DNA of 64,000 nucleotides from Holosporales bacterium (GTDB taxonomy: Bacteria; Pseudomonadota; Alphaproteobacteria; JAJTHO01), in NCBI GenBank assembly GCA_046318675.1, contig JBKCUA010000013.1, positions 109,042-173,041 of the forward strand. The letters are read 5' to 3'. The notes beneath the pieces were generated by a model. It was not told the DNA's origin, searched no databases, and saw nothing but the letters and a program-made list of their open reading frames with translations. Positions 1 through 64,000 of this stretch are shown one piece after another. Both the position numbers and the translations under genes were made by a program. How positions within the stretch are numbered: position 1 is the first letter of the stretch; the number at the start of each line of letters is the position of its first letter.

Positions 1-78
1 AACGCTTAACGCGGCGGCGAAACATAAACTTATAAAACCACGTCACAGTATAACATAATAAAACTATTTCCGATAGAG

Positions 79-2526
79 CTAGTAAATGCCCTCAATAAAA
101 TTTTCTTGTGGTGTTACTGTTTTTTTAGTGGAATCGAGAACTGGTGGATTTTTTAGCTCTAATTCGGTATGAGTTACAGGTGCATCACGCTTAAATACTT
201 CTACAGTAATATGATTGTCCCCTGGGCGAGCAACATTTCCGGTATCCGCGTTAATACGAACCAGTGTGACATCACTGGGTATATTGAAGGGTTTTATGGG
301 CTTGTTGGCGAAGGCTGAGGTCATAAAATCACGGAATGCTGGTACTGCAACGGCAGCACCAGTTTCCTTTTCTCCTAGATTTCGTGGTTCATCATAACCT
401 ATGTATACACCGGCAACAATATCCGGAGAAAAACCAATAAACCACACGTCTTTATAATCATTTGTGGTTCCGGTTTTTCCAGCCAATGGTCGGCCAAGGC
501 TTTTCAAGTTAGTAGCGGTGCCACGTTGAACAACGCCTTCTAGCATACTGACACTTTGATAGGCACTGGCGGAGTCAGTAACCATTTCAATAACACCTGA
601 AGGTGTTGGAACACTCTGACCTTCCCAAGAAAGCGTTTCACAGAATTCACAGGTGCGAGTATCGTGTTTATAAACTGTTTTTCCTGTGCTGTCTTGAATG
701 CGATCGATGAGGGTGGGATCAATTTTTTGGCCGCCATTAACCAACATGGCATAAGCGTTTGTCATGCGCAGCAATGTTGTTTCATGAACACCTAGTGATC
801 CCGATAAGTATAGAGGCATTTTTTCATATATACCAAAGCGTTGAGCCACCGAACTAACGCTTCGCATACCAATAGACTGGGCAATTCGAATTGTCATTAG
901 GTTGCGTGATTTTTCAATTCCGGTACGCATGGGTACAAGACCATAATATTCTTTAGTATAGTTTTCTGGTCTCCATATTCCTTGGTCTGGCCCCATATCA
1001 ATGACGATTGGCGCGTCTAAAACAATAGTAGAGGGATTATATCCGTGCTCCAGTGCGGCTAGGTACACAAATGGTTTAAATGTTGATCCGGGTTGTCGCC
1101 GAGCCTGTGTTACACGATTAAATTGATTCCCCTGATAATTGAATCCTCCGACAAGAGCCAATACTCTACCTGTATGCGGGTCTAAAGCCACTAAGCCGCC
1201 GTTGACTTCAGGGGGCTGAATAAGCTCCCATCCTACAGGAGTCTTGTCCGCCACAGGTCGTGGGCGCACATAAATAACGTCGCCAACGTTTAAAACATCA
1301 CTGATGGTGTTAATAATATTGCCAAGGCTATTATTTGGTAGGCTGCGCCGAGCCCAGCGCATACTATTTAAGTCAAGACTGACTTCATTCTTATCTTGCC
1401 CTTGTAAAATTATGGTTGCGGATTCTTTTGCAATGCGTGAAACAACACCCAGCCTCCAACCAAGTCTAGCATAGGGATTTGGAATTGTTTGAAGACTTGC
1501 TTCCCATTTATTGATATTAAAATCCAACCGCGCTATAGCTCCACGCCAACCGTGACGGCGATCATAAGCGATTATAGCGTTTCGCAGAGCCACTTCAGCC
1601 GCACTTTGTAAACTCGGATCTAGGGTTGTCTTGACGGAAAGCCCCCCACGATAAACACCATGTTGTCCATAACGAGCGACTAGCCAGCGCCGCACTTCCT
1701 CAGAAAAATCTTCAGCCTTAAAAACTTCAGTTTTCGATCGAGGAAGAATAGCAAGAGGTTCATTAACAGAGACGCGAAGCACCTCTCGTGTGATAATGCC
1801 ATCTTCATACATTCGTGACAAAACCCAATTACGCCGACCGACCGCGGCTGCTTTTTCTTGCACCGGATGGTAATTGTTAGGAGCTTTTGGTAGACCCGCA
1901 AGATAGGCGGCTTCAGCCGGAGATAACTCATCAAGGGATTTGTTAAAATAATTCAAAGCCGCTGCAGCCACTCCGTACGAACCCATGCCGAGATAAATCT
2001 CATTTAGATAGAGCTCCAGAATACGATCTTTGCTAAGGGCTGTTTCAATTCGCGTGGATAAAATAGCCTCACGAATTTTTCGGCGCAATGTGCGTTCATT
2101 GCCGACTAAAAAATTTTTAGTCACTTGCTGGGTAATAGTTGAAGCTCCTTGGGGGCGATGTGGCTGCCCAGTAATTTTCAGGAAAGCGTTTGTTAAAGCC
2201 GCTCTAGCAATAGACGGCAAATCAACCCCGGAATGATTATAAAAATTTTTATCCTCAGCGGATAAGAATGCCTGTTTTACCAAATCAGGCATAACCCCTA
2301 TGGGAATGAAAACTCTTTTTTCTTCTGCATACTCAGCCAACAATCGGCCATCACCACTATGTAAGCGACTAACAACAGGAGGCTGATAGCTTTTAAGCTC
2401 TGAATAATCAGGCAAATCCTCACTGAAATGCTTATAAATTATGTACGCAGTGCCAACACTTAATATTGTTCCCGTAACTATAACGGCGGCGAAAAACTGT
2501 ATCAGACGAACAAAAAAGATGCGCAT
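79..2526 (-). CDS. mrcA: penicillin-binding protein 1A (bifunctional transglycosylase/transpeptidase)
   Basis: 815 aa; N-terminal TM, glycosyltransferase GT51 motifs (EDKNFYNHSGVD), transpeptidase STFK and KTGT motifs. Confidence 0.9.
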   Translation of the reverse strand: MRIFFVRLIQFFAAVIVTGTILSVGTAYIIYKHFSEDLPDYSELKSYQPPVVSRLHSGDGRLLAEYAEEKRVFIPIGVMPDLVKQAFLSAEDKNFYNHSGVDLPSIARAALTNAFLKITGQPHRPQGASTITQQVTKNFLVGNERTLRRKIREAILSTRIETALSKDRILELYLNEIYLGMGSYGVAAAALNYFNKSLDELSPAEAAYLAGLPKAPNNYHPVQEKAAAVGRRNWVLSRMYEDGIITREVLRVSVNEPLAILPRSKTEVFKAEDFSEEVRRWLVARYGQHGVYRGGLSVKTTLDPSLQSAAEVALRNAIIAYDRRHGWRGAIARLDFNINKWEASLQTIPNPYARLGWRLGVVSRIAKESATIILQGQDKNEVSLDLNSMRWARRSLPNNSLGNIINTISDVLNVGDVIYVRPRPVADKTPVGWELIQPPEVNGGLVALDPHTGRVLALVGGFNYQGNQFNRVTQARRQPGSTFKPFVYLAALEHGYNPSTIVLDAPIVIDMGPDQGIWRPENYTKEYYGLVPMRTGIEKSRNLMTIRIAQSIGMRSVSSVAQRFGIYEKMPLYLSGSLGVHETTLLRMTNAYAMLVNGGQKIDPTLIDRIQDSTGKTVYKHDTRTCEFCETLSWEGQSVPTPSGVIEMVTDSASAYQSVSMLEGVVQRGTATNLKSLGRPLAGKTGTTNDYKDVWFIGFSPDIVAGVYIGYDEPRNLGEKETGAAVAVPAFRDFMTSAFANKPIKPFNIPSDVTLVRINADTGNVARPGDNHITVEVFKRDAPVTHTELELKNPPVLDSTKKTVTPQENFIEGIY

Positions 2527-2696
2527 GTATGTTCGAGTTTATGACATTCCTTAAAGAACTTGTCGAGAGATGAACATAAAATTGTTATTGCGGTGTTATA
2601 TATCTGGTCAGTGGCTCTTCTTCGGATGCAATTCGAGTTGGAACTATATTGCGAACAAATTGCAGACTTAGTTTAAATGTGATAGCAACTGCTACT

Positions 2697-3269
2697 ATGA
2701 TAAATTCTTCTTTTTCTTTTACATCAGAAAATCAACATCGTGCAACACAAATTGTCGCTCGTTATCCGAAAGGTCGGCAAGCCTCGGCAACTCTTCCGCT
2801 GCTCGATATTGCACAACGTCAAAATGGCAACTGGTTATCCCGCGCAGCCATTGCATATGTCGCCGAATATTTATCTATACCCTTCATGCGCGTCTATGAA
2901 GTTGCCAGTTTCTATACTATGTTTAATCTCAAACCTGTTGGTCAATATTTAGTACAAGTCTGCCGCACAACTCCCTGTTGGTTGCGTGGTAGTGATAACA
3001 TCACCCGCACGTGTGAAGATCATTTGCATATTTCCCTTGGAGACACCACTGCCGATAATAAATTTACCCTAGTAGAAGTTGAATGCCTTGGTGCCTGCGT
3101 AAATGCTCCAGTAGTGCAAATTAATGACGATTACTATGAAGATTTAACAACTGAAAGTATTAAAGATTTACTATCAAAATTGGCACACGGTCAAACACCC
3201 ATCACTGGAAGCCAGACAGGTCGCCAATTCTCTGCTCCTACGGAATCATCATGTACCGCCCCGGCGTAG
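2697..3269 (+). CDS. nuoE: NADH-quinone oxidoreductase subunit E-like thioredoxin-like [2Fe-2S] protein (ORF begins 2649; likely start Met at 2697)
   Basis: Close match to alphaproteobacterial NuoE pattern (YPKGRQASATLPLLDIAQRQNG...VCRTTPCWLRGSD...ECLGACVNAP); cysteine ligands present. Confidence 0.75.
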   Translation: MINSSFSFTSENQHRATQIVARYPKGRQASATLPLLDIAQRQNGNWLSRAAIAYVAEYLSIPFMRVYEVASFYTMFNLKPVGQYLVQVCRTTPCWLRGSDNITRTCEDHLHISLGDTTADNKFTLVEVECLGACVNAPVVQINDDYYEDLTTESIKDLLSKLAHGQTPITGSQTGRQFSAPTESSCTAPA

Positions 3270-3721
3270 GTATTGCGTTATTCAACGCCAAAGGCCAAAT
3301 TTTTATTGGACAAAGAATTGATACTAAAGTGGAATCATGGCAAATGCCACAAGGCGGCGTTGACCCAGGCGAGACACCAGATGTCGCCATGTGGCGTGAA
3401 CTAGCCGAAGAAACCGGGCTAAAAACTGCACGTTTATTACAACAAGTCCCGGGGGTCTTTCGTTACGATCTTCCCGATGACTTGGCTCCTCTTTTTTGGG
3501 GAGGACGCTATAAAGGCCAAGAACAAGTCTGGTTTGCCCTGCGCCACAATGGGGATGATAATGCCATCAATATTCAAACGCCCAATCCTGAATTTAAAGC
3601 TTGGCGATGGGCATCATTAAATGAGCTTCTAAACCTCATTGTACCTTTCAAGCGTCCTCTATACACCGCCTTAGTACCGCAACTGGCAAAAATATGGACT
3701 GACCATGCTGCATCTTGCTGA
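3251..3721 (+). CDS. rppH: RNA pyrophosphohydrolase (Nudix hydrolase)
   Basis: Nudix box (GGVDPGETPDVAMWRELAEETG), N-terminus MYRPGVGIALFN typical of alphaproteobacterial RppH. Confidence 0.8.
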   Translation: MYRPGVGIALFNAKGQIFIGQRIDTKVESWQMPQGGVDPGETPDVAMWRELAEETGLKTARLLQQVPGVFRYDLPDDLAPLFWGGRYKGQEQVWFALRHNGDDNAINIQTPNPEFKAWRWASLNELLNLIVPFKRPLYTALVPQLAKIWTDHAASC

Positions 3722-4682
3722 AAAACTAGGGCGTCGTTTTTTGCATCTTTTACCGCCAGAACTGGCGCATCACTTGGCATTGACTGCTCTCAAAAACAAT
3801 CTTGTCCCGCGCATTAGCGTTCCTGAACGTAAAATTACCCTCTGGGGACACACTCTACGCCATCCTCTTGGCCTTGCCGCTGGATTTGATAAAGATGGTA
3901 TTGCCCTGCCCGGACTCATCAACCTGGGGTTTAGTGCTATTGAAGTTGGCACAACCACCCCGTTGCCTCAGCCAGGCAACGCCAAGCCTAGACTGTTCAG
4001 GATACCCAAACAACATTCACTAATCAATCGCCTAGGATTCAACAATGACGGTCACGATGCCCTGCGCCAACGGTTGGAACGTCTTAGTCCCATACTCCGT
4101 ACCCGAATACTTCTAGGGGTCAATATTGGCAAAAATAAGGATAGCCCTTCCGCTATTGCCGATTACACCGCCGGGGTGAGAGCTTTTGCGGATTTAGCAG
4201 ATTACTTGGTAGTTAACATTTCCTCCCCCAACACCCCGGGCTTGCGCGCCTTACAAGATAGAGCATCACTTGAACCTTTACTAGAAGCCGTTGCCGATGC
4301 CATGTCACGCCAACCATCGCCTAAACCCCTATGCCTGAAAATTGCCCCCGACCTCGATTCTGAAGCTATTGCAGAAATTGCTACTCTAGCGATCGCCTAT
4401 CGTCTTGGTGGCCTAGTTATTAGCAACACCACCATCACTCGCCCAGAATCTCTACCACATTGGGCTCGTCAACAAACCGGCGGTCTAAGCGGCGTTCCCC
4501 TCAAACCCCTAGCTTTGGCTGCCCTTCGTGCTGCTAAAGAAGCTGCCCCTACCTTACCTCTCATTGGGGTGGGCGGCATTAATTCCAAAGAAGACATGGA
4601 AGAGCGCCTTGCTGCTGGAGCCTCATTCGTTCAAGTGTACAGTGCTTTTGTTTATCAAGGCGCGGGCGTGCTGCGCTGGTAA
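3705..4682 (+). CDS. pyrD: dihydroorotate dehydrogenase (quinone), class 2
   Basis: 325 aa; GFDKDG, NISSPNTPGLR, GVGGI motifs of PyrD family 2. Confidence 0.85.
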   Translation: MLHLAEKLGRRFLHLLPPELAHHLALTALKNNLVPRISVPERKITLWGHTLRHPLGLAAGFDKDGIALPGLINLGFSAIEVGTTTPLPQPGNAKPRLFRIPKQHSLINRLGFNNDGHDALRQRLERLSPILRTRILLGVNIGKNKDSPSAIADYTAGVRAFADLADYLVVNISSPNTPGLRALQDRASLEPLLEAVADAMSRQPSPKPLCLKIAPDLDSEAIAEIATLAIAYRLGGLVISNTTITRPESLPHWARQQTGGLSGVPLKPLALAALRAAKEAAPTLPLIGVGGINSKEDMEERLAAGASFVQVYSAFVYQGAGVLRW

Positions 4683-5152
4683 CTGGTATTCAACACCCAC
4701 GTCTGGGCATCCCGCCCATAGCCATAATAATCCCGCCTTATGCCAACCTGCTCACCTCCCATACTGGCATACAGTGCCTGAGCGGGAATATTGCTTACTT
4801 CAACCTCTAAATACAATACAGTAATGCCCTCTTTTTTTGCTACGTTCATGACCGTTTGCAACATTGTTTTCGCCCATCCACGCCGCCGCCATGATGGTAA
4901 CACCCCAATAAAAAGTATCTCGCCAGTATCAGCATCGAGCCGTTGGCAAAGGCAAGCACCAACAAGAATATTTTTTAGCACAGCAAAAGAAAAGCCTTGA
5001 TTTATAATGCACTGATAATAACTATCCTCCCAAATAGTCCCTAGCGTTGCTCGGTGCAACGCGGCCAAACCATCCGAGTTTTGCAACACCATCACATCGG
5101 GCTGTTCTTGAATCACGATGTCTTGTACACTGAAGGGGTGACTAAATTCCAT
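4655..5152 (-). CDS. GNAT family N-acetyltransferase (RimI-like)
   Basis: 165 aa; acetyl-CoA binding motif (RRRGWAKTML) typical of GNAT fold. Confidence 0.6.
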   Translation of the reverse strand: MEFSHPFSVQDIVIQEQPDVMVLQNSDGLAALHRATLGTIWEDSYYQCIINQGFSFAVLKNILVGACLCQRLDADTGEILFIGVLPSWRRRGWAKTMLQTVMNVAKKEGITVLYLEVEVSNIPAQALYASMGGEQVGIRRDYYGYGRDAQTWVLNTSYQRSTPAP

Positions 5153-5596
5153 GCTCCTCGTTATGAAAACCGCAAAGCGCGCTTTAATGTTGCCATTGAT
5201 GAGACGTTAGAGGCTGGCATTGAACTATTAGGCAGCGAAGTCAAATCTCTCCGCCTTGGCCGGGCTAGTATTAATGAGGCATTTGCCATCAATCGCGGTG
5301 ATGAGCTGTACTTGCTAAACTGTACCATTCCTGAATACCCCGGTGCCAACCGCTTTAACCACAACCCAAACCGAGAGCGGCGGTTATTGCTACACCGTGG
5401 ACAGTTAAATAAAATTATCGGCGCGGTCACTAGGGAGAGAGTCGCCGTTGTGCCACTAGCCCTTTATTTCAATCAACGCGGCCGGGTTAAATGCCTTATT
5501 GGTATCGGCAAAGGCAAAAACAAAGAAGACAAACGCGCCACCATCAAAGAACGGGACTGGCAAAGGGAAAAAGCCCGCATCCTCAAAGGCGACTAA
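5138..5596 (+). CDS. smpB: SsrA-binding protein SmpB (probable GTG start at 5138 within ORF 5054..5596)
   Basis: ENRKARFNVAIDETLEAGIELLGSEVKSLR... conserved SmpB core; basic C-terminal tail. Confidence 0.8.
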   Translation: MTKFHAPRYENRKARFNVAIDETLEAGIELLGSEVKSLRLGRASINEAFAINRGDELYLLNCTIPEYPGANRFNHNPNRERRLLLHRGQLNKIIGAVTRERVAVVPLALYFNQRGRVKCLIGIGKGKNKEDKRATIKERDWQREKARILKGD

Positions 5597-6357
5597 AAAA
5601 TGGCTTTGCCCCGGCATCGCCCTGCTAGGTACAAGAACGGGGTGTCACAGATACTGATCGCTACCCGCAGCAGGTACGTTCCGAGAATGTAGGTAAAGAA
5701 TAGCGCATTCCAACCCACGGGCTGCTCGGCTAGAACATTCCATGCCAAGATAGAAAATACTGTATTGTCAATAAAATTTGAAACGAGTGCTGCCGCATTG
5801 TTCCGTAGCCACAGCATCTTCCCCTGCGTCCGACCGCGCAGCCACGCGTACATATACACATCATTCAGCTGGCTCACCAAATAGGCCGCCAGACTAGCCA
5901 CAAGCAACGCCGGCGCGGGCAGGAACAACGCCTTCATATGCTCATGATACGGCAGGTTCCAGGCCATGGCTTCCCCGGCCTGTTCCGGTGTTAGCGGGCT
6001 GTACCCCAGTGCCATCAACACAAACACTGTAAATACTAAATACCCAGCAAAACCAATAAACACCGCCTTGCGGGCAACAGCCTTACCGTACCACTCATTC
6101 AAAATATCCGTCGCCAAATAAATCGACGCATAGACCACAGTACCCAAGGCCACCGGATCAGCGTAAAAGGGAAACTGTACCGCTTTCAGCACGGCAATAT
6201 TAGCCGCAATCACCGCAATGGGAATATACGCACAAATGCCCGCCGGCCCAAAAAGACGCAGCATAACCAGAAGAGAACTATAGCAAATAACCATCTCTGC
6301 CATCAACAACCACGCCGAAGGCAGGCTATTCAGCCATACAACAAAAAACTCAAGCAC
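5593..6357 (-). CDS. YhhQ/VUT-family queuosine-precursor transporter
   Basis: 254 aa polytopic membrane protein; conserved ATD..., SNFIDNTVF and C-terminal motifs shared with E. coli YhhQ. Confidence 0.7.
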   Translation of the reverse strand: MLEFFVVWLNSLPSAWLLMAEMVICYSSLLVMLRLFGPAGICAYIPIAVIAANIAVLKAVQFPFYADPVALGTVVYASIYLATDILNEWYGKAVARKAVFIGFAGYLVFTVFVLMALGYSPLTPEQAGEAMAWNLPYHEHMKALFLPAPALLVASLAAYLVSQLNDVYMYAWLRGRTQGKMLWLRNNAAALVSNFIDNTVFSILAWNVLAEQPVGWNALFFTYILGTYLLRVAISICDTPFLYLAGRCRGKAIF

Positions 6358-6359
6358 GC

Positions 6360-6641
6360 TTATGCGGCAACTTTAAGTAATTGCCTCTTCACGGCCAGAG
6401 CTTCCAATGGTAAATCCATATCGGAAGTTTTCAACAAAAACGCATCCAGGCCGCCGGCGTGTTCGACGCAACGCACCCCATACGGGGTGGCGCGAAAGCG
6501 AAAGCCGCGCTGTAACTTTTCAGATACTAAGGTTATCTGCTGTAAATTCGGCAAAAAACGACGGCGCGTTTTATTATTGGCATGACTGACATTGTTGCCT
6601 GTCTGCACACCCCGACCTGTTAATTCACAACGCCGCGCCAT
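6360..6641 (-). CDS. rpmB: 50S ribosomal protein L28
   Basis: [34 protein letters not shown] matches L28 signature; ORF extends to 6653 but second Met is likely start. Confidence 0.85.
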
Positions 6642-6764
6642 AAAATCCTCCAATCAAAGGACAAGCTTTCTAGCAAAATATAGACCAGCCTGTCAATATT
6701 TTCAGCACTTACAACCACGCAGCAATAAAACCATAAAAAACAAAAACCACAAACTATCTGCTGG

Positions 6765-8354
6765 TTGACCAACCCAAGCATATGCCTATATTTGGCCATC
6801 ATGGCAACAGTTCCAGCATTACCCGATACCCCCGCTTCCTGGCCGTTTCAGGAGGCAGCTAAACTTCAGGATCGTTCCCGCGACAAAGGGTATATTCTAT
6901 TTGAAACAGGGTATGGGCCGTCAGGATTGCCGCACTTAGGCACGTTCGGTGAAGTCTTACGAACAACGATGGTACGCCGAGCCTTCGAAACATTGTGCCC
7001 CGACATTGCGACAAAACTCATCGCTTTTTCCGACGATATGGACGGCCTACGCAAGGTTCCTGGCAACGTACCAAACCAAGACCTTCTAACTAAGCATTTG
7101 CATCAGCCCTTAACAAAAGTACCCGATCCGTTTGAAATTTACCCCAGTTTTGGCGAACACAACAATGCCCGACTGTGCAGCTTTTTGGATGCCTTCGGCT
7201 TTAACTACGATTTTCGCAGTGCCACCGAATGCTACAAGACTGGGATTTTTGACGAAACCCTGCTCAAGGTGCTGCACCATTATGATGCCATTATGGCCGT
7301 GATGCTGCCAACCTTGGGCAAGGAGCGTCAAGAAACTTACAGCCCCTTCCTGCCTATCTGCCCCACCACGGGAAAAGTTCTACAGGCTGCTGTTGTAAGT
7401 CGTGATACAAAAAAAGGTACCATCATCTATACTGACCCAAGCACGAATAAAAACATCGAAGTTTCAGTAACCGGCGGAGCGTGTAAACTGCAATGGAAGG
7501 CCGATTGGGCAATGCGATGGGTGGCTCTGGGGGTTGATTATGAGATGGCGGGCAAAGATTTAACTGATTCCTTAAAATTATCGGATAAAATATGCCGCAT
7601 TCTGGGCGGCACCCCGCCAGTACATTTAATTTATGAGCTTTTCTTAGACGAAAAGGGAGAGAAAATTTCCAAATCCAAGGGCAACGGCTTGGCCTTAGAA
7701 GACTGGCTCCGCTATGCCCCTCAGGAGAGTCTTTCCTACTACCTCTTTCTCACCCCCACCAGAGCCAAAAAATTGTATTTTGATGTTATTCCCAAAGCTG
7801 CCGATGAATATTTAACTTTTTTGGAAAAATACCACAGCCAGTCCTTGGCACAACAGCGGGACAACCCCGTCTGGCATATCCACGGCGGTGCCCCCCCGCG
7901 CCCCGATGCCGATATTTCGTTCAGCCTGCTGCTCAACCTAGCGGCGGCCTGCAACGCCGAAGATGCCAGCATTTTGTGGGGTTTCATCCGACACAGTAAT
8001 CCAACCCTGACCCCGGAGGCTGCGCCTTTCCTCGATCACTTGGTGGGCTTTGCCGTCCGATATTACCATGATTTTGTTCGGGCAAAAAAAAACTACCGCC
8101 CGGCCACGGTACAAGAGGCCGCTGCCATAAAAGACCTCCAAAAACGCTTGCAAATCAGTGATTATCAAGACGCCGAAAGCCTGCAAACCATCGTCTATAC
8201 CGTCGGCACTGAACACGGCTTTACCAACCTCCGCGACTGGTTTGGCGCACTGTACGCGATCCTTCTCGGCCAAGAAACCGGCCCCCGAATGGGATCGTTT
8301 ATCGCCCTGTTTGGCGTGGAAGCGTTTTGCGCACTGATTGACGAAAAACTATGA
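6765..8354 (+). CDS. lysK: lysine--tRNA ligase, class I
   Basis: 529 aa; class I LysRS N-terminus (SWPFQEAAKL), HLGT (HIGH-like) and KISKSKG (KMSKS) motifs; start may be the Met at 6801. Confidence 0.8.
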   Translation: MTNPSICLYLAIMATVPALPDTPASWPFQEAAKLQDRSRDKGYILFETGYGPSGLPHLGTFGEVLRTTMVRRAFETLCPDIATKLIAFSDDMDGLRKVPGNVPNQDLLTKHLHQPLTKVPDPFEIYPSFGEHNNARLCSFLDAFGFNYDFRSATECYKTGIFDETLLKVLHHYDAIMAVMLPTLGKERQETYSPFLPICPTTGKVLQAAVVSRDTKKGTIIYTDPSTNKNIEVSVTGGACKLQWKADWAMRWVALGVDYEMAGKDLTDSLKLSDKICRILGGTPPVHLIYELFLDEKGEKISKSKGNGLALEDWLRYAPQESLSYYLFLTPTRAKKLYFDVIPKAADEYLTFLEKYHSQSLAQQRDNPVWHIHGGAPPRPDADISFSLLLNLAAACNAEDASILWGFIRHSNPTLTPEAAPFLDHLVGFAVRYYHDFVRAKKNYRPATVQEAAAIKDLQKRLQISDYQDAESLQTIVYTVGTEHGFTNLRDWFGALYAILLGQETGPRMGSFIALFGVEAFCALIDEKL

Positions 8355-9202
8355 CCCAAGCAACCGAAGCACAAAAAACTACGGCTGCCGCTTGGTTTGC
8401 GGCACTGCGCGACGATCTATGCGCGGCTTTTGAAGCCATAGAAGACGCAGCCGGCGGCCAACGCCCTGCGGGGCGATTTGTACGCACACCCTGGGAACGC
8501 GATCCGCGCACCGGATCAGGCGGCGGGGAAATGTCCATGATGCGCGGCGGCCGGGTTTTCGAAAAAGTTGGCGTCAATATTTCCACCGTCTGGGGCGACT
8601 TTACCCACGAATTTCGTGGTCAGATTCCGGGGACAAAGGAAAGCCCGGCTTTCTGGGCGTCGGGGGTCTCCTTAGTGGCACATATGCAGTCCCCCCTAGT
8701 TCCAGCCGCGCACTTTAATACCCGCATGATTAGCACTGGTCTTACATGGTTCGGTGGAGGCGGCGACCTGAACCCCATGTACCCGATAGAAAACGATACG
8801 GCAGATTTTCATAAAGCATTCAAAGCCGCCTGTGATAAACATGATCCCGGTTACTATCCCCGTTTCAAGGAATGGTGTGATGAGTATTTCTTTATCAAGC
8901 ACCGTGGTGTAGCGCGGGGGGTTGGCGGAATTTTTTACGATAACCTAACCACCCTATGGGAAAAGGATTTTGCGTTTACTCAAGATGTCGGTCGGGCGTT
9001 TTTGGAGATTTATCCGACCCTGATTCGGCGGCATATGCATGAGCCATGGACGCTGGAACAACGGGCTTGGCAACTGCAGAAACGAGGCCTTTATGCCGAA
9101 TTCAATTTACTATATGATAGAGGCACACAATTCGGCCTCAAAACCGGGGGCAATGTAGAAGCCATTCTCATGTCCCTGCCGCCGGAGGCAACATGGCCAT
9201 AG
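8351..9202 (+). CDS. hemF: oxygen-dependent coproporphyrinogen III oxidase
   Basis: 283 aa; conserved HemF blocks (RTPWERDPRTGSGGGEMSMMRGGRVFEK, YYPRFKEWCDEYF). Confidence 0.85.
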   Translation: MTQATEAQKTTAAAWFAALRDDLCAAFEAIEDAAGGQRPAGRFVRTPWERDPRTGSGGGEMSMMRGGRVFEKVGVNISTVWGDFTHEFRGQIPGTKESPAFWASGVSLVAHMQSPLVPAAHFNTRMISTGLTWFGGGGDLNPMYPIENDTADFHKAFKAACDKHDPGYYPRFKEWCDEYFFIKHRGVARGVGGIFYDNLTTLWEKDFAFTQDVGRAFLEIYPTLIRRHMHEPWTLEQRAWQLQKRGLYAEFNLLYDRGTQFGLKTGGNVEAILMSLPPEATWP

Positions 9203-9210
9203 GAGGCAAC

Positions 9211-9537
9211 ATGAAAGTGTGGGTGGTACTTTTTCTGGTGTTGACCCTGCCCGCTGCGGCGCAACAGCGTTACCCCAGCTATGTTCGCGATCGCACCATC
9301 AGCGATTGCATGACGCAAAAACCACCCGTGGCCGTTCCTTATAGCAATTCCCAAAAACGCGCCTATTGCACTTGTTATTACAACTATTTTCAGCAATACG
9401 TGCCCTACAATGACTTTGAGAAAACGGATCAACTGGCCAGAGCCGGACGAATAAAAGAAATTCCCATGTCTTTTGCCATGCACGTGGAAAAAGCTGTCAA
9501 TGCTTGCGGTCAGAGATTTCTCCTTAACAAGCAATAG
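9211..9537 (+). CDS. small secreted cysteine-containing hypothetical protein
   Basis: Sec signal peptide MKVWVVLFLVLTLPAAAQQ; 5 Cys; no recognised family. Confidence 0.4.
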   Translation: MKVWVVLFLVLTLPAAAQQRYPSYVRDRTISDCMTQKPPVAVPYSNSQKRAYCTCYYNYFQQYVPYNDFEKTDQLARAGRIKEIPMSFAMHVEKAVNACGQRFLLNKQ

Positions 9538-9548
9538 GATAAATAAAA

Positions 9549-9728
9549 ATGGACACTCATACCTTTGATAAAACATTGCTGGACATTCTGGTCTGCCCGG
9601 TGACGCGGCGGCCATTGGAATACCACGCCGACACCAACGAGCTTATCAGCAAGGCCGCAAAGTTAGCCTACCCCATTCGGGAGGGGATTCCCATCATGCT
9701 CCCCGAAGAAGCCCGGCATCTTGATTAG
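9549..9728 (+). CDS. Trm112/YcaR-family (UPF0434) small protein
   Basis: 59-aa ORF (below the 60-aa track cutoff): [25 protein letters not shown]...[18 protein letters not shown], classic Trm112-like zinc-ribbon-like motif. Confidence 0.7.
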
Positions 9729-11497
9729 GCGGCGGTAAAAGCAGCTTTAGCGTCTTCGGCTTGTTGAAGCCTGTACAAGCGAGCGTACAAACCGCCTTTA
9801 GCCAGCAATTCGGCGTGGTTGCCCGTTTCCACCACCTGCCCCTTGTCGAGAACAATAATGGTATCAGCGTTGAGAATCGTCGAAAAGCGATGGGCAATAA
9901 CAAGGGTAGTGCGCCCAGCGGCGAGGCGGGCTATGGCCTTTTGAATCGATCGTTCGGATTCGGCATCTAAGGCAGAGGTTGCCTCATCAAGAAGCAGGAT
10001 CGGCGCATCCTTAATCATCGCCCGTGCAATGGCAATTCGTTGACGCTGGCCACCGGAAAGCAGCGTGCCGTTCTCCCCCAACCGGGTGGCAAAGCCATGA
10101 GGCAAAGCATCAATAAAACCCAACGCGGCGGCATCGGCGGCGGCGGCGCGGATTTCTTCATCTGTTGCATCCAACCGGCCATAGCGAATGTTCGCCTCGG
10201 CAGTATCATTAAAGATATTAACATCTTGGGAGACCAAGGCGGTAGAAGCGCGAAGAGAGGCAACCGTTGCGGTGCTGATATCCTGACCATCAAACAACAC
10301 CCGACCTTCCTGCGTCTCATAAAAGCGCAGCAATAGGTGGAAAATAGTGGACTTCCCCGCCCCCGATGGACCAACAAGGGCCACAAACTTTCCGGGCGGA
10401 ACGGTAAAGCTAAGATTTTTCAGGGCTTCATGGCCGCTGGCATAGCGGAAGGTGACATTGTCAAAGCGAATTTCACCCTTGGTAATCTCCAACGGTTTGG
10501 AACCCGGCTTGTCGTGAATCGTAGGAATGGTATCAAGCACTTGGTAGAGGCGATCCGCCCCGGCGAGGCCTTCTTGAATGCTGAGGTTCACCTTGCTCAA
10601 CCGTTTTAACGGCTCATAGGCCAGCAACAGCGCAGTAATGAACGAGAAAAAACTCCCCGTCGTCTTAGCTCCAGTAATCACTTGATGCCCACCGTACAAA
10701 ATGACGGTGACAATCGCAACCCCACCCAACAACTCCATAATAGGGGAAGAAATCGCCCGAATACGGGTCATTTTCATGCTGAGGTTGAGCACCGCGTCCA
10801 TCTGTCGCCAGCCGCGCTCGGTTTCAAAATCCTCACGGTTGTAGGCCTTAACATGGCGAATTCCTTGAAAAGATTCTTGAATAAATGAGGTAAATGCCCC
10901 CGTCTCCCGGGAGGCGGTGGTGGAAAACCGCCGTACCTTACGACCCAGCTTAGCAATAAAAACAATAGCGATAGGAAAGGTAAAGAAGGAGACCATTGCC
11001 AAGCCCCAGTCCTGATAAAAGAGCATTCCCACCAAAAAAATAATGGTCATCGCATCCTTAAACGCTGCCGTAAGGGTACCGGAAACCATCGCCCGCAGAC
11101 TTCCGGCATCGTAGGCCACCCGGGACAACAGGCCGCTAGAGGTATGCTCATGAAAATACGCCACATCCGCACGAAGCAGGTGGGCATAAGAACGCTTCTG
11201 CACGTCCGTCACCACTCGGTCGCCAACGCTGGTTAAAAACAACGATTCGCCGTAGCTAGCCACGGCCTTGAGGGCAAACACCCCAATCACCGCCAACCCT
11301 ACCAACCACAACATAGCTCCGTTCTTGGCCACGAACACCTCATCCAGCACCGGCTCCATCAGCTTAGCCATAGCCGCCGTAGAGGCCGACACCAACATCA
11401 TGCACAAAACCGCCAACAAAAACGTATTTCGATACTTGCGGACGTGCTCTTTCCACAAACGACGGGTAAGAACGGTAGTAGGGTAATAGCTGCTCAT
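9725..11497 (-). CDS. ABC transporter permease/ATP-binding protein (MsbA-like lipid exporter)
   Basis: 590 aa; 6-TM domain plus NBD with Walker [10 protein letters not shown], signature LSGGQRQR, Walker [13 protein letters not shown]. Confidence 0.8.
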
Positions 11498-11589
11498 ATT
11501 TTTTTCAGTGAGTGGTTAATAAGGGTGAGTGGCGATTCTTTTGCTCATCGTGAAAAATTTTTCAAAATGAACAAAAAACTACTCACCAC

Positions 11590-11910
11590 TCACAACTCCC
11601 CCGTAAGCCACTGCGCCAATGCCGCCTTTGGCAAGCTGCCCACCTTAGTGCTGACAGGTTGGCCATTTTTAAACAAAATCAGGGTTGGAATACTTCGGAT
11701 ACGAAACTTATTCGGGGTGTTGGGGTTTTCGTCAATGTTCACCTTAGCGATTTTTACCTTGCCGGCAAATTGCGCGCTCAACTCTTCCAGAACCGGGCCA
11801 ATGGCCTTGCACGGGCCGCACCATTCCGCCCAGAAATCCACCAATACCGGGCTTTTATCTTGTAAGACTTCTTGTTCAAAGGTGGCATCGGTAACTTTGA
11901 CAGTGCTCAT
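11590..11910 (-). CDS. trxA: thioredoxin
   Basis: 106 aa; WCGPC active site. Confidence 0.9.
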
Positions 11911-12394
11911 GGCAAGAATCCTTTATCTCTTCCCTAAATAGAGTGTTTTTGCAGCTTCCGCAAGCAGCACCTCTGTGCACACAAGCCCTAATATTGGCTC
12001 TTTTTCAGCATCGGTCCGTTGTAACGCCGTTGCCTTGAATGAAGATAACCGCTGCACGTTGCCCCCTTGTCTTCTCCCGCGCAGCGGGGGAAGGGGGGGA
12101 TGGGGGTGTTTAAAATTATTAAAAATAATACCTTGTCTTTGCACTCTTGCCCCCCTCCCCGTAAGGCCATCGGCCTTACGCCTCCCCCGCAAGCGGGAGA
12201 GGAAGTTGCACCGCGCTCTTCGATAGACTCATACTAATTTTCAGTCTATCGTGTATGATTCAAAATAAAACTGGTCATGGCGAGGCACGAAGTGCCGTGG
12301 CCATCTAGGAAAAATGAATGCTGGATCGCCACGCGCCTAGCGGCGCTCGCGAAGACGACCGAGGATGTATACTGGCAAGTTTTTTACGTACGCA

Positions 12395-12403
12395 TTATCC
12401 ACA
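12395..12403 (+). promoter_or_regulatory. perfect consensus DnaA box TTATCCACA in 635-bp non-coding region
   Basis: exact 9-mer read in sequence. Confidence 0.3.
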
Positions 12404-12477
12404 ATAATCGCTTTATATTACCTGATAGACTGAGAATTGGGATCACAACACTTGTGTGCATAGGATAGCCGCAAACA

Positions 12478-12508
12478 GAAAGGGGCGGAGAATTTCCCCG
12501 CCCCTCGC
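12478..12508 (-). terminator. rho-independent terminator of porin gene
   Basis: perfect 8-bp GC stem AGGGGCGG/CCGCCCCT with 9-nt loop, followed by T-rich stretch on the minus strand just after the porin stop. Confidence 0.6.
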
Positions 12509-12546
12509 CGTCTTTCGTTCATTCCGAGGAATTTCCCCGGCGGAGA

Positions 12547-13764
12547 TTAGAACTCCAATTTGGTACCGAGCATTACGACGGTGCCTTCGTTGTCTTTGTT
12601 GGTTGCTGTTTTGGCAGCACCCGTTTCGTAGTTGAACATCGTGCCTTCTACGAAGGTGGACAAGCCAGGGGCTACGACATACGTCGCGCCAAGGGAGTAC
12701 ACATCTAGGCTTTGATCGCGACGGTGGTCTTGATCGCCTTCGTTTTCTGCCCACAGCGCGCTGGCACCCACTACAAATGGGCCAGTCTCGTATTGCAGAC
12801 CAAGGTTGTAGCCTTGAGCATCGCTTCTGTTAGCGGTTTTCTCATAGCCAGAATCACCTTGGAACACATAACCACCACCAAGAGTCCAACCGAGGTAGGA
12901 CAACTGACCGCCCAATTGATAGGCGGAGAGGTCTTGGTAGCGTGTCGTCGTTGTGGTGGAGATATGATCTTTTGCTTCAGCACCAACATGAGTTGCGCTC
13001 ACGGCCACACCAACACCAGAGAAGGTGTTTACGTAGTTCAGACCCAATTCATAAGCGTTCTGGAAATTTTCGCGGTTCAACAAGCCGTCTGTAGTTCCAG
13101 GAGTGGTGGTGCTACTTACAAACTTCTCGGAACGACGACTACCGGCCGACGCCTTATCCCCGTTCAGATCGGGAGCATAAGACGCACCGAACTGGAAGCC
13201 CGCTACGCGAGGGGTGAAGTAGGTCACTTTTGAGGCGTAGTCCGTGTCAAAGGCCTTGAACATTTCGGTCAGGCCAGCAAGGCTTTTACGGCCATCGGCA
13301 AGACCATTGCCAGTGGCACTAGCACCGTCAAAGTTATTCACGACGAACTCTTTGTAATCGCCATCAATACCGCCGGTACCGAACTTGTTCGGGGCGTAGT
13401 AAGCCATACGGTCGGACGCACCATTGTAGTTGCCCACTTCCGCACGACCAGCAGAGCCGGAAGCGAACACGAGGTAACGCTCACCGTTGTTGGTATCGGA
13501 AGTACTGGTGGCCAATTTAATACGCCCACCGTATTTCCAGCCGGCCGCCGCCGTACCATTGGCACGCAGGGTGACATCGGAATCGTTGTAGAAGGCGTCA
13601 GGGCGTTGATTCTTATCGCCGTCTTCGTTGGCCAGACCATATACAGCCTTAACGGTACCGCCAAGGGTAATGGTGAGGGGAGCAGCTTTGTCCGCAGCGC
13701 TGGCAAAAGAGGCGGAAGCCACAATGCCAACAAGAGCGGTTGTGCCCAGTAAAAACTTTTTCAT
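12547..13764 (-). CDS. outer-membrane porin (alphaproteobacterial Porin_2/Omp2/RopA-like)
   Basis: 405 aa; signal peptide MKKFLLGTTALVGIVASASFASA, beta-strand-rich, C-terminal aromatic residue (…KLEF). Confidence 0.8.
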   Translation of the reverse strand: MKKFLLGTTALVGIVASASFASAADKAAPLTITLGGTVKAVYGLANEDGDKNQRPDAFYNDSDVTLRANGTAAAGWKYGGRIKLATSTSDTNNGERYLVFASGSAGRAEVGNYNGASDRMAYYAPNKFGTGGIDGDYKEFVVNNFDGASATGNGLADGRKSLAGLTEMFKAFDTDYASKVTYFTPRVAGFQFGASYAPDLNGDKASAGSRRSEKFVSSTTTPGTTDGLLNRENFQNAYELGLNYVNTFSGVGVAVSATHVGAEAKDHISTTTTTRYQDLSAYQLGGQLSYLGWTLGGGYVFQGDSGYEKTANRSDAQGYNLGLQYETGPFVVGASALWAENEGDQDHRRDQSLDVYSLGATYVVAPGLSTFVEGTMFNYETGAAKTATNKDNEGTVVMLGTKLEF

Positions 13765-13975
13765 TCGGAGTCTCCATGAACGAAAGGGTTACGACACTTA
13801 GGTCAAGTTGAGGCATAAGAACACTGGTGCAAAAAAGCTGCAATCCTTTTTGCACACCCCCGCGTCACAAAAACAACGAGCTGTTGCATTTGCGACACAG
13901 CTTTAAGAATTGCTTAAGAAATTCCCGACGTAAACACCCTTTGCGCCACGGCCATTTTTCTGAAAGAACAGGTGT

Positions 13976-14767
13976 ATGAGTTTACCCTTCATCAAAATGC
14001 ACGGAACCGGAAACGATTTTGTGATTCTTGACGCACGCACTGTCCCGTTGCCTACATCGCTGGATTTTCAACGACTGGCCGATCGCCGCTTCGGGGTTGG
14101 GTGCGATCAGATAATTATTCTGCGCCCTAGCCGCACCGCCGATGTGTTCATGGACATCCGCAACAGCGACGGCAGCCCTTCTGGAGCCTGCGGCAACGCC
14201 ACGCGCTGCGTCGTCAAGCTGCTGGGATCGTCTATCCGCATTGAAACCGCCGCCGGGCTTTTGGAAGGGCATCTTGAGGCCGACGGCACTATCACCGTGG
14301 ATTTAGGTCCCGTGCGGCTGGACTGGCGGGAGATTCCCTTAGCAAAGGCTCTTGATACCAACGCCTTAACCTTTGACGAACTTCCCCTAGGCTGCGCCAT
14401 TAATGTTGGCAACCCGCATTGCGTGTTTTTCGTGCCCAATGTGGAGGCCATTGACCTTGCCACTATCGGCCGTCGCCTTGAACATCATCCCCTGTTCCCC
14501 GAACGATGCAATATCGAATTTGCTGAAGCCCTTGGCGACAACCGTTTTCGCGTCCGGGTTTGGGAGCGGGGATCGGGTGTCACCCTGGCCTGCGGCACCG
14601 GCGCAGTAGCCGTGGGCGTGGCGGCGTTCCGGCGTAAACTGGCCGGACGGCATACCACCATCATCATGGACGGCGGCACCTTATATATAGAGTATCTCCC
14701 CGATGGGCATGGATTACTGCGCGGGGAGGCAGTACGTGTGTTTGAGGGGGTGTGGGAAGGATCCTAA
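13976..14767 (+). CDS. dapF: diaminopimelate epimerase
   Basis: 263 aa; FIKMHGTGNDFVILD, NVGNPHCVFF, catalytic Cys motifs. Confidence 0.9.
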   Translation: MSLPFIKMHGTGNDFVILDARTVPLPTSLDFQRLADRRFGVGCDQIIILRPSRTADVFMDIRNSDGSPSGACGNATRCVVKLLGSSIRIETAAGLLEGHLEADGTITVDLGPVRLDWREIPLAKALDTNALTFDELPLGCAINVGNPHCVFFVPNVEAIDLATIGRRLEHHPLFPERCNIEFAEALGDNRFRVRVWERGSGVTLACGTGAVAVGVAAFRRKLAGRHTTIIMDGGTLYIEYLPDGHGLLRGEAVRVFEGVWEGS

Positions 14768-15828
14768 CGCCGCCATACCCACGTCACGTGCCCCAGCTTC
14801 CGCCCCGGGCGAATGTCTGCCTTGCCGTACAGGTGTACCGCCGCGCCGCCGCAATGGCGGTGATCGGCGGCCTCTAAGGCTTTATTCCCAATCAGGTTTT
14901 CCATTTTTGCCCGGACGCCGACTTGCCCCGTGGCTCCTAATGGCCAGCCCAGCACCGCCCGGACGGCTTGGGCAAACTGGCTGGTCTGTGCCCCCTCGAT
15001 GGTCCAATGGCCGGAATTATGAGGGCGGGGAGCGCACTCATTAAACAGCACCTCCCCCGCCTCGGTCACAAAAAACTCAATGGCCAATAGACCCACCAGC
15101 TCAAGATGCGCCGCCAGCCGCACCGCCGCCGCAAAAGCCCGCGCCGCCACCCCGGCATCAACCCCCGCCGGGACAATCGTCTGGCGCAAAATGCCGCCCT
15201 CATGATGGTTTTGCGCGAGGGGATACAGCCGCCGCTTGCCGTCCACTCCTTGAGCAATAATCACCGAGACTTCGCTGACAAATCCTACCCGTTTTTCCAG
15301 CAACGCCGGTACCCCGCCAAGGCGATCCCACGCTTTGGTATCAGGCTGTTCCAGCGCAATCTGCCCCTTGCCGTCATAGCCATCCCGGCGGGTTTTGAGG
15401 ATCGCCGGGTACAAGGACTCTGGCGCAGCATCAAAAGCAGCCGCGCTGGCCAAGGGTAAAAACAACGTCGTGCCTAGGCCTGCGGCTTTAGCCGCCTGTT
15501 TTTCCAGCAGGCGATCCTGGCTGATGGCCAGAATTTTCGGGCTGGGACGAACGGGTTTCAGCTTTTCCAGAAACTCAGCCGTCGCCACGGGAATATTCTC
15601 AAACTCATAGGTAATAACGTCCACTGCCGCCGCGAACGCCGTCAGGGCCGCCTCATCGGTATACGCCGCGCAGGTATGGCGTTCCGCCACTTCAGCAGCG
15701 ACACAGTCAGCTTCGGGGGCAAAAATATGGCAACGCACCCCCATCTGTGCCGCCGCAAGAGCCAGCATACGGCCAAGCTGGCCGCCACCAAGAATACCAA
15801 GAACAGGACGAGTGAGCGTTTGAGTCAT
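14764..15828 (-). CDS. purK: N5-carboxyaminoimidazole ribonucleotide synthase
   Basis: 354 aa ATP-grasp; ILGGGQLGRMLA N-terminus typical of PurK. Confidence 0.85.
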   Translation of the reverse strand: MTQTLTRPVLGILGGGQLGRMLALAAAQMGVRCHIFAPEADCVAAEVAERHTCAAYTDEAALTAFAAAVDVITYEFENIPVATAEFLEKLKPVRPSPKILAISQDRLLEKQAAKAAGLGTTLFLPLASAAAFDAAPESLYPAILKTRRDGYDGKGQIALEQPDTKAWDRLGGVPALLEKRVGFVSEVSVIIAQGVDGKRRLYPLAQNHHEGGILRQTIVPAGVDAGVAARAFAAAVRLAAHLELVGLLAIEFFVTEAGEVLFNECAPRPHNSGHWTIEGAQTSQFAQAVRAVLGWPLGATGQVGVRAKMENLIGNKALEAADHRHCGGAAVHLYGKADIRPGRKLGHVTWVWRR

Positions 15829-15911
15829 TGTTTTTTCTAGCTACCTTACCCAGCCGCCGCAATACCAAACCGGACTTGTGCCGCCGGGTTTTTATCCCTA
15901 GAAAACAGAAT

Positions 15912-17357
15912 ATGGAAACGATTCCCGCGCTGCTGGCTCTGTTGCCCCGCCTGCAAACGGCGCGGGTGCTGGTTATTGGTGATACAATCCTGGATAGGTA
16001 TGTGACGGGTGAAGCTTCGCGCCTATCGCCCGAGGCTCCTATTGCCGTTCTACATGCTCAAACAAGCCGGGATGTTCCCGGCGGGGCGGGGAACGTCTGC
16101 CGCAACCTTGCTGCCCTGGGGGCACAGTCGTTTCTGGTCAGCATTGCCGGAAATGATGAGGCGGCAGAGCGGTTGCGGGAACACCTCCCCCAGGCAACCT
16201 TCATTCCTGTTCCTGACCGCCCTACCCCCGTCAAAATTCGCTACCTCGCCGGGACGCAGCAATTGCTGCGCGTGGATCATGAGGTTGTGGATGCCATGCC
16301 CTCTGCCAGCGAAGATGCTTTACTCGATGCCGTGCGACAAAGGGCAACACAAATAGACATCATCATTCTTTCCGATTACGGCAAGGGAACCCTATCCCCC
16401 CGTGTCTGTCAGGCCATCATTGCCATAGGTAAACCCGTTATCGTTGATCCCAAAGGCCATAGCTACAAAAAATACGCCGGAGCCGCCTATGTTACCCCCA
16501 ACCGTAAGGAGCTACGGGAAGCCACTGGCCGGCCCGTGGGCACCGATGCAGAAATTGAGGCGGCCGGACGTTGGCTGTGCACCCAGCACGATATTGGCAC
16601 CATTGTTGCCACCCGCAGCGAACAGGGAATTAGTATTGTCCGCACCGATGCCCCCACCGTTCACCTGCCCACCTACGCGCGGGAAGTATTTGATGTTTCC
16701 GGGGCCGGGGACACCGTTGTGGCGGCATTGGCGGCGGCACTGGCAACGGGTGCCAGCATCACGGAAGCAGCGCAACTGGCCAACACCGCCGCCGGGATTG
16801 TCGTCGGCAAACGTGGTACCGCCGTTGCCACCAGCGCGGAGCTGGCTGGTTACTGGCTACGTCGTGAACATCTTGGGTCTCACGGCGGCAAACTCATGCC
16901 CGTGGAAACCGCTGCTAGCCTTGCCGCTCTTTGGCACGGTCAAGGGCTGAAGGTAGGTTTTACCAACGGCTGTTTTGATATTCTTCATGCTGGTCATGTG
17001 ACGATGCTGGCTGCTTGTCGGAAGAAATGCGATCGACTGATTGTTGGCCTCAATACCGATGCCTCGGTGCGCCGCCTCAAGGGCGAAGGGCGTCCCGTTA
17101 CCCATGAAACAGGACGCGCCGCCGTCCTCGCCGCATTAGAAGTCATTGATGGTGTTATTTTATTTGAAGAAGAAACCCCGTTGGCACTTATTGAAGCCAT
17201 TTGCCCTGATGTGCTGTTCAAGGGGGCAGACTACACCGTCGCAACGGTGGTAGGCGCAGATCGGGTTCTCTCATGGGGCGGCACCGTTGAGCTAATTGAC
17301 CTTGTTCCAGGGGTGAGTACCACACAAACTATTGCCAAGGTGCTGGCAAAAGCGTGA
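15912..17357 (+). CDS. hldE: bifunctional D-beta-D-heptose 7-phosphate kinase / D-beta-D-heptose 1-phosphate adenylyltransferase
   Basis: N-terminal pfkB sugar-kinase domain (GAGDT) plus C-terminal cytidylyltransferase (GCFDILHAGH); likely start METIPALL at 15912. Confidence 0.85.
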   Translation: METIPALLALLPRLQTARVLVIGDTILDRYVTGEASRLSPEAPIAVLHAQTSRDVPGGAGNVCRNLAALGAQSFLVSIAGNDEAAERLREHLPQATFIPVPDRPTPVKIRYLAGTQQLLRVDHEVVDAMPSASEDALLDAVRQRATQIDIIILSDYGKGTLSPRVCQAIIAIGKPVIVDPKGHSYKKYAGAAYVTPNRKELREATGRPVGTDAEIEAAGRWLCTQHDIGTIVATRSEQGISIVRTDAPTVHLPTYAREVFDVSGAGDTVVAALAAALATGASITEAAQLANTAAGIVVGKRGTAVATSAELAGYWLRREHLGSHGGKLMPVETAASLAALWHGQGLKVGFTNGCFDILHAGHVTMLAACRKKCDRLIVGLNTDASVRRLKGEGRPVTHETGRAAVLAALEVIDGVILFEEETPLALIEAICPDVLFKGADYTVATVVGADRVLSWGGTVELIDLVPGVSTTQTIAKVLAKA

Positions 17358-18517
17358 CGGCGGATATCGTCCTTTACGTTCAAAATCTTCTGGGCGTTGG
17401 CCATCTGGCTAGGGTTGCCGCCATTGCCGAAACCGTCGCCGATCTGGGCGGCAATGTTGCCATCTTATGCGGCGGTGTGCGCCCGGCGGGTTACGCCCCG
17501 CGAGGGGTAGACTATATCCAGCTAGAGCCGTGCCAGGCCGACGATGCCAGTTGCAAAAGCATTCGGGATAACAGTGGCACCCTCATTGATGATGAATTCC
17601 TAGAGCGGCGCAGTGCCCAGCTCAAAGATATTCTCTTGAGGCTACAGCCCAAGGTTTTTGTCACGGAAATGTTCCCTTTTGGACGCTGGCGTTTCCGGCG
17701 GGAGCTGTTACCCGTCCTCAACTGGCTACGGGAATGGGCAGCGCCGCCGCGCCTAGCCATTTCCGTCCGGGATATCATTAATCAAGGTTCCGTAACGGGC
17801 GAGCGATCCGAACAGGTTGCCGCCCTCATTCGTGAGAAATACGATCATGTCTTGGTGCACGGCGATCCGTTTTTTCTGCCCCTGGAGGCGACTTGGCCCC
17901 CGGCAACAACGTTGGCCGATAAGCTCATCTACACTGGCTATGTCATGCCGCCTCGGCAGTTTAGCCAAGAACTGGCCCCTGCCCTGCCCGTCGATAAGGA
18001 TTTTGTCCTCGTCAGTACCGGCGGTGGTCTGTACGGCGCATCGCTCTACAGAGCAGCCCTGGCAGCACGCCCACTATCCCAACGCTTCAGCCAGCATCAC
18101 TGGATCATTGTCGCCGGGCCTTATTGCCCAGCTCATGTTCTTGCAGAACTTCAAGCCGCCACCCCCGCTGGGGTAACGGTATTGCCCCAGCATCCGCATT
18201 TAGGGACTTTGTTTCCCCTAGCAGCCGCTTCCATCTCCCAAGCTGGGTGCAACACCGTGCTGGAGTTACTCAACACTCGCACCCCCGCCGTGGTAGTGCC
18301 TTTCGATGAGGGCAAGGAATCCGAGCAAACCGATCGGGCGCGGCTGTTGGCTGAAAAAGGAGTGTTTACCCTATTACCTGCCGCTAGCCTCACCCCGGCA
18401 ACGCTGGCCGAAGCCCTCGACAACACCCGCCCGCCCACCGACTTGCCCGACGAAATTCACACCCACGGCGCGGAAGTCAGCGCGATGCACTTACTGTCGT
18501 GGTCTCGATCCGCTTAA
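17354..18517 (+). CDS. putative GT-B glycosyltransferase (UDP-glycosyltransferase/MurG-like fold)
   Basis: 387 aa; N-terminal GVGH motif and C-terminal nucleotide-sugar binding region; translationally coupled to hldE. Confidence 0.5.
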   Translation: MTADIVLYVQNLLGVGHLARVAAIAETVADLGGNVAILCGGVRPAGYAPRGVDYIQLEPCQADDASCKSIRDNSGTLIDDEFLERRSAQLKDILLRLQPKVFVTEMFPFGRWRFRRELLPVLNWLREWAAPPRLAISVRDIINQGSVTGERSEQVAALIREKYDHVLVHGDPFFLPLEATWPPATTLADKLIYTGYVMPPRQFSQELAPALPVDKDFVLVSTGGGLYGASLYRAALAARPLSQRFSQHHWIIVAGPYCPAHVLAELQAATPAGVTVLPQHPHLGTLFPLAAASISQAGCNTVLELLNTRTPAVVVPFDEGKESEQTDRARLLAEKGVFTLLPAASLTPATLAEALDNTRPPTDLPDEIHTHGAEVSAMHLLSWSRSA

Positions 18518-19878
18518 GCCACCAACCTCCGCAGCTCCCGCACATGGCGCAGAGCCGCCACGGTGGGCGCGCTGGCCTTGCTGGCACCATCGGGGGTAAA
18601 GGCTTGGGTAAAGCCCAGCTTAGCCGCTTCCTTCAGACGGCTTTCGGCATGGCCCACCCGGCGGACGTCACCAGATAACCCTACCTCGCCAAAAAACCCC
18701 GCGTCCATGGGAATCGGCACGTTGGCTAAGGCGGAGACGAGAGCCGCCGCCACGGCCAAGTCCGCCGCTGGCTCCTGTATCCGCAAGCCCCCCGCCACGT
18801 TCAAATAGACTTCCTTATCGGTAAAGCTTAGCCCCGCCCGAGTTTCCAATACTGCGAGCAGCATCGCCAACCGGTTGCTATCCCATCCCACCGTTGTGCG
18901 TCGCGGCGTACCATACGGGGCGGGAGCCACCAGTGCCTGAATCTCAACCAGCAGCGGCCTTGTCCCCTCAATCCCGGCAAAAACAGCACTGCCCGAGGCC
19001 TTATCCCGGCGTTCGGACAAAAACAGGGCTGAGGGATTGGCAACCTCCTCCAGCCCTCGTTCGCCCATGGTAAACACGCCAATCTCATCCGTGGCCCCAA
19101 AGCGGTTCTTCACCGCCCGCAGCATTCGGTAGGTATGGCTTCGATCCCCCTCAAAGGTCAGCACGGTGTCCACCATATGCTCCAGCACTTTGGGGCCAGC
19201 AATCGCTCCATCCTTGGTCACATGCCCCACCAGCAACAGCACGCAATCATGCTTTTTCGCCGCCCGAATCAGTTCGTGGGCGCAGGTACGCACCTGTGCC
19301 ACCGTGCCGGGGGCGGAATCCAGCACATCGGCGTATAATGTCTGAATGGAATCAATAACCAACAAGCCCCAGTCCTGCCGGCTTTCCATAGCCCCAAGAA
19401 TATCCCGAACGTTGGTTGTCGCCGCCAGCCCCAAGGGCGATCCTTCCACCCCCAACCGTTTGGCCCGCAGCCGCACTTGGCCCAAGGATTCCTCTCCCGT
19501 TACATACAGACACGGCACCTTCTCAGCGAGTTGAGCGGCCAATTGTAGCAACAGCGTTGATTTGCCAATGCCCGGCTCCCCGCCGATCAAAAACGCCGCT
19601 CCCGGCACCAAGCCGCCGCCGCACACCCGATCAAATTCCTGATTGCCGGTGAGCAAGCGGCGAATTTCGGCTTCTGGCGCAGCCAAAGGTACAATAGCCA
19701 GACCGCTTTTAGCCGCAGAGGTTGGCACAAGACCGCCCTGCCCCGGCTTATCTTTTTCCGGCCCGGCGCGCTCCTCCACCAGCGTGTTCCACGCACCGCA
19801 GCCGTCGCATTTGCCTTGCCACCGGGGATGGGCGGTGCCGCATTGCTGGCAGACATAGGTTTTGCGTTCTTTGGCCAT
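18514..19878 (-). CDS. radA: DNA repair protein RadA/Sms
   Basis: 454 aa; N-terminal C4 zinc finger (CQQCGTAHPRWQGKCDGCGAWNT), Walker A GEPGIGKST, C-terminal Lon-like domain. Confidence 0.9.
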   Translation of the reverse strand: MAKERKTYVCQQCGTAHPRWQGKCDGCGAWNTLVEERAGPEKDKPGQGGLVPTSAAKSGLAIVPLAAPEAEIRRLLTGNQEFDRVCGGGLVPGAAFLIGGEPGIGKSTLLLQLAAQLAEKVPCLYVTGEESLGQVRLRAKRLGVEGSPLGLAATTNVRDILGAMESRQDWGLLVIDSIQTLYADVLDSAPGTVAQVRTCAHELIRAAKKHDCVLLLVGHVTKDGAIAGPKVLEHMVDTVLTFEGDRSHTYRMLRAVKNRFGATDEIGVFTMGERGLEEVANPSALFLSERRDKASGSAVFAGIEGTRPLLVEIQALVAPAPYGTPRRTTVGWDSNRLAMLLAVLETRAGLSFTDKEVYLNVAGGLRIQEPAADLAVAAALVSALANVPIPMDAGFFGEVGLSGDVRRVGHAESRLKEAAKLGFTQAFTPDGASKASAPTVAALRHVRELRRLVA

Positions 19879-19881
19879 ACA

Positions 19882-20139
19882 TTACTCAGTACTATGCTGT
19901 TGCAACTGTTCAATAAGGCTTTGATATTGTCCCGGCGGGGCTTTCTCCCCAATGAGCCAAGCCCAAGTTTGACGTTCATCCTCGCTTAATAAAGCATCCA
20001 GAACCTGACACTCCTCAAGGCTCAACCTATCTAAATATTTTTCAGCAAAATTCCCCAGAACAAGATCAAGCTCCTTAGTCCCCCGATGCCCGGCTTGATA
20101 GTGCAAGCGTCGGCGCAGCAGGGTTAGATCATCAGTCAT
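19882..20139 (-). CDS. sdhE: succinate dehydrogenase assembly factor SdhE (FAD assembly factor)
   Basis: 85 aa; RxxYxxGxRGTKELDLVLGxF ... W motif of SdhE/Sdh5 family. Confidence 0.6.
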   Translation of the reverse strand: MTDDLTLLRRRLHYQAGHRGTKELDLVLGNFAEKYLDRLSLEECQVLDALLSEDERQTWAWLIGEKAPPGQYQSLIEQLQQHSTE

Positions 20140-21503
20140 TGGGGAAGTACATGCCGGGTATAGCCCTGCATATGCCGCTGCACCCTCTCCAGACCCTCCG
20201 TGTCGGCAGCCTCACAACGCGCCACCAATACAGCCTGTGTGTTAGAAGCCCGCAACAACCACCAACCATCGGGCGTTGTCACGCGCACACCATCAACATC
20301 ACTAAAGCTCTCTCCAGCCTTTTGGAGCAAAGGTCGCAGGCGTTCGATAACCTGAAATTTTTCCGCCTCTGGGCAAGGCAGGCGGATTTCCGGTGTGTTC
20401 ACAGCTACGGGCAAAGCGCGGCGCAAGGTGCTTAGGGACTCGGGTCGATTACTCAAAATCTCCAGCAGCCGCAAGCCTGCGTACAGCGCATCATCAAAAC
20501 CGTAATACCGATCAGCAAAAAACAAATGTCCGCTCATCTCCCCGGCTAAGGGAGCCTTAGTTTCCTTCATCTTGGCCTTGATCAAGGAATGCCCGGTCTT
20601 CCACATCAACGGTACACCGCCCAGATCGTCCACCCGCTGAAACAGCGCACCACTAGCCTTCACGTCGGCAATGATCGTGGCTCCGGGGTGTTCTTTCAGC
20701 ACTGGCTCTGCGTACAATTGCAACAGCTGATCACCCCATAAGATTTCCCCCGTTTCATCCACAACCCCCAGGCGATCGCCATCGCCGTCAAAGGCCAAGC
20801 CAAGCGCGCATCCTTCATCCCGCACACTGGCAATAATTTGCTCCAAGTTCTTCGCCACCGTCGGATCGGGATGATGCGCCGGAAAGGTGCCATCAATAGT
20901 GGTATTGAGCAGGATATGCTGTCCCATTAATTGCTTAGCCAGCATTTCTACTACTTCCCCAGTCGCACCATTGCCCACGTCCCAGGCAACTTTCAGGGTA
21001 CGCTTGCCGAGGCGCAGGTCAGACAACAAAGCCCTGACATAATCTTCCCGCACGTCGTGCTCCACCAACTCGCCGCCGCCGGGCTGAGCCACATCTGTCG
21101 CCGCGATCGAAGCTAGTTCTTGAATCGCAGCACCATAAAATGGTGCACCCTTAATCGTCATCTTAAAGCCATTATATTCTGGCGGGTTGTGCGACCCCGT
21201 TACCTGAATACCCCCATCGGTACCCAAATGATGCACGGCAAAATACAGCATCGGTGTTGCCCCAAGACCCACCCGGTGGACGGTAATGCCCGCCGCCTGC
21301 AGGCCCTCCTCAAGAGCCAAGGCCAGCTCCGGCGAATGCAGCCGCCCGTCCCAGCCAACGGCACAAGTTTTACCGCCGCCACGTTTGAGCACCGCCGCAA
21401 AGCTCAAACCCACCGCCCGCGCATCGGCCGTGGTCAAAGTCTCATCAACAACACCGCGAATATCATATTCGCGGAGAATAACAGGGGCAAATTTATGGGA
21501 CAT
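20136..21503 (-). CDS. phosphomannomutase/phosphoglucomutase
   Basis: TGSHNPPEYNGFK active-site serine loop, Mg-binding DGDGDR; likely start MSHKF at 21503. Confidence 0.8.
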   Translation of the reverse strand: MSHKFAPVILREYDIRGVVDETLTTADARAVGLSFAAVLKRGGGKTCAVGWDGRLHSPELALALEEGLQAAGITVHRVGLGATPMLYFAVHHLGTDGGIQVTGSHNPPEYNGFKMTIKGAPFYGAAIQELASIAATDVAQPGGGELVEHDVREDYVRALLSDLRLGKRTLKVAWDVGNGATGEVVEMLAKQLMGQHILLNTTIDGTFPAHHPDPTVAKNLEQIIASVRDEGCALGLAFDGDGDRLGVVDETGEILWGDQLLQLYAEPVLKEHPGATIIADVKASGALFQRVDDLGGVPLMWKTGHSLIKAKMKETKAPLAGEMSGHLFFADRYYGFDDALYAGLRLLEILSNRPESLSTLRRALPVAVNTPEIRLPCPEAEKFQVIERLRPLLQKAGESFSDVDGVRVTTPDGWWLLRASNTQAVLVARCEAADTEGLERVQRHMQGYTRHVLPQ

Positions 21504-21571
21504 AATGTTCCTTGTCCTAAGCGGTAGCGGCAATAATTGCAACGTTGCCGGATTGTTGATACAAAGATTGT

Positions 21572-23296
21572 ATGTCCGCATCCCCGCCCACATGGAATCT
21601 TAACGATCTCTATAATAGTGATAACGATCCCGTGATAGAGGCCATATGGCCAGAAATAGACATTGATATTAAAGCCCTAAAGGCCTCTTTTGACGCTTGG
21701 ACAACGGGCAGCATAGCCCCCCTCATTGCTCAATATGAACAGATCAGTCAACGTCTTGCCCGTGTGGGTAGTTACGCGCAACTGCGCCATGCAGCCGCCA
21801 CTGATGATCCCGAAACATCTCGCTTTTACTCCCGTATCAACGATCTGATCGCGCCCCGTTCTGAAGCCTTGGCCTTTTTCACCCACGGCCTTATTAGCTT
21901 AGATAATGAACCTGAAGCCGGAAAGTATCAAAATTGGGTACACCATCTGCGCCGTCACAAGCCGCACCAGTTACCCCTAGCCGTTGAGGAAATCCTCATC
22001 GCCAAAAGCACCACCAGCCGCGACGCTCTAGTGCGCCTGTTTGATGAAACTCTAGCTGCACAGCGTTTCTACCTGAATGATAGTATAAAAACTGAGGCCG
22101 ATCTCCTGCACATTATCTCCACCAACCCCGATCGCAGCCAACGGGAGACGGCCGCCAGAGCACTGGCGGCCGGACTGGAAAAGCTCCGTCACCTATTTAC
22201 CCTTATTACTAATACTCTAGCAAAAGATTGGGATATTGAGGTCGCTCGCCGAAGTTTTGCCAACGCCTCCGCACCGCGCCATCTGGACAATGATGTCACA
22301 CCCATAGCAGTAGAAAATCTTGTTGCTGCCGTTACCAAAGCATTACCTAATATATCCCACCGCTATTATAACTTTAAAGCACAGGGGCTTGGCCTTGAAT
22401 CACTGGCCTACTGGGATCGCAATGCCCCGTGGCCGAGTAGTGTTCAGCAAAAGTATACTTGGGATGAAGCCAAAACATTAGTGCTAAAAGCCTTTGCCAG
22501 ATTTTCCCCAGTCTTTGCCGAAATCGCACAAAAATTTTTCGATCATCATTGGATTGACGCACAGCCCCGCCCAGGAAAAGATAGCGGTGCCTTTTCTCAT
22601 CCGGTTACTCCCGATGTGCATCCCTATATCTTAATGAATTTTCATGGCTCATCCCGCGATGTCATGACATTGGCGCATGAATTGGGGCACGGCGTGCATC
22701 AGTACCTAGCTAGACAACAGGGTTTTTTACAGACGGATACCCCGCTTACATTGGCTGAAACCGCTTCTATTTTCGGGGAAATGCTGGTTTTTGATTATCT
22801 GCTAGAACAAACGTCCGATCCTGCCGTGCGTCGCACACTGCTTATTGGCAAGATTGAAGATGCCCTCAACACCGTGGTGCGTCAAATTGCCTTTCACTGC
22901 TTTGAAACCACTGTGCATGAATGCCGCAAAAAAGGGGAGCTGAGTAGTGAGGATATTGATACTCTATGGCTTAAAGTACAGCGAGCCTCACTCGGCGATG
23001 CCTTTGATTTTGATCCAACGTATCGTTTATATTGGATGTACATCCCTCATTTTATTCATACACCCTTTTATGTGTATGCTTACGCTTATGCTGATTGCTT
23101 GGTAAATAGCCTTTATGCACGCTATCGCCAAAAACCAGAAGGTTTTGCTGATGCTCTACTCCAATTGCTAAGAAATGGTGGTAGTATACCATCAAACCAA
23201 GCCTTAGCTTCCTTTGGCCTCGATCCAACAACCCCAACATTTTGGGATGAAGGGCTAGGCATTATTGCCAAAATGGTTGACAGCCTTGTAGTTTAA
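21572..23296 (+). CDS. pepF: M3-family oligoendopeptidase F
   Basis: 574 aa; HELGHGVH zinc-binding HEXXH motif. Confidence 0.75.
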   Translation: MSASPPTWNLNDLYNSDNDPVIEAIWPEIDIDIKALKASFDAWTTGSIAPLIAQYEQISQRLARVGSYAQLRHAAATDDPETSRFYSRINDLIAPRSEALAFFTHGLISLDNEPEAGKYQNWVHHLRRHKPHQLPLAVEEILIAKSTTSRDALVRLFDETLAAQRFYLNDSIKTEADLLHIISTNPDRSQRETAARALAAGLEKLRHLFTLITNTLAKDWDIEVARRSFANASAPRHLDNDVTPIAVENLVAAVTKALPNISHRYYNFKAQGLGLESLAYWDRNAPWPSSVQQKYTWDEAKTLVLKAFARFSPVFAEIAQKFFDHHWIDAQPRPGKDSGAFSHPVTPDVHPYILMNFHGSSRDVMTLAHELGHGVHQYLARQQGFLQTDTPLTLAETASIFGEMLVFDYLLEQTSDPAVRRTLLIGKIEDALNTVVRQIAFHCFETTVHECRKKGELSSEDIDTLWLKVQRASLGDAFDFDPTYRLYWMYIPHFIHTPFYVYAYAYADCLVNSLYARYRQKPEGFADALLQLLRNGGSIPSNQALASFGLDPTTPTFWDEGLGIIAKMVDSLVV

Positions 23297-23916
23297 CGAC
23301 AAGCGCGAACAAACGCCATGATCTTATCAGCATCCTTTATTCCTAAGCCACTTTCCACCCCGGAGGAGACGTCCACGCCGTCGGCTCCGGTCAACCGCAA
23401 CGCCTGCGCTACCGTATCAGGACGCAACCCCCCGGCCAGCATCCACGGCCGCCGGATACTCTGACCGGAAAATAATCCCAACTCAACGGTCTGTCCTGTC
23501 CCGCCTGCTTGATTTGGTAGCGGCGGGGCATCATATAGTAACATATCCGCGGCAGTATATAATCCACCGCGTTCAATATCAAACAAGGTACGCACGCCAA
23601 TAGCTTTGATAATGCCCGTGCGAAACTTTTCCTTGATTATACTAACATATTCTGGGGTTTCTTGGCCATGCAATTGCAAAAAATCAGGGCGCACAATGGT
23701 AACTATTTCAGCTAAAAATTCCAACGAAGCATTGGCCGTGAGTATCACTACTTTAGCCCTAGGCCTATATTCATTTAATAAAGATACCGCTGCATCTACT
23801 GATAAGAACCGCGGCGACCCCGCCACAAATACCAATCCCACGTATTCAACGCCCAGATCATCGCAATGGCGTAATATCGCTGGGGTACGCACACCACAAA
23901 TTTTAATCAAAGTCAT
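23293..23916 (-). CDS. trpF: N-(5'-phosphoribosyl)anthranilate isomerase
   Basis: 207 aa; MTLIKICGVRT N-terminus and TIM-barrel motifs of TrpF. Confidence 0.85.
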   Translation of the reverse strand: MTLIKICGVRTPAILRHCDDLGVEYVGLVFVAGSPRFLSVDAAVSLLNEYRPRAKVVILTANASLEFLAEIVTIVRPDFLQLHGQETPEYVSIIKEKFRTGIIKAIGVRTLFDIERGGLYTAADMLLYDAPPLPNQAGGTGQTVELGLFSGQSIRRPWMLAGGLRPDTVAQALRLTGADGVDVSSGVESGLGIKDADKIMAFVRACR

Positions 23917-25967
23917 TCGCGCTTCTGTGAGAAAAGCCGCGAACCTTTGTCATCAGGCAGCAGTCCGCATGATAAAGTACACCAAGCATTATGATGCACA
24001 TTTCTGGCATCATCAAACCCTTCTATTCCAGCCAAGCGAATACGATAAACATCAACACCCTCCATAACCCGCTGCACATAATTTCGGGTTTCCCTGAACG
24101 GAATAGACTCCATCCAATTCAACATAGATATTTCATCCGTTCGCGGATCACCAAAAGTCGCCACCCACTTATTCACATTACCAGCCCCGGCATTATATGC
24201 TGCGGCGATCATAGGGTATGAGCCATCAAACTGGCTAATCAATCGATCAAGATGTGCTGCTCCTAAAGTAATGTTGTACTTTGGATCACGGGTAAGCTCC
24301 ACAGGAGAGAATGGTAATCCCACTGTTCTTGCTTCTATTTTTGCGGTTGCAGGCATCAATTGCATCAAACCACGGGCACCCACGGGGCTAAGTGCTGCTG
24401 GAGCAAAGACACTTTCTTGGCGAATAATTGCATGAATCAATGGAGGTTCCGGGCTTTCAACTCTTACCGGCAATAACAACAAAGGGAATTCCGCATCCAA
24501 AAGAACCACCCCCTCCTGACGCGCTCTTTTAGCTATGTCCAATGCCAAATCCGGACGTCCTTGATGTTGCAGGAATGAGGTCAAAGCAGTAAGATTTTCA
24601 TAAGATTTATCTGCTTCAAACAGAGCAATGGCAAAAGGGACAGCACGACGTTCAAGACCCGCTGCCTGCAAATAACGAATAGCCCTCGCCAACGGATTTT
24701 CCTCAAAACGAATATCGGCATCAATCTTACGATAAACAATATCAAGACTTGGCGGCAGGTGCATTTCTGCTGAAGCAACCTGTCCATAAAATGTTGTTGG
24801 ATTAGACGCTGCCGCATTAAGCATTTCGCTAGCCAAGCTACGTTCACCATTAGCCTTCGCCGCTCTAGCTAACCAATATTGAGCCCGTGCCTTGGTAATA
24901 GGGAACTGCGCGGCACCAACCATATTCTGAAAATGATCTTGTCCTTTTTCAGGGTCTTTAAGATATTCTAAGGCGATCCAACCTGCTAAAAATTCACCAT
25001 CAACAAAATTTTTCTCCCCGACGACCATACCATGATTGCTAGCAATTGTATATGCTACCTCGTAATCTTTACGAGCATGGGCACGGCGCGCTTGTAGCTC
25101 TCGCTCATTCCACCAATCTTCCAAGAAGCCATTAGGTCGAGGAGCACGCCGCATCAAATCATTGGCTGCTGCATCATCACCACGCTTTCGTCTCCAGACA
25201 ATTCGATCATAGGAAATTCCCGGTGTACCCCGTAATTGCGGCTCCACATTATGATAAGAAGAATCGGCATCCTTATTACCAGTTTGCAATAATCGCCGAG
25301 CCTCTGCCAATTCCCAATGGGCGGGACGAACCAGTCGTCGCATCCGCGCCGCCTGACCATACTGCTTCTCCCACATCAAGTGATCCAAACGATTATGGTG
25401 ATCGTCTTGGGTTAAATAGCTACCAAAACTCGCTTGAAATTTATCTTCAGAATCATTGCTGAAATCGCTGGTAATCCAGATATATTTAGCTAAGTCAATC
25501 GCTTCTCTTTTGTTCCCATCCCGTTCCAACAGGATGAGCTGAGCCCAACGCCCCCGGGTCGTTTGTGGCGGATTATCCGCAAGCCATTCAGCAAGATCAT
25601 CATCCACTAAATCTAAATCAATTTTAGCCTCAGCCTTACGCAACAACAAAGAGCGCTGTGGAAAATCAGATCGCTCATTAAAAAACCGCTTATAATCAGA
25701 AAAGGAAGGCTCTACATCATCAAACCGCAACCACGACCAAGCCACAATATCCCGCACCACCGGATCATCGGCTTTTCTCCCAATATTAAGTGCCCCCGCC
25801 CAATTACCACTATCACCAGCTTGCAATGCTCTACGCAAAATTTCCACATCATCATCATTAATAACAATACGCGCTGCCTGAACAGGCATGGCATATGCCA
25901 ACATGAATACCAGAATAAAAAAGTACTTCATGAGGGAAACTATCACGAAGTGCAGGCGTATCGTCAA
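23913..25967 (-). CDS. slt: soluble lytic murein transglycosylase (Slt70-like)
   Basis: 684 aa; signal peptide, superhelical repeats, catalytic ES...GLMQLMPATA motif. Confidence 0.8.
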   Translation of the reverse strand: MTIRLHFVIVSLMKYFFILVFMLAYAMPVQAARIVINDDDVEILRRALQAGDSGNWAGALNIGRKADDPVVRDIVAWSWLRFDDVEPSFSDYKRFFNERSDFPQRSLLLRKAEAKIDLDLVDDDLAEWLADNPPQTTRGRWAQLILLERDGNKREAIDLAKYIWITSDFSNDSEDKFQASFGSYLTQDDHHNRLDHLMWEKQYGQAARMRRLVRPAHWELAEARRLLQTGNKDADSSYHNVEPQLRGTPGISYDRIVWRRKRGDDAAANDLMRRAPRPNGFLEDWWNERELQARRAHARKDYEVAYTIASNHGMVVGEKNFVDGEFLAGWIALEYLKDPEKGQDHFQNMVGAAQFPITKARAQYWLARAAKANGERSLASEMLNAAASNPTTFYGQVASAEMHLPPSLDIVYRKIDADIRFEENPLARAIRYLQAAGLERRAVPFAIALFEADKSYENLTALTSFLQHQGRPDLALDIAKRARQEGVVLLDAEFPLLLLPVRVESPEPPLIHAIIRQESVFAPAALSPVGARGLMQLMPATAKIEARTVGLPFSPVELTRDPKYNITLGAAHLDRLISQFDGSYPMIAAAYNAGAGNVNKWVATFGDPRTDEISMLNWMESIPFRETRNYVQRVMEGVDVYRIRLAGIEGFDDARNVHHNAWCTLSCGLLPDDKGSRLFSQKRE

Positions 25968-26041
25968 GATACGTTATAATAATAATGCCAATATCTACAT
26001 CGTCACTGCACCTATGATAGGTCACATAATTATAGCAGGCT

Positions 26042-26200
26042 AAAGACTTTTTCGATCTTCCATTATAGCGCGCTGCGGAATTAACAGTAGACTTTAAAAA
26101 TTCTTCAGCGCGCTATAAGTTATTTTTGTTCGTCCATTCGGACGCGGCACTTTGTGCCGTGCGCTGGTTGCAAGTATACTTTTTTAATTATGCAACCAGC
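26042..26200. repeat. structured intergenic repeat, copy A (multi-hairpin, ~140 bp)
   Basis: Near-identical to 42193..42333 (about 135 bp aligned, 2 substitutions plus a 2-nt indel in a T-run); contains perfect 12-bp IR TATAGCGCGCTG/CAGCGCGCTATA plus CGTCC/GGACG, CGGCAC/GTGCCG and GCTGGTTGC/GCAACCAGC hairpins. Confidence 0.8.
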
Positions 26201-26270
26201 TATAAAACACCACGCGAGGTTACGACTTTAGGTAAATAACATCTACACATTAAACATAAACCAGTATCAA

Positions 26271-26816
26271 TTACGCCATTTGTGATTTTTTAGCTCTGGC
26301 TTTCTCCAGAGCAAGATTAAATTCTGCCAATGAACACAATCCAAGCTCTACAGGATTCGTTGACTTGAGATTTTTTTGATTCCAATGCTCTTTATCCCGA
26401 ATGCGGGCAATAGTTGTTTTTGTTGTGCCTATAAGCTTACAAATCGCCGCGTCACCTAATTCGGGGTAATTTTTAATAAGATAAAAAATGGCATCCGGTT
26501 TTTCACCGCGTTTGGTAACAGGAGTGTATCTAGGTCCCTTAACCCGCGGCAATGCTTTAGGAAGAGTATTAGTCGCCAGCGTAAGACGCGCAGCCGGATC
26601 GGCCTCACAACGATGAATTTCGTCCAGTGTTAATTGATTAGCAGCAACGGGATCAGCGGGACGTATTTGAGCATACACCTCTCCATCGGCCAAAGCCTGG
26701 ATTTCCAAACCATGCAAACCGGTAAACTCCCCAATTTGATCAAAGGTTAAAGCCGTATTATCCAGCAACCATGCAGCAGTGGCTTTAGGCAATAAAGGAC
26801 GGTGCAATGAACTCAT
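26271..26816 (-). CDS. conserved alphaproteobacterial hypothetical protein (DUF1013-like)
   Basis: 181 aa, soluble; family assignment from memory only. Confidence 0.45.
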   Translation of the reverse strand: MSSLHRPLLPKATAAWLLDNTALTFDQIGEFTGLHGLEIQALADGEVYAQIRPADPVAANQLTLDEIHRCEADPAARLTLATNTLPKALPRVKGPRYTPVTKRGEKPDAIFYLIKNYPELGDAAICKLIGTTKTTIARIRDKEHWNQKNLKSTNPVELGLCSLAEFNLALEKARAKKSQMA

Positions 26817-26838
26817 AAAAACCTCATTCTTTGGAAAA

Positions 26839-27807
26839 TCACGCTACTAATACGACTTTACCATAAAAATTACCAGCCCTAAGTACGGCATGAGCTTCCC
26901 GAGATTGATCCAACAACATGGTTTTATAAACACAAGGGACTACTTTACCTTGTACAATCAAAGGCAAAAATACCTTCCGTGCCCAATTGGCGGCATTATC
27001 CACCGCCGCACGCGATAATCGTCGTAAAGCACCACCACGCCACGTTAATCCTTTTGTAACCAATATACTAACAGGAATACCCGAGGCATTACCTTCTAGA
27101 GCCGCCAATTGAACAAGAATGCCATAGGGCGCAAGGCAACGCAAATGTTGTGCAGCCATAAAGCCACCGCGGTGATCAATAATAAGAGAAAATCGCTCCG
27201 CCAAGCCGTCAAGGTACCCTGGTTTTATAAAATCCAGACAATCCGCAGCTCCTTGCGCCAACACCAAAGATGCCTGCGCTGCTCTGGCTGTTGCTACTAC
27301 CCGTGCCCCAAGTGCCGCAAACAGACCTACTCCCACGTGACCAATACCACCACCTCCTCCTTGCAATAAAATTGTTTTTGGCATATCTTCGCCCTCACGC
27401 CAAGCAAATGCGGCATACGTCAGCAATGCCTCCGGCAGACAAGCTCCCGCCGTAAAAGATACCGTCGCAGGCAACTCAAAACACCATGATGCTGGAACAT
27501 CAACAATATCGGCATATCCCCCTCCCGCACAAAGAGCAGCAATGCGCTGACCAGTATAAAACCCATCAACGGCAGCACCAGTTGAGATTATTTCTCCAGC
27601 AATCTCAAGTCCAAGAAAAGGAGACGCCCCCGCAGGAGCGGGGTATAACCCATCGGCTTGCAAAACATCCGCCCGGTTAACTCCAGCGGCATGAACCCGC
27701 ACCCGCACATGATCTGCCGCCAATAATGGTAGCAGCACTTGATGCACGACGTAATCAGGGGAAATGGCTGTGGCGTACAAGGTGGATGGATGATTTTTTA
27801 AAGGCAT
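26839..27807 (-). CDS. NADPH:quinone oxidoreductase / zinc-type alcohol dehydrogenase family
   Basis: 322 aa; MDR fold with GGGGIGHVGVGL nucleotide-binding motif. Confidence 0.75.
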   Translation of the reverse strand: MPLKNHPSTLYATAISPDYVVHQVLLPLLAADHVRVRVHAAGVNRADVLQADGLYPAPAGASPFLGLEIAGEIISTGAAVDGFYTGQRIAALCAGGGYADIVDVPASWCFELPATVSFTAGACLPEALLTYAAFAWREGEDMPKTILLQGGGGGIGHVGVGLFAALGARVVATARAAQASLVLAQGAADCLDFIKPGYLDGLAERFSLIIDHRGGFMAAQHLRCLAPYGILVQLAALEGNASGIPVSILVTKGLTWRGGALRRLSRAAVDNAANWARKVFLPLIVQGKVVPCVYKTMLLDQSREAHAVLRAGNFYGKVVLVA

Positions 27808-27884
27808 TGCTTGTTGAGCTTGACATCGTAGCGCGAGTAAGGCAAGTCATCCTTAATTAATTTTCTAAAAATAAAGAGGGATTT

Positions 27885-28391
27885 ATGTCTAGCGCTGGAT
27901 TGCCGTGGAGTATTAAGGGCATAAGCGAAGAGGCTCGTTCCTTGGCAAAAGTTCGCGCCGCCCAAACCGGACAAACTATTGGAGCTTGGCTCAATGAGAC
28001 TATTCTTGGCCATGCAACCAGCGAAAAAACAACATCGGGAAATCCTGAAGGAATTGGTGAAGGTTTTTCTTCTGATACTACCGCAATCTTGCCAACAGGG
28101 AGTCGCCTCCCAGCTGCAACTTTACAAAAAATTGCCACTTTAGAGCAAGGGCATAATAAAATTCGCCAAACCAATGAAGACCTTCTACAATTAACCTTAA
28201 AATTAGCCCAACGACTCGCTGCACTGGAAAAAATCGCAGAACGTTTTGAAATATTAGAAAAAGATACCGTTGGCTTTGCTGCATCTTTTCAAGATCAATT
28301 ATCTGACGTAAGGACAAGGGTGCAACATTTAGAACAACCTTCCAAACAACAATCTATTGCCGAATCTTTAACTTTGGGGGCTGGGGCTTAG
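27885..28391 (+). CDS. coiled-coil protein with PodJ-like N-terminal motif
   Basis: N-terminus GLPWSIKGISEEARSLAKVRAAQTGQTIGAWLNETI resembles polar-localisation factor N-termini in alphaproteobacteria; rest predicted coiled coil. Confidence 0.4.
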   Translation: MSSAGLPWSIKGISEEARSLAKVRAAQTGQTIGAWLNETILGHATSEKTTSGNPEGIGEGFSSDTTAILPTGSRLPAATLQKIATLEQGHNKIRQTNEDLLQLTLKLAQRLAALEKIAERFEILEKDTVGFAASFQDQLSDVRTRVQHLEQPSKQQSIAESLTLGAGA

Positions 28392-29174
28392 GAGTACTTT
28401 TTTAATCCACGCCCTGGGGAAAGTATTTGCCATAATGTTGAAAGCATTATCACTTTGTTCCACAGTATTAAAAATAGCATAAAAAGCACTACCGCTCCCC
28501 GACATACTAGTAGATACAATATTTGGCAGTGCCTCCAAAGCACCCAAAATAGTCCTCAATTCTGGACGTATGCTACAAGCTGCTGGAAAAAGATCATTAC
28601 GCTCATGTTTGCTGCCTAACCGAAACGCAGCGTACACAGATGCTGTTGCCAAGGAAAAATTAGGCCAAAATAACAACGCAGGCTGATCAAAAGGAACATC
28701 TATTGTCTCTAGCACCTCACCAATACCGAGCATTCGGGCTGAGCGATTATAATAACACACAGGCACATCGGCACCGAGGGATAACATCCGATCCTCAATT
28801 TCTTTTTGATGTTTAGGAAAAAAACCAACAGCAAACCGCAATAATGCCGCCGCATCACCACTACCTCCACCAAGGCCAGCACCAACGGGAATATTTTTTG
28901 TAAGACGCAGTTTCCACGACAAGGTATTTCCTATAGCACGCTCTATTAAGCGCAACGCTTTAACTAAACTATTAGTTTCATTCACTGGAACCTGAGAAGA
29001 AAAATCACCATCAACAACAAAATTAAAATTCTGCTCTAGAGTTATTTCCAAAATATCACCCCAATCAGCAAAGACTACCCCACTATCCAATATATGGTAT
29101 CCATCAGAACGCTTGCCTGTCACATACAGCCAAAGATTGATTTTTGCCGGGCATAAAATCTTGAAAGTATTCAT
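28368..29174 (-). CDS. ispE: 4-diphosphocytidyl-2-C-methyl-D-erythritol kinase
   Basis: 268 aa GHMP kinase; PAKINLWL, PVGAGLGGGSGDAAA motifs. Confidence 0.85.
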   Translation of the reverse strand: MNTFKILCPAKINLWLYVTGKRSDGYHILDSGVVFADWGDILEITLEQNFNFVVDGDFSSQVPVNETNSLVKALRLIERAIGNTLSWKLRLTKNIPVGAGLGGGSGDAAALLRFAVGFFPKHQKEIEDRMLSLGADVPVCYYNRSARMLGIGEVLETIDVPFDQPALLFWPNFSLATASVYAAFRLGSKHERNDLFPAACSIRPELRTILGALEALPNIVSTSMSGSGSAFYAIFNTVEQSDNAFNIMANTFPRAWIKKVLLSPSPQS

Positions 29175-30538
29175 CGCGCGGCAGCAGCATCAAGCTGACT
29201 AACCATTTCCTCAAAGACATCATTCCACTCACCAAAAACAGTCTGACGGAACAACCTCATACTAGGATACCAAGGTGTTACTGTTTCCTTATTGCCCCAA
29301 CGCCAATCAACCATTTTTGAAAGCACCGTCCACACTGGACGTCCCATAGCCCCCGCTAGATGTGCTACCGCCGTGTCCACAGTGATAACTAGATCAAGAC
29401 CTGCAAGTACTTGAGCCGTCTCGGAGAAAGAAGACAGCGAATCAGCAAGATCATCAATAAGTCCTTCAGCTCCATGTATTTTTATATCATTGCGCCGTTC
29501 CCCCACTTGGAGGCTAAAAAAAGCCGTCCCTGGAACCGCTAATAATTTTAAAAAAGGCCGCAAACCAACACTGCGTTGTTTATCATTAGGATGACTGGGG
29601 TTGCCCGCCCACACAAGACCAATCTTAAATAAATTACCGGGGCGCATTAAAAAATCAGGAGCGTCTTTATTCGATTCTAGCAATGTAATATAAGGTTTTT
29701 CCGGCCAAAAAGGAGCTGAGGTCATGCCCATTAAATGGGGCAGCGATAATAATGGTGCCTGCACATCACATCGTGGCAATGTATCTCCGTAAGGATGAAC
29801 ACCTGCAAGAAAAGGACAATTCTTTAATAACGAAACAAGTTCAGGCTGAACATACGCATGAACTTCGACTTTACGCTGCTGCAACAATTGAGCATACCGA
29901 ATAAAATGCAAGGTATCTCCAAGCCCTTGTTCTGCATAAACAAGAAGACGCTTATGAGCAATGTTTTCCCCGTTCCAAAGCTGTCCCGATAATTCAGGCT
30001 TAGTCACACCGGGAATATCCCAACGTGACTCATATCCTGCAAAACCTTCTTGCAGCTCTCCTGCCATTAATAAGGTAATGGCGCGTTCCCACGCGGCCTC
30101 AGGATACTCAGAACGCAATGCTAAAGCCCTGTCAAAACAAAATATTGCTTGAGGTAAGCGCCCCATGGCACGCAACGTCAATCCCTTATTAAAGTACGCT
30201 TCTGGTGCGTCGGGACGATTTTTAAGAACTTGATCGTGACACGCCAATGATTCTTCAAAACGTCCTGACAAATAAAGAACATTACCTAAGTTACCCAATA
30301 CGGACAACGATTGTGGATCAAGCGTATAGGCGCGTGTATAAACCGCCATTGCCGCCTCAATATAACCTTTATTTTTGAGCAGCACACCCAGGTTAATAAG
30401 ACTTGGTGTATGATCTGGAAAATAAAGCAATAATTTTTTATACAATACCTCAGCTTTTGCGACATCCCCAGCTCGCTGCAAGCCTAGCGCCTGATTAAAT
30501 ATCGCCTGAAAATCATTGGAATGTTGTGCAGAAGCCAT
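29171..30538 (-). CDS. TPR-repeat protein with C-terminal GT9-like (heptosyltransferase-fold) domain
   Basis: 455 aa; N-terminal TPR repeats, C-terminal GT9-like block (GDTLHFIRYAQLL... VDTAVAHLAGAMGRPVW). Confidence 0.65.
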   Translation of the reverse strand: MASAQHSNDFQAIFNQALGLQRAGDVAKAEVLYKKLLLYFPDHTPSLINLGVLLKNKGYIEAAMAVYTRAYTLDPQSLSVLGNLGNVLYLSGRFEESLACHDQVLKNRPDAPEAYFNKGLTLRAMGRLPQAIFCFDRALALRSEYPEAAWERAITLLMAGELQEGFAGYESRWDIPGVTKPELSGQLWNGENIAHKRLLVYAEQGLGDTLHFIRYAQLLQQRKVEVHAYVQPELVSLLKNCPFLAGVHPYGDTLPRCDVQAPLLSLPHLMGMTSAPFWPEKPYITLLESNKDAPDFLMRPGNLFKIGLVWAGNPSHPNDKQRSVGLRPFLKLLAVPGTAFFSLQVGERRNDIKIHGAEGLIDDLADSLSSFSETAQVLAGLDLVITVDTAVAHLAGAMGRPVWTVLSKMVDWRWGNKETVTPWYPSMRLFRQTVFGEWNDVFEEMVSQLDAAAAR

Positions 30539-30670
30539 GCATTCTTTTTATAAAGATTTTCCCGAAAATCTCCAAGCAAAAGCGTGCAGGTAGCACATGA
30601 ATTTTTCTTGCTCCTACCCATATTCCTTTGCAGAATAGCAATGAAATTTGATCATTGAGGATATTATATC

Positions 30671-31975
30671 ATGGCTCTTGCTGCTTCATACCCATCAACA
30701 TCGGGAAATTCTTTTTTTCAAAACTCGCTAACAACAACCGATCCCGATATTTCATCATGGATTAACAATGAACTTACGAGGCAGCAAACCCAGATTGAAC
30801 TTATTGCTTCAGAAAATATCGTCTCGAAAGCCGTGCTTGAGGCTCAAGGTTCGGTACTCACCAACAAATACGCCGAAGGCTATCCCGGCAAAAGATATTA
30901 TGGTGGCTGTGACTTTGTAGATGGCGTAGAACTCCTTGCCATTGAACGGGCAAAAAAGTTGTTTTCTTGCAAATATATCAATGTTCAGCCTCATTCCGGG
31001 GCTCAAGCAAACCAAGCTGTCTTTCTAACCCTTGTAAAACCGGGGGATACCATTTTAGGGATGTCATTAGCTTCTGGTGGGCATCTTACCCACGGTGCTG
31101 CCCCAAACTTATCCGGTAAATGGTTTAACGCAGTACAATATGGCGTGCGTCGAGACGATGGATTACTTGATTATGAAGAAGTCGCCCAACTGGCGACTCA
31201 ACATAAGCCAAAACTCATTATTGCCGGGGGATCAGCCTACCCGCGCCTCATTGACTTTGCCCGTTTTAGAGCCATTGCGGATAGTGTTGGCGCGTATTTT
31301 ATGGTGGATATGGCGCATTTTGCTGGGTTAGTAGCGGCGGGTATTTATCCCTCTCCCCTCCCCTATGCGCATGTAGTAACAACAACAACCCATAAAACCC
31401 TCCGCGGTCCACGCGGCGGCATGATCTTGAGCAACGATGAAGAACTGGGCAAAAAAATTAACAGTGCCGTGTTTCCCGGTCTGCAAGGTGGTCCGTTGAT
31501 GCACGTTATTGCCGGTAAAGCGGTTTCCTTTGGGGAGGCACTGCAACCTAACTTCAAAGAGTACGCAAAAGCCGTTGTTGCCAATGCAAAAACCGTGGCG
31601 GAGACCCTTATAGAGCGAGGCTTGGCCGTGGTGACGGGCGGCACCGACACTCATTTAGCACTCATTGATCTGCGGCCAAAAAAACTTACCGGCAAAGTCG
31701 CCGAGGCAAGCCTTGAACACGCCGGCATGACCTGTAACAAAAATGCCATCCCCTACGATCCGGAAAAACCTGCGTTTACCTCCGGCATTCGCGTTGGTTC
31801 TCCCGCCGCGACCACCCGCGGTTTTGGCGTGTCAGAGTTTCGCCAGATTGGTCATTGGGCTGGTGATGTCTTGGATGGATTGGCGCTTGGTACTGGGGAT
31901 AATAGCGCAGTAGAAAAGCGCGTGCGTGCTGAAGTTGCTGCACTATGCAAAAAATTTCCGATTTATAATAGCTAA
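30671..31975 (+). CDS. glyA: serine hydroxymethyltransferase
   Basis: 434 aa; PLP-lysine motif [14 protein letters not shown]. Confidence 0.95.
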
Positions 31976-32764
31976 TTAGCCCTCCGCCAACGCCCCCTTA
32001 CGCGGCAGCCGTGCCAGCAGCCTGTCAATCAACCCGGCTGGAAGATTAGCCAAAAGCCAGCAAACGACATACAACCGCCGTGGGAAAGCTATCAGGGCTT
32101 TGTTTCGGGCAACGCCGTGGGCGATAGTGGCAGCAGCTTGCTCCGCACTCACCATCAACGGCATCGTAAAATCGTTGGTATCCGTCATGGGTGTTTTGAT
32201 GTACCCAGGACACACGACGGTGATACCAATGCCTCGGTAACGATACAGAGCACGCAGGGCTTCACCGTACACTTTCACCGCCGCCTTACTGGCGCAATAG
32301 GCTGGCGCACCCGCAAAGCCGCGAAAGGCGGCCAAGCTGCTAATAATCGCCAGATGCCCCTTGCCCGCAGCTTCCATAGCAGGCAGTGCCGCATGAAGAG
32401 TGTGCAGCACCCCTTCGACGTTGGTCTGAAAAATAAGCCGCCGCTGGATATCCGATTCCTCCCCCGCATTGGCCGTACCGCCGGACACCCCGGCGTTGGC
32501 AATAACCAAGTCAAACGCCTCCCCCGCCAGCCATTCCTTCACCGTGCCGGGAAAACGCACGTCGACATTATGTATGGAGACTGTTGCGCCTTTGGCTTTA
32601 CAGGCTTTAGCGACAGATTCTAGCTTCGGCAGCGAACGCCCAGCCAAGCTTAACGTCACCCCCGGGGCGGCATAGTGCTGCGCCAGGGCGGCACCAAGGC
32701 CACTGCTAGCCCCGGTAATGGCAATGCGAGCAAAGGATTTTGGCGTGGATTTTCTGAAGATCAT
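31976..32764 (-). CDS. SDR-family short-chain dehydrogenase/reductase
   Basis: 262 aa; TGASSGLG Rossmann motif, YxxxK catalytic motif (YCASKAA). Confidence 0.8.
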   Translation of the reverse strand: MIFRKSTPKSFARIAITGASSGLGAALAQHYAAPGVTLSLAGRSLPKLESVAKACKAKGATVSIHNVDVRFPGTVKEWLAGEAFDLVIANAGVSGGTANAGEESDIQRRLIFQTNVEGVLHTLHAALPAMEAAGKGHLAIISSLAAFRGFAGAPAYCASKAAVKVYGEALRALYRYRGIGITVVCPGYIKTPMTDTNDFTMPLMVSAEQAAATIAHGVARNKALIAFPRRLYVVCWLLANLPAGLIDRLLARLPRKGALAEG

Positions 32765-32780
32765 AGGCTAATCCTAGCCC

Positions 32781-33419
32781 ATGGCTGTGCTCCACGACAA
32801 CCCTGGCTTAATGCTGGTACTTTCTTCTCCCTCAGGGGCGGGCAAAACAACCATTTGCCGGGAGTTGCTGCGCCGTAATCCCCGCCTGCGGGCTTCTGTT
32901 TCAGCAACAACCCGTAACCCCCGCCCCGGGGAAAAAGATGGTCAGGATTATTTCTTTATTACCCATGAAAAATTCCAAGAAATGGCAACAAAGAAAGCGT
33001 TTTTAGAATACGCAACGGTGTTCAAAAACCATTATGGAACCCCCCGCGCCCCGGTGGAGGCAGCGTTGGCCGAGGGTTATGATATGCTGTTCGATATTGA
33101 CTGGCAGGGTGCCCAGCAAATCAAGCAGGCGGCGCGCAAGCAGATGCTCAGCGTCTTTATCCTGCCGCCGTCCCTGATGGAACTCCGCCGCCGCTTAGAA
33201 GGGCGCGGGGGTGACAGTGCTGAGGTCATCAACTACCGCATGAGTCGCGCTTTAGAGGAAATCGGCCACTGGGCGGACTATGACTTTGTTATTATTAACT
33301 ATGATCTCGATCGGTCCATCGCCGATGTGGAAGCTATCCTCCGGGCCGAAAAGCTCCGCCGCAATCGACAAGATGGACTGACGGATTTTATTCGGGGGTT
33401 GAAGGCGGAGGTGGAGTAG
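32781..33419 (+). CDS. gmk: guanylate kinase
   Basis: 212 aa; P-loop SSPSGAGKTT. Confidence 0.85.
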   Translation: MAVLHDNPGLMLVLSSPSGAGKTTICRELLRRNPRLRASVSATTRNPRPGEKDGQDYFFITHEKFQEMATKKAFLEYATVFKNHYGTPRAPVEAALAEGYDMLFDIDWQGAQQIKQAARKQMLSVFILPPSLMELRRRLEGRGGDSAEVINYRMSRALEEIGHWADYDFVIINYDLDRSIADVEAILRAEKLRRNRQDGLTDFIRGLKAEVE

Positions 33420-33876
33420 GTTCTAAATCAAGCACCTGCTGCAGCACCACCGCCGCCGCGACTTTATCCCGCACCGCCGCCCTAGTATCTCGGCGTAAAT
33501 CCGCCTCAAGCAACATGCGCTCCGCCGTGCTGGTGGTAAAGCGTTCTTCGGCCCAGAGGATGGGCAAGGCGGGCCGTTCCCGGTGAATCGTCCGGGTAAA
33601 CTGCTCCACGCCTTGAGTGGTGGGGAGTTTTTTTCCCTCAAGGGTCAGGGGATACCCGATGACAAGGCCACACACGGCTTCCTTGTCTATTCTTGTAAAA
33701 ATATCCCTCAGAAGCAGTGCTCCCTTGGTGCGCTCCAACACCTCCCAAGGCGTGGCAACACAGCGGCCGGGATCAGATAAGGCCAACCCCACCCGACGGC
33801 GGCCATAATCAATAGCCAATATTCGCCCCACACGCGGTAGGCAGGCACAAAAATCATGAGTATTACGGTACAGCAA
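33388..33876 (-). CDS. ruvX: Holliday-junction resolvase-like RuvX/YqgF
   Basis: ILAIDYGRRRVGLALSD RNase H-like fold motif; true start may lie downstream of the ORF Met. Confidence 0.8.
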   Translation of the reverse strand: MLYRNTHDFCACLPRVGRILAIDYGRRRVGLALSDPGRCVATPWEVLERTKGALLLRDIFTRIDKEAVCGLVIGYPLTLEGKKLPTTQGVEQFTRTIHRERPALPILWAEERFTTSTAERMLLEADLRRDTRAAVRDKVAAAVVLQQVLDLEPTPPPPSTPE

Positions 33877-33937
33877 GGTTGCCAGCTTTAACGTATTGCG
33901 CTATGAAAAAAAGCATTTTCTTGTGGGGGAAAATCTT

Positions 33938-34600
33938 ATGAGCCATACTATTATTACGATTGCCCAGCAAAAAGGCGGTGCCGGGAAAACAACATTAGCC
34001 GTTCATCTGGCCACTACCTGGTGCCTCCAGGGCAAGAATGTTGCTCTGGTGGATATTGATCCGCAGGGTAGCTTAACGCGCTGGTATGATGTTCGCAAAA
34101 CCACTTATGGGAACACGGCACTACAACCAGAAGTTCGCACCGTCACCGGGTGGCGATTATCCAACGAGGTTTCTCGTCTTGCTGAGTCCCATGATATTGT
34201 CATTATTGACTCCCCCCCCCATACACAATCAGAGGCAAAAAGTGCCATTCGTTCCGCAACGGCGGTGATTATGCCGGTGCAGCCCAGCCCGATGGATTTA
34301 TGGGCAACGGAACCTACTTTACGTCTGTGCCGCGATGAAAAAGTACCGGCATTAGTGGTTCTCAACCGCGTCCCCGCCCGGACACTACTAACCGAACAGA
34401 TTCGGACTAAATTAATTGATGAATTAAACGCAAAGATCGCGAACACTCAACTGGGTAATCGGGTTCAACTGGCCAGCACTCTGCTCAAGGGTCGGGGTAT
34501 TGGGGAACTTGCCCCGCGCACCCCAGCGGCCGAGGAAATTGAAGAGTTAGCAACAGAAGTCTTTCGTTTTTCAAAAAACAAGGTTCCCGAACCCGCATAA
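33938..34600 (+). CDS. orphan ParA/MinD-family ATPase
   Basis: Deviant Walker [11 protein letters not shown]; likely start [10 protein letters not shown] at 33938; no adjacent ParB. Confidence 0.7.
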
Positions 34601-36474
34601 TGATGTCCTTATCTTTTGATGTGTTGGTCATTGGCGGTGGCCACGCCGGATGCGAAGCAGCAGCGGCGGCGGCGCGGACTGGTGCGCGCACAGCCCTGCT
34701 TACCCTCGATCCAACCAATATTGGCGAGATGTCTTGTAACCCGGCCATTGGCGGAATTGGTAAAGGGCACTTGGTTGCGGAAATAGATGCCTTGGACGGC
34801 GTGATGGCCAAAGCCGCCGACAGAGCCGGTATTCAATTTCGGCTTCTAAACCGCAGCCGCGGTGCGGCAGTACAAGGAAACCGGGCACAAATCGATCGCA
34901 AGCTGTACCGCCGGGCGATGCAGGGTATTTTGAAGCAACAAGAGAATCTTACGATACTCAAGGGCGAAGCGGCCGATTTCGTACTGGACGCACAAAGCCA
35001 CATTGCCGGGGTAGAAACCACCGATGGCCGCATCATTAAGACTGGTGCTGTCGTGCTAACCACCGGAACATTCCTCGGCGGCATCATTCACCAAGGGGAA
35101 AAACAATGGCCTGCCGGACGGTATGGCGAGCAAGCAGTGGTAAAGTTAAGCCAACGGTTGCGCGGCCTAGGTCTGTCCATAGGCCGCCTAAAGACAGGAA
35201 CCCCGGCGCGACTGTTTGCCGGAAGCATTCACTGGAACCGCTTGCAACGTCAAGAAGGCGATAGTAATCCGCGGCCATTTTCTGCATTAACCAAAACACT
35301 GATAACAAAGCAAGTTCCCTGCTATATCACCCGCACCACCCCACAAACACACGCGATTATTGCCGCCAACAAGCACCGATCCCCGGTATATTCTGGACAG
35401 ATAAATTCGGTGGGACCAAGGTATTGCCCCTCCATTGAGGATAAAGTCACCCGCTTTGCCGATCGTGATGGACACCAGATTTTTCTTGAGCCTGAAGGAC
35501 TGGACGATCCTCTAATTTACCCCAACGGGATTTCCACCGCTTTACCCATAGAAGTGCAAGACGCCTTCCTGCGAACAATTCCGGGTCTTGAGGATGTGCG
35601 CGTGCACCGATACGCTTACGCCATTGAGTATGATTTTCTTGATCCGCGCCAGTTATGGCCGACACTGGAGTCCAAAGCTATTCCCGGTTTGTTCTGCGCT
35701 GGACAAATCAATGGTACTACTGGATATGAAGAAGCTGCCGCACAGGGTTTGGCGGCAGGCCTCAACGCCGCGCGCAAGGCCGGTGGCTTGAGCGGTATTA
35801 CTTTCAACCGTGAGACAAGTTATATCGGTGTTCTCATTGACGATCTGGTGCACAAAGGAACGGAAGAACCCTACCGAATGTTTACCGCACGGGCGGAAAA
35901 TCGCCTGCATTTGCGCGCCGATAATGCAGCAGAACGCTTAACAACACTTGGGCTGGAAACCGGCCTTATCAATAAGGAGCGCGCTGTGTTTCATGCAAAG
36001 CAGCAAGAAACACTAACGCTATTAAAAAAAGCCGCGCTTGAGCTGGCTTGGACACCTATGCAGTTGGCCAAAATGAACATAACGGTAAGTGCCGATGGCC
36101 GTCGGCGAACATTGCTGGAATTAATAGCAAAAAGTCATGTCGCGATAGAGCAAGCTCGTGCGCTGTGCCCGGCTTGGGTCAATGCGGACATCTTGCTGTT
36201 AGAGCGGCTTCAAGCATCGGCGTACTACGGGATAGAACAAGAACGTCTTGCTCTAGAAACAGGGCAATTGGGTGATGGCGGACTATTGCTACCTGCGGAT
36301 TTGGATTATGCTGGTATTTCCGGTCTTTCTAATGAGGAGCGAGGAAAACTCACCTTAGTACGTCCAGCAACCCTAGCAGCAGCAGGGCGTATTCCTGGTG
36401 TGACCCCAGCAGGGGTATTATGCTTGCTGCGTCATGTGCGTATTGAAGCAAAGAAAAGCAGGGTAGCGGCATGA
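34600..36474 (+). CDS. mnmG: tRNA uridine-5-carboxymethylaminomethyl modification enzyme MnmG (GidA)
   Basis: 624 aa; FAD-binding [12 protein letters not shown] and conserved MnmG blocks. Confidence 0.95.
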
Positions 36475-37046
36475 ATTTACAATATTACGATGCTTGTTGG
36501 GATGATCACAAAATAGTATCCGCATCCACCCCCAATGCCTGCCGCGAAGGATTTGCAAAATTGTTGCAACTGGGCGTGACCAGTATCCGATCCGGCGGGA
36601 AAATTGTTCTATTTGGCAACGGCGGCAGCGCGGCGGATGCCCAACACCTTGCTACAGAACTAACCGTACGATTTGGTAAAAATCGCCCGCCAATTCCGGC
36701 ATTAGCACTAACTACAGATACATCAGCACTCACGGCAATTGGTAATGATTTTGATTTCTCGATGCTTTTTGCCCGGCAAGTAGAGGCATTAGTAAGCCCT
36801 GCTGATTTAGTTATTGGAATCAGCACCTCCGGCAACAGCACCAACGTCATTAATGGCCTTGAAGCCGCAAAAACTAAAGGTGCTTTTGTCGCTGCGTTCA
36901 GTGGTGGCAGCGGCGGTTTATTATCAGGACTTGTTGATCCGCTTTTGTGTGTGCCCAGCACCAATACAGCCAGGATTCAGGAAATGCATATTACCCTAGG
37001 TCAAATTTTTTGCGGTGCGCTGGAACAAAACCTTGGATACGTCTAG
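36471..37046 (+). CDS. SIS-domain phosphoheptose isomerase-like protein (GmhA/DiaA-like)
   Basis: 191 aa; [11 protein letters not shown] and ISTSGNS SIS-domain motifs. Confidence 0.65.
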
Positions 37047-37593
37047 AATAAACCTTTATCGCCGGGAACTGGAGTCTTGGGCATCTAAAACCGCCCTTAT
37101 TTCAAAAAATCAGCGACAACATATCGATGATCAAATTGCCGACAGCGCAGCGCTGATTCCGTGGCTACATGGCACACAGTTACGAATTGCCGATGTGGGC
37201 AGTGGCAATGGCCTGCCAGGGGTGGTGTTAGCCTGCGCCTTGCCGAGGAACCACTACACGTTTATTGAGAGCAACCATAAAAAAGCGGCTTTTCTACAAC
37301 ATCTTACTCAAAAACTTTCCCTACCAGTGACGGTGCGTTGTGCTAGAGTGGAAAGCCTGCCCCCGTTGGATGTGGATTATTTCACTGCCAAGGCATTTGC
37401 GCCATTGCCGCGACTACTGGAGCTGCTGGATACCATTGCGCCAGAGAACCGACGATTGCTCCTTCTCAAAGGAAAAAACATTGACACAGAGATAGCAGAA
37501 GCGAGGAGACAGTGGACTTTTTCTTCTCTAGAGGTTACAGCCACAGCGACGGGGTCTTTTATCGTAGCTATCAGGGGGTGGAAACGTGGTTGA
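37015..37593 (+). CDS. rsmG: 16S rRNA (guanine527-N7)-methyltransferase RsmG (GidB)
   Basis: 192 aa; SAM motif DVGSGNGLPG; position after mnmG. Confidence 0.8.
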   Translation: MRWNKTLDTSRINLYRRELESWASKTALISKNQRQHIDDQIADSAALIPWLHGTQLRIADVGSGNGLPGVVLACALPRNHYTFIESNHKKAAFLQHLTQKLSLPVTVRCARVESLPPLDVDYFTAKAFAPLPRLLELLDTIAPENRRLLLLKGKNIDTEIAEARRQWTFSSLEVTATATGSFIVAIRGWKRG

Positions 37594-37627
37594 AGTGTTG
37601 CAAGGTAGCGCACATGACGTTGAGCCG

Positions 37628-38443
37628 ATGCTAAAGCCTGAGCGTCGACCCCGTATCATTGCCCTTGCCAACCAAAAAGGTGGGGTGGGGAAAACCACAA
37701 CAGCAGTAAACCTGGCCACGGCACTTGCAGCGATTAAACGCAAAGTATTGCTTATTGATCTTGATCCTCAGGGAAATGCCAGTACCGGTTTCGGTCTCGC
37801 CGATAAAAAACAAATTACTAAGGGTATTTATCAGGCATTGTTAGGCGAGACATCGTTATCAGATGTTATTTTACCTACCCGTATTCCCGGATTGGACGTG
37901 GTGCCCGCTACTGCCGACCTCATGGGAGCTGAGCTAGAGCTAGTGGACGTTGCGGATCGGGAAAAAAAGCTGCGCCAAACATTTGGCAATCTTGATCGGT
38001 ACTATGATTTTATTTTTATTGATTGTCCGCCTGCGTTGGGGTTGCTCACTCTCAATGCTCTAGTAGCGGCCAACGGTGTTTTAGTACCATTGCAATGCGA
38101 GTATTACGCCCTTGAGGGGCTGAGTGGCCTTGTTAAAACTTTAGATCGCGTCCGCCAAGCCTACAATAGAGAGCTTATCATTCAAGGTATTGTCCTAACA
38201 ATGTTCGATCGCCGCAATCGGTTATGTGAGGGCGTAGCCGAAGATGTACGCGGCTTTTTTGGCGATAAAGTTTATAAAATTGCTATTCCCCGCAACGTCC
38301 GGGTATCCGAAGCCCCTTCCCACGGGGTGCCTGTTATGCTCTACGATCCACGGTGCCCTGGGGCGCGTGCTTATATGGAACTAGCCAGTGAATTTTTACA
38401 GCGTGAAAAAGCCCGTGTTGTTATGGAGACGCCTGTATCATGA
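37628..38443 (+). CDS. parA: chromosome-partitioning ATPase ParA
   Basis: Deviant Walker A NQKGGVGKTTT; upstream of parB; ORF begins 37586 but conserved core starts near 37628. Confidence 0.9.
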   Translation: MLKPERRPRIIALANQKGGVGKTTTAVNLATALAAIKRKVLLIDLDPQGNASTGFGLADKKQITKGIYQALLGETSLSDVILPTRIPGLDVVPATADLMGAELELVDVADREKKLRQTFGNLDRYYDFIFIDCPPALGLLTLNALVAANGVLVPLQCEYYALEGLSGLVKTLDRVRQAYNRELIIQGIVLTMFDRRNRLCEGVAEDVRGFFGDKVYKIAIPRNVRVSEAPSHGVPVMLYDPRCPGARAYMELASEFLQREKARVVMETPVS

Positions 38444-39378
38444 CATCCGTTGTTACCCCTTCCACTTTAACAGGGAAAAAAGCCGGGCTTGGTCGGGGAT
38501 TGTCCGCATTATTTGCCCCAACAGGGGAGACTCAAGAAACACAAGAAAGCGTGTTGCAGTTGCCCATGCGCCAAGTGCGCCCCAACACCCAACAACCGCG
38601 GCGGCATTTTGATGAAACGGCTTTAACCGAATTAGCCGATTCCATTCGCACCCACGGAGTGCTGCAACCCATTATCGTCCGCAAAGTTGCAGATGCGTAT
38701 GAAATTATCGCCGGGGAACGCCGCTGGCGCGCAACAGGCAAAGCGGGACTAGAAACGATTCCCGCTATCGTACGAACAGCAGACGATCGCGAAGCACTAG
38801 AACTAGCACTACTAGAAAATTTACAGCGTGAAGACCTTAACCCCTTGGAAGAAGCAGAATGCTATCAGCAATTGCTCAAGGCGGGATTATACGATCACGC
38901 AGGTTTGGCCCAACGGCTAGGGCTGAGCCGCAGTTATGTGTCCAACCAAGTGCGCCTGCTCAATCTTGCCCCCGCAACCCGCGCCATGCTAGCCGCAGGC
39001 CGCATTGGCCCCGCCCATGCGCGTCTTATTCTCTCACTTCCGGCAGATCAGCATGACGATCTCGCAGAGCGCATTGAAAAAGAACATCTTACTGTACGCC
39101 AAGTAGAAGTATTATTGCGATTTGGTGATACGATACCTGAGCCTGATGTAAGCGAAAACAATGATACTAAATCAGCATCTCAAACTTTCCAGCGTCGCTT
39201 GCCTGACCCCGCTTTTACAAAATATATCAATATTTTGCAGCAACGCTGGCACGCCCCAGTGCGCCTACGTCGGGTGCAGGAAAGTGGCGTAGAAGTCCGC
39301 GTATGCTTTAAAACCGAAGCAGAATTTCATGCATTTCTGGAAACAGTGCCCACCGCAACAATTTCCCAAAAGAAATGA
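38440..39378 (+). CDS. parB: chromosome-partitioning protein ParB
   Basis: 312 aa; ParB box GERRWRA, HTH region; coupled to parA. Confidence 0.9.
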   Translation: MTSVVTPSTLTGKKAGLGRGLSALFAPTGETQETQESVLQLPMRQVRPNTQQPRRHFDETALTELADSIRTHGVLQPIIVRKVADAYEIIAGERRWRATGKAGLETIPAIVRTADDREALELALLENLQREDLNPLEEAECYQQLLKAGLYDHAGLAQRLGLSRSYVSNQVRLLNLAPATRAMLAAGRIGPAHARLILSLPADQHDDLAERIEKEHLTVRQVEVLLRFGDTIPEPDVSENNDTKSASQTFQRRLPDPAFTKYINILQQRWHAPVRLRRVQESGVEVRVCFKTEAEFHAFLETVPTATISQKK

Positions 39379-39478
39379 TACCGCTTTGCGTTCAATATGT
39401 AGAAATTATCTGCGCAAAGCGGCCAGCCCGCGCGGCGTTTGAGCGAATCATTTTGCAATCATTTGATGGCAAAATGGT

Positions 39479-40144
39479 ATGAGTACTCTCATTCATTTTA
39501 TTGCTCCGCAAACTATTCTTGATGCATACCGCCTAGGACTATTTCCTATGGGGCAAACTCGGGATGATCCGACAGTCTATTGGGTGCAACCAACGTGGCG
39601 GGGCATTCTCCCTTTTGATAAGTTCCATGTGCCCCGCAGTCTCGCTAAAACTTGGCGGCGCGGAGATTTTGAAATTCGCATAGATACTGATTTCCGCTCT
39701 GTCATTCGAGCCTGCGCCGACAATCGCCGAGCAAGTACGGATTCTTGGATTAATGACACTATTCTGGAAACCTTTACTGAATTAAACATACTCGGTCATG
39801 CTCACTCCATAGAATGCTGGCGCGGTTCCGATCTCATTGGTGGTTTATATGGTCTCGTCATCGGCGGGGCTTTCTTTGGAGAATCAATGTTTAGCCGCGC
39901 ACCGGATGCAAGCAAATTAGCTCTCATTGATTTGGTTGCCCGCCTGCGGTTTAGCGGCTTCTGCCTTCTTGACACCCAATTTGTTAACAAACATTTACAA
40001 CGCTTTGGTGCAATAGAAATCCCCAAGGCAGCTTTCTCTAGAATGTTGGAGGATGCTTTAAAAATCAGCCCTGTTTTCTACCGTGGTATGTTACCAGAAG
40101 GAGCAGTATCAGGATTTTTACATCCTAACAACCAAACATCATAA
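39479..40144 (+). CDS. aat: leucyl/phenylalanyl-tRNA--protein transferase
   Basis: 221 aa; YRLGLFPM and conserved Aat core. Confidence 0.85.
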   Translation: MSTLIHFIAPQTILDAYRLGLFPMGQTRDDPTVYWVQPTWRGILPFDKFHVPRSLAKTWRRGDFEIRIDTDFRSVIRACADNRRASTDSWINDTILETFTELNILGHAHSIECWRGSDLIGGLYGLVIGGAFFGESMFSRAPDASKLALIDLVARLRFSGFCLLDTQFVNKHLQRFGAIEIPKAAFSRMLEDALKISPVFYRGMLPEGAVSGFLHPNNQTS

Positions 40145-40602
40145 ACGGGATGTTCTAACGCCGATAGAGCTGGGCTACTGGCAAACATCCACCCAGTAAA
40201 GCGACGGATATTTTCGTAACTTGGTTTCTGCTCATCAATTTCAATAAAGGCCGCACTATCGGGAACTTCTTCATCCACAGTATTTTGGCAAGCTCGCACG
40301 GAAAGTCTTAATGTACCAAATCGCACCACCTTATCCACACCAGCCTCAAATCTACTAACTCTTGCTGTTATTTTATCCAAACCTTGGAGCACAGCAATGC
40401 TATTAGGAGTATATTTCTTCGCTGTCGTACCTACAGCTTGCGGAGGAAGAACAGGATCAAGCCCCCCCTGACTTTCCGGCTCAGTTCCCAAGGGAACACT
40501 CACTGTTTCCTCAATTACAGGTGTTTGTTCTACTCCAATTTGCGCCATAGCAGAGAACTGGATCAATAAGATTGCCAGCCCACAAACAATAGCACGCATC
40601 AA
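40078..40602 (-). CDS. secreted DUF2155-like protein
   Basis: 174 aa with signal peptide; conserved neighbour of the MlaD-like and NDUFA12-like genes in alphaproteobacteria. Confidence 0.5.
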   Translation of the reverse strand: MMRAIVCGLAILLIQFSAMAQIGVEQTPVIEETVSVPLGTEPESQGGLDPVLPPQAVGTTAKKYTPNSIAVLQGLDKITARVSRFEAGVDKVVRFGTLRLSVRACQNTVDEEVPDSAAFIEIDEQKPSYENIRRFTGWMFASSPALSALEHPVYDVWLLGCKNPDTAPSGNIPR

Positions 40603-41108
40603 GGCTGTGCCCCCAAAGGACTGACTGTAGGAGTTGTCACAGTTTTTTCTCCATTTCCACCACTCGCCGAAGAAAATACAAATCTTGCCAACAAATCGCT
40701 TAAATTTGTAGGAGCTTCCGTAAAAGCAAAAGTCTCACCATTTTTAAGCGTATCCGGATCGCCGCCGGGAGTAATTGCAACAAAGTTACCACCCAATAAT
40801 CCCTCTGAAGCAACCGTGATAACAGAATCTCTGGGCAATTGGATACTTTCGTCTAATGTTACACTAAGGCGGGCGAGAAAAGTGCGTTGATCCAAGCTAA
40901 GATTGCTGACGCGACCCACCTTGATTCCAGCAATACGAACATCTGTACCGACGGTCACACTACCCACCTTGCTAAAAACAGCGTGCAGTACATAACCATC
41001 TTTCACCCCACGATGGGTGGTGCTGCTATTATAAGCAAATATTACAAAAACACCCGCGATAAGAAGAACTACAGCCCCCAATATAGTTTCAAAAACACTA
41101 CGGCTCAT
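40599..41108 (-). CDS. MlaD/Mce-domain outer-membrane lipid asymmetry protein
   Basis: 169 aa; N-terminal TM anchor then Mce domain (GIKVGRV…). Confidence 0.65.
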   Translation of the reverse strand: MSRSVFETILGAVVLLIAGVFVIFAYNSSTTHRGVKDGYVLHAVFSKVGSVTVGTDVRIAGIKVGRVSNLSLDQRTFLARLSVTLDESIQLPRDSVITVASEGLLGGNFVAITPGGDPDTLKNGETFAFTEAPTNLSDLLARFVFSSASGGNGEKTVTTPTVSPLGAQP

Positions 41109-41521
41109 ACGTCATTCTTTCTGGAAAAAGCTGTTTTTTGTACAGGAGGGCACCATGCTTCATAATCTCCTGTAGCGTGAGAACGGTGACTACCCCAGCG
41201 TAACTCTCCCGGAGGGTAATAAGCATAAATAGTTCCTGTCAAATTAGGTGTATGATTTTTTTGCCAAACATAGCGATATCTCTCCAATTGGGGTAGGGTA
41301 TTTTCAGTACGAGTAAGCCAAGCCTGCCATTCTGGTGGAACTTTAGATGCTTCTGTGGAACCCTTAAAAAGCACCCAGCGTCGTGCGTCTTTTTTATCAT
41401 GAAAATAACGATTACCAAAACTGTCCGCACCCACGTATTGACCTACCCACCAAGTTTTAAGCTGCATTCCCAAACGGCTGAAGTCCATTATCCTTTTCCT
41501 GTTCATGTTATTGTGATACAC
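41105..41521 (-). CDS. NADH:ubiquinone oxidoreductase 17.2-kDa subunit (NDUFA12) family protein
   Basis: TWWVGQYVGADSFGNRYF motif of the NDUFA12 family. Confidence 0.65.
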   Translation of the reverse strand: MYHNNMNRKRIMDFSRLGMQLKTWWVGQYVGADSFGNRYFHDKKDARRWVLFKGSTEASKVPPEWQAWLTRTENTLPQLERYRYVWQKNHTPNLTGTIYAYYPPGELRWGSHRSHATGDYEAWCPPVQKTAFSRKNDV

Positions 41522-41562
41522 GCCTGTCGTCTATTGTCAATTCTAAGGGAAGGAAGTTTTTA

Positions 41563-42036
41563 ATGTTTAATGCCGATGAATTATTCCATGTCTGTGCCCG
41601 TCTTGGAATATCCTTAAGTCTTCCACCAGCTCCCGTTGCCAATTATGTTGCTTATAATTTTGATGGAAGTATTTTATGGATTTCTGGTCAATTGCCTTTT
41701 GTTGATGGAAAAATCAGCTGTACCGGAATTGTAGGAGATACAGTAGATCCAACAGATGCAGCCGTGGCCGCTAAAGTAGCTTCTATTAATTTGTTATCTC
41801 AATTGCATAATTTTTTAATTCAAAACAACCGCCAAGTTAAAGGATGCCTGCGTTTAGGCGGCTTTATTGCATCGGTGCCAAAATTTACAGGGCATTCTTT
41901 AGTAATGAATGGAGCATCCGATATTATTGCTAGTGCCCTTGCACCTCACGGTCGCCACGCTCGTACCAGCATTGGTGTGGCTAGCCTACCCTTAGGAGCT
42001 TCTGTAGAAGTTGAAGGACAATTTCTCATTGCTTAG
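41563..42036 (+). CDS. RidA/YjgF/L-PSP-family protein
   Basis: 157 aa; C-terminal SLPLGASVEVEGQFL typical of the RidA fold. Confidence 0.7.
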   Translation: MFNADELFHVCARLGISLSLPPAPVANYVAYNFDGSILWISGQLPFVDGKISCTGIVGDTVDPTDAAVAAKVASINLLSQLHNFLIQNNRQVKGCLRLGGFIASVPKFTGHSLVMNGASDIIASALAPHGRHARTSIGVASLPLGASVEVEGQFLIA

Positions 42037-42183
42037 GGCACCTCTAATAACCTCATTTCTAGGGCGATTGACGTCGTCAGGTCTATGCTCGCAATCCGCA
42101 CGTACGTTTGAGTACGCTTACGTTTGCTCGCACATCCCATCAGAGCCACTCATCCCTAATAAATGGGGTTATTAGAGGTGCCC
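42036..42183. repeat. 148-bp palindromic MITE-like element with perfect 17-bp terminal inverted repeats
   Basis: GGGCACCTCTAATAACC at 42036-42052 and exact reverse complement GGTTATTAGAGGTGCCC at 42167-42183; imperfect extension to about 29 bp; internal TGACGTCGTCA palindrome. Confidence 0.7.
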
Positions 42184-42192
42184 CTTAGTAGA

Positions 42193-42333
42193 AAAGACTT
42201 ATAGCGCGTTGCGGAATTAACAGTAGACTTTAAAAATTCTTCAGCGCGCTATAAGTTATTTTTGTTCGTCCATTCGGACGCGGCACTTTGTGCCGTGCGC
42301 TGGTTGCAAGTATACTTTTAATTATGAAACCAG
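42193..42333. repeat. structured intergenic repeat, copy B
   Basis: Near-identical to 26042..26200. Confidence 0.8.
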
Positions 42334-42347
42334 ATATATACCCGCAA

Positions 42348-43262
42348 TCAGAAAAGGTTTTCTGATGTAAATTCAAAGCTTTTATTACAAAACGCACAAT
42401 TCATTTCGATTCTATTCGAATCATCCCACATGGTGGATATCTCTTCATTGGGAAGATTCGAAAGAATCATTTTCAACCGCTGTGAGGTGCATCGACAAGT
42501 GGCAAAAACTGGTTGAGGTGGGAATACTCGTACCTCAATCCCACCAAAAAGACGATACAATAACCTTTCCGCTGCAAGCCCACTATCTAATAATTCAGCC
42601 TTAGATAGAGTTTCAAGAAGTGCCCCAACCTCATCCCAAGCCGCGTCCTTATCAGTAGCTTTATTCTCATCCTCCGGAAGAGACTGTATAAGCAACGCAC
42701 CCGAACGCCAAGCGTTCGCCGCTTCTTGCTGTGTTGCAACTATAATTTTAGTGGGCAATTGCACCGATTGGTTGAAATAATGCTCGACCGCCACCCCAAG
42801 ACGTGAGCCTTCAAGGGCGACAATTCCTTGATAGCGTTCCTTAGTGGCACTAAGCGTTGCCGTAAAAGCTAAGTATCCTTTACCAGTCAGCGATTGTAGG
42901 TTTTCCGGATTCACTGGTACAGGTCCCGTGCACTGGGCATAACCACGCACCCCGCCATCGGAGGTAATATCAACCACCAACATAGAGACAGCACCCTCGC
43001 TACTCGTTTGCAGAATGAATTTGCCATCCACATCAAAAAAACTGGCCATACCACTTGTTAATGCCAATGCTTCGCCCAATAATTCACCTACTGGTAGTGG
43101 ATAAGCATGGTATCCTAAAATTGTTGTTACCGTTTGTGCCAAGCGTACCAGCCGACCGCGCACCCCATACGTAGGCAAAAGAAACGACAAAATAATGTCA
43201 TCCGTCGGACTAACAACAAAAGGATCAAGAACAGTAGGAGGATTGGTTATGTCCACAACCAA
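42348..43262 (-). CDS. hslO: redox-regulated chaperone Hsp33
   Basis: C-terminal zinc centre CxC…CxxC (CRCTSQR…CAFCNKSF); start probably downstream of the ORF start. Confidence 0.85.
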   Translation of the reverse strand: MVVDITNPPTVLDPFVVSPTDDIILSFLLPTYGVRGRLVRLAQTVTTILGYHAYPLPVGELLGEALALTSGMASFFDVDGKFILQTSSEGAVSMLVVDITSDGGVRGYAQCTGPVPVNPENLQSLTGKGYLAFTATLSATKERYQGIVALEGSRLGVAVEHYFNQSVQLPTKIIVATQQEAANAWRSGALLIQSLPEDENKATDKDAAWDEVGALLETLSKAELLDSGLAAERLLYRLFGGIEVRVFPPQPVFATCRCTSQRLKMILSNLPNEEISTMWDDSNRIEMNCAFCNKSFEFTSENLF

Positions 43263-44107
43263 TCCAATAATGCCATTTGAACATATAAACGATTTTCTGC
43301 TTCGTCTAAGACGCGAGATTGTATGCCATCCATTACCGCGTCAACAACTTCTTCACCGCGCATGGCAGGAAGACAGTGCAAAAAAATTGCGGATGTCTTA
43401 GCTGCGGCCATCAATGTGGGGGTTACTTGATAAGGCCGAAGCCGATCTTTTTGGGCGAAAACATCCGTACAGCCCATAGACACCCAAGTATCCGTAACAA
43501 CAACATCAGCACCTCGAACAGCTTCTACTGGATCGATCGTCAAATAACCATCGGCTTTTTTCCACAAAGCCTCTGGTGTTGCAGTCCGCAAAGTAAAGCC
43601 GAACACCGTGGCGGCCTCATACCAAGAACGCCAAACATTGTTTGGATCGCCAATCCAGGCAACATTCATTTTTCCAAGATTTAACCCTGCTTCCCGGCAA
43701 GTAAGCATATCTGCAAGAATCTGACAGGGATGACTTTTATCCGTCAAGGCATTGATAACTGGAACAGCACTGAATGTAGCCAACTCGGTTAACCGTGCAT
43801 GAGCCGTAGTACGAAGCATGATAGCGTCACCATACCGTGACAATACCCGAGCCGTATCAGCAATACTTTCACCCCGACCAAGCTGCATTTCATCACTGCG
43901 TAAGATAATTGCTTGAGCACCCAATTTCCACGCAGCGCGCTCAAAAGATACTCTTGTACGAGTGGAGGGTTTTTCAAAAATACATATTAACGCCCGATTT
44001 GAATGCCGAACCTCAGCAGATTTATTTTTAAAACGAGCCGCCGCTTCAATGAGTGCTGTTAATGTTAACGCATTATGCCCAACAATATCTAGAAAATGCT
44101 TAAGCAT
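43247..44107 (-). CDS. argF: ornithine carbamoyltransferase
   Basis: STRTRVSFE carbamoyl-phosphate motif, HCLP motif; likely start MLKHFL at 44107. Confidence 0.9.
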   Translation of the reverse strand: MLKHFLDIVGHNALTLTALIEAAARFKNKSAEVRHSNRALICIFEKPSTRTRVSFERAAWKLGAQAIILRSDEMQLGRGESIADTARVLSRYGDAIMLRTTAHARLTELATFSAVPVINALTDKSHPCQILADMLTCREAGLNLGKMNVAWIGDPNNVWRSWYEAATVFGFTLRTATPEALWKKADGYLTIDPVEAVRGADVVVTDTWVSMGCTDVFAQKDRLRPYQVTPTLMAAAKTSAIFLHCLPAMRGEEVVDAVMDGIQSRVLDEAENRLYVQMALLDWLWT

Positions 44108-45290
44108 AACTGACTCTTGCCTCCAAGGCAACAGCAACTCTTTCCAGCTTCATCAATGCGTCTTCTACTTCTTTTTTATTTATAATCAAAGGTGGTAATA
44201 AACGAATGACGCCTCCTCCTGCGGGAATAACAAGCAAGCCTTCGGCCAACAACATCTCTGCTACCAAACGATTATCAGGAACACAGACGAGCCCTAACAT
44301 GAGGCCAGCACCACGGGTGGCACTGAAAACTTGTGGATAGCTTGCAACAAGACTACGCATTCCTTGTATAAAAAAGCTACCCATCTCAATAACATTAACA
44401 AGAAAATCAGGCTTGAGAATTTCATGAAGAACGGCAGCACCAACAGCGGTAGCTAAAGGATTTCCGCCAAAAGTAGAACCATGCGTTCCCGTAGTCATAC
44501 CACGTGCAGCTTCTTTCGTAGCAAGACACGCCCCAATGGGAAAACCACCACCAAGCCCCTTAGCACTAACCAAAATATCGGGTTGAATATTTTCACCCTC
44601 GTATGCAAATAAATGTCCTGTACGCCCAATTCCGGTCTGAATCTCATCAAGAAACAATAGAATATTATTTTCATCACACAAATCACGCACGGCTTTAAAG
44701 TACCCTGGCGGGGGCATATTGATGCCGCCTTCACCCTGAATAGGCTCTAAAAGAATAGCGGCAGTTTCATTGTTTAAAGCTGATTTAAGCGCATCTATAT
44801 CCCCATAGAGTACTTGCTCGAACCCAGGAAGCATTGGCTCAAATCCACCTTTACCACAAGCCGACAATGCTGCGAAGGTACGACCATGAAATGAATTTTT
44901 AGCGGCAATAATTTTATACCGTTGTGGCTGGCCATTGCTTCGAAAAAAACTACGAACAATTTTAATACCACATTCAATGGCTTCAGCCCCAGAGTTACCA
45001 AAAAAGACATAATCAGCAAAACTGTTTTTAATTAATATTTTACCAAGATTTTCCTGACCTATAGATTGATACCAGTTGGAGATATGCCAAACTTTTTCGG
45101 CTTGATTATAAAGGGCCTTCATTAAAGCCGGATGGTGGTGACCCAAAGCGTTTACGGCAACACCACTGCCACAATCAAGATATGCTCTATTTTGAATGTC
45201 ATACACCCAGCAGCCTTCACCACGCACAAAAGCAACCGGAAACGGGCTGTACACAGGGAGAATCGGCGATGAGCTTACAGAAGATGTCAC
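44100..45290 (-). CDS. argD: acetylornithine aminotransferase
   Basis: 396 aa class III PLP aminotransferase; DEIQTGIGRTG motif. Confidence 0.85.
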   Translation of the reverse strand: MTSSVSSSPILPVYSPFPVAFVRGEGCWVYDIQNRAYLDCGSGVAVNALGHHHPALMKALYNQAEKVWHISNWYQSIGQENLGKILIKNSFADYVFFGNSGAEAIECGIKIVRSFFRSNGQPQRYKIIAAKNSFHGRTFAALSACGKGGFEPMLPGFEQVLYGDIDALKSALNNETAAILLEPIQGEGGINMPPPGYFKAVRDLCDENNILLFLDEIQTGIGRTGHLFAYEGENIQPDILVSAKGLGGGFPIGACLATKEAARGMTTGTHGSTFGGNPLATAVGAAVLHEILKPDFLVNVIEMGSFFIQGMRSLVASYPQVFSATRGAGLMLGLVCVPDNRLVAEMLLAEGLLVIPAGGGVIRLLPPLIINKKEVEDALMKLERVAVALEARVSYA

Positions 45291-45452
45291 GAAAAATCCG
45301 AAAAGAAAATTTTAATCATGATGAATTATTTCGTCAATAAGAACAAGCTTATTAATTATAATAAAATTATTTTATTATCTGAATACAAAGTATTTCCCTT
45401 GACATAAACCATCATCTTTCCAACAACAGAGTACTTTCTTTCAGGATTCTTT

Positions 45453-45830
45453 ATGTCAAAGCGTTTATATACAAACTCTCACGAATGGCTCGAAGTAAAA
45501 GATAACATAGCCACTGTAGGTATTACCGACTATGCTCAACACGCCTTAGGCGATGTGGTATACGTTGAAGTCCCAGAATCTGGAAAAACTATTACAGCCG
45601 GATCGCCCGTTGCTGTGGTAGAGTCAGTAAAAGCCGCCAGTGAAGTCTATGCACCGGTGTCCGGCACCGTTACTGAAAGCAACACTGCTATCCAAACTGA
45701 TCCATCTTTAGTCAATCGCGCCGCTAATAGTGATGGTTGGTTTTTTCGTCTAAAAATTAATAACCCGAACGAACTTGAAAAATTACTCACCGAAGATAGC
45801 TATAAATCGTTGATATTAAATTTATCATAA
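45453..45830 (+). CDS. gcvH: glycine-cleavage system H protein (lipoyl carrier)
   Basis: 125 aa; lipoyl-lysine motif VESVKAASEVYAPVSG. Confidence 0.85.
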   Translation: MSKRLYTNSHEWLEVKDNIATVGITDYAQHALGDVVYVEVPESGKTITAGSPVAVVESVKAASEVYAPVSGTVTESNTAIQTDPSLVNRAANSDGWFFRLKINNPNELEKLLTEDSYKSLILNLS

Positions 45831-45836
45831 AAATTT

Positions 45837-46403
45837 TTGGAGGCTGCTGTGCCCACTATAACATTGGCTGATTATTTTACTTTAGCAAGATTTGTTGCGG
45901 TAATACCGTTACTATTATTTTGGTGGCTTCCAGGTGGTGCATGGTTGGCTTTTACTGTTTTCACCATTGCTTGTATTACAGATTTTGCTGATGGAATTAT
46001 TGCCCGTCATCGCAAAGAGGTTTCCCCGTTTGGTACGATGATCGATCCTATTGCAGACAAAATTCTGGTCATCTCCGCCCTGTTAATACTAGCATTGAGT
46101 GAGATTCTAACCATAATAGGAATGGTGGGGTTTTGGATTATCTTATGGCGAGAAATTATTGTATCTGGCCTGCGGGAATACCTCGCTCAGCGCAATCTTA
46201 ATATTCCAGTAACCCCAATAGCAAAATACAAAACCGCCTTACAGATGATTTCTTTGTCCGGATTATTTTTTGAATATGCTTGGCGAGGTGCAAATACTAA
46301 TTCCTGGCTTTGGAGTGAAAGTATTTTATTATTGGCTGCTGCTTTAACTGTATGGACAGGAGTGACTTACGTTAAGGCAACGCTTCAGGCATTAAAAAGC
46401 TAA
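45837..46403 (+). CDS. pgsA: CDP-diacylglycerol--glycerol-3-phosphate 3-phosphatidyltransferase
   Basis: CDP-alcohol phosphatidyltransferase motif DFADGIIAR…G…DPIADK. Confidence 0.8.
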   Translation: MEAAVPTITLADYFTLARFVAVIPLLLFWWLPGGAWLAFTVFTIACITDFADGIIARHRKEVSPFGTMIDPIADKILVISALLILALSEILTIIGMVGFWIILWREIIVSGLREYLAQRNLNIPVTPIAKYKTALQMISLSGLFFEYAWRGANTNSWLWSESILLLAAALTVWTGVTYVKATLQALKS

Positions 46404-47692
46404 TCTCTTTTCCACGCTGCTATAAAAAATCCGTCCGTTTGATGCTCATGGGGTGTTAATTGTAAGGTGTTATCTTTTGCCTGTAGTGGTTTTGAAAAAT
46501 CCACACGACTAAGTGCTTCAACCATTAAAATTGGTGAAAAATCGGTTTTAATTTCATTAAACCAGGCAACCTGATCATCATTTTCTTCCGCCAGCAATGA
46601 ACAGGTCGCATACCATAATTCACCGCCAGGCTTTACTAATTCAGCAGCTTTTTTAAGAATAGATTTTTGCTTTTTTGATAATTCTTCAAGATCAGTTTTT
46701 GTATAGCGAAATCTCGCATCAGGATTACGTCGCCAAGTACCCGTACCTGTACATGGGGCATCAACCAAAACGCGATCGAACTTTCCGCTGTTATTAGCAC
46801 ACCAGCGCTCTTCCAACATCCGCACGGTAGCATTATGTACCCCTGCTTTACGTAAACGACGCTGAGCCTCCTCCAATCGCTTTGGAGCTATATCAAGAGC
46901 GACCAATCTCCCTTTATTCTCCATGTTAGCAGCTAACGCTAAACTCTTCCCCCCTGCGCCGGCACAAAAATCAAGCACCGCCATTCCTGGTTTTGCCCCT
47001 ACCAAAAGAGCGGCAAGTTGAGCTGCTTCATCCTGAATTTCTGCTTGGCCATTATGCAAAACCGATAAACGATCGAAAGAAAAACGCTCACCTATGCGCA
47101 CACCTAATGGTGAGTATGGCGTTGGTTCCGCCGACAAACCTTCTGCTCGAACTTGATCTAATAATGCCGTTCTGTCACCATGCAATGTATTCGCCCGTAA
47201 ATCAACCAGGGCTTGTTCTTGAAGCGCACCAAGCAATCTTGATAGATCGGCTCCATAACGGTTTTGTAAAGAGGCTATCGCCCAGTCAGGGCATTCACCC
47301 TTCACCGCTACTGGCATACTAGACTCAGCTTCAGTATCAAGACAAAGCTGTTCCAGAGTACACAATTCTATATGTGATAATGGTGCAGGTGCATATCGAT
47401 CCCCACTATAAAAGTTCTTTAATAATAATTGATTTTTACCTTCTACAATAAATTGATAAGAAAGAAGCCCCAAGCGCGGTGTCCAGTGTACACCAACGCG
47501 CATCAGTCGCCACGTTAAACGTACCCGATAACGAAACACACCATACACTAAATAAGCAAGATGTTGCCGATCCTTACTTCCCGCAAAACGATGTTCTCTC
47601 CCCCAATGATGTAGTGCCCTATCGACAGGAACACCGCCGTTAGCAGCAGTAAGAACTTCTAAAGCCGCACTGGCCAATGCTTGGGGGGTCAT
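46400..47692 (-). CDS. rsmB: 16S rRNA m5C methyltransferase, RsmB/Sun (NOL1/NOP2) family
   Basis: 430 aa; SAM motif LDFCAGAGGKS and catalytic DAPCTGTGTWRR. Confidence 0.75.
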   Translation of the reverse strand: MTPQALASAALEVLTAANGGVPVDRALHHWGREHRFAGSKDRQHLAYLVYGVFRYRVRLTWRLMRVGVHWTPRLGLLSYQFIVEGKNQLLLKNFYSGDRYAPAPLSHIELCTLEQLCLDTEAESSMPVAVKGECPDWAIASLQNRYGADLSRLLGALQEQALVDLRANTLHGDRTALLDQVRAEGLSAEPTPYSPLGVRIGERFSFDRLSVLHNGQAEIQDEAAQLAALLVGAKPGMAVLDFCAGAGGKSLALAANMENKGRLVALDIAPKRLEEAQRRLRKAGVHNATVRMLEERWCANNSGKFDRVLVDAPCTGTGTWRRNPDARFRYTKTDLEELSKKQKSILKKAAELVKPGGELWYATCSLLAEENDDQVAWFNEIKTDFSPILMVEALSRVDFSKPLQAKDNTLQLTPHEHQTDGFFIAAWKRD

Positions 47693-48789
47693 GATAACAC
47701 AGCTAAAATATCACTATCGTCCACATCCCTACGTTCCACAGCATCTCCAATTGCATTCAACAAAATAAATGTTTTTTTGCCGCCAATCGTCTTCTTATCA
47801 CTTTCCATCGCCATTAGTAATTCATTTTTATTTAAAGTTAGATCAGGTAATAATTCTTTTAATGTCTTAGGATACTTAAGGCCATTAAGATGTTCTTCAA
47901 TGGCTGTTGCTTGATCAGCTACCAACATACCTAATCTGACCGATAACCGTGCTGCCAACCGAATACCGTATGCCACTGCCTCACCATGAAGAAGTATTTT
48001 ACTATCGTATCCAGCAGCAGCTTCCAACGCGTGACCAAATGTATGACCAAAATTGAGCAATGCTCGAATACCAGTTTCTCGTTCATCTTTACTAACTATT
48101 AGAGCTTTTGCACGACAGCTATAAGTAATAGCTTTTTGTAAAGATTCATTATCACCATCAAGTATTTTTTGAGCATATTTTTGGCACCACTCAAAGAAAG
48201 TGGAATCACTAATAAGACCATATTTAAGAATTTCTGCATAACCAGCACGACGTTCGCGTAAAGGAAGCGTCTTTAAAAAATTGATATCAATAATTACCCT
48301 AACTGGTTGGTAAAAAGTCCCTATCAAATTTTTACCAAAATTACTATTGATGGCTGTTTTTCCACCAACAGAACTATCAACTTGAGCCAAAAGGGTTGTG
48401 GGAATTTGTACAAAAGGTATCCCCCGTAAGGTAATACTAGCCACAAAACCGCCTAAATCCCCAACTACACCACCACCTAAAGCAATAAGAATCGTCTTGC
48501 GATCAATGCGCCATGATATTATTTTTTCAAGAACTTTTTTTAGAGTCGTAAAACTTTTTGCTTTTTCTCCGGCAGGGAGAGTGACAAAAAGTACATTCTT
48601 TTTATCAAGGGATTTTTCAATTGTTTTTTTATATAAAGGAGCAACATTTTTATCACTAAGGACTATAACTTTTTTTGTTATATCTAACCATGGTGCAAGG
48701 TCTTTTTCTAAATGCGATAAAATATCGCTACCAATCATGATATCGTATTGATGTTGTTTTGTTTCTATAGAAATAATACCAAGAGTCAT
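47689..48789 (-). CDS. aroB: 3-dehydroquinate synthase
   Basis: 366 aa; GGGVVGDLGGF NAD-binding motif and metal-binding HTFGHALE. Confidence 0.9.
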   Translation of the reverse strand: MTLGIISIETKQHQYDIMIGSDILSHLEKDLAPWLDITKKVIVLSDKNVAPLYKKTIEKSLDKKNVLFVTLPAGEKAKSFTTLKKVLEKIISWRIDRKTILIALGGGVVGDLGGFVASITLRGIPFVQIPTTLLAQVDSSVGGKTAINSNFGKNLIGTFYQPVRVIIDINFLKTLPLRERRAGYAEILKYGLISDSTFFEWCQKYAQKILDGDNESLQKAITYSCRAKALIVSKDERETGIRALLNFGHTFGHALEAAAGYDSKILLHGEAVAYGIRLAARLSVRLGMLVADQATAIEEHLNGLKYPKTLKELLPDLTLNKNELLMAMESDKKTIGGKKTFILLNAIGDAVERRDVDDSDILAVLS

Positions 48790-49087
48790 TCTTCAATATA
48801 ACAGTTTCATTATAAGAAAAAACTTAATAACACTTTCCTTCTATAATTTTTTTGAAAAATAATGGTAGTAGTAAGTAGTACCCATAAAAACGGGGATAAC
48901 TTTTGAAATTTTTTTATTCACAGAATTTTCCACAACAATTTTTAAAAAAGTATTTTTGAAATCAAAAAACTAAAAATAATCCCCAACTGCTAAAACTTTT
49001 TCATAACAATATTTTTTTATAAGGAACCAGTATAAATAAGGCAAAGACAACGGGAATAGTATTGTTGGTTTTTTAAAATCGATAAGT

Positions 49088-49106
49088 TATCCACAAGTTA
49101 TGCACA
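49088..49106 (+). promoter_or_regulatory. tandem DnaA boxes (TTATCCACA perfect, TTATGCACA 1 mismatch)
   Basis: two direct boxes 10 bp apart in a 320-bp AT-rich intergenic region; further near-matches at 48926-48934 (TTTTCCACA) and 48891-48899 (minus strand). Confidence 0.45.
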
Positions 49107-49109
49107 GTT

Positions 49110-49847
49110 TTAAGGATAGTTATAATTAGCTACAAAAACCTTTAGTAGCGACAATACCACAATCGCTAAAATTGCTATTCCTACAATTATTTGTGCCGGG
49201 ACTATAATAAAAAATATTTGTACTTGTGGCATTAGACGCGACACTATCCCAATGGTAATATTAAATAAAATTCCTAAGATAAGCAGTGGTGCTGCTAATT
49301 GAATTCCGATATGAAAGGCATCGGCAAAAACGCGACTGAGATGATTGCTTGCATCAATAATACTGAATGCGGTTCCAATAGGGAAAGAAATGTAACTTTG
49401 TGCTAAAGCTTTAAAAGTATTATGGTGAAGATCAGTAGTAAAAATTGCCGTTATACCAGCCATAGTTAAAAATACGGAAAAGAGGTTTCCTTGCTGACCT
49501 AGGCTTGGGTTTAACAGTGAAGCATTTGACATTCCAGTTTGAAGACCAATGATGGAGCCCGCGACGTCCAAAGTACTAAGTAAAAATTTAGCCATTAATC
49601 CAAAAAAAACGCCAATTATAATTTCCTGACCAATGTAAATAAATGTCTGTAAACCGCTTTCTGGAACAATAGGAATGGGTGTAAGAGGCCAAAGTACTAA
49701 ACTGAACAGTATAGCAAAAGCTAAGCGCACTTTTCCGGGAACAAACATTTGATCTAAACCGGGCATTAAATAAATAAGGGAGCCGACGCGGCAGAAAGTC
49801 ATTAAAAAGGCAAAAGTTTCCTGCGGAAGAAAGGTTAGCAGGGACAT
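49110..49847 (-). CDS. fliR: flagellar biosynthetic protein FliR
   Basis: 245 aa, 6-8 TM; FliR/SctT-like pattern. Confidence 0.75.
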   Translation of the reverse strand: MSLLTFLPQETFAFLMTFCRVGSLIYLMPGLDQMFVPGKVRLAFAILFSLVLWPLTPIPIVPESGLQTFIYIGQEIIIGVFFGLMAKFLLSTLDVAGSIIGLQTGMSNASLLNPSLGQQGNLFSVFLTMAGITAIFTTDLHHNTFKALAQSYISFPIGTAFSIIDASNHLSRVFADAFHIGIQLAAPLLILGILFNITIGIVSRLMPQVQIFFIIVPAQIIVGIAILAIVVLSLLKVFVANYNYP

Positions 49848-49848
49848 C

Positions 49849-50115
49849 TTAACTTCCTTGAATCATGCGCTGAAAAAGTTCCAGGGTGAATCCCTGTAAA
49901 GTGCTAAACATAAAAGGAAGAAATAATGCTGTTGCGGCAAAGACAGCAATGACTTTTGGAACAAAGGACAGCGTACTTTCCTGTATCTGCGTAAGAGCTT
50001 GAAATAAAGATATTATAAGCCCAACAACAAGAGTAATTATAAGAAGTGGTGCCCCAACTTTTAGGGTTGTCCAGAGTGCTTGCTGGGTAATCTCTAAAAC
50101 ATCACCGAAGTTCAT
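49849..50115 (-). CDS. fliQ: flagellar biosynthetic protein FliQ
   Basis: 88 aa from internal Met; GLIISLFQALTQIQESTLSFVPKVIAVF matches the FliQ/SctS signature. Confidence 0.8.
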   Translation of the reverse strand: MNFGDVLEITQQALWTTLKVGAPLLIITLVVGLIISLFQALTQIQESTLSFVPKVIAVFAATALFLPFMFSTLQGFTLELFQRMIQGS

Positions 50116-50175
50116 AATGTTGGATGTAAAAGTCAATGGTTGATAAATTGTAAACAACAAGCAAAATGTGTACCT

Positions 50176-51096
50176 ATGATAATCATTCTTTTACAGCGTA
50201 TAGCACCCTTATATGTTTATGTTTTATTAGGATTTTTTGCTGGTCGTTTTTTAAAAATAGACAGACAACAAATGGCGCGTTTGGTTATTTATCTGATTGC
50301 ACCGTTGATGTTTTTAGGTTCGGTGAGTATTGCCCCATTAGATATCCGTTATTTGTTATTACCCGTTATTACTTTTGTTTTGGCAATATTTATGAGTGGG
50401 TTAATGTTTTTGTTGGTTGGAAGATTTTATCCGGATGCGCGGCGTTATCTTATTGCTTCAATATCTGGTACTGGAAATACGGGATATTTTGGTGTGCCAG
50501 TCTTTTTGACCTTGGCTGGATCAGAGGCATTGGGTGTGTATATGCTGGCAATGTTGGGGATGACTTTTTTTGAGGCTAGTATAGGTTATTACCTTATCGC
50601 GAGGGGTAACTATTCCGTGCGAGATAGCATGAAGCGGTTGTTAATGCTGCCAACACTTTATGCGGTTGGGTTGGGATTATTGGTTAAGGTGAGTGGCGTG
50701 GCTATTCCTACTTGGATGTTGACGGGTCTTGAGCAAGTACGCGGGGCTTATGTGGTTCTTGGCATGATGTTGGTGGGTGTGGGATTATCAATGGTGCGAC
50801 GACTTCAATTTGATATTGCTTTTAATTTCATCTTGCTATTGATGCGATTTGTTTTTTGGCCAATTTTAGTGATGGGAGTATTAGCTTTAGATTATGTATT
50901 TTTAGGATTTTTTGATTCATTAGCACGCACAGCTCTATGGGTGCTGGCTATTGTACCTTTGGCTGCTAATACTGTTGCGTTTGCAAGTGAAATGAATCTT
51001 CATCCGGAAAAAACAGCTACGGCAGTTGCAATTAGTACCGTGTTGGCAATATTTACCGTTCCACTCGTTGCACAGACATTGTTTCTCTTTTTTTGA
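50176..51096 (+). CDS. AEC-family (auxin efflux carrier-like) transporter
   Basis: about 306-aa polytopic membrane protein with two-fold repeat topology typical of the AEC family; ORF begins 50140. Confidence 0.65.
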   Translation: MIIILLQRIAPLYVYVLLGFFAGRFLKIDRQQMARLVIYLIAPLMFLGSVSIAPLDIRYLLLPVITFVLAIFMSGLMFLLVGRFYPDARRYLIASISGTGNTGYFGVPVFLTLAGSEALGVYMLAMLGMTFFEASIGYYLIARGNYSVRDSMKRLLMLPTLYAVGLGLLVKVSGVAIPTWMLTGLEQVRGAYVVLGMMLVGVGLSMVRRLQFDIAFNFILLLMRFVFWPILVMGVLALDYVFLGFFDSLARTALWVLAIVPLAANTVAFASEMNLHPEKTATAVAISTVLAIFTVPLVAQTLFLFF

Positions 51097-51574
51097 TGGG
51101 ATCAGATACTGAAATTTTTTCACCCCAAGATTCTATAAGTTTTTTTTGTAACCCTACGTTATATTTTATGCCACTTTGGTGATGCCAAATAAGTATAGTT
51201 CTAATAATTTGTGGAGTAACGATGATAATACCCCATCCAACGCCCGCAGCACTAAGAATTCCAAGCCACTCTCTTGCATCGTTGAGAATTTCAAATCCAG
51301 CGGCGAGACTCCACCCTAAAGGAAGAACCCTAATAAGGGTTGGAGCAATGCCAGCAGCATTCATTATAATGACAGATAAGGCTATACGTTTATTGGGATT
51401 TTTATCCCATGACCATGCTACTAGTCCAGGAAGCATACCTATTGTACAAAGAAGAACTCCGGATAAAGAAATTAAAGACATACAAAGAACAATAAGTCCG
51501 TAAAGAAATTTCACTTTTCCAGTCCAAGATTTTTTTAAATTTGGCGCTCTATTGGGGTTATTTTTTATTTTCAT
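51053..51574 (-). CDS. hypothetical 4-TM membrane protein (T4SS-cluster associated)
   Basis: 173 aa, four predicted TM helices; no recognised family; last gene in the minus-strand T4SS transcript direction. Confidence 0.4.
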   Translation of the reverse strand: MKIKNNPNRAPNLKKSWTGKVKFLYGLIVLCMSLISLSGVLLCTIGMLPGLVAWSWDKNPNKRIALSVIIMNAAGIAPTLIRVLPLGWSLAAGFEILNDAREWLGILSAAGVGWGIIIVTPQIIRTILIWHHQSGIKYNVGLQKKLIESWGEKISVSDPIKKRETMSVQRVER

Positions 51575-51578
51575 GAAA

Positions 51579-53621
51579 TCACATCCTTAATAGGAAAAAA
51601 CAAATAGCAGAAAATAGAGCAATAATTGGAGAAACAACGGCGGTTTTCTTAGCCACAAGGGAATTTATATCTTGTAAGGCATACCGATGAAGGTTTATTT
51701 TTTTATCGATTCTCAAGTATTCGTTGCGTGCATTTTTGAATTCAATGGAATCTTTTTGTCGTTCTTGAGGGCTGTCAATAATATCTAAAATTTTTAAGAA
51801 AGAGCCACTTTGTGCAGCTTGGTCAAGATTTTTAGTAATCTGTGCGCGACGTGGTTCACTATTAAAATGATCAAGATTCTGTTGCAAGGTTTTACTAAAC
51901 CATGTTGTTATTTTTGGAAAAGATTTATTTCCGTTTTTTTGATTTATTGAATGGAAAATACGAAGTAATGCAATATGTGGTATCCAAGGTTGGCTCTTAT
52001 CATTTAATTGACGAAAATATTCTTCTTTTAAAAACTTACAGCGGCTGGCAATAAATGCAGTAATATGTCTATCAATAATAGGATTTTTATAATTTAGATC
52101 AGTATATTTATTTAGCATTGCCTCAAGAGCTGGAAGAATATCTATAGATTCAAGGACTATAGTGTCCTCAAGAATAGAACTTAAACAAGCAGCTTGCGGA
52201 TTAAGCTCATAAAAACATCGCTCAAATCCATAACCAAGTCCTTGGTTCATTATAACAGTTTTGAGAAGTTCTAAAATTTTATCAAGGCGATTTTGTTCTT
52301 CGGAAATAGAACTTTGAGCACGTAACCAAGAAGATGCAAGACCATGTCGGATAATGTCTGTACAAAATTGTCGTTTCTGGTTATCAAAAAGTCCGGCAAG
52401 AAATAGACCCCCAAGCCCATTAATATCAATGGCAACACCTTGATAAAACAAGGGTGCTTCAGGGCATAGAGCAATCAGGGCTTTCGCACTGGTAACGCTT
52501 GGGGGTTGGGTTGCTCGTGTGGCAACGGCAAATATTTCATGCAATGAATTGGCTACATCTTCTGCTTCAAGACTTCGTCGAAGCCATATGTTCATTTTAT
52601 TATCTTGTAGAATTTTTAATGCACTATCCTTGGTTTTTCCTAGTGCATAAACAAGTGATGGAATATTGATATAGTTTATATTATTAAATATTAATGCCCG
52701 ACCAGCTTTTTTCGGAAATGTGGGCACTTTTGGCGATATGCTTTGTCCACCTAACCATTGGGATACTTGATCGATTGTCCATCGGTTTTCTGGATTATCA
52801 TGTAAGGTGCCTTTAAGAAAATCCATCATTTCTTTAGAAAATCGTTTATCGCCGATAAAAGTAGCTAAAGTACCGTTCGTTGTTTTTTTAAAAAGAAGAT
52901 TATCCAGCGTAAGATTTTGTGCGGGATTTTCTCCTTCCAAAAGATGCAAACTAAGTATTCCAAGATTATAAATATCTTCTTGAAATCCGTTGGTACTTTT
53001 TTTATTGGCAGGATCAATAAGCATCATTTCAAGGGGTTCAACGGTAAACGGTATTCTCCAACCAAGATGACCCATGAAGCATTCACCTAAAACAATCGAT
53101 GTTTTTGTATGATCAGAATAAAATATATTACTTGGAGATAAAAATCTGTAAGATAATGAGTTTTTTTGTAATTCGGCAAGTGTATTAATAATCGGACGAA
53201 TAAAAATTTCACGAACATTGAGTTCTGTCCACGGGGTTATTTTTTGTTTGCCGCCCTCAGGAAAGACAGAAGATCCAGGTAAGGGCGCAACAGCGAATAA
53301 AAGACTACCAAAACCAGCACCCAGTGTTTTTTTTTCATAGGCTTCAGGACAAAGAATCGTTGCGTTTGACGTTTTTTTTAGTAGTTCGAGCATATCATAG
53401 CGCGGTGACATCATTTTATCGGCCATGAAAGCAACCATTAAACGTTCTTCATTTAGTAAATCTGTTGCTTTAAAAGCAAAAACCTGACCAAGCGAAAGAT
53501 CATGCATACATTCATGAATAATATCGCCCATATGGACAATGTAACGCTCGCTCAGAATAATTTGGCTTTTTTTACGGCCATCGGTGCCGTCCTGAGGCTG
53601 CGGTTCTTTAATTAAAGTCAC
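51579..53621 (-). CDS. membrane-anchored protein with degenerate Hanks-type protein-kinase-like (pseudokinase) domain
   Basis: 680 aa; Gly-rich-loop-like LGAGFGSLLFAV, degenerate catalytic loop YRFLSPSNIF (cf. HRDLKPSNIL; catalytic Asp and Lys absent), subdomain IX-like DIYNLGILSLHLLEGENP, subdomain XI-like LHDNPENRWTIDQV; C-terminal TM helix. Confidence 0.5.
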   Translation of the reverse strand: MTLIKEPQPQDGTDGRKKSQIILSERYIVHMGDIIHECMHDLSLGQVFAFKATDLLNEERLMVAFMADKMMSPRYDMLELLKKTSNATILCPEAYEKKTLGAGFGSLLFAVAPLPGSSVFPEGGKQKITPWTELNVREIFIRPIINTLAELQKNSLSYRFLSPSNIFYSDHTKTSIVLGECFMGHLGWRIPFTVEPLEMMLIDPANKKSTNGFQEDIYNLGILSLHLLEGENPAQNLTLDNLLFKKTTNGTLATFIGDKRFSKEMMDFLKGTLHDNPENRWTIDQVSQWLGGQSISPKVPTFPKKAGRALIFNNINYINIPSLVYALGKTKDSALKILQDNKMNIWLRRSLEAEDVANSLHEIFAVATRATQPPSVTSAKALIALCPEAPLFYQGVAIDINGLGGLFLAGLFDNQKRQFCTDIIRHGLASSWLRAQSSISEEQNRLDKILELLKTVIMNQGLGYGFERCFYELNPQAACLSSILEDTIVLESIDILPALEAMLNKYTDLNYKNPIIDRHITAFIASRCKFLKEEYFRQLNDKSQPWIPHIALLRIFHSINQKNGNKSFPKITTWFSKTLQQNLDHFNSEPRRAQITKNLDQAAQSGSFLKILDIIDSPQERQKDSIEFKNARNEYLRIDKKINLHRYALQDINSLVAKKTAVVSPIIALFSAICFFLLRM

Positions 53622-53706
53622 GCCTATATTTACCTTGTTGGAATAAAATGGAATCCAAAGATAAAGATAGTATAGAAGTACTAATGTTTCGTAATCGCTT
53701 CGATTT

Positions 53707-55755
53707 TTAAGATGAAGCTAGTTCTAAACTAGCTTTCATGGCTTTTTTAAGCCTTTCTTGCTCTTGTTCGGCAAGGTACTCTGTTTTTCGCCGTTCCATC
53801 ATAAAAGCAGGCATAGGGGGAGCGGCTTTATATTTACCGCCTTTGCTTGGATCCACAAGGGTTTTGAGGACGGGATGTTTGTAATATGCTGGGGTATCAC
53901 ACAAAATAGGCCGAGAAAGATACCCTTGAAAAAGGACATAATGCTTTCCTTTGGGAATGGTCATAAAATCTTCGGGGCGGAGCAAGGGTTGTCCCTGCAG
54001 GCTACGCTGAACGTTGGCGGCAAACGGGTTTGTCTCTCGGCTTACCCCCATGGTGCGGGAACGAGAGGCCGTTTCCACGGTGCGTTGACCCACCATTTCT
54101 GAAAAGCGTTTCGCAGTAGTCTCATTGTTCTGGGCAAGAACAACCTTGGCGGCAGTGGTGGAAATAACCGTTTCTACCTCGTCCTTGCCGTACACGGCGG
54201 TAATCTGCCCTAAATCTTGGCCAATCATCAAAAAGCTTACTTTTTGACCCCGACCAACAGCGGGTCCATCAATCAATGCGCGCAGTTTGGGCATTTGTGG
54301 AAATTCATCAAGAACGAACAATGCAGCAAAAGGACCAACCTTGCGACCATCAGCAGTGGATGACTTTGGTGGGTGGGCAACTAGCCAGGCGGAGAGAGCT
54401 TCGACCAGCAGCCCAGTGATAACGCCCAGAGCTTTGGCATCTTGCTGGGTTACGCAGACATAGATGCTCATGGGTTTATATTCCCCAGTTACCGGATCGC
54501 GCATCCCTCGTACGTCCATGAAGGAAAAATCGCTTTGACTGGTACGATCGCGGACAGCTTTATTTTTAAACACAACAAGACCCCCGTCCATGGTGGACAT
54601 GATAGAGCCACGTTCTTTATCGGGGGTATTGGCCAAGGCTGTAAGTTCTAAGATGGCACGATTACTATAATTACCCGCACGGCATTCTTTTACGGCATCT
54701 GTGAGCATATCCCGCATAGGATCGGCACTCATGGCTGCCATTGGATTGGTTTTGCGAAGCTGTTCAACTTTTTCTTGGGCGGAAATTTGTGCTTCTGTCA
54801 TCCAATCCAGTAGCATAGGAATGCTTGGTTCTTTGCCTTGCCAATTTAGAGGTATATTATTCCAGTTCCCTGCTTCTATTTTTGAGCATAAATAGTGAAT
54901 GAATCCGGCCAGCACGGCTCGTCCTCGTTTTGTCCAGTGGGGATCGGCACTGCCCTTTGGTTCTTCGATAAGAATATTGACCAAGCGATCAACGTACAAA
55001 TCGCGCTGTGCCCCTGGGGGAGGCATAGAAGACGGAGAAAGAGCATTCCATCGTGGATAGAAAATCCCCTTTTCTGGCTGATCAGATGCTGCCCATTCTA
55101 GCTTGAGGCAAAAGCTGTGTTGGCTGCGATAGCCACTTGTAATATCAAAAAGTTCCGGCTTAACGTCATTAATAATCATGGACACGTTATTACAGGTAAG
55201 AATAGTAGGCACGACAATAGCGACGGTTTTACCAGTTCCAGGGGGGGCAACGCACAGGACAGATAAAGTTTCGGGAAGTTTAAGGAATTTACGTTGATAT
55301 TCGCCTAGAACGACAATCCAACCTTTAAGAAGCTGCATTTTGTCAACGTCACGTTTGGTTGCCATTCGGGCATTACCAAAAGTTGTTACCAAAAAGGTGT
55401 AAGGATTGCTTAGCATAAACCCGACAAAAACCACCAAGGTACCGCCCAATGCCGTAACAATCTCAACGGGTAGAAAAATAAACCGCCAATCGTAGGGGTT
55501 TCCGTGGCGAATAGTGGTAATCCAGTTGAGATGCCATTGCCACCAAGCAATAGGATTTTTGGCCATACCAAAATATTGTTCTACTGCCATGACGACTTTT
55601 TGTGAGACACCAAACTTAATAAATGTATATGTTGCTGTAACTAAAGGCACAAAGAAAAAAAAGGCGATAACAGACCCGATAAGCACCTGAAAAAGATATA
55701 GGGTTGCCTGCTTTTGTTCGGCGTAATCTTGGCGGTTAAAGGGGCTTAGAACCAT
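53707..55755 (-). CDS. virD4: type IV secretion coupling protein VirD4/TraG
   Basis: 682 aa; N-terminal TM helices, Walker A PPGTGKTVAIVVPT, TraG/VirD4 family blocks. Confidence 0.9.
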   Translation of the reverse strand: MVLSPFNRQDYAEQKQATLYLFQVLIGSVIAFFFFVPLVTATYTFIKFGVSQKVVMAVEQYFGMAKNPIAWWQWHLNWITTIRHGNPYDWRFIFLPVEIVTALGGTLVVFVGFMLSNPYTFLVTTFGNARMATKRDVDKMQLLKGWIVVLGEYQRKFLKLPETLSVLCVAPPGTGKTVAIVVPTILTCNNVSMIINDVKPELFDITSGYRSQHSFCLKLEWAASDQPEKGIFYPRWNALSPSSMPPPGAQRDLYVDRLVNILIEEPKGSADPHWTKRGRAVLAGFIHYLCSKIEAGNWNNIPLNWQGKEPSIPMLLDWMTEAQISAQEKVEQLRKTNPMAAMSADPMRDMLTDAVKECRAGNYSNRAILELTALANTPDKERGSIMSTMDGGLVVFKNKAVRDRTSQSDFSFMDVRGMRDPVTGEYKPMSIYVCVTQQDAKALGVITGLLVEALSAWLVAHPPKSSTADGRKVGPFAALFVLDEFPQMPKLRALIDGPAVGRGQKVSFLMIGQDLGQITAVYGKDEVETVISTTAAKVVLAQNNETTAKRFSEMVGQRTVETASRSRTMGVSRETNPFAANVQRSLQGQPLLRPEDFMTIPKGKHYVLFQGYLSRPILCDTPAYYKHPVLKTLVDPSKGGKYKAAPPMPAFMMERRKTEYLAEQEQERLKKAMKASLELASS

Positions 55756-56842
55756 CTTTTTTCGCCCTTATTTTTGTCATGCTAGCAGGTTTTTGTACCA
55801 GCGTCACCCCTGATGCTTCATGGGCAACTTTTTTGACAAGATTTGGCGCATCCACAGCGGTGATGATGCGTTTTCCTGAAGATCTATCGATTTGAACAAT
55901 TCGGCCAAAGCTGCGGGCAAGAATTTCAACGGCGGCCTCGGCATCGAGTTCTGGATCAGTCTGGGTGAGGTTTTGCCAGAACGCCCGCAATGCCATTTCT
56001 GGTGAATCGGCGTGAATGGTTGCCATAAAGTTGGAATGACCAGTAGTCATTAAACGGTATATACTTTTAGCATTGGTAACCGAAACCTCTCCGCAGACAA
56101 TAACATCAGGCGTCATTCGGACAACGGTATCAAGGATATGAGTATAGCCAATCTTGTTGGCACCGGCGGTACGCGAAACAACAAAATGAACACGGTTAGG
56201 GTGAGGAACAACAACTTCTCGTGTGTCTTCCACGGTCACAATGCGTTTGTCACGCGGAATAAAATCAATAAGGGCGTTTAAAAATGTTGTTTTTCCTGTA
56301 GATGTTGCGCCGGATATTAATACAGCTTCGCCATGTTGTACGGCGGATACCAAATCTTCATAAGGAAAATCGCTGTAACGCTTTTTTTCAACGCCTCGAT
56401 GCACTAAGTCTTCTTTTGTTTTTTGTTGAGGGCGCAAATCAAAATCATCGAGGCTGAATTTTTTATTCAGATCAAAACGTCTTATACATATAGCTACCCC
56501 ATTGGTATCACCCATTTCATAGCGCACATTGGTGCCAAGCACTGCCTGAAAACGATGTCCTTGTGGTAAGGTTGCGGCAAGAATAGGAAGATCATTGAGA
56601 TCAAAAGACTGTTCTGTAATATTGGCGAGCATTCTACAAAGGGCGTGCAAACTGCGCAGATTTAATTCTGTTGCCGCAACAGGTTCCCACCCAGGCTTTC
56701 CATGTTTTTTTATCATGATTTCGCTGGGACGATTGATGGCGATTTCTTCTACTTCTCTGCTGGAATAATATTTTTCAATGGGCTGAAGTGCCCTGAGGAG
56801 AAGGGGATTATCAAGAGCGGTGCTATTGTTAAAAGTACTCAT
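55736..56842 (-). CDS. virB11: type IV secretion ATPase VirB11
   Basis: 368 aa; Walker A GATSTGKTTFLNAL and conserved His box of the VirB11/GspE-like family. Confidence 0.9.
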   Translation of the reverse strand: MSTFNNSTALDNPLLLRALQPIEKYYSSREVEEIAINRPSEIMIKKHGKPGWEPVAATELNLRSLHALCRMLANITEQSFDLNDLPILAATLPQGHRFQAVLGTNVRYEMGDTNGVAICIRRFDLNKKFSLDDFDLRPQQKTKEDLVHRGVEKKRYSDFPYEDLVSAVQHGEAVLISGATSTGKTTFLNALIDFIPRDKRIVTVEDTREVVVPHPNRVHFVVSRTAGANKIGYTHILDTVVRMTPDVIVCGEVSVTNAKSIYRLMTTGHSNFMATIHADSPEMALRAFWQNLTQTDPELDAEAAVEILARSFGRIVQIDRSSGKRIITAVDAPNLVKKVAHEASGVTLVQKPASMTKIRAKKDGSKPL

Positions 56843-56846
56843 AAGG

Positions 56847-58556
56847 CTAAGGTTTGTTTATAGTTGGATTAACATTGGGGCGGCCTGGACCATAATTATT
56901 TGCGGCGCTGCCGACTTGATTGGTGCCGCTGTTATCAACACCAAAAGCACCAGCAGGGGAGCCGCCTGTATCTAGGCCAGGCTGGCCAAGTGCACCCGCT
57001 TTCGATACTTGGCCTATAATTTCAATCAGGCGTTCAGAACCTCCAGCAATATCACCGCGTTGCAGGGCGCGAATAAGTGCTTGAGCCTGACTCACAAGAT
57101 TTCCGGCTTCACCCGCAACAGTAAGAAGCTGCGGGGTTTTGAATTCAATATCCTGTGTGGGAAGGATAACAAACCGCGTTCCGGCGGGAACAGTGATAAT
57201 GGGCTGAAGGGCAACGGTATTCTGGATAAATTCTTGGGATTTTTGTACTGCGTCAGCACTGAGCTGGCGTACCGCTTGATTTTCTCGTGTGGTTGTCTCG
57301 GAAGTGGATGTGCCAAGAACGCCCAATGCGCCTGTGGTGGTAGTCGTGGTGACTTGTGAGGGTGATGCGGCATAATTAGCCGCAACTCCAATGGCAGAAA
57401 CCAAAAGTGGTATTCCAAAGCGATCAAAAAGACGGTTATCAACATCGCCTATTAAGCCAACGCGCCCCATGGGATCAGCAGAAGGAGAGCGAACATTTAT
57501 ACCAACACCGTCAGGACGAATGATGCGATTCCAGACAACGGAAAGCCGTGACGTTCCCGCCTTGTTAGACCCGTCGTATTCACCAATGGCGCGACTGCCC
57601 GCGGGAATAAGTATGTTACGACCTTCAGCAGAATAAACGTGGTTTTCTATAATGGCAATAACACGTCCTTTGGGGATTTGTGAGCTGATGGTGTTTTCCA
57701 GAACGGCTGGAATATAGCGATCGCTGGTAATCATCCGCGTTCTGTCAATCGGGTATGTTGCCACTGTTTTACCATAACCAATATCTTTGTAGTCTGAGTC
57801 AGACATAATCCATTGATTGCGTTGTTGACCAGTAAAGGAAGGAGTGCTGCTGAGGCGACCTTGGCGACGTTCCATTTGCATACGCATGGCCTCAATTTGT
57901 TGCTGTGTTGGGCCTTCGGGTTTTTGTTGAGCAATTTCGGGGGGAATATAGGCTTCGGCACCGGAACCGGAAAGCTGTATAATAAGGCTGTCGTTCTGAC
58001 CGTTATGGGTGATGACAATACTGGCGGAAATTTTCTGATTATTAACTGGTCTGAACGTAACCTCAAGACGGCAAGCTTTTCTAGAAGGATCAAGCACAAC
58101 CCCAGATAGACAATTTCCGCCGAGGATAAATTCTGTTACGGTCTGCGGGTTAAGGGTGATATTTTTGATGGTGAGTGGCTCATCACCCTCATTTTCAAGT
58201 GTAATGTCACGAGTTTGATCGTCCCCAATGGCGTTACCACTGCCAAAATCAATATTGCCGGTAAGATTTGTTAATAAAGCCGGCTTTTTCGGAGCGTCTT
58301 GTTGTTGACTGGCGATATTAAGCAGATCCTGCACCGGGGTGGCGTCAGCTTTTTGCTCCTGTTGTAGTTGTTGGGGAGCTTGTTGTTCGCTTTTGCCACA
58401 GGCAGATAAGCCCAATACAGCTAAGAATACAATGGCTATGACTAGAAAGTTGTGAAATCCAAAAAGGGGAGCATCCTTGCTCATCATCTGTTTGCCTCGC
58501 TTTCGATACAAACAGTATGGCAAAAATTTAAAATATGTCAATAAAATTTGTGACAT
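56847..58556 (-). CDS. virB10: type IV secretion protein VirB10/TrbI
   Basis: 569 aa; N-terminal TM anchor, Q/P-rich linker, C-terminal TrbI domain (RLSVVWNRIIRPDG…GLIGDVDNRLF). Confidence 0.8.
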   Translation of the reverse strand: MSQILLTYFKFLPYCLYRKRGKQMMSKDAPLFGFHNFLVIAIVFLAVLGLSACGKSEQQAPQQLQQEQKADATPVQDLLNIASQQQDAPKKPALLTNLTGNIDFGSGNAIGDDQTRDITLENEGDEPLTIKNITLNPQTVTEFILGGNCLSGVVLDPSRKACRLEVTFRPVNNQKISASIVITHNGQNDSLIIQLSGSGAEAYIPPEIAQQKPEGPTQQQIEAMRMQMERRQGRLSSTPSFTGQQRNQWIMSDSDYKDIGYGKTVATYPIDRTRMITSDRYIPAVLENTISSQIPKGRVIAIIENHVYSAEGRNILIPAGSRAIGEYDGSNKAGTSRLSVVWNRIIRPDGVGINVRSPSADPMGRVGLIGDVDNRLFDRFGIPLLVSAIGVAANYAASPSQVTTTTTTGALGVLGTSTSETTTRENQAVRQLSADAVQKSQEFIQNTVALQPIITVPAGTRFVILPTQDIEFKTPQLLTVAGEAGNLVSQAQALIRALQRGDIAGGSERLIEIIGQVSKAGALGQPGLDTGGSPAGAFGVDNSGTNQVGSAANNYGPGRPNVNPTINKP

Positions 58557-58565
58557 AAATCACTT

Positions 58566-59924
58566 TTATGGCTGGGGTGTGGTTGAGTGTTTTTTGGGTG
58601 CAACTTTTTTCTTTGATTTTTCAGGTTTAATATCTGTTTTTGCAGGTTGTTCGAGTGGTGATTCTTGAACAACCTGGGTTGTCGGGGCAATAGAAACACC
58701 ACTGTCATCTTTTATCAATGGGGTAGAGGGAAATGGCCGTGGTGGTTTAACGTCGGTGTGTCCGATAACATTTGGAGATTCAAGGATTAAACCTAGATTG
58801 CGATCTTGGCCAATAGTCACGCCAGGTAAAAACACGGAGCGCCCACCTTCAATAACAAATGACTGGGTGGTTGAAATCAAAGGTAAAGTATCAGGCAGAC
58901 GGCAGGGTGCACTTGGCCGTTCTAGTGTTATTGCATTCATGGTTAAATTGACTCCTAGAATACCCTCTTGATTGCGTGTGGCTAATTGTAATGTTGTTGC
59001 CCCCATCGGGTTATCCAGCATTGGGCAACCTTCTGTGGCAGTATTAACGCCGGCAGAGGCTTGTATTTCCCCGCCAAGTGGAACAATAATAAGGCCATTT
59101 TCAATAATACTGTTGCCTAAACGCTGTGCTGTCAGGCGCCGAACAACATCATCGGCGGTAAATTTTCCTAACCAGGCGTCGTTTTGTTCTACAGCACCAG
59201 GTACAAGATCAGTCGGTGAGGCTGTGCTCGCATAGCTAATAAGCCGTGTACGGAAAGCCACCGTAGGTAGACGGCGTTGTTCTTGTAAGAATGATTCTAC
59301 GGCAGCTAAGCTAGATCGACTGGCGGTGAAATGTAACAGGCGTTCTTTGCTGTCAATGTTGACATTAACAGCTCCGGCGGCAGTGATGGCTTCAACAAAA
59401 GAGCGATAGGGATTGCGGGACGCGTTGTATAAGGCGGCATTACTTTTTGGATTGTCTCTTTGATAATCACTAAAGAAGCCCAAGGGAGGAAGGGGTACGG
59501 TGTAGCTGAGCGTTTGTTTTAGATAGAGGGTTTGCCCCTGGCGCAATACGAAAAAATTATTATCTTGGCCTAAAGTATTTAATGCTTCGTCAAGGGTTCC
59601 TGATAAATTAATATTTTGTAGGCCTCGATCGGAAATCCCCGTATCAATATTTAGCTGTAAATCACTGTCCGCAATTAATCCGAGCAATACATCGGATAGT
59701 AATGCTTCTGGTAAAACAATGGATTTGATAGGTCGATTGGGGAGAGGCTCACCTAATTGATCTTGATAAGCCCAGAAAAACGGCCGATTCGTGGCACTGT
59801 CTATAGCAACAGGTATTACAGGCTTAACAATAGAGGGTTCTGGCGGCGTGATTGTTGCGCATCCTGTCATGAATAAATATAAAGCTGTCACTATAATGTT
59901 TTGATTTTTTAATTTTTTTGACAT
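58566..59924 (-). CDS. T4SS-associated lipoprotein with secretin-N0/STN-like domain
   Basis: 452 aa; lipobox LFMTGC; N0/STN-like segment INLSGTLDEALNTLGQDNNFFVLRQGQTLYL; Lys/Pro-rich C-terminal tail. Confidence 0.45.
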   Translation of the reverse strand: MSKKLKNQNIIVTALYLFMTGCATITPPEPSIVKPVIPVAIDSATNRPFFWAYQDQLGEPLPNRPIKSIVLPEALLSDVLLGLIADSDLQLNIDTGISDRGLQNINLSGTLDEALNTLGQDNNFFVLRQGQTLYLKQTLSYTVPLPPLGFFSDYQRDNPKSNAALYNASRNPYRSFVEAITAAGAVNVNIDSKERLLHFTASRSSLAAVESFLQEQRRLPTVAFRTRLISYASTASPTDLVPGAVEQNDAWLGKFTADDVVRRLTAQRLGNSIIENGLIIVPLGGEIQASAGVNTATEGCPMLDNPMGATTLQLATRNQEGILGVNLTMNAITLERPSAPCRLPDTLPLISTTQSFVIEGGRSVFLPGVTIGQDRNLGLILESPNVIGHTDVKPPRPFPSTPLIKDDSGVSIAPTTQVVQESPLEQPAKTDIKPEKSKKKVAPKKHSTTPQP

Positions 59925-59951
59925 TGTTTAATCTCCTATTTTTTCAGGTAA

Positions 59952-61592
59952 TTATTTGATCCATCCTTGCTGAATAGCAGTAGGAGATGGTGGGGGTGAA
60001 TCGTAGGTGCGTGCGCCGCTGAAGGGCAGTACAGGCATAGATTGGATGGGCGGACGTTGGCCGAAACCAGTACCAGCTGTTGCGGGTACTGTGGTAACAG
60101 AGTTTTGATTATAAATGCTTTGTGGCCTAGTATAGCCCGGAGGTAGCATATGAGTGGTAGATGGCATATTGCTATATAATTGCGGGCCGCCAACGCTGGC
60201 CGGGCCAGCGATACTGATATTATTGGCTACGCCGCCGTAAGCTTGACTGTAACTGCCGGGTTGCGGGGCGGGCTGAAGTGGCACAACGGGGGCGTTTTGG
60301 TAGTTGGCGATCCCTTGTGCTGCAATAGGCCCAGCAACGGCGGGGATGGAACTGCCGCCAATGGCGCCGCCATTGCCATTGGCGAAGTTGGGCTGGCGAT
60401 TAACCCCGCCAATAGGAGCACCGCTGTATTGTGCGCCAAGCCCGGCATCGGCAACACCATCAGGGCGATTGTTGAAGAATAGGGAAGGATCATTGCTGGG
60501 TACTGGCGGTGGCATACTGCGATTGCCTTCGAAGGTTCTTGGCGCGCCGGCCTGGTAAACACAGACGACGCGATCGCCATTGCGTAAGGTGAAATTGCCA
60601 ATGGCTTCGGCAACAATGATATTGCCATTTGGCCCCATGGTTCGGGTGTTGACCATACTGTCTACACCATCAACCACGCGGAAGACGACTGGACGGCGGA
60701 CGGTATCGGCTTTTTCACCGTAATCAAAATACGTCCATAGGCCATCGGTGAACGCTCGAAGGGGGGCAATCTCTACGTCGGCTGGGGTGGGGGCGTAAAT
60801 TTTTAAATCAAAGCGCAGATTGGTGGGATCAAAAGCAATGGAGCGAACAAAATCCGGTTTGGTGGGAGCAGTGCTTCCGGTGAAGGCAGTACCGCTGGGT
60901 GTGCCGGTGAGGCCACTCATGGGTTGATTCACAAAAGGCTGTCCCGTCAAGGCATTGATAGGAGTTCCGGAGCCGGGTGCCATGGGAACGGCACCAACGC
61001 TTCCCGATGCGCCGGAATTGGCGGGGTTGGCTAGAACAAATACCGTGAAATCGGTGATATTTTTGGAGTTCCATCCCTCTGAACGCAAATAAAAGTTATA
61101 TATATTGCCCGATGCGCCAATAACGGTCATGTTGGTATCGGCTCCAGGATGGGTGGGGCGGATAGCAATCATATAATCTCTACTTAGTTTTTGGGCTTCG
61201 AAAACGGTTCTGTCCCCCAGAATAACCTCTGAAATGCTCTCCCATTGCGGTAATTCAATGGTAGTTTGCATAAATTCCCGCGTTCTGATCGCCATGACGT
61301 AGTCAGGCCGCCAGACGTAGCGAACGATGCCGGGGGAAATTTGGCCACTACTGGGGGCTGGGTTGTTCCAGCTTTGTTGAATTGCTCCCAGCGGTGTTAA
61401 ATCCCGAATCATTTGGGGATAGTTGCCTTGGGACTGTTGTTGCATATCTTGTTGTGTTTGTTGAATAAAGTCAGGCTGCCCTGTGTCTGTTGGTGCCACA
61501 TTCGGATTGCCTAATGGTGGTGCAAGACCAATCTGCGCCCATGCGGGAACAGCTAAAAATAGGCTAACTATTAAGGGTAGAAACCCCTTCAT
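59952..61592 (-). CDS. virB9: type IV secretion protein VirB9 (CagX/TrbG-like) with long low-complexity C-terminal extension
   Basis: 546 aa; signal peptide; VirB9 blocks (YVWRPDY…, RPTHPGADTNMTVIGASGNIYNFYLRS); about 240-aa G/P/A/Q-rich tail. Confidence 0.8.
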   Translation of the reverse strand: MKGFLPLIVSLFLAVPAWAQIGLAPPLGNPNVAPTDTGQPDFIQQTQQDMQQQSQGNYPQMIRDLTPLGAIQQSWNNPAPSSGQISPGIVRYVWRPDYVMAIRTREFMQTTIELPQWESISEVILGDRTVFEAQKLSRDYMIAIRPTHPGADTNMTVIGASGNIYNFYLRSEGWNSKNITDFTVFVLANPANSGASGSVGAVPMAPGSGTPINALTGQPFVNQPMSGLTGTPSGTAFTGSTAPTKPDFVRSIAFDPTNLRFDLKIYAPTPADVEIAPLRAFTDGLWTYFDYGEKADTVRRPVVFRVVDGVDSMVNTRTMGPNGNIIVAEAIGNFTLRNGDRVVCVYQAGAPRTFEGNRSMPPPVPSNDPSLFFNNRPDGVADAGLGAQYSGAPIGGVNRQPNFANGNGGAIGGSSIPAVAGPIAAQGIANYQNAPVVPLQPAPQPGSYSQAYGGVANNISIAGPASVGGPQLYSNMPSTTHMLPPGYTRPQSIYNQNSVTTVPATAGTGFGQRPPIQSMPVLPFSGARTYDSPPPSPTAIQQGWIK

Positions 61593-62323
61593 CGTGCTTC
61601 CATCCGTTGATAAGTAAGCACTGTAAACCCAAGAGGGTTAAGATATTGTTCACTTAAAGACACAGCCTGTTGCCTAAAGCCAAAAGTGACGCGGGAAATC
61701 CACGATTTTCGCCCTTTGACAGTGCCGCGTTTATCAATGACTGTTATCTCAAAGTACACTTCGATTACATTGGAGCTTATCCGTTGTGTTCTAAATATCT
61801 CAACATTCTGTCCAAGATTTGCATCACGAATTTTGGGATAGACATCAGCCATTTCTTTAAGAAAGGATTCAAATTCGCGTTGTGGTACGCGGGGTCTGAT
61901 GTACTGCGTCCAGCGCCGTTGTTGTTCTTGTTCATCAAAAACAAACTCCTCACGAATTTTGACGAATTCGTTGGCCATGCTTTCTATAAGAAGTTGGAAA
62001 CCACTGGCGTCCTTGCTGATGGGCTCAATGCGTACAATCTGTTGATTTTTATCGCTGAAGGTGAGTAAAAATGGTTCTACCCGCTTTAGGGGGGTGAGGA
62101 CGCTTATGGTAAAGACCAGTACAACATTGAGCAACATACTCACGGTAAAGGCCAGCGCAAACACGCGGGTGGTGAATAGCTGGCGTTTGCCTTCTAAGGC
62201 CGGAACGCTGACATCGGCGGGGTAGGCACCTATTTTATCTTCCCCTGCATAGGGGGCAGGGCGGAGCGATTCGCCAGTATTGACGCCACCAAAAGCTGCT
62301 TTGAGTTTATCGCCCAGTCCCAT
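61589..62323 (-). CDS. virB8: type IV secretion protein VirB8
   Basis: 244 aa bitopic: cytoplasmic N-terminus, one TM, periplasmic NTF2-like domain with VirB8-like pattern; position between VirB7-like and VirB9. Confidence 0.7.
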   Translation of the reverse strand: MGLGDKLKAAFGGVNTGESLRPAPYAGEDKIGAYPADVSVPALEGKRQLFTTRVFALAFTVSMLLNVVLVFTISVLTPLKRVEPFLLTFSDKNQQIVRIEPISKDASGFQLLIESMANEFVKIREEFVFDEQEQQRRWTQYIRPRVPQREFESFLKEMADVYPKIRDANLGQNVEIFRTQRISSNVIEVYFEITVIDKRGTVKGRKSWISRVTFGFRQQAVSLSEQYLNPLGFTVLTYQRMEAR

Positions 62324-62337
62324 GAATATTCCTTATT

Positions 62338-62520
62338 CTAGGTGTTGCCAACAATAACCGTTCCCCATTGCTGGGGGACTTCAAGACAGGCGCAGGGGCT
62401 TTGTTTCAAGGCATCGGGGGCGCGGCCAATGCCTACGGGTTCCGGCACTTCTTTGCTGCCAAAAATAAAACTACAGCCTCCCAAGAGGAGAGATATTAAT
62501 AGAACAAATCCAAGCCTCAT
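62338..62520 (-). CDS. small VirB7-like lipoprotein
   Basis: 60 aa; lipobox LLGGCS; immediately upstream of virB8. Confidence 0.45.
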   Translation of the reverse strand: MRLGFVLLISLLLGGCSFIFGSKEVPEPVGIGRAPDALKQSPCACLEVPQQWGTVIVGNT

Positions 62521-62575
62521 CCCTTCGCTCCCTTTGTTGTATTAAAGGTTTGGAGTAAGTGTAGGCGTGGGAAGG

Positions 62576-63988
62576 TTACTGATTCGTTAAAATTGTCCGA
62601 ACGTCGGTCAGGTGGCCATGAATGGCGGCGGCGGCGGCCATGATGGGGCTGACAAGATGGGTGCGCCCTCCCCTGCCTTGCCTGCCTTCAAAGTTGCGGT
62701 TGGAGGTGGAGGCACAGCGTTCCCCCGGTTCCAAGCGATCGGCGTTCATGGCCAGGCACATTGAACAGCCTGGCTCCCGCCAGTCAAACCCGGCGTCGCG
62801 GAAAATTTTGTCGAGGCCTTCGCTTTCGGCTTGTTCTTTGACCAGACCAGAGCCGGGGACGACCATGGCGCGTACGCCAGTTTTGACGTGTCGGCCTTTG
62901 GCGATGCTGGCGGCGGCGCGGAGGTCTTCGATGCGGCTATTGGTGCAACTGCCAATGAACACGGTATCAATGGCGATACTGTCCAGCGAACTGCCAGGCG
63001 TAAGACCCATATATTCCAGCGATCGGGCGACTGCTTTCTGGCGACCTGAATCGTTGAAATCCGAAGGATACGGAACCTTTCCGGTAATGGGGAGGACATC
63101 CTGCGGGCTGGTGCCCCATGTGACATGAGGAGCTAGATCCGCCGCGTTTAAGGTTACTTCCCGATCAAAGACAGCATCAGTATCGCTGTGCAAGGTTTTC
63201 CAGTAGGCGACCGCTTGATCCCATAAATCCCCCTTGGGGGCGAGGGGACGACCCTTGAGGTAGGCGAAGGTTTTTTCATCCGGGGCGATAAGACCCGCCC
63301 TAGCTCCAGCCTCAATGGCCATGTTGCAAATGGTCATCCGTTCTTCCATGGATAACCCGCGAATGGCGGAGCCGGCAAACTCCAAGACATAGCCGGTGCC
63401 GCCCGCTGTGCCGATAGTACCGATAATAGCAAGGACGATATCCTTCGCGGTGACGCCAAGACCCAAGGTTCCGTCTACCGTGATCCGCATATTCTTGGCT
63501 GGTTTTTGCAACAACGTCTGAGTGGCCAGAACGTGCTCAACCTCAGAGGTACCAATACCAAAAGCTAACGCCCCAAACGCGCCGTGGGTCGAGGTGTGGC
63601 TGTCGCCGCAGACAATAGTGGTACCGGGTAAGGTAAACCCCTGTTCCGGACCGATAACGTGGACAATGCCCTGCCGTTTATCATCCATGCCAAAACAGGT
63701 TATTCCAAACTCGGCGGCATTGTGCATCAGGGTATCCACCTGAAGCTTTGATTCTGGATCGGCAATGCCCTTGACCCGGCCCTCGGTGGGGACGTTGTGA
63801 TCGGGCACGGCCAGCGTGGCCTTGGGTGCGCGCACCTTGCGACCGGAAAGTCTCAACCCTTCAAAGGCTTGAGGGCTGGTCACTTCGTGCACCAGATGGC
63901 GATCAATGTACAGAATGGTGGTGCCGTCGTCTTGAGCATGAACAACGTGGGCGTTCCAGATTTTATCAAACAGTGTCTGTGCGGGCAT
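62576..63988 (-). CDS. leuC: 3-isopropylmalate dehydratase large subunit
   Basis: 470 aa aconitase-family; Fe-S cysteine ligands and conserved LeuC blocks. Confidence 0.9.
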
Positions 63989-64000
63989 AGAGGGGTATTA

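What the first reader, a model, noticed from the sequence alone, without database searches (positions are those of the whole stretch)
48790..49109. AT-rich 320-bp intergenic region with clustered DnaA boxes (candidate oriC or DnaA-controlled promoter)
The region holds one perfect TTATCCACA (49088-49096) and a 1-mismatch TTATGCACA 10 bp downstream in the same orientation. It also holds TTTTCCACA (48926-48934), a 2-mismatch box on the minus strand (48891-48899) and TAATCCCCA (48979-48987). All lie in a strongly AT-rich stretch between fliR and aroB, about 10 kb from the origin-proximal mnmG-rsmG-parAB block. Alphaproteobacterial origins are typically AT-rich intergenic regions with several DnaA boxes located away from dnaA.
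Basis: seen in the sequence. Interest (0 to 1): 0.55.

Follow-up and report, generated by a model that had tools for sequence, protein, structure and literature searches.

The report
Replication origin of a Holosporales bacterium
This 320-bp AT-rich spacer between fliR and aroB is very probably the chromosomal replication origin (oriC) of an uncultured Holosporales-like alphaproteobacterium: a familiar kind of element, but not where alphaproteobacterial origins usually lie and without their usual CtrA control sites.

Summary
The spacer 48790-49109 carries four boxes within one mismatch of TTATCCACA and two more with two mismatches. That is the densest cluster in the 64 kb (0.11 expected from the spacer's own composition, P <= 5e-5). 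It is also the joint most AT-rich spacer (75% A+T). The cumulative G-C minimum of the window falls inside it (49007). Third-codon-position GC skew flips from -0.18 to +0.26 across it whichever strand the genes are on. In a metagenomic relative (AroB 76% identical) with the same fliQ-fliR-spacer-aroB order, all six boxes are kept or improved. Box positions are 91% identical, the rest of the spacer 66%, and four-fold sites about 50%. The skew flips there too. One inverted box is followed by a GC cluster, conserved TAG/TAA repeats (DnaA-trio-like) and an AT-rich block, as in the Bacillus-type basal unwinding system. There are no CtrA, IHF, GANTC or GATC motifs, and no hemE, COG1806, COG1253 or dnaA nearby. 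Verdict: oriC, confidence about 0.85. It is a new member of a known kind and of modest interest. Whole-chromosome skew and function could not be tested.

The parts
48790..49109 (.). Candidate oriC: 320-bp spacer, 75.3% A+T, between the aroB start and the fliR stop
   Evidence: Densest DnaA-box cluster in the window. Cumulative G-C minimum at 49007.
49087..49095 (+). DnaA box TTATCCACA (perfect); upstream member of a tandem pair
   Evidence: Identical in relative L085.
49098..49106 (+). DnaA box TTATGCACA (1 mismatch), 2 nt after the perfect box
   Evidence: CTATCCACA in L085, also 1 mismatch.
48977..48985 (+). Weak DnaA box TAATCCCCA (2 mismatches)
   Evidence: TTATCCCCA (1 mismatch) in L085.
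48926..48934 (+). DnaA box TTTTCCACA (1 mismatch)
   Evidence: Identical in L085.
48914..48922 (+).
   Evidence: TTATACACA (1 mismatch) in L085.
48891..48899 (-). Inverted DnaA box TTATCCCCG (2 mismatches), the only box that faces the aroB side; proposed unwinding-proximal box
   Evidence: TTATCCCCA (1 mismatch) in L085.
48866..48880 (+). Candidate DnaA-trios: TAG TAG TAA G TAG TA on the + strand (5'-TAG-3' = 3'-GAT-5'). A CCC cluster (48881-48883) lies between the trios and the 48891 box, inside a 12-nt spacer (48879-48890).
   Evidence: the only place in 128 kb (both strands) where >=3 in-phase TAG/TAA repeats lie within 16 nt of a box in the required orientation. Thirteen of the 15 bases are invariant in alignment A1; the exceptions are 48880 in L085 and 48871 in one contig-end read, L001. 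The trio definition is taken from PMC8287927 and PMC7561715.
48795..48865 (.). AT-rich block beyond the trios (75-82% A+T): favoured candidate for the DNA unwinding element. It must also hold the aroB promoter/5' leader if aroB has its own promoter.
   Evidence: A+T in 40-bp windows; 20-bp windows lying within 48810-48889 are 75-90% identical to L085, against about 50% at four-fold sites.
48935..48976 (.). Central A/T tract; the stretch 48940-48979 is 90% A+T. Alternative unwinding element or bending spacer.
   Evidence: 48940-48979 is one of the five least stable 40-bp windows of the 64 kb and the least stable in the spacer. Only 65-70% conserved.
47689..48789 (-). aroB (3-dehydroquinate synthase), transcribed away from the spacer
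49110..49847 (-). fliR, which ends at the spacer; fliQ lies upstream of it (49849-50115 as called in public contigs)
34600..39378 (+). mnmG - SIS-domain gene (gmhA/DiaA-like) - rsmG - parA - parB: origin-proximal marker block, 9.4 kb from the spacer

Best explanation
The spacer is the DnaA-dependent chromosomal replication origin (oriC) of an uncultured alphaproteobacterium that NCBI labels 'Holosporales bacterium'.

Shown: six E. coli-type DnaA boxes sit in a 216-bp array within a spacer that is 75% A+T. They form two tandem pairs (49087/49098 and 48914/48926), one single box (48977) and one inverted box (48891). The leading/lagging-strand compositional polarity of the surrounding 64 kb switches at exactly this spacer.

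Inferred mechanism: DnaA-ATP fills the five co-oriented boxes and the inverted box 48891-48899. From that box a DnaA filament extends across a 12-nt spacer ending in a GC cluster. It continues onto the conserved TAG/TAA repeats (48866-48880) of the + strand and opens the adjacent AT-rich block (48795-48865). The order box -> GC cluster -> trios -> AT-rich DNA is that of the Bacillus/Clostridioides basal unwinding system and of E. coli R1/DUE. Forks then leave in both directions. aroB transcription starting in or passing through the unwinding block may assist opening (speculative). No CtrA, CcrM or IHF input is visible in the sequence.
For: 1. Box density. Four boxes with <=1 mismatch and two with 2 mismatches lie in the spacer. 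This is the window maximum and the only multi-box spacer. P <= 5e-5 against the spacer's own composition.

2. Compositional polarity. The cumulative G-C minimum is at 49007, the RY minimum at 48853, the AT maximum at 50166 and the MK maximum at 50058. The G-C slope is -41.8/kb on the left and +38.5/kb on the right. GC3 skew in + strand terms is -0.17 (22 + strand genes) and -0.18 (23 - strand genes) on the left. It is +0.26 (11 - strand genes) and +0.57 (1 + strand gene) on the right. The flip therefore does not come from gene orientation and has origin polarity, minus to plus.

3. Conservation. Relative L085 (AroB 76%, FliR 90%) has the same fliQ-fliR-spacer-aroB order. Its 3.8-kb contig holds 7 boxes with <=1 mismatch, all within about 230 bp at the spacer: six in the spacer and one in the last codons of fliR. 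Box positions are 49/54 identical against 175/266 for the rest of the spacer (Fisher p = 1.4e-4). Four-fold sites of the flanking genes are 48-55% identical. The GC3 skew also flips across the spacer in L085 (-0.30 against +0.23, p = 1.5e-6). Among strain-level assemblies, about nine polymorphic spacer sites were found and none lies in a box.

4. Trio-like module, in the right orientation, unique in the window and conserved (definitions from PMC8287927, PMC7561715).

5. The parAB-rsmG-mnmG block lies 9.4 kb away.

6. The junction is real. It was assembled independently in at least five samples.

7. No RNA family, no RNA structure signal and no coding signal in the spacer, and no similarity to plasmids.
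Against: Only 64 kb is visible, so 49007 is a local skew minimum and not a demonstrated chromosomal one.

Eleven of the 12 genes on the right (fliRQ, a vir-type secretion operon, leuC) would be transcribed head-on to the rightward fork. That is unusual next to an origin, although it amounts to only 3-4 transcription units.

None of the usual alphaproteobacterial origin neighbours is in the window: no hemE, COG1806 or COG1253, and no dnaA.

No CtrA or IHF consensus is present.

The trio run is interrupted by a 1-nt phase slip. The loose published rule (.A.){3,} is met by 25% of all boxes in the window, so only the strict version is informative.

A second cluster of three boxes exists at 40271-40381.

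No DnaA binding, unwinding or replication data exist.
Confidence: 0.85

Rival explanations
1. The cluster is a DnaA-binding regulatory site and not the origin. It would be either a DnaA-controlled promoter for aroB-rsmB or a datA/DARS-like site that titrates or recycles DnaA close to the true origin. The skew flip at the same place would then mark the boundary of an inverted or relocated segment.
For: The spacer lies directly upstream of aroB, and no terminator or strong sigma-70 promoter was detected in it. The 80-nt block next to aroB is the most conserved part. Genes on the right are head-on to the predicted fork. fliQ-fliR has lost its usual flhB neighbour, which suggests a rearrangement at this point. 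A second box cluster in the window shows that this genome holds non-origin clusters.
Against: A coincidence would be needed between the strongest conserved box cluster, the most AT-rich spacer and the exact point of polarity change in four disparity curves. The same flip is seen in a relative. The GC3 skew of the right-hand genes is fully equilibrated to their present orientation. Six boxes spread over 216 bp, together with a trio-like module, go beyond known DnaA-repressed promoters. The boxes furthest from aroB (about 300 bp upstream) are the best matches.
Confidence: 0.08
2. The spacer is a relic or secondary origin. It would be a former oriC, or one of two, whose boxes persist while initiation now takes place mainly at another locus, for example a canonical hemE-linked one outside the window.
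For: The window lacks every canonical alphaproteobacterial origin neighbour. The rest of the genome could not be examined.
Against: The boxes are under present purifying selection (91% against 66% identity; no box polymorphism). The skew polarity changes here with near-symmetric slopes. That pattern would decay or move if forks no longer started here.
Confidence: 0.05
3. The boxes are a chance cluster of A/T-rich 9-mers in an ordinary promoter spacer.
For: TTATCCACA-like words are easier to find in AT-rich DNA. Two of the six boxes have two mismatches.
Against: Simulations with the spacer's own composition give 0.11 boxes where 4 are seen (P <= 5e-5). All boxes are conserved or improved in a relative whose neutral sites are about 50% identical.
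Confidence: 0.02

Closest known systems
Escherichia coli oriC (DUE - R1 ... R2 ... R4)
   Same: Compact size: the box array plus the AT-rich end span about 250-300 bp. The boxes match TTATCCACA. The box next to the AT-rich end reads TGTGGATAA-like on the strand that carries the T/A-rich repeats, and the distal boxes face the other way, as R1 does against R2/R4 (arrangement of E. coli oriC from my own knowledge). The origin is not adjacent to dnaA.
   Different: No GATC sites at all, so no Dam/SeqA-type control. No IHF consensus. No 13-mer repeats. Different flanking genes (fliR/aroB, not gidA/mioC).
Basal unwinding system (BUS) of Bacillus subtilis incC and the Clostridioides difficile oriC2 DnaA-trio (PMC6669920, PMC8287927, PMC7561715)
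   Same: The order is box -> short spacer with a GC cluster -> repeated 3'-[G/A]A[T/A]-5' trios -> AT-rich DNA. The spacer is 12 nt, where 13 nt is the most common length and 16 nt the maximum. The minus strand here, GGGTACTACTTACTACTACC, closely resembles the C. difficile trio sequence CACCTACTACTATTACTACTATGA.
   Different: The trio-proximal site is a single weak box (2 mismatches here, 1 in the relative) and not a tandem pair. The trio phase is broken by one extra base. Function is untested. The origin is not bipartite and not next to dnaA.
Caulobacter crescentus Cori and the hemE-linked origins of Rickettsia, Wolbachia, Ehrlichia and Anaplasma (PMC1914354)
   Same: Alphaproteobacterial host. 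AT-rich spacer of 300-600 bp with several DnaA boxes, away from dnaA and coinciding with a skew shift. parAB lies within about 10 kb, as in Caulobacter (my own knowledge).
   Different: The flanking genes hemE, COG1806 and COG1253 are absent from the window. There is no TTAA-N7-TTAA CtrA site even with one mismatch, no IHF consensus and no GANTC. There are more boxes and they match the consensus better than the 2-5 weak boxes reported for those origins.
E. coli datA / DARS DnaA-box clusters
   Same: Cluster of DnaA boxes in non-coding DNA within about 10 kb of origin-proximal genes.
   Different: Those sites do not coincide with the strand-polarity switch and have no unwinding module. They are defined functionally, in enterobacteria only. 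Here the cluster sits exactly at the switch.

Membership tests
Bacterial DnaA-dependent chromosomal origin (oriC) | Cluster of at least 3-4 DnaA boxes in non-coding DNA | tested here: met
   Four boxes with <=1 mismatch plus two with 2 mismatches in 216 bp; P <= 5e-5. A cluster of four or more boxes is the criterion quoted in PMC1914354.
Bacterial DnaA-dependent chromosomal origin (oriC) | Adjacent AT-rich, easily melted unwinding element | tested here: met
   The spacer is 75.3% A+T, the joint highest among spacers. The stretch 48940-48979 is among the five least stable 40-bp windows of the 64 kb, and 48795-48865 is 75-82% A+T. Actual unwinding was not tested.
Bacterial DnaA-dependent chromosomal origin (oriC) | Coincides with the switch of leading/lagging-strand composition (skew minimum) | tested here: met
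   Met within the 64-kb window: G-C minimum at 49007, and the GC3 skew flips independently of gene strand. The skew also flips in relative L085. The whole chromosome is not available.
Bacterial DnaA-dependent chromosomal origin (oriC) | Binding sites conserved among related genomes | tested here: met
   Box positions 91% identical, rest of spacer 66%, four-fold sites about 50%. No box polymorphism among strains. Only one diverged relative was available.
Bacterial DnaA-dependent chromosomal origin (oriC) | DnaA binding, DnaA-dependent unwinding, autonomous replication or a marker-frequency peak | not testable with these tools
   No reads, protein or experiments are available.
Alphaproteobacterial hemE-linked, CtrA-controlled origin (Cori type) | Flanked by hemE and COG1806 or COG1253 | tested here: not met
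   All ORFs of 244 aa or more were scanned. None is hemE, DUF299 or CNNM/CBS. The flanks are fliR and aroB.
Alphaproteobacterial hemE-linked, CtrA-controlled origin (Cori type) | CtrA sites TTAA-N7-TTAA within the origin | tested here: not met
   None with 0 or 1 mismatch in the spacer of the window or of L085.
Alphaproteobacterial hemE-linked, CtrA-controlled origin (Cori type) | IHF site | tested here: not met
   No WATCAANNNNTTR or WATCARNNNNTTR in either spacer. Consensus scans can miss real IHF sites.
Basal unwinding system (DnaA box + DnaA-trios) | Box with <=2 mismatches, spacer of <=16 nt, and at least 3 trios with a central A on the correct strand (rules of PMC8287927) | tested here: met
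   Box 48891-48899 with TAG TAG TAA at a 16-nt spacer, or TAG/AAG at a 12-nt spacer. The strict TAG/TAA version is unique in the window and its spacing is conserved in L085. The loose rule is unspecific (25% of boxes).
Basal unwinding system (DnaA box + DnaA-trios) | Trios needed for DnaA filament assembly on single-stranded DNA and for strand separation | not testable with these tools
   Needs a strand-separation assay or mutagenesis.
datA/DARS-like DnaA titration or reactivation site | DnaA-box cluster that is not the site of fork initiation | tested here: inconclusive
   The coincidence with the skew switch argues against this. Initiation itself was not observed.

The most novel reading that the evidence does not exclude
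In this deep-branching Holosporales-like lineage the origin has been rebuilt at a new place, which splits the fliQ-fliR-flhB operon. It has lost every alphaproteobacteria-specific control input (CtrA boxes, GANTC/CcrM sites, IHF site, hemE linkage) and works as a 'bare' DnaA-box plus DnaA-trio origin of the Firmicute/E. coli type. The intragenic three-box cluster at 40271-40381 would then serve as a datA-like DnaA sink, taking over part of the lost regulation.
Probability: 0.2. Interest if true: 0.45.

Novelty: new member of a known kind. Interest (0 to 1): 0.3.

Why it matters
The result gives a well-supported origin for a lineage that has no cultured or closed-genome representative in the collections searched. 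The best GTDB match to AroB is 50% identical, and the nearest MnmG outside the clade's own metagenome relatives (91-100%) is 61% identical. This helps to orient and close such metagenome-assembled genomes and to interpret growth-rate (peak-to-trough) estimates from metagenomes. It is also a counter-example to the rule that alphaproteobacterial origins are hemE-linked and carry CtrA sites. And it offers a compact, conserved box-plus-trio module on which the generality of the basal unwinding system could be tested in Alphaproteobacteria. It does not reveal a new kind of element.

Tried and rejected
1. CtrA sites (TTAA-N7-TTAA, 0-1 mismatch), IHF consensus, GANTC and GATC: none in the spacer of the window or of the relative.

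2. parS (TGTTTCACGTGAAACA, <=3 mismatches): none anywhere in the window.

3. RNA element or leader: no Rfam hit at gathering score or at E <= 1, and the RNA fold z-score is +0.73.

4. Hidden small gene: the 30-codon ORF 48841-48933 stays open in the relative. By my manual codon-by-codon reading of alignment A1 it differs by 9 non-synonymous and 2 synonymous codons, so I rejected it as coding.

5. Sigma-70 promoter and terminator scan: nothing in the spacer.

6. Plasmid origin: no similarity to 72,556 plasmids.

7. Origin next to aroB in other lineages: none of the 80 AroB loci from GTDB species genomes, nor the 58% relative L088, has a 300-bp window with >=3 boxes.

8. Origin next to fliR in more distant relatives: those have fliQ-fliR-flhB.

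9. Extending the skew beyond the window failed. LeuC and PBP1A have no exact record, the exact VirB8 occurs only on short contigs, and the DNA of the 129-kb contig could not be served.

10. Both scans of metagenome contigs showed that this collection lacks the organism.

11. Alternative trio candidates to the right of the tandem pairs were examined by eye. Those after 49106 lie in the last fliR codons and meet only the unspecific loose rule. No run of three trios follows 48934.

Full report
WHAT IS THERE. The region 48790-49109 is a 320-bp spacer. It lies between the start codon of aroB (47689-48789, minus strand; TIGR01357 376 bits, cut-off 305) and the stop codon of fliR (49110-49847, minus strand; TIGR01400 169.9 bits, cut-off 168.6).
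- TTATCCACA at 49087-49095
- TTATGCACA at 49098-49106
- TTTTCCACA at 48926-48934
- TAATCCCCA at 48977-48985
- TTATCCCCG on the minus strand at 48891-48899

A further one-mismatch box, TTATTCACA at 48914-48922, was missed. Five boxes point the same way and one is inverted. Two tandem pairs have gaps of 2 and 3 nt.

IS IT MORE THAN CHANCE? The 64-kb window has 28 boxes with at most one mismatch, against 14.2 +/- 3.6 in shuffles. Four of them lie within 193 bp here. No other 300-bp window reaches four, and no other spacer of at least 100 bp has more than one. Twenty thousand shuffles and twenty thousand Markov-1 simulations of the spacer itself give a mean of 0.11 boxes and P(>=4) <= 5e-5, so AT-richness alone does not explain the cluster. 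The spacer is 75.3% A+T, tied for the highest in the window. The stretch 48940-48979 is among the five least stable 40-bp stretches of the 64 kb.

STRAND COMPOSITION. The cumulative G-C curve of the window has its minimum at 49007, inside the spacer. The RY curve has its minimum at 48853, the AT curve its maximum at 50166 and the MK curve its maximum at 50058. The G-C slopes are nearly symmetric, -41.8 per kb on the left and +38.5 per kb on the right.

The decisive control is the skew at third codon positions, expressed on the + strand:
- Left of the spacer: -0.17 for the 22 genes on the + strand and -0.18 for the 23 genes on the - strand.
- Right of the spacer: +0.26 for the 11 genes on the - strand and +0.57 for the single + strand gene.

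The flip is therefore not a by-product of gene orientation. It has the polarity expected at an origin, where G exceeds C on the leading strand.

CONTEXT AND HOST. The window carries mnmG, a SIS-domain gene, rsmG, parA and parB at 34600-39378, which ends 9.4 kb left of the spacer. Ordinary housekeeping genes lie to the left. To the right lie fliR, fliQ, a transporter, two unknown genes and a virB8-B9-B10-B11-virD4 secretion cluster followed by leuC. The window holds no dnaA, hemE, DUF299/COG1806 or CNNM-CBS/COG1253 gene.

The exact FliR sequence is named 'MAG: Holosporales bacterium' by NCBI. No species genome of GTDB has an AroB more than 50% identical. Beyond the clade's own metagenome relatives (91-100%), the nearest MnmG is 61% identical. 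The lineage therefore has no close sequenced relative. The fliR-spacer-aroB junction was assembled independently in at least five samples, so it is not a chimera.

CONSERVATION. Metagenome contigs L085-L087 come from a relative (AroB 76%, FliR 90% identical) with the same order: transporter, fliQ, fliR, spacer, aroB. In the alignment every box is kept or moves closer to the consensus:
- TTATCCACA stays unchanged.
- TTATGCACA becomes CTATCCACA.
- TAATCCCCA becomes TTATCCCCA.
- TTTTCCACA stays unchanged.
- TTATTCACA becomes TTATACACA.
- TTATCCCCG becomes TTATCCCCA.

That 3.8-kb contig has seven boxes with at most one mismatch, all within about 230 bp at the spacer: six in the spacer and one in the last codons of fliR. 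Box positions are 49/54 identical, the rest of the spacer 175/266 (Fisher p = 1.4e-4). Four-fold degenerate sites of aroB, fliR and fliQ are only 48-55% identical. The GC3 skew flips across the spacer in the relative as well (-0.30 against +0.23 in its orientation, p = 1.5e-6), although two genes dominate that signal. Among strain-level assemblies of the window's own species, about nine spacer positions vary and none lies in a box.

A LIKELY UNWINDING MODULE. The most conserved part of the spacer is not the box array but 48810-48890, where 20-bp windows are 75-90% identical. Read on the minus strand, the sequence runs as follows:
- the inverted box TTATCCCCG
- TTTTTAT
- GGG
- TA-CTA-CTT-A-CTA-CTA-C
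- an AT-rich block that reaches aroB

On the + strand the repeats read TAG TAG TAA G TAG TA (48866-48880), which is 3'-GAT-5' type trios. The order box, GC cluster, trios, AT-rich DNA is the order described for the basal unwinding system. The 12-nt spacer fits too: 13 nt is the most common length and 16 nt the maximum (PMC8287927, PMC6669920). The sequence also resembles the C. difficile trio 5'-CACCTACTACTATTACTACTATGA-3' (PMC7561715). I took the required relative orientation of box and trios from the E. coli R1/DUE arrangement, which is my own knowledge.

A strict search asked for a box with at most two mismatches and at least three in-phase TAG/TAA within 16 nt, in the correct orientation. 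It finds this one place in both strands of the window. The published loose rule, (.A.){3,}, is met by 56 of 224 boxes and carries little weight. The repeat run has a 1-nt phase slip. I therefore treat the module as a conserved, well-placed candidate and not as a demonstrated element. The central A/T tract 48935-48976 is the thermodynamically weakest part and is an alternative opening site.

WHAT IT IS NOT. No TTAA-N7-TTAA (0-1 mismatch), IHF consensus, GANTC or GATC occurs in the spacer of either species. The origin therefore fails the defining features of the Caulobacter/Rickettsiales type listed in PMC1914354, namely hemE/COG1806/COG1253 flanks and CtrA and IHF sites. There is no Rfam match even at E <= 1 and no excess RNA structure (z = +0.73). 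The only ORF of note (30 codons) differs from its counterpart in the relative by nine non-synonymous and two synonymous codons in my manual reading of alignment A1. There is no similarity to plasmids. AroB loci of 80 other species and of a 58% relative have no comparable cluster. FliR relatives of about 40% identity have the usual fliQ-fliR-flhB arrangement. The location is therefore specific to this lineage, and the operon appears to have been split at the origin.

WEIGHING. Five independent lines converge on one 320-bp spacer: box density, AT-richness, an orientation-independent polarity switch, selective conservation of the boxes, and proximity of parAB. I put oriC at 0.85.

The main reservations are these:
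- Only 64 kb can be seen.
- Eleven of the 12 genes to the right would be head-on to the fork.
- A second cluster of three boxes exists at 40271-40381.
- Nothing functional was measured.

The best rival is a DnaA-regulated promoter or DnaA-titrating site that happens to sit at a rearrangement boundary. It needs a triple coincidence and is given 0.08. A relic or secondary origin gets 0.05 and chance 0.02.

NOVELTY AND INTEREST. This is a new member of a known kind. It matters for orienting and closing genomes of this uncultured lineage. It is also a counter-example to the hemE/CtrA rule for alphaproteobacterial origins and a possible alphaproteobacterial test case for DnaA-trios. It would not surprise a specialist much. 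Interest 0.3.

Noticed in passing
window 40271-40381: A second cluster of three same-strand DnaA boxes (TCATCCACA, TTATCCACA, TTATCCAAA) lies inside the DUF2155 gene (40078-40602, minus strand). It is 0.9 kb beyond parB and 8.4 kb from the spacer. The boxes overlap the codons for TVDE, GVDK and GLDK. Eighty distant DUF2155 homologues carry 0 or 1 box, so the cluster is not a by-product of the family's sequence. Chance or a datA-like DnaA-binding site; no close relative was available to test conservation.
   Followed up: partly
window 36471-37046: A SIS-domain gene sits between mnmG and rsmG, inside the origin-proximal mnmG-rsmG-parAB block. It matches GmhA (175 and 172 bits) and, more weakly, the DnaA-associating protein DiaA (119 bits), all below the curated cut-offs. 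hldE and a heptosyltransferase elsewhere in the window favour a true GmhA.
   Followed up: no
window 1-64000, especially 13900-21600 and 48000-54000: Base composition is very uneven for one contig: 32-62% G+C per kb, and GC3 of 0.22-0.68 per gene. A high-GC block (dapF, purK, hldE, a glycosyltransferase, radA, pgm) contrasts with the lowest values around the origin spacer. The cause is unknown; it could be acquired genes or regional mutation bias.
   Followed up: no
window 1-64000: No match to the common parS sequence TGTTTCACGTGAAACA, even with three mismatches, although parA and parB are present at 37586-39378.
   Followed up: partly
window 49110-50160; loci L099 and L101: fliQ-fliR here is followed by the origin spacer and aroB. 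In FliR relatives of about 40% identity it is followed by flhB. The flagellar export operon therefore appears split at the origin in this lineage.
   Followed up: partly
window 49110-63988: Eleven of the 12 genes right of the spacer are on the minus strand, head-on to the predicted rightward fork. They are fliR, fliQ, two unknown genes including a 680-aa protein with a faint kinase match, virD4, virB11, virB10, an unknown 452-aa gene, virB9, virB8 and leuC. Their third-position skew nevertheless matches their present position.
   Followed up: partly
window 48886-48909 and 48947-48948 (ends of L001, L002, L004, L095, L096): Five independent metagenome contigs end inside the spacer. Two of them end at the same base, next to the 90% A+T tract. 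The cause is probably low coverage or strain variation in very AT-rich DNA.
   Followed up: no
window 33896-34600: An additional small ParA-family ATPase (234 aa; NF041546, 211 bits) lies immediately upstream of mnmG, separate from the parA-parB pair.
   Followed up: no
window 26271-26816: A TrcR-type cell-cycle regulator gene (PF06242, 186 bits) is present. At least part of the alphaproteobacterial cell-cycle circuitry therefore exists, although the origin shows no CtrA sites.
   Followed up: no
locus L088 10001-12427: In the 58%-identical AroB relative, aroK-aroB is followed by a CNNM-CBS-CorC (COG1253-type) gene, the marker that flanks the origin in Wolbachia and Ehrlichia. mnmG-rsmG-parAB lies about 5 kb further on. 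No DnaA-box cluster was found in those 21 kb.
   Followed up: partly

What the first reader, a model, noticed from the sequence alone, without database searches (positions are those of the whole stretch)
51053..62520. Partial, split rvh-like type IV secretion cluster with extra components
Nine co-directional minus-strand genes run virB7-like lipoprotein, virB8, virB9, 452-aa lipoprotein, virB10, virB11, virD4, 680-aa pseudokinase-like protein and a 4-TM protein. leuC lies directly upstream. No virB1-B6, relaxase or integrase is present. The split layout mirrors the Rickettsiales rvh system, yet the host genome looks biosynthetically complete (arg, leu, trp, aro genes, flagellar genes, ~50% GC). 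The effector-translocating T4SS therefore sits in an unusual, possibly undescribed, lineage and carries non-canonical accessory genes.
Basis: partly seen in the sequence, partly recalled or inferred. Interest (0 to 1): 0.75.

Follow-up and report, generated by a model that had tools for sequence, protein, structure and literature searches.

The report
Secretin-bearing partial type IV secretion operon
A freshwater alphaproteobacterium carries a well-conserved chromosomal operon for the outer half of a type IV secretion machine that is not Rickettsia-like, but has a cut-down pilus secretin gene between virB9 and virB10; two of the three supposed extra genes are just neighbours.

Summary
All nine genes exist at the stated coordinates. 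Seven of them form a tight operon at 53707-62520 (-): virB7-like lipoprotein, virB8, virB9, a 452-aa lipoprotein, virB10, virB11, virD4.

The 680-aa pseudokinase and the 4-TM protein are not T4SS parts. They are a conserved alphaproteobacterial gene pair, and a local inversion placed them beside virD4.

The "rvh-like" reading fails on sequence affinity, on duplications and on the GenBank host label (a MAG labelled Holosporales). "Split" remains untested. No virB1-B6 or relaxase lies within 51 kb on one side, or within 10 kb beyond leuC on a same-species contig.

The 452-aa lipoprotein is a secretin homologue of the BfpB/PilN/MshL kind that has lost about 90 residues of the pore domain. In related genomes a full secretin sits in the same slot, followed by about 9 kb of type-IV-pilus-like genes. 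Every VirB10 of this clade has a lipobox and an Ig-like domain.

All seven genes are under purifying selection.

Verdict: a real, functional, chromosomal P-type T4SS-like module. It is a new variant, and its substrate and inner-membrane partners are unknown.

The parts
62338..62520 (-). VirB7-like small lipoprotein (60 aa). Signal peptide with lipobox LLGGC|S, then the conserved motif PxPVGIGR..D.LK.SPCAC.
   Evidence: Translation and Shine-Dalgarno sequence. Homologues lie directly upstream of virB8 in L009, L012, L020, L077 and L078. The motif is shared with the small lipoprotein at the same position of a complete virB operon on an Erythrobacter plasmid (L071). dN/dS is 0.08. No Pfam or NCBIfam hit.
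61589..62323 (-). VirB8 (244 aa), with one N-terminal transmembrane helix.
   Evidence: PF04335, E 1.9e-23. The best PDB sequence matches are Bartonella VirB8 (E 4.9e-11); R. typhi RvhB8 is weaker (E 4.4e-5). Transmembrane segment 49-80.
59952..61592 (-). VirB9/CagX-family protein (546 aa). It has a signal peptide, an internal Gly/Ser/Pro-rich insert and a roughly 200-aa Pro/Gly/Gln-rich C-terminal tail.
   Evidence: PF03524, E 4.4e-27, residues 88-347. TrwF match in the PDB. 90% identical to the sister species, dN/dS 0.05.
58566..59924 (-). Secretin-derived lipoprotein (452 aa). It has a lipobox, an N0-like domain, a ring-building domain and a shortened secretin beta-domain. About 90 residues are missing relative to true secretins, and the C-terminal 55 aa are predicted disordered.
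56847..58556 (-). VirB10/TrbI-family protein. The probable true start is 58487 (546 aa). It has a lipoprotein-type signal peptide (LSAC|G), an Ig-like domain at about residues 97-199, a Pro-rich linker and a C-terminal VirB10 barrel with an antenna region.
   Evidence: PF03743, E 2e-44; PF22544 Ig-like, E 1e-5; NF012200, E 1.8e-10. PDB matches are ComB10 (E 2.9e-29) and TrwE (E 4.6e-19). The lipobox is conserved in all 11 clade VirB10s and absent from the two outgroups.
55736..56842 (-). VirB11 ATPase (368 aa).
   Evidence: TIGR02788, E 1.3e-58 (198 bits, cutoff 250); PF00437, E 8e-26. 94% identical to the sister species, dN/dS 0.03.
53707..55755 (-). VirD4 coupling protein (682 aa), with two N-terminal transmembrane segments and a Walker A motif PPGTGKT.
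   Evidence: PF02534, E 1.3e-59; PF12696; PF10412. It falls below every curated NCBIfam cutoff. Its clade is defined. dN/dS is 0.02.

Best explanation
**What the locus is.** Window 53707-62520 (-) is one operon. It encodes the envelope-spanning scaffold and the two cytoplasmic ATPases of a chromosomal, vertically maintained P-type (VirB/VirD4-like) type IV secretion machine. The host is an uncultured alphaproteobacterium that GenBank labels "Holosporales bacterium".

**The clade it belongs to.** The operon belongs to a distinct alphaproteobacterial clade. Relatives include Lake Mendota and other unnamed MAGs, and Telmatospirillum. The clade has three signatures:
- a virB10-virB11-virD4 core;
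- a VirB10 that carries a lipoprotein signal and an Ig-like domain;
- a secretin-family gene between virB9 and virB10, in the members where virB7-B9 are adjacent.

**What the 452-aa gene is.** In some relatives that secretin is full-length and is followed by a roughly 9-kb type-IVb-pilus-like block (ATPase, platform protein, pilin-like proteins). In the window lineage that block is absent, and the secretin has lost about 90 residues of its pore domain.

**Inferred mechanism.**
- VirB7, VirB9 and VirB10 form the outer-membrane core complex.
- The lipid-anchored secretin remnant oligomerises through its N0 and ring-building domains into an extra periplasmic ring on that complex. DotD and Xanthomonas VirB7-N0 do the same in other T4SSs.
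- VirB8 nucleates the inner-membrane part.
- VirB11 and VirD4 energise transfer and select substrates. The substrates are most likely proteins, because no relaxase is near.
- The inner-membrane and pilus components (virB2-B6, or a pilus-type substitute) must be encoded elsewhere.

**Not part of it.** The pseudokinase and the 4-TM gene downstream are unrelated neighbours.

**Shown:** gene identities, the secretin homology, synteny, purifying selection.
**Inferred:** ring formation, substrate class, location of the missing parts.
For: **Identities and operon structure**
-.

**Conservation and selection**
- The sister species keeps leuC-B7-B8-B9-Lp-B10-B11-D4 at 77-96% amino-acid identity.
- dN/dS is 0.02-0.10, equal to or lower than leuC, rsmB and aroB.
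- GC3 of the T4SS genes (0.54-0.58) resembles leuC (0.61).

**Clade**
- VirD4 relatives at 52-96% identity are all Alphaproteobacteria.
- The B10(Ig)-B11-D4 triad sits between housekeeping genes in L072, L073 and L074 (Telmatospirillum).
- The same seven-gene order occurs in L012; L078 shows the same order up to virB11, where the contig ends. A permuted order occurs in L020, between nuoHI and the end of the contig.

**Secretin homology**
-.

**Full secretin plus pilus-like block in the same slot**
- L079 shows it on a single contig.
- L077+L073 and L014 support it.
- All VirB parts there are orthologous to the window's (B8 8e-48, B9 7e-94, B10 1.5e-80, B11 2.6e-139).

**Lipobox VirB10**
-.

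**Pseudokinase pair is independent**
-.
Against: - No VirB4, VirB6, VirB3 or VirB2 was found. None occurs in the window or in 333 kb of clade loci. Every characterised T4SS needs VirB4, so the machine described is incomplete as seen.
- Ring formation by the 452-aa protein and its contact with VirB9/VirB10 are not shown. The AF2 model is a monomer built from only 10 sequences.
- The Pfam Secretin model does not hit the protein.
- No effector, chaperone or substrate signal was identified.
- The host label comes only from GenBank record names.
- dS values of 0.8-1.5 are near saturation, so the dN/dS ratios are approximate.
Confidence: 0.6

Rival explanations
1. It is an rvh-type system. On this reading the locus is homologous by descent or transfer to the Rickettsiales vir homolog archipelago. 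It would be the equivalent of islet C, with virB3/B4/B6 islets elsewhere, and it would translocate effectors into a eukaryotic host.
For: - The gene order B7-B8-B9-B10-B11-D4 without B1-B6 resembles islet C (PMC2653234).
- No relaxase is present.
- The host is labelled Holosporales, a group of protist symbionts (PMC11909080).
Against: - Sequence affinity is lower to the Rickettsiales-labelled locus than to a conjugative Erythrobacter plasmid. The figures are D4 28% vs 35%, B11 32% vs 36%, B9 30% vs 37%, B8 no hit vs 26%.
- RvhB8 scores 26 bits against 46 bits for Bartonella VirB8.
- virB8 and virB9 are single-copy here, whereas rvh islet C has virB9a-virB8a-virB7-virB8b-virB9b.
- The nearest relatives are Telmatospirillum and lake, soil or gut MAGs.
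- Reviews state that T4SS is not typical of Holosporales (PMC11724238, PMC11909080).
- Caveat: only one Rickettsiales-labelled locus (L065) was available for comparison.
Confidence: 0.07
2. It is a composite machine without VirB4. On this reading the VirB7-11/VirD4 parts of this clade work with a type-IV-filament engine (secretin, PilB/MshE-like ATPase, PilC-like platform, pilin-like proteins) in place of VirB2-B6. The window operon would be a reduced derivative whose pilus-type partners, if kept, are encoded elsewhere.
For: - The genes are interleaved and co-directional on the single contig L079: B8-B9-secretin-x-ATPase-platform-x-x-pilin-like proteins-B10-B11. A second GspE-like ATPase follows on the opposite strand. 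The arrangement is repeated in L014 (which adds virD4) and in L077+L073.
- No VirB2-B6 occurs in 333 kb of clade loci, including 7.8 kb upstream and 10 kb downstream of the full cluster.
- VirB10 has lost the usual cytoplasmic tail and transmembrane anchor in favour of a lipobox.
- The secretin remnant is kept under purifying selection.
Against: - Whole genomes were not searched, so VirB4 may simply be elsewhere.
- IncI plasmids such as R64 (my own knowledge) and the Rhodoferax plasmid show that a T4b pilus can sit beside a complete T4SS as a separate helper machine.
- The window itself has none of the pilus-type genes.
- A more distant gut-alphaproteobacterial relative does have VirB4 near VirD4 (L064).
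Confidence: 0.2
3. It is a decaying remnant of an integrated conjugative element or plasmid. On this reading the locus is the non-functional left-over of a full virB1-B11/relaxase system.
For: - Half of the canonical genes are missing.
- The nearest annotated plasmid relative (L071) has the full MobA-B2...B11-D4 set.
- Gene order around the locus is rearranged between strains.
Against: - All seven ORFs are intact and have dN/dS of 0.02-0.10. VirD4 and VirB11 are more conserved than leuC.
- The locus is flanked by the same housekeeping gene (leuC) in two species.
- No integrase, transposase, tRNA or repeat boundary was found.
- Composition matches the flank.
- The same reduced layout recurs in distant lineages.
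Confidence: 0.05
4. It serves interbacterial killing or DNA uptake/release rather than host-directed effector delivery. On this reading the module acts like the Xanthomonas bacteria-killing T4SS or the Helicobacter ComB competence system.
For: - VirB10's best solved relative is ComB10, and JGI names the VirB9 "ComB9".
- Relatives are free-living or gut bacteria.
- A killing role has been proposed for free-living basal Rickettsiales (PMC9352585).
Against: - The N0 domain is on a separate secretin-like protein, not fused to VirB7.
- No XVIPCD-type effector or immunity pair was looked for or seen.
- To my knowledge ComB systems lack VirD4 and VirB11, and both are present and highly conserved here.
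Confidence: 0.15

Closest known systems
Rickettsiales vir homolog (rvh) T4SS, islet C (virB9a-virB8a-virB7-virB8b-virB9b-virB10-virB11-virD4)
   Same: It is chromosomal and has no relaxase. The B7-B11/D4 genes are separated from virB2-B6, and the order B8-B9-B10-B11-D4 is shared.
   Different: - There are no duplicated virB8 or virB9 genes.
- Sequence identity to the Rickettsiales-labelled locus is only 28-38%.
- This cluster has an extra secretin-derived gene.
- VirB10 is a lipoprotein with an Ig-like domain.
- The host is not labelled Rickettsiales.
Canonical P-type T4SS (Agrobacterium VirB/VirD4, R388 Trw, and the Erythrobacter aureus plasmid cluster L071)
   Same: VirB7, B8, B9, B10, B11 and D4 homologues occur in the same order. 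The VirB7 motif and the VirB10 barrel with its antenna are shared.
   Different: - There is no virB1-B6 and no relaxase.
- All proteins fall below the curated equivalog cutoffs.
- An extra gene lies between virB9 and virB10.
- VirB10 lacks the cytoplasmic tail and transmembrane anchor.
Lipoprotein secretins of type IVb pili (BfpB of EPEC, PilN of IncI plasmid R64, MshL)
   Same: The protein has an N-terminal lipobox, N0 and ring-building domains and a secretin fold. BfpB is the top structural match. In related loci a full-length member is followed by ATPase, platform and pilin-like genes.
   Different: - The window protein has lost about 90 residues of the pore domain and gives no Pfam Secretin hit.
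- No pilus genes are adjacent.
- It is embedded in a virB operon.
N0-domain lipoproteins of T4SS outer-membrane complexes (Legionella DotD; Xanthomonas citri VirB7 XAC2622)
   Different: DotD and XAC2622 carry a single N0 domain. Here a whole three-domain secretin relative is present in addition to a short VirB7.
Helicobacter pylori ComB DNA-uptake system
   Same: ComB10 is the best solved relative of the VirB10. The layout is split.
   Different: VirB11 and VirD4 are present here, and this cluster also has the secretin-like gene.

Membership tests
rvh (Rickettsiales vir homolog) T4SS | Host belongs to Rickettsiales | tested here: not met
   The source proteins are GenBank MAG entries labelled "Holosporales bacterium". 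Relatives are labelled Alphaproteobacteria, Telmatospirillum or Rhodospirillaceae. This rests on record labels only; no phylogenomic placement was done.
rvh (Rickettsiales vir homolog) T4SS | Duplicated virB8 and virB9 in the virD4-containing islet (PMC2653234) | tested here: not met
   One VirB8 and one VirB9 in the operon; no other copy in the 64-kb window.
rvh (Rickettsiales vir homolog) T4SS | Duplicated virB4, a four- to five-fold expanded virB6, and no virB5, located elsewhere in the genome | not testable with these tools
   Only 64 kb of the genome, plus 10 kb seen on a same-species contig, could be examined.
rvh (Rickettsiales vir homolog) T4SS | Closest sequence relatives are Rickettsiales components | tested here: not met
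   Identity table: D4 28%, B11 32%, B9 30% and no B8 hit against L065, compared with 35%, 36%, 37% and 26% against an Erythrobacter plasmid. RvhB8 scores 26 bits against 46 bits for Bartonella VirB8. Only one Rickettsiales-labelled locus was available.
P-type (VirB/VirD4, MPF-T) type IV secretion system | VirB8, VirB9, VirB10, VirB11 and a VirD4-type coupling protein | tested here: met
   Pfam and NCBIfam hits.
P-type (VirB/VirD4, MPF-T) type IV secretion system | VirB4 ATPase together with VirB3, VirB6 and the VirB2 pilin | tested here: inconclusive
   Absent from the window and from 333 kb of related loci. Whole genomes were not searchable.
Conjugative element (plasmid or ICE) | Relaxase, integrase or replication genes, and element boundaries | tested here: not met
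   None among the window ORFs. There are no tRNA genes and no flanking repeats. The flanks are housekeeping genes in two species.
Secretin family (PF00263) | C-terminal secretin beta-barrel domain recognised by the family model | tested here: inconclusive
Secretin family (PF00263) | N-terminal N0 domain and ring-building domains | tested here: met
   In the AF2 model, residues about 69-232 match the N0/N1 domains of EscC, InvG, PilQ and GspD.
Xanthomonas-type bacteria-killing T4SS | VirB7 fused to a C-terminal N0 domain, and XVIPCD effectors with immunity proteins | tested here: not met
   VirB7 here is 60 aa with no N0 domain. Effectors were not searched for.
Eukaryotic-like Ser/Thr protein kinase (the 680-aa neighbour) | Catalytic HRD aspartate and DFG motif | tested here: not met
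   The window protein has YRFLSPSN and LGEC at those positions. The family consensus is HRA...N and LGEC. The Pfam score is below the cutoff. It is a pseudokinase.

The most novel reading that the evidence does not exclude
This alphaproteobacterial clade may possess a previously undescribed composite envelope machine. In it, the VirB7-VirB11/VirD4 parts of a type IV secretion system would be joined to a secretin and a type-IV-pilus-like engine, instead of VirB2-VirB6 and VirB4. The window's operon would be a streamlined derivative in which the secretin survives only as a pore-less ring protein.
Probability: 0.2. Interest if true: 0.88.

Novelty: new variant of a known kind. Interest (0 to 1): 0.6.

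Why it matters
- **Mechanistic interest.** T4SS outer-membrane complexes are thought to be built from VirB7, VirB9 and VirB10 and to be unrelated to secretins, apart from isolated N0 domains in DotD and Xanthomonas VirB7. Here a whole secretin relative is fixed inside a virB operon, VirB10 is lipid-anchored, and sister loci interleave virB genes with pilus-assembly genes. If these parts work together, that links two secretion superfamilies usually treated as separate.
- **Experimental access.** A cultured member of the clade, Telmatospirillum siberiense, makes the question testable.
- **Correction to annotation.** "Split" virB7-D4 loci in Alphaproteobacteria should not be read automatically as rvh-like or host-directed. 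T4SS is also regarded as atypical for Holosporales (PMC11724238).
- **If the parts do not work together.** The locus is simply one more chromosomal T4SS fragment in an uncultured bacterium.

Tried and rejected
**Searches that found nothing**
- Rfam and tRNA scans of the window found nothing.
- The promoter and terminator scan did not exceed the shuffled expectation and gave no clear operon boundary.
- The repeat search found no element boundaries, only an unrelated 121-nt repeat.
- The 452-aa protein gave no hit in Pfam, NCBIfam or the PDB by sequence. Only the exhaustive HMMER scan, profile-profile comparison and fold search resolved it.

**Searches that were blocked or limited**
- An exact look-up of the window's LeuC to extend the contig failed. 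A cluster mate supplied the gene list, without DNA, for the 10 kb upstream.
- The afdb50 fold library was unavailable.
- The metagenome scan returned a single locus. It was fortunately the informative one, L079.
- Finding virB4 of the same genome was not possible.

**Ideas considered and rejected**
- The pseudokinase and 4-TM genes as T4SS accessories.
- A recent horizontal island. Composition and synteny argue against it.
- A pseudogenised remnant. dN/dS argues against it.
- The kinase gene about 7 kb from virD4 in six gut-MAG loci. It proved to sit in its usual pair-rpoH-rluD context (as in L007), followed by unknown genes, so I read it as coincidental synteny.
Full report
**1. Observation**

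The ORF list shows nine co-directional minus-strand ORFs between 51053 and 62520, and leuC at 62576-63988. Pfam and NCBIfam identify five of them:
- VirB8 (PF04335, E 1.9e-23)
- VirB9/CagX (PF03524, E 4.4e-27)
- VirB10/TrbI (PF03743, E 2e-44)
- VirB11 (TIGR02788, E 1.3e-58)
- VirD4 (PF02534, E 1.3e-59)

- The 60-aa ORF starts MRLGFVLLISLLLGGC|S and follows a good ribosome-binding site.
- The 452-aa ORF has the lipobox FMTGC and no family hit.
- The 680-aa ORF matches only the C-lobe of Pkinase, below the Pfam cutoff.
- The 173-aa ORF has about four hydrophobic segments.

Gaps among the first seven genes run from -20 to +27 nt. The gap between virD4 and the 680-aa gene is 85 nt.

The rest of the window holds housekeeping and biosynthetic genes. 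These include argF, argD, trpF, dapF, purK, pyrD, hemF, aroB, glyA, ispE, mnmG, parAB, fliQ and fliR. There is no virB1-B6, relaxase, integrase or transposase.

**2. Source**

Exact-sequence look-ups show that the window is part of a 175-kb contig of a GenBank MAG labelled "Holosporales bacterium". The locus_tag prefix is ACK5O1, and VirD4 is MFN7901866.1. Near-identical contigs come from JGI and Logan assemblies. Some JGI sample numbers fall in the same range as the Lake Mendota MAGs that carry related loci. A freshwater origin is therefore an inference, not a demonstrated fact.

Two recent reviews state that Holosporales typically have type VI and type II systems. In their genome sets, T4SS components were found only in some Hepatincolaceae (PMC11909080, PMC11724238).

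**3. The pseudokinase and the 4-TM gene are neighbours, not components**

- The 680-aa protein has 37 full-length relatives.
- In a 5.5-Mb genome (L004) and in GCA_016124955.1 (L007), the gene and a roughly 165-aa membrane-protein gene follow purA. No T4SS gene lies within 10 kb.
- L007 and the gut-MAG locus L029 continue with rpoH-like and rluD-like genes.
- In the sister species, the pair lies next to Mem_trans-fliQ-fliR-aroB-rsmB, as in the window. There, however, virD4 abuts gcvH at the other end of that block (L005, L009). The window's virD4-pseudokinase adjacency therefore results from an inversion of an 8-kb block.
- Composition differs too: GC3 is 0.45-0.48 for the pair and 0.54-0.58 for the T4SS genes.
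- The family lacks the catalytic Asp and the DFG motif. The consensus is HRA...N and LGEC, and the window protein has YRF. "Pseudokinase" is therefore the right name.

**4. The seven-gene operon is conserved and under selection**

- The sister species has leuC-B7-B8-B9-Lp-B10-B11-D4 at 77-96% amino-acid identity.
- dN/dS is 0.02 for D4, 0.03 for B11, about 0.05 for B9 and B10, 0.07 for B8, 0.08 for B7 and 0.10 for the lipoprotein. For comparison it is 0.06 for leuC and 0.10-0.16 for rsmB and aroB. dS is close to saturation, so the ratios are approximate.
- This excludes a decaying remnant.

**5. It is not rvh-like by sequence or content**

- VirD4 relatives fall in this order:

| Identity to the window VirD4 | Relative |
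|---|---|
| 96% | Holosporales-labelled MAGs |
| 80% | L020 |
| 61% and 59% | Lake Mendota MAGs (L012, L013) |
| 52% | Telmatospirillum siberiense |
| 41-46% | about 45 gut alphaproteobacterial MAGs, mostly an orphan virD4 |
| 35-40% | three alphaproteobacterial megaplasmids |
| about 25% | ordinary TraG/VirD4 proteins |
| 28% | the one Rickettsiales-labelled locus, L065 |

- Four of the five shared proteins are closer to the Erythrobacter plasmid than to L065. That plasmid has a full MobA-B2-...-B11-D4 set.
- VirB8 scores higher against Bartonella VirB8 than against Rickettsia typhi RvhB8.
- rvh islet C has duplicated virB8 and virB9 (PMC2653234). This operon has one of each.
- All the proteins fall below every curated equivalog cutoff.

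**6. The 452-aa lipoprotein is a cut-down secretin**

- The word-indexed search found only two close relatives. The exhaustive HMMER scan found 14.
- The five most distant of those are genuine secretins: PF00263 at E 1.5e-19, and MshL, GspD and PilN models.
- Profile-profile comparison of the lipoprotein family with those secretins gives probability 99.85% and E 8e-31, covering residues 47-392.
- Four gaps remove about 90 residues of the pore domain. One of them removes the segment that carries the conserved G-x-P-G motif of the true secretins in the comparison set (P0168-P0172).
- An AF2 model has pLDDT 78, and above 90 for half of the residues.
- The gene sits between virB9 and virB10 in four further lineages: L009, L012, L020 and L078.
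- GenBank's 434-aa start would delete the lipobox that all homologues conserve. The 452-aa start is more likely.

**7. What occupies that slot in relatives**

- In L077, B7-B8-B9 is followed by a full 591-aa secretin, a 165-aa gene, a PilB/GspE-like ATPase, a PilC/GspF-like platform gene and two unknown genes.
- In L073, close homologues of those last four genes are followed by a Wzy-like gene, two genes with pilin-like N-termini, and then B10-B11-D4.
- A single 16.8-kb metagenome contig, L079, carries the whole series:
  - B8 (cut by the contig end)
  - B9
  - a 746-aa secretin
  - an unknown gene
  - an MshE/GspE-like ATPase with an MshEN domain
  - a platform gene
  - six unknown genes
  - B10
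  - B11
  - a second GspE-like ATPase on the opposite strand
- L014 repeats the distal part and adds virD4.
- The VirB parts of these loci are orthologous to the window's.
- The same pilus-type block, with two secretin-like genes, occurs on a Rhodoferax conjugative plasmid.
- The window operon therefore equals this architecture minus the roughly 9-kb pilus-type block, with a shortened secretin. I did not determine whether the block was lost in the window lineage or gained in the other.

**8. Other clade signatures**

- All 11 VirB10 proteins of the clade have a lipobox at the end of the N-terminal hydrophobic segment (L/V-[STAV]-[AGS]-C, followed by G or D). They also carry an Ig-like domain (ASH/HYDIN/choice-of-anchor-D type). 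The two outgroups have neither.
- The VirB10 barrel and antenna region are retained.
- The VirB7-like proteins share the motif GIG...D.LK.SPCAC.E.PQ. The same motif occurs in the small lipoprotein of the complete Erythrobacter operon.

**9. The missing half**

- No VirB2, B3, B4, B5 or B6 homologue occurs in the window, or in 333 kb of loci from this clade.
- The 10 kb beyond leuC on a same-species contig has a glycosyltransferase, an Flp pilin, glnE, purL, a PALP enzyme and a vapBC pair.
- Whole genomes could not be searched. "Split", "replaced by a pilus-type engine" and "absent" all remain open. I weight them roughly 0.6, 0.2 and 0.2.

**10. Mechanism**

- Best supported: a functional P-type T4SS-like module. 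Its core complex (VirB7, VirB9 and a lipidated VirB10) is decorated by a ring of the secretin remnant. It is powered by VirB11 and VirD4, and it probably moves proteins, since there is no relaxase.
- Shown: gene identities, homology, synteny and selection.
- Inferred: assembly of the ring, substrate class and partner genes.
- Target: nothing here indicates whether the target is a eukaryotic host, another bacterium or DNA.

**11. Verdict**

Its interpretation is only partly correct, and the most interesting element is one it listed without recognising. The finding is a new variant of a known kind. Interest is moderate to high, because of the secretin/T4SS combination and the possibility of a composite machine.

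Noticed in passing
window 51053-53621 (-): A tail-anchored pseudokinase (680 aa, no catalytic Asp, no DFG) and a roughly 165-aa four-TM protein form a gene pair that is conserved across many Alphaproteobacteria. It usually lies in the order purA-pair-rpoH-rluD. Its function is unknown.
   Followed up: partly
window 26063-26183 and 42199-42319: A 121-nt direct repeat, 99% identical, containing a 27-nt internal inverted repeat. It may be a small mobile or recombinogenic element.
   Followed up: no
window 27861-64000, compared with L002, L005, L009 and the 129.6-kb same-species contig: Gene order around the T4SS operon differs between strains and species. Upstream of leuC there is either ispE or vapBC. 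The block from gcvH to the pseudokinase is inverted in the sister species. The operon itself stays intact.
   Followed up: partly
L016-L068 (gut Alphaproteobacteria MAGs, e.g. 'Azospirillum sp. 51_20', 'Acetobacter sp. CAG:977'): About 45 species carry a VirD4 homologue (41-46% identity) with no other virB gene within 10 kb. In L029 it is preceded by four unknown genes. L064 (42% VirD4 identity; 'uncultured Alphaproteobacteria') has virB3-virB4 about 6 kb away.
   Followed up: partly
L079 1-16790; L077 7597-17272; L073 1-12037; L014 1-9833: In these loci virB7/8/9, a full secretin, PilB/PilC-like genes, pilin-like genes, virB10/11, a second GspE-like ATPase and virD4 are interleaved in one cluster, co-directional apart from the opposite-strand second GspE-like ATPase. 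I found no description of such a cluster in the searched literature.
   Followed up: partly
window 58566-59924 (-) and GenBank MFN7901869.1: The deposited annotation starts this gene 18 codons late (434 aa). That start removes the signal peptide and lipobox that all homologues conserve.
   Followed up: yes
window 56847-58556 (-): Two alternative starts exist, giving 569 or 546 aa, and gene callers disagree. The 546-aa start gives a standard lipoprotein signal peptide and matches the sister species.
   Followed up: yes
window 1-64000: GC content of 2-kb windows swings between 0.35 and 0.60 within 64 kb of apparently native chromosome. The lowest values fall around fliQ/fliR and the pseudokinase pair.
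   Followed up: no
window 50140-51096 (+) and 51053-51574 (-): The convergent Mem_trans (auxin-efflux-carrier family) gene and the 4-TM gene overlap by 44 nt at their 3' ends.
   Followed up: no
L080 (Rhodoferax ferrireducens T118 plasmid NC_007901.1, record 159-171 kb): A conjugative MOBH/MPF-T plasmid carries the same pilus-type block, with two tandem secretin-like genes (471 and 622 aa). Both are related to the window's lipoprotein family (hhalign probability 99%).
   Followed up: partly

Follow-up and report, generated by a model that had tools for sequence, protein, structure and literature searches.

A predicted tail-anchored pseudokinase behind virD4 in a Holosporales bacterium is a member of a large alphaproteobacterial family

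Introduction

The window analyzed in this study, a 64,000-nt stretch of DNA from a Holosporales bacterium, contained a gene for a kinase-like membrane protein at the end of a type IV secretion system (T4SS) gene cluster, which raised the question of whether the place of this gene says anything about its function. The original prediction described a membrane-anchored pseudokinase-like protein directly downstream of virD4 and took it for a candidate T4SS effector, regulator, or structural accessory. Only a few pseudokinases are known from bacteria, and they are not well understood. Kinase-like effectors of Legionella have been surveyed (PMC9758233).

Genomic context of the virD4-adjacent gene

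The gene was an ORF of 680 uninterrupted codons with a GTG start, and this start coincided in the alignment with the ATG codon that opens a 79%-identical homolog. The predicted 680-aa ORF was confirmed and assigned to the minus strand, while a plus-strand reading of the same interval was rejected because its translation was full of stops. The junction with virD4 was composed of two features:

51579..53621, minus strand: ORF of the predicted tail-anchored pseudokinase, 680 aa (ORF list and translation)
53622..53706, minus strand: 85-nt spacer from the virD4 stop to the pseudokinase start (sequence)

The upstream neighbor was a bona fide VirD4 gene (PF02534, E 1.3e-59) on the same strand, so that the gene did lie directly downstream of virD4, as had been proposed. 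The T4SS genes of the window were arranged in the order virB8–virB9–orf452–virB10–virB11–virD4, with the pseudokinase gene following the end of virD4. Neither a minus-strand terminator-like site nor a sigma70-like site was present in the scanned spacer. GC3 was 0.433 in virD4 versus 0.245 in the pseudokinase gene, and the spacer was where two blocks of different composition met; by gene order, it was also an inversion end-point relative to the sister genome. The dN/dS of the pseudokinase gene against its 79%-identity ortholog was 0.107.

The survey for T4SS genes took in 87 homologous loci and as much as 10 kb of the sequence beside them, the genomic matches used being the best 80 of about 500. 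VirD4 was found within 10 kb in one of these loci, that of the closest relative (79% identity, locus L002), and VirB10, VirB9, and VirB8 were found in none of the 87 except L002; three isolated VirB11-like matches were seen, each lacking every other VirB gene. In the sister genome carrying L002, the pseudokinase block was inverted, ssb was its upstream neighbor, and virD4 lay 6.5 kb off in inverted orientation; conservation directly downstream of virD4 was not observed even in the nearest relative. Homologs were present on 5 of 72,556 plasmids, all of them ~1-Mb Azospirillum replicons, and T4SS genes were absent from the one Azospirillum replicon region inspected. Homologs of this protein, therefore, essentially did not co-occur with T4SS genes (1/87 loci), and the T4SS part of the original prediction was not supported. 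The gene came to lie behind virD4 by a local inversion within this lineage, and this position has no bearing on function. A link to flagellar export through the nearby fliQ/fliR was likewise rejected, because this neighborhood was otherwise found only in the one close Holosporales relative examined and in none of the other neighborhoods inspected.

Kinase fold and catalytic positions

One domain in the N-terminal part of the protein accounted for its likeness to kinases:

52746..53564, minus strand: kinase-fold domain, catalytically degenerate, residues ~20–292 (hhalign, Foldseek, residue frequencies)

The AlphaFold (AF2) model had a pLDDT of 86.7 and a pTM of 0.80, and the Foldseek search of this model against PDB gave 1,445 matches at E ≤ 1e-3; all 50 matches listed of these 1,445 were protein kinases, with target-normalized TM values of 0.65–0.79 for isolated kinase domains. 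The hhalign comparison of the family profile with the PknB kinase domain gave a probability of 98.2%, in agreement with AF2 and Foldseek on the proposed kinase fold. At the sequence level, Pfam Pkinase (PF00069) scored 29.3 bits over the C-lobe only (gathering score 31.7), the other family members scored 11–27 bits (under the gathering threshold), and PDB sequence matches to STE20-like kinases had an E of 3e-4. Membership in a defense system was rejected, since the matches to MkoA and MAD6 were weak, generic to the kinase domain, and far below family level.

Compared to PknB-type Hanks Ser/Thr kinases (PF00069), the protein had the same bilobal kinase fold (Foldseek TM 0.64–0.72 to PknB domains), and the catalytic loop, DFG Gly, APE Glu, subdomain IX Asp, and subdomain XI Arg were matched in the hhalign comparison, but the protein lacked GxGxxG, β3 Lys, HRD Asp, and DFG Asp; its TM helix lay at the extreme C-terminus, and PASTA or another extracytoplasmic sensor domain was absent. 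Three catalytic positions were replaced in the window protein and throughout the 198 family representatives aligned: (i) the β3 Lys position was M66, with A64 as the conserved VAIK Ala, and the column read V84/I60/L30/M12 in the representatives; (ii) the HRD position was Y158–R159–F160 with the catalytic-loop Lys changed to S162 (hhalign to PknB), while the family columns read H-R-A/G/N and R, respectively, with A113/G34/N15/S11/F9 at the HRD Asp; and (iii) the DFG position was V177–L178–G179, with V/M/I/Q/L in the DFG-Asp column. The earlier statement that the catalytic Asp and Lys were replaced accordingly held for β3 Lys, HRD Asp, and DFG Asp alike. Other kinase positions were kept in the representatives: N165 (195/198, present also in the window protein), the DFG Gly (196/198), the acidic residue E/D180 following it (189/198), R74 (194/198), R162 (167/198, S162 in the window protein), and also D216 and R280.

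Of the motifs named in the original prediction, YRFLSPSNIF aligned with HRDVKPANIM as a catalytic-loop remnant, and the subdomain IX-like and subdomain XI-like motifs were recovered as DIYNLGILS and DNPENRWT, respectively. The reading of LGAGFG (residues 100–105) as the Gly-rich loop was rejected: this motif lay after helix αC, between strands 94–99 and 106–113 of the model, and aligned with PknB 'ETPAGPLPY', i.e., the β4–β5 turn (hhalign). The P-loop position proper, between strands 27–34 and 46–54, was occupied by IIHECMHDLSLG without GxGxxG, the family consensus being PLPxxxx. With a modeled kinase fold and three catalytic positions lost in the profile alignment, the protein is classified as a predicted pseudokinase.

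C-terminal half of the protein

The remainder of the protein was composed of a helical domain and a long helix ending in a putative membrane anchor:

51771..52745, minus strand: family-specific C-terminal domain, ~325 aa, residues ~293–617
51582..51770, minus strand: long terminal helix, residues 618–680 (DSSP helix 618–679, Kyte-Doolittle, conservation)
51588..51647, minus strand: tail-anchor TM segment, residues ~659–678 (Kyte-Doolittle scan)

The C-terminal domain was mostly helical with two small β-hairpins, and its near-invariant residues were W346, G463, G465, E467, R468, Y471, C479, S481, D517, H519, R592, and G606 (conservation: D517 100%, C479 99%, Y471 99%, S481 98%, R468 96%, and H519 90%). 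The window protein carried W346, G463, G465, E467, R468, Y471, C479, S481, D517, and H519, together with D624, which was near-invariant in the terminal helix, as was A631. No relatives of the domain were found in Pfam, NCBIfam, or PDB, and the domain searched alone recovered only the same full architecture, with no alternative ones. An internal duplication (two hairpin-plus-helices units) was rejected, the hhalign probability of the sub-profiles being 0.3–3%.

Residues 659–678 formed the sole hydrophobic segment in the Kyte-Doolittle scan, ending two residues before the C-terminus, which agreed with the predicted single C-terminal TM helix. The last 20 residues formed a hydrophobic helix with one K/R and no D/E, and the protein ended in ...FFLLRM; this tail anchor was kept in the aligned homologs, including those of free-living bacteria, and the positively charged or Glu-rich T4SS signal that had been suggested for the C-terminus was not found there. 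The membrane-anchor half of the original prediction, like its pseudokinase half, was borne out by profile alignment and structure prediction.

Family distribution and the downstream membrane protein

The searches found 37 full-length homologs and at least 1,311 clusters at 50% identity (E ≤ 1e-30). Among the 150 clusters listed, the lengths were 614–772 aa (most 650–730 aa), and the profile matched from end to end, except in a few sequences that were short at the N-terminus; the representative P0001 (99% identical) matched profile positions 8–669 with an E of 4.4e-227. A profile search of genome contigs, using the alignment of a closer-homolog subset (A3), found homologs in 509 species genomes, with genera including Skermanella, Arenibaculum, Oleisolibacter, Inquilinus, Lacibacterium, Phaeospirillum, Magnetospirillum, Micavibrio, and Azospirillum. 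Full-text literature searches turned up neither experiments nor papers on any member of the family. The proteins constitute a large, previously undescribed family across mostly free-living Rhodospirillales-type Alphaproteobacteria. The usual gene order was serA–hisZ–purA–pseudokinase gene–gene for a ~165-aa membrane protein–rpoH–rluD.

The small membrane-protein gene was also present in the window, beginning 4 nt past the pseudokinase stop codon:

51053..51574, minus strand: partner gene, 173-aa polytopic membrane protein (ortholog alignment, hydropathy)

The hydropathy scan indicated about four hydrophobic helices in the partner protein, and P49, V52, D57, N72, G75, P78, W103, A110, G113, P121, W150, and G151 were invariant across its orthologs; its dN/dS was 0.20, and no Pfam, NCBIfam, or PADLOC family was found for it. 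The window partner was orthologous to the downstream genes of other loci, the size being ~165 aa family-wide; A. ramasamyi DM194_RS15775 and RS15770 are an example of the gene pair in Azospirillum. In 62 of 84 loci, the next gene downstream was a co-directional partner (median gap ~50 bp), while about 12–20 loci, forming one clade, had no recognizable partner at this place, so that the pairing was not obligatory.

Discussion

The pseudokinase gene and its partner gene probably represent the Holosporales ortholog of an ancient two-gene module, the products of which would act as a non-catalytic scaffold or sensor at the inner membrane. The module would consist, in Rhodospirillales-type Alphaproteobacteria, of a ~680-aa protein and, encoded after it, a ~165-aa membrane protein with four helices, the larger of the two being tethered to the inner membrane via its C-terminal tail helix; with this helix as the anchor, essentially the whole large protein would face the cytoplasm. 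The P-loop, β3 Lys, HRD Asp, and DFG Asp would have been lost before the family diversified, and the dead kinase domain may be a protein-binding or conformational-switch module, while the ~325-aa helical domain, with its putative invariant polar cluster E467, R468, Y471, C479, S481, D517, and H519, may be a ligand- or partner-binding module. Both domains and the small partner would together make up the scaffold/sensor at the cytoplasmic side of the inner membrane, and purifying selection would presumably have preserved its housekeeping function even here, in a reduced endosymbiont. This role as a scaffold or sensor is suggested by analogy with other pseudokinases, and we infer that the two proteins interact physically.

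Three other explanations were weighed against this scaffold/sensor reading. The protein might be an unconventional enzyme, using either a kinase-like cleft (N165, R162, E/D180, and R74) or an enzyme or metal site in the C-terminal domain, for which C479/D517/H519/E467/R468/Y471 would be the candidate residues. The high conservation of both sets (from 167/198 for R162 to 195/198 for N165, with R74 at 194/198 and the acidic residue after the DFG Gly at 189/198; from 90% for H519 to 100% for D517, with C479, Y471, S481, and R468 at 96–99%) speaks for such an enzyme, but the P-loop, β3 Lys, HRD Asp, and DFG Asp are jointly missing family-wide, a combination typical of non-nucleotide-binding pseudokinases, and the C-terminal domain does not resemble known enzyme folds; an enzymatic role is thus unlikely. 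A sensor of envelope or proteostasis stress tied to sigma-32, with anti-sigma-like or sequestration action on the neighboring rpoH, is improbable: in 25 of 84 loci, rpoH followed the pair in convergent orientation, mostly accompanied by rluD, but such an orientation makes no operon, rpoH was not nearby in this window and many other loci, and no similarity to known anti-sigma domains was found. The synteny may, moreover, be an ancestral housekeeping order, because purA and hisZ were linked as often.

It is highly improbable that the pseudokinase has been recruited to the T4SS in this lineage, i.e., that it is co-transcribed with virB/virD4 and serves as a substrate, a coupling-protein adaptor, or an inner-membrane accessory. 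The shared strand, the 85-nt gap without a minus-strand terminator-like hairpin, and a distance of no more than 6.5 kb between the block and the virD4 end of the operon in the sister genome as well are consistent with recruitment, and because of this co-directional, closely spaced, terminator-free arrangement, the gene and the T4SS operon may share a transcript in this organism. However, already at 79% identity the adjacency is gone, the block being inverted and neighbored by ssb, VirD4 is missing from 86 of the 87 homologous loci, VirB10, VirB9, and VirB8 occur only in L002, and the three VirB11-like matches are isolated; furthermore, GC3 falls at the junction, from 0.43 in virD4 to 0.245 in the pseudokinase gene, the C-terminus is a tail anchor with one K/R in its last 20 residues that is conserved in free-living species, and the family sequence invariants are retained, with no sign of neofunctionalization. 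A role as a secretion-system effector is very unlikely, because the family is widespread in free-living species and T4SS genes are almost never nearby.

EssB/YukC is a pseudokinase-fold membrane protein of the firmicute type VII secretion system (T7SS), in which EssB is a structural/scaffolding subunit alongside small membrane proteins, and EssB has a central TM helix and an extracellular C-terminal domain. The window protein likewise has a dead bacterial kinase fold held on the cytoplasmic membrane by a single helix, but its TM helix is terminal and the whole protein is predicted to be cytoplasmic; no T7SS genes were found near the window gene, and no sequence relationship to EssB was detectable. 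Mycobacterial MviN/MurJ has an intracellular pseudokinase domain fused to a 14-TM flippase; it shares a degenerate Hanks domain at the cytoplasmic membrane face, which is there a docking module and not an enzyme, whereas the pseudokinase domain studied here is fused to a novel helical domain plus one tail helix, with the polytopic membrane protein encoded by a separate small gene. LegK-type effectors of Legionella are lineage-restricted, soluble or host-membrane-targeted proteins with C-terminal translocation signals. They resemble the window protein in having a kinase-like fold in an intracellular bacterium with a T4SS, but the present family occurs in more than 500 mostly free-living species with T4SS genes almost never nearby, and the window protein ends in a bacterial tail anchor.

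For effector discovery, the outcome is negative: the closeness to virD4 is an artefact of rearrangement, and the protein is unfit for effector lists. The by-product is a large bacterial pseudokinase family of uniform architecture (at least 1,300 clusters at 50% identity and 509 species genomes), which has no Pfam or NCBIfam model over two-thirds of its length and which genome annotation routinely mislabels as 'serine/threonine protein kinase' despite every catalytic residue missing. A broader reading, put forward tentatively, is that the pair forms an order-wide inner-membrane signaling/assembly module that survives Holosporales genome reduction, with the C-terminal domain as a new fold containing a Cys/His/Asp-centered ligand, metal, or catalytic site; more speculatively still, in this endosymbiont the module might have come under transcription of the T4SS operon, coupling its housekeeping function to secretion. 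The family is present in tractable organisms (Azospirillum and Magnetospirillum), and its function is therefore directly testable.

Position of the pseudokinase gene next to the T4SS operon

The pseudokinase gene was a 680-codon ORF on the minus strand (ORF list and translation of the window); the original prediction had the 680-aa protein right at 51579–53621 but left the strand unstated, and a plus-strand reading of this interval was rejected, its translation being full of stops. The genes of the T4SS operon and the partner gene, which encoded a small polytopic membrane protein, were arranged as follows.

61589–62323, minus strand: VirB8, upstream of the pseudokinase gene on the same strand
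59952–61592, minus strand: VirB9/CagX, upstream on the same strand
58566–59924, minus strand: 452-aa ORF within the T4SS operon, flanked by virB9 and virB10
56847–58556, minus strand: VirB10/TrbI, upstream on the same strand
55736–56842, minus strand: VirB11, upstream on the same strand
53707–55755, minus strand: VirD4 (PF02534, E 1.3e-59)
51579–53621, minus strand: pseudokinase
51053–51574, minus strand: partner, 173-aa ORF starting 4 nt after the pseudokinase stop codon

The predicted location directly downstream of virD4 was borne out: the virD4 stop and the pseudokinase GTG start lay 85 nt apart on the same strand, and this GTG aligned with the ATG that starts the 79%-identical homolog at locus L002 of another Holosporales genome. 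The 452-aa ORF had no match in Pfam, NCBIfam and PADLOC searches, and as a possible T4SS component specific to the lineage it was a stronger candidate than the pseudokinase. The VirB10/TrbI homolog contained an N-terminal Ig-like stretch (residues ~101–199) ahead of the TrbI domain, with a HYDIN/ASH/DUF1573-type match (E 1e-5) barely over the cut-off (26.1 versus 25.5 bits) and the related ASH, Cep192, and DUF1573 models below their own cut-offs.

Inversion at the virD4 junction

A gene-order comparison of the two Holosporales genomes (window ~45450–53700 versus L002 5924–14400) revealed the inversion of a ~8.5-kb block, pseudokinase–partner–Mem_trans–fliQ–fliR–aroB–rsmB–pgsA–gcvH, which abutted the virD4 end of the operon: virD4 was touched by gcvH in L002 and by the pseudokinase gene in the window. 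GC3 was 0.22–0.34 from aroB to the pseudokinase gene versus 0.35–0.50 in the virB/D4 genes, and it stepped from 0.433 (virD4) to 0.245 (pseudokinase) exactly at the junction 53622–53706, which supported a junction of unrelated blocks.

A DDE transposase was located ~5 kb from the inverted block in L002. The fliQ/fliR genes (Bac_export_3 and Bac_export_1; 49110–50160, minus strand) stood isolated between the Mem_trans transporter gene and aroB; no further genes for flagellar or T3SS export flanked them in the window, and L002 had an identical arrangement. Across window positions 1–64000, GC of 2-kb bins ranged from 0.35 to 0.60 and per-gene GC3 from 0.22 (aroB) to 0.63 (an aconitase-family gene); this heterogeneity could reflect mosaic ancestry or a horizontally acquired T4SS operon, with an assembly chimera as a less likely cause.

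Kinase fold and catalytic residues

Sequence evidence for a kinase was marginal: Pfam Pkinase scored 29.3 bits against a cut-off of 31.7 and covered the C-lobe only, and PDB sequence matches to STE20-type kinases had E 3e-4. Decisive evidence for the kinase fold came from (i) a 25-sequence family profile aligned with the kinase domain of PknB, a bacterial Hanks Ser/Thr kinase (hhalign probability 98.2%), (ii) an AlphaFold2 model built on the same family alignment (mean pLDDT 86.7, pTM 0.80), and (iii) a Foldseek search with this model, which matched 1,445 PDB chains at E≤1e-3; all 50 matches listed were protein kinases (PknB, ULK1, MAP4K4, CDPK1, and CaMKI), with target-normalised TM of 0.65–0.79 for isolated kinase domains.

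In the hhalign alignment, PknB HRDVKPAN and DFG corresponded to Y158-R159-F160-L-S162-P-S-N165 and V177-L178-G179, respectively; the VAIK alanine was A64 and the VAIK lysine position was M66. Subdomains IX (DIYNLGILS) and XI (DNPENRWT) had been assigned correctly, as judged from the PknB alignment. The motif LGAGFG (residues 100–105), originally taken for the Gly-rich loop, was instead the beta4–beta5 turn after helix alphaC, aligned with PknB ETPAGPLPY, and no glycine motif was found at the real P-loop position.

The sole hydrophobic segment comprised residues 659–678, two residues short of the end, and thus constituted a tail anchor. The protein faced the cytoplasm from its tail anchor and joined a catalytically degenerate kinase fold to a conserved C-terminal domain, in agreement with the membrane-anchored pseudokinase originally proposed.

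C-terminal domain

Residues ~293–617 were confidently predicted to form a largely helical domain containing two small hairpins (pLDDT 87.1 for the domain modelled in isolation). It had no Pfam or NCBIfam model (queries: the window protein and typical family members), no relative in the PDB sequence search, and no Foldseek match against the PDB at E≤1e-3; the domain alone as query retrieved the same architecture only. An internal repeat, apparent at first, proved unsupported. The domain had the strongest conservation in the protein, at W346, G463, G465, E467, R468, Y471, C479, S481, D517 (100%), H519, R592, G606, and D624; the motifs were GxGxERxLYELNPxxPCxSP and DRHIAAF, and the ensemble looked like a putative binding or active site.

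Family spread and conservation

Thirty-seven full-length relatives (649–711 aa) and two partial sequences of ~420 aa came out of the first homology search; one was 99% identical, one, from a Holosporales MAG, 79% identical, and the remaining ones were alphaproteobacterial with 22–31% identity. A profile search run exhaustively over 1.84 billion representatives yielded, at E≤1e-30, 1,311 clusters; among these, the 150 listed spanned 614–772 aa (most 650–730) and matched the profile end to end, except for a few N-terminally short sequences. A pattern scan with one genome per species found a relative in 509 genomes, the best 80 of which included Skermanella, Arenibaculum, Oleisolibacter, Inquilinus, Lacibacterium, Phaeospirillum, Magnetospirillum, and Micavibrio together with many Rhodospirillaceae and Alphaproteobacteria MAGs. 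The family had a wide distribution among Rhodospirillales-type alphaproteobacteria and persisted in Holosporales. Homologs were named 'hypothetical protein' or 'serine/threonine protein kinase' in their sources, and a full-text literature search found no publication on the family.

Residue frequencies were taken from an alignment of 198 family representatives: (i) the beta3 Lys position held V/I/L/M, the DFG Asp position V/M/I/Q/L, and the HRD Asp position mainly Ala (113), Gly (34), Asn (15), Ser (11), or Phe (9); and (ii) HRD His was kept in 181, N165 in 195, DFG Gly in 196, APE Glu in 183, D216 in 197, and R280 in 195. This family-wide catalytic loss with retention of structural kinase residues indicated that the pseudokinase family is ancient and did not arise from the recent decay of a kinase. 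One family protein, P0015, had the catalytic loop H-A-D-I-R-P-T-N in the family alignment A1, with Asp in the HRD-Asp column (window residue 160); in a family that otherwise lacked this Asp, it was a lone reversion or variant.

Partner gene and genomic context in relatives

The partner contained about four hydrophobic helices and belonged to no known family among those searched. In 62 of 84 loci an ortholog of it followed the pseudokinase gene immediately on the same strand (median gap ~50 bp); the pseudokinase was usually paired with a small polytopic membrane protein. One clade of loci, the L018–L036 group (e.g., L019 2538–4475 and L024 12033–13961), had no partner directly downstream and carried an acetyl-CoA-synthetase-like gene in its position. 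Between the window and L002, dN/dS came to 0.107 (pseudokinase), 0.20 (partner), and 0.022 (virD4), values that were approximate because dS was ~0.9–1.3; in the endosymbiont, purifying selection acted on both the pseudokinase and the partner. As called, the partner ORF and the convergent Mem_trans ORF (50140–51096, plus strand) shared 44 nt (51053–51096) at their 3′ ends.

In free-living relatives, the gene order serA–hisZ–purA–pseudokinase–~165-aa protein gene–rpoH (convergent)–rluD represented a housekeeping neighbourhood. The T4SS proteins of the window were searched by tblastn against 87 homologous loci with flanks of up to 10 kb per side: L002 alone had VirD4 and VirB10, VirB9 and VirB8 were found in none (the L002 contig ended within virB10, leaving both beyond view there), and three lone VirB11-like ATPase matches occurred without any other VirB gene. 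In L002, ssb was located upstream of the pseudokinase gene on the opposite strand, and virB10–virB11–virD4 6.5 kb downstream on the other strand. Of 72,556 plasmids, a set with many conjugative members, only five carried a homolog, all of them Azospirillum megareplicons (~1 Mb) in which it was annotated 'serine/threonine protein kinase'; the region inspected in one of them, the A. ramasamyi replicon, had no T4SS genes nearby. Across these loci and plasmids, co-occurrence of homologs with T4SS genes was in effect absent, the outcome that the original prediction had named as grounds for refutation, and a T4SS effector, regulator, or accessory function was not supported, VirD4 being near a homolog in a single locus and not adjacent there.

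Possible roles of the pseudokinase

The pseudokinase probably works with its partner at the inner membrane as a scaffold or sensor devoid of catalysis, by analogy with EssB/YukC and with the pseudokinase domain of MviN. An unconventional enzymatic activity of the family, compatible with N165, E/D180, R74, and a Cys/His/Asp cluster, was unlikely alongside the degenerate kinase motifs. A sensor linked to RpoH was considerably less probable, the convergent synteny with rpoH being the only point in its favor, and slightly less probable still was a lineage-specific recruitment to the T4SS, conceivable only as a local add-on, with adjacency to virD4 in the window in its favor and the inverted junction against it.

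From the original prediction, the pseudokinase, its adjacency to virD4, and subdomains IX and XI were thus retained, and the P-loop assignment and the T4SS effector were given up; as an effector lead the protein was ordinary and should be dropped. The by-product was a large family of bacterial pseudokinases, uniformly built and hitherto uncharacterised, whose C-terminal domain had no recognised fold; the family was of moderate interest and open to direct testing in Azospirillum or Magnetospirillum.
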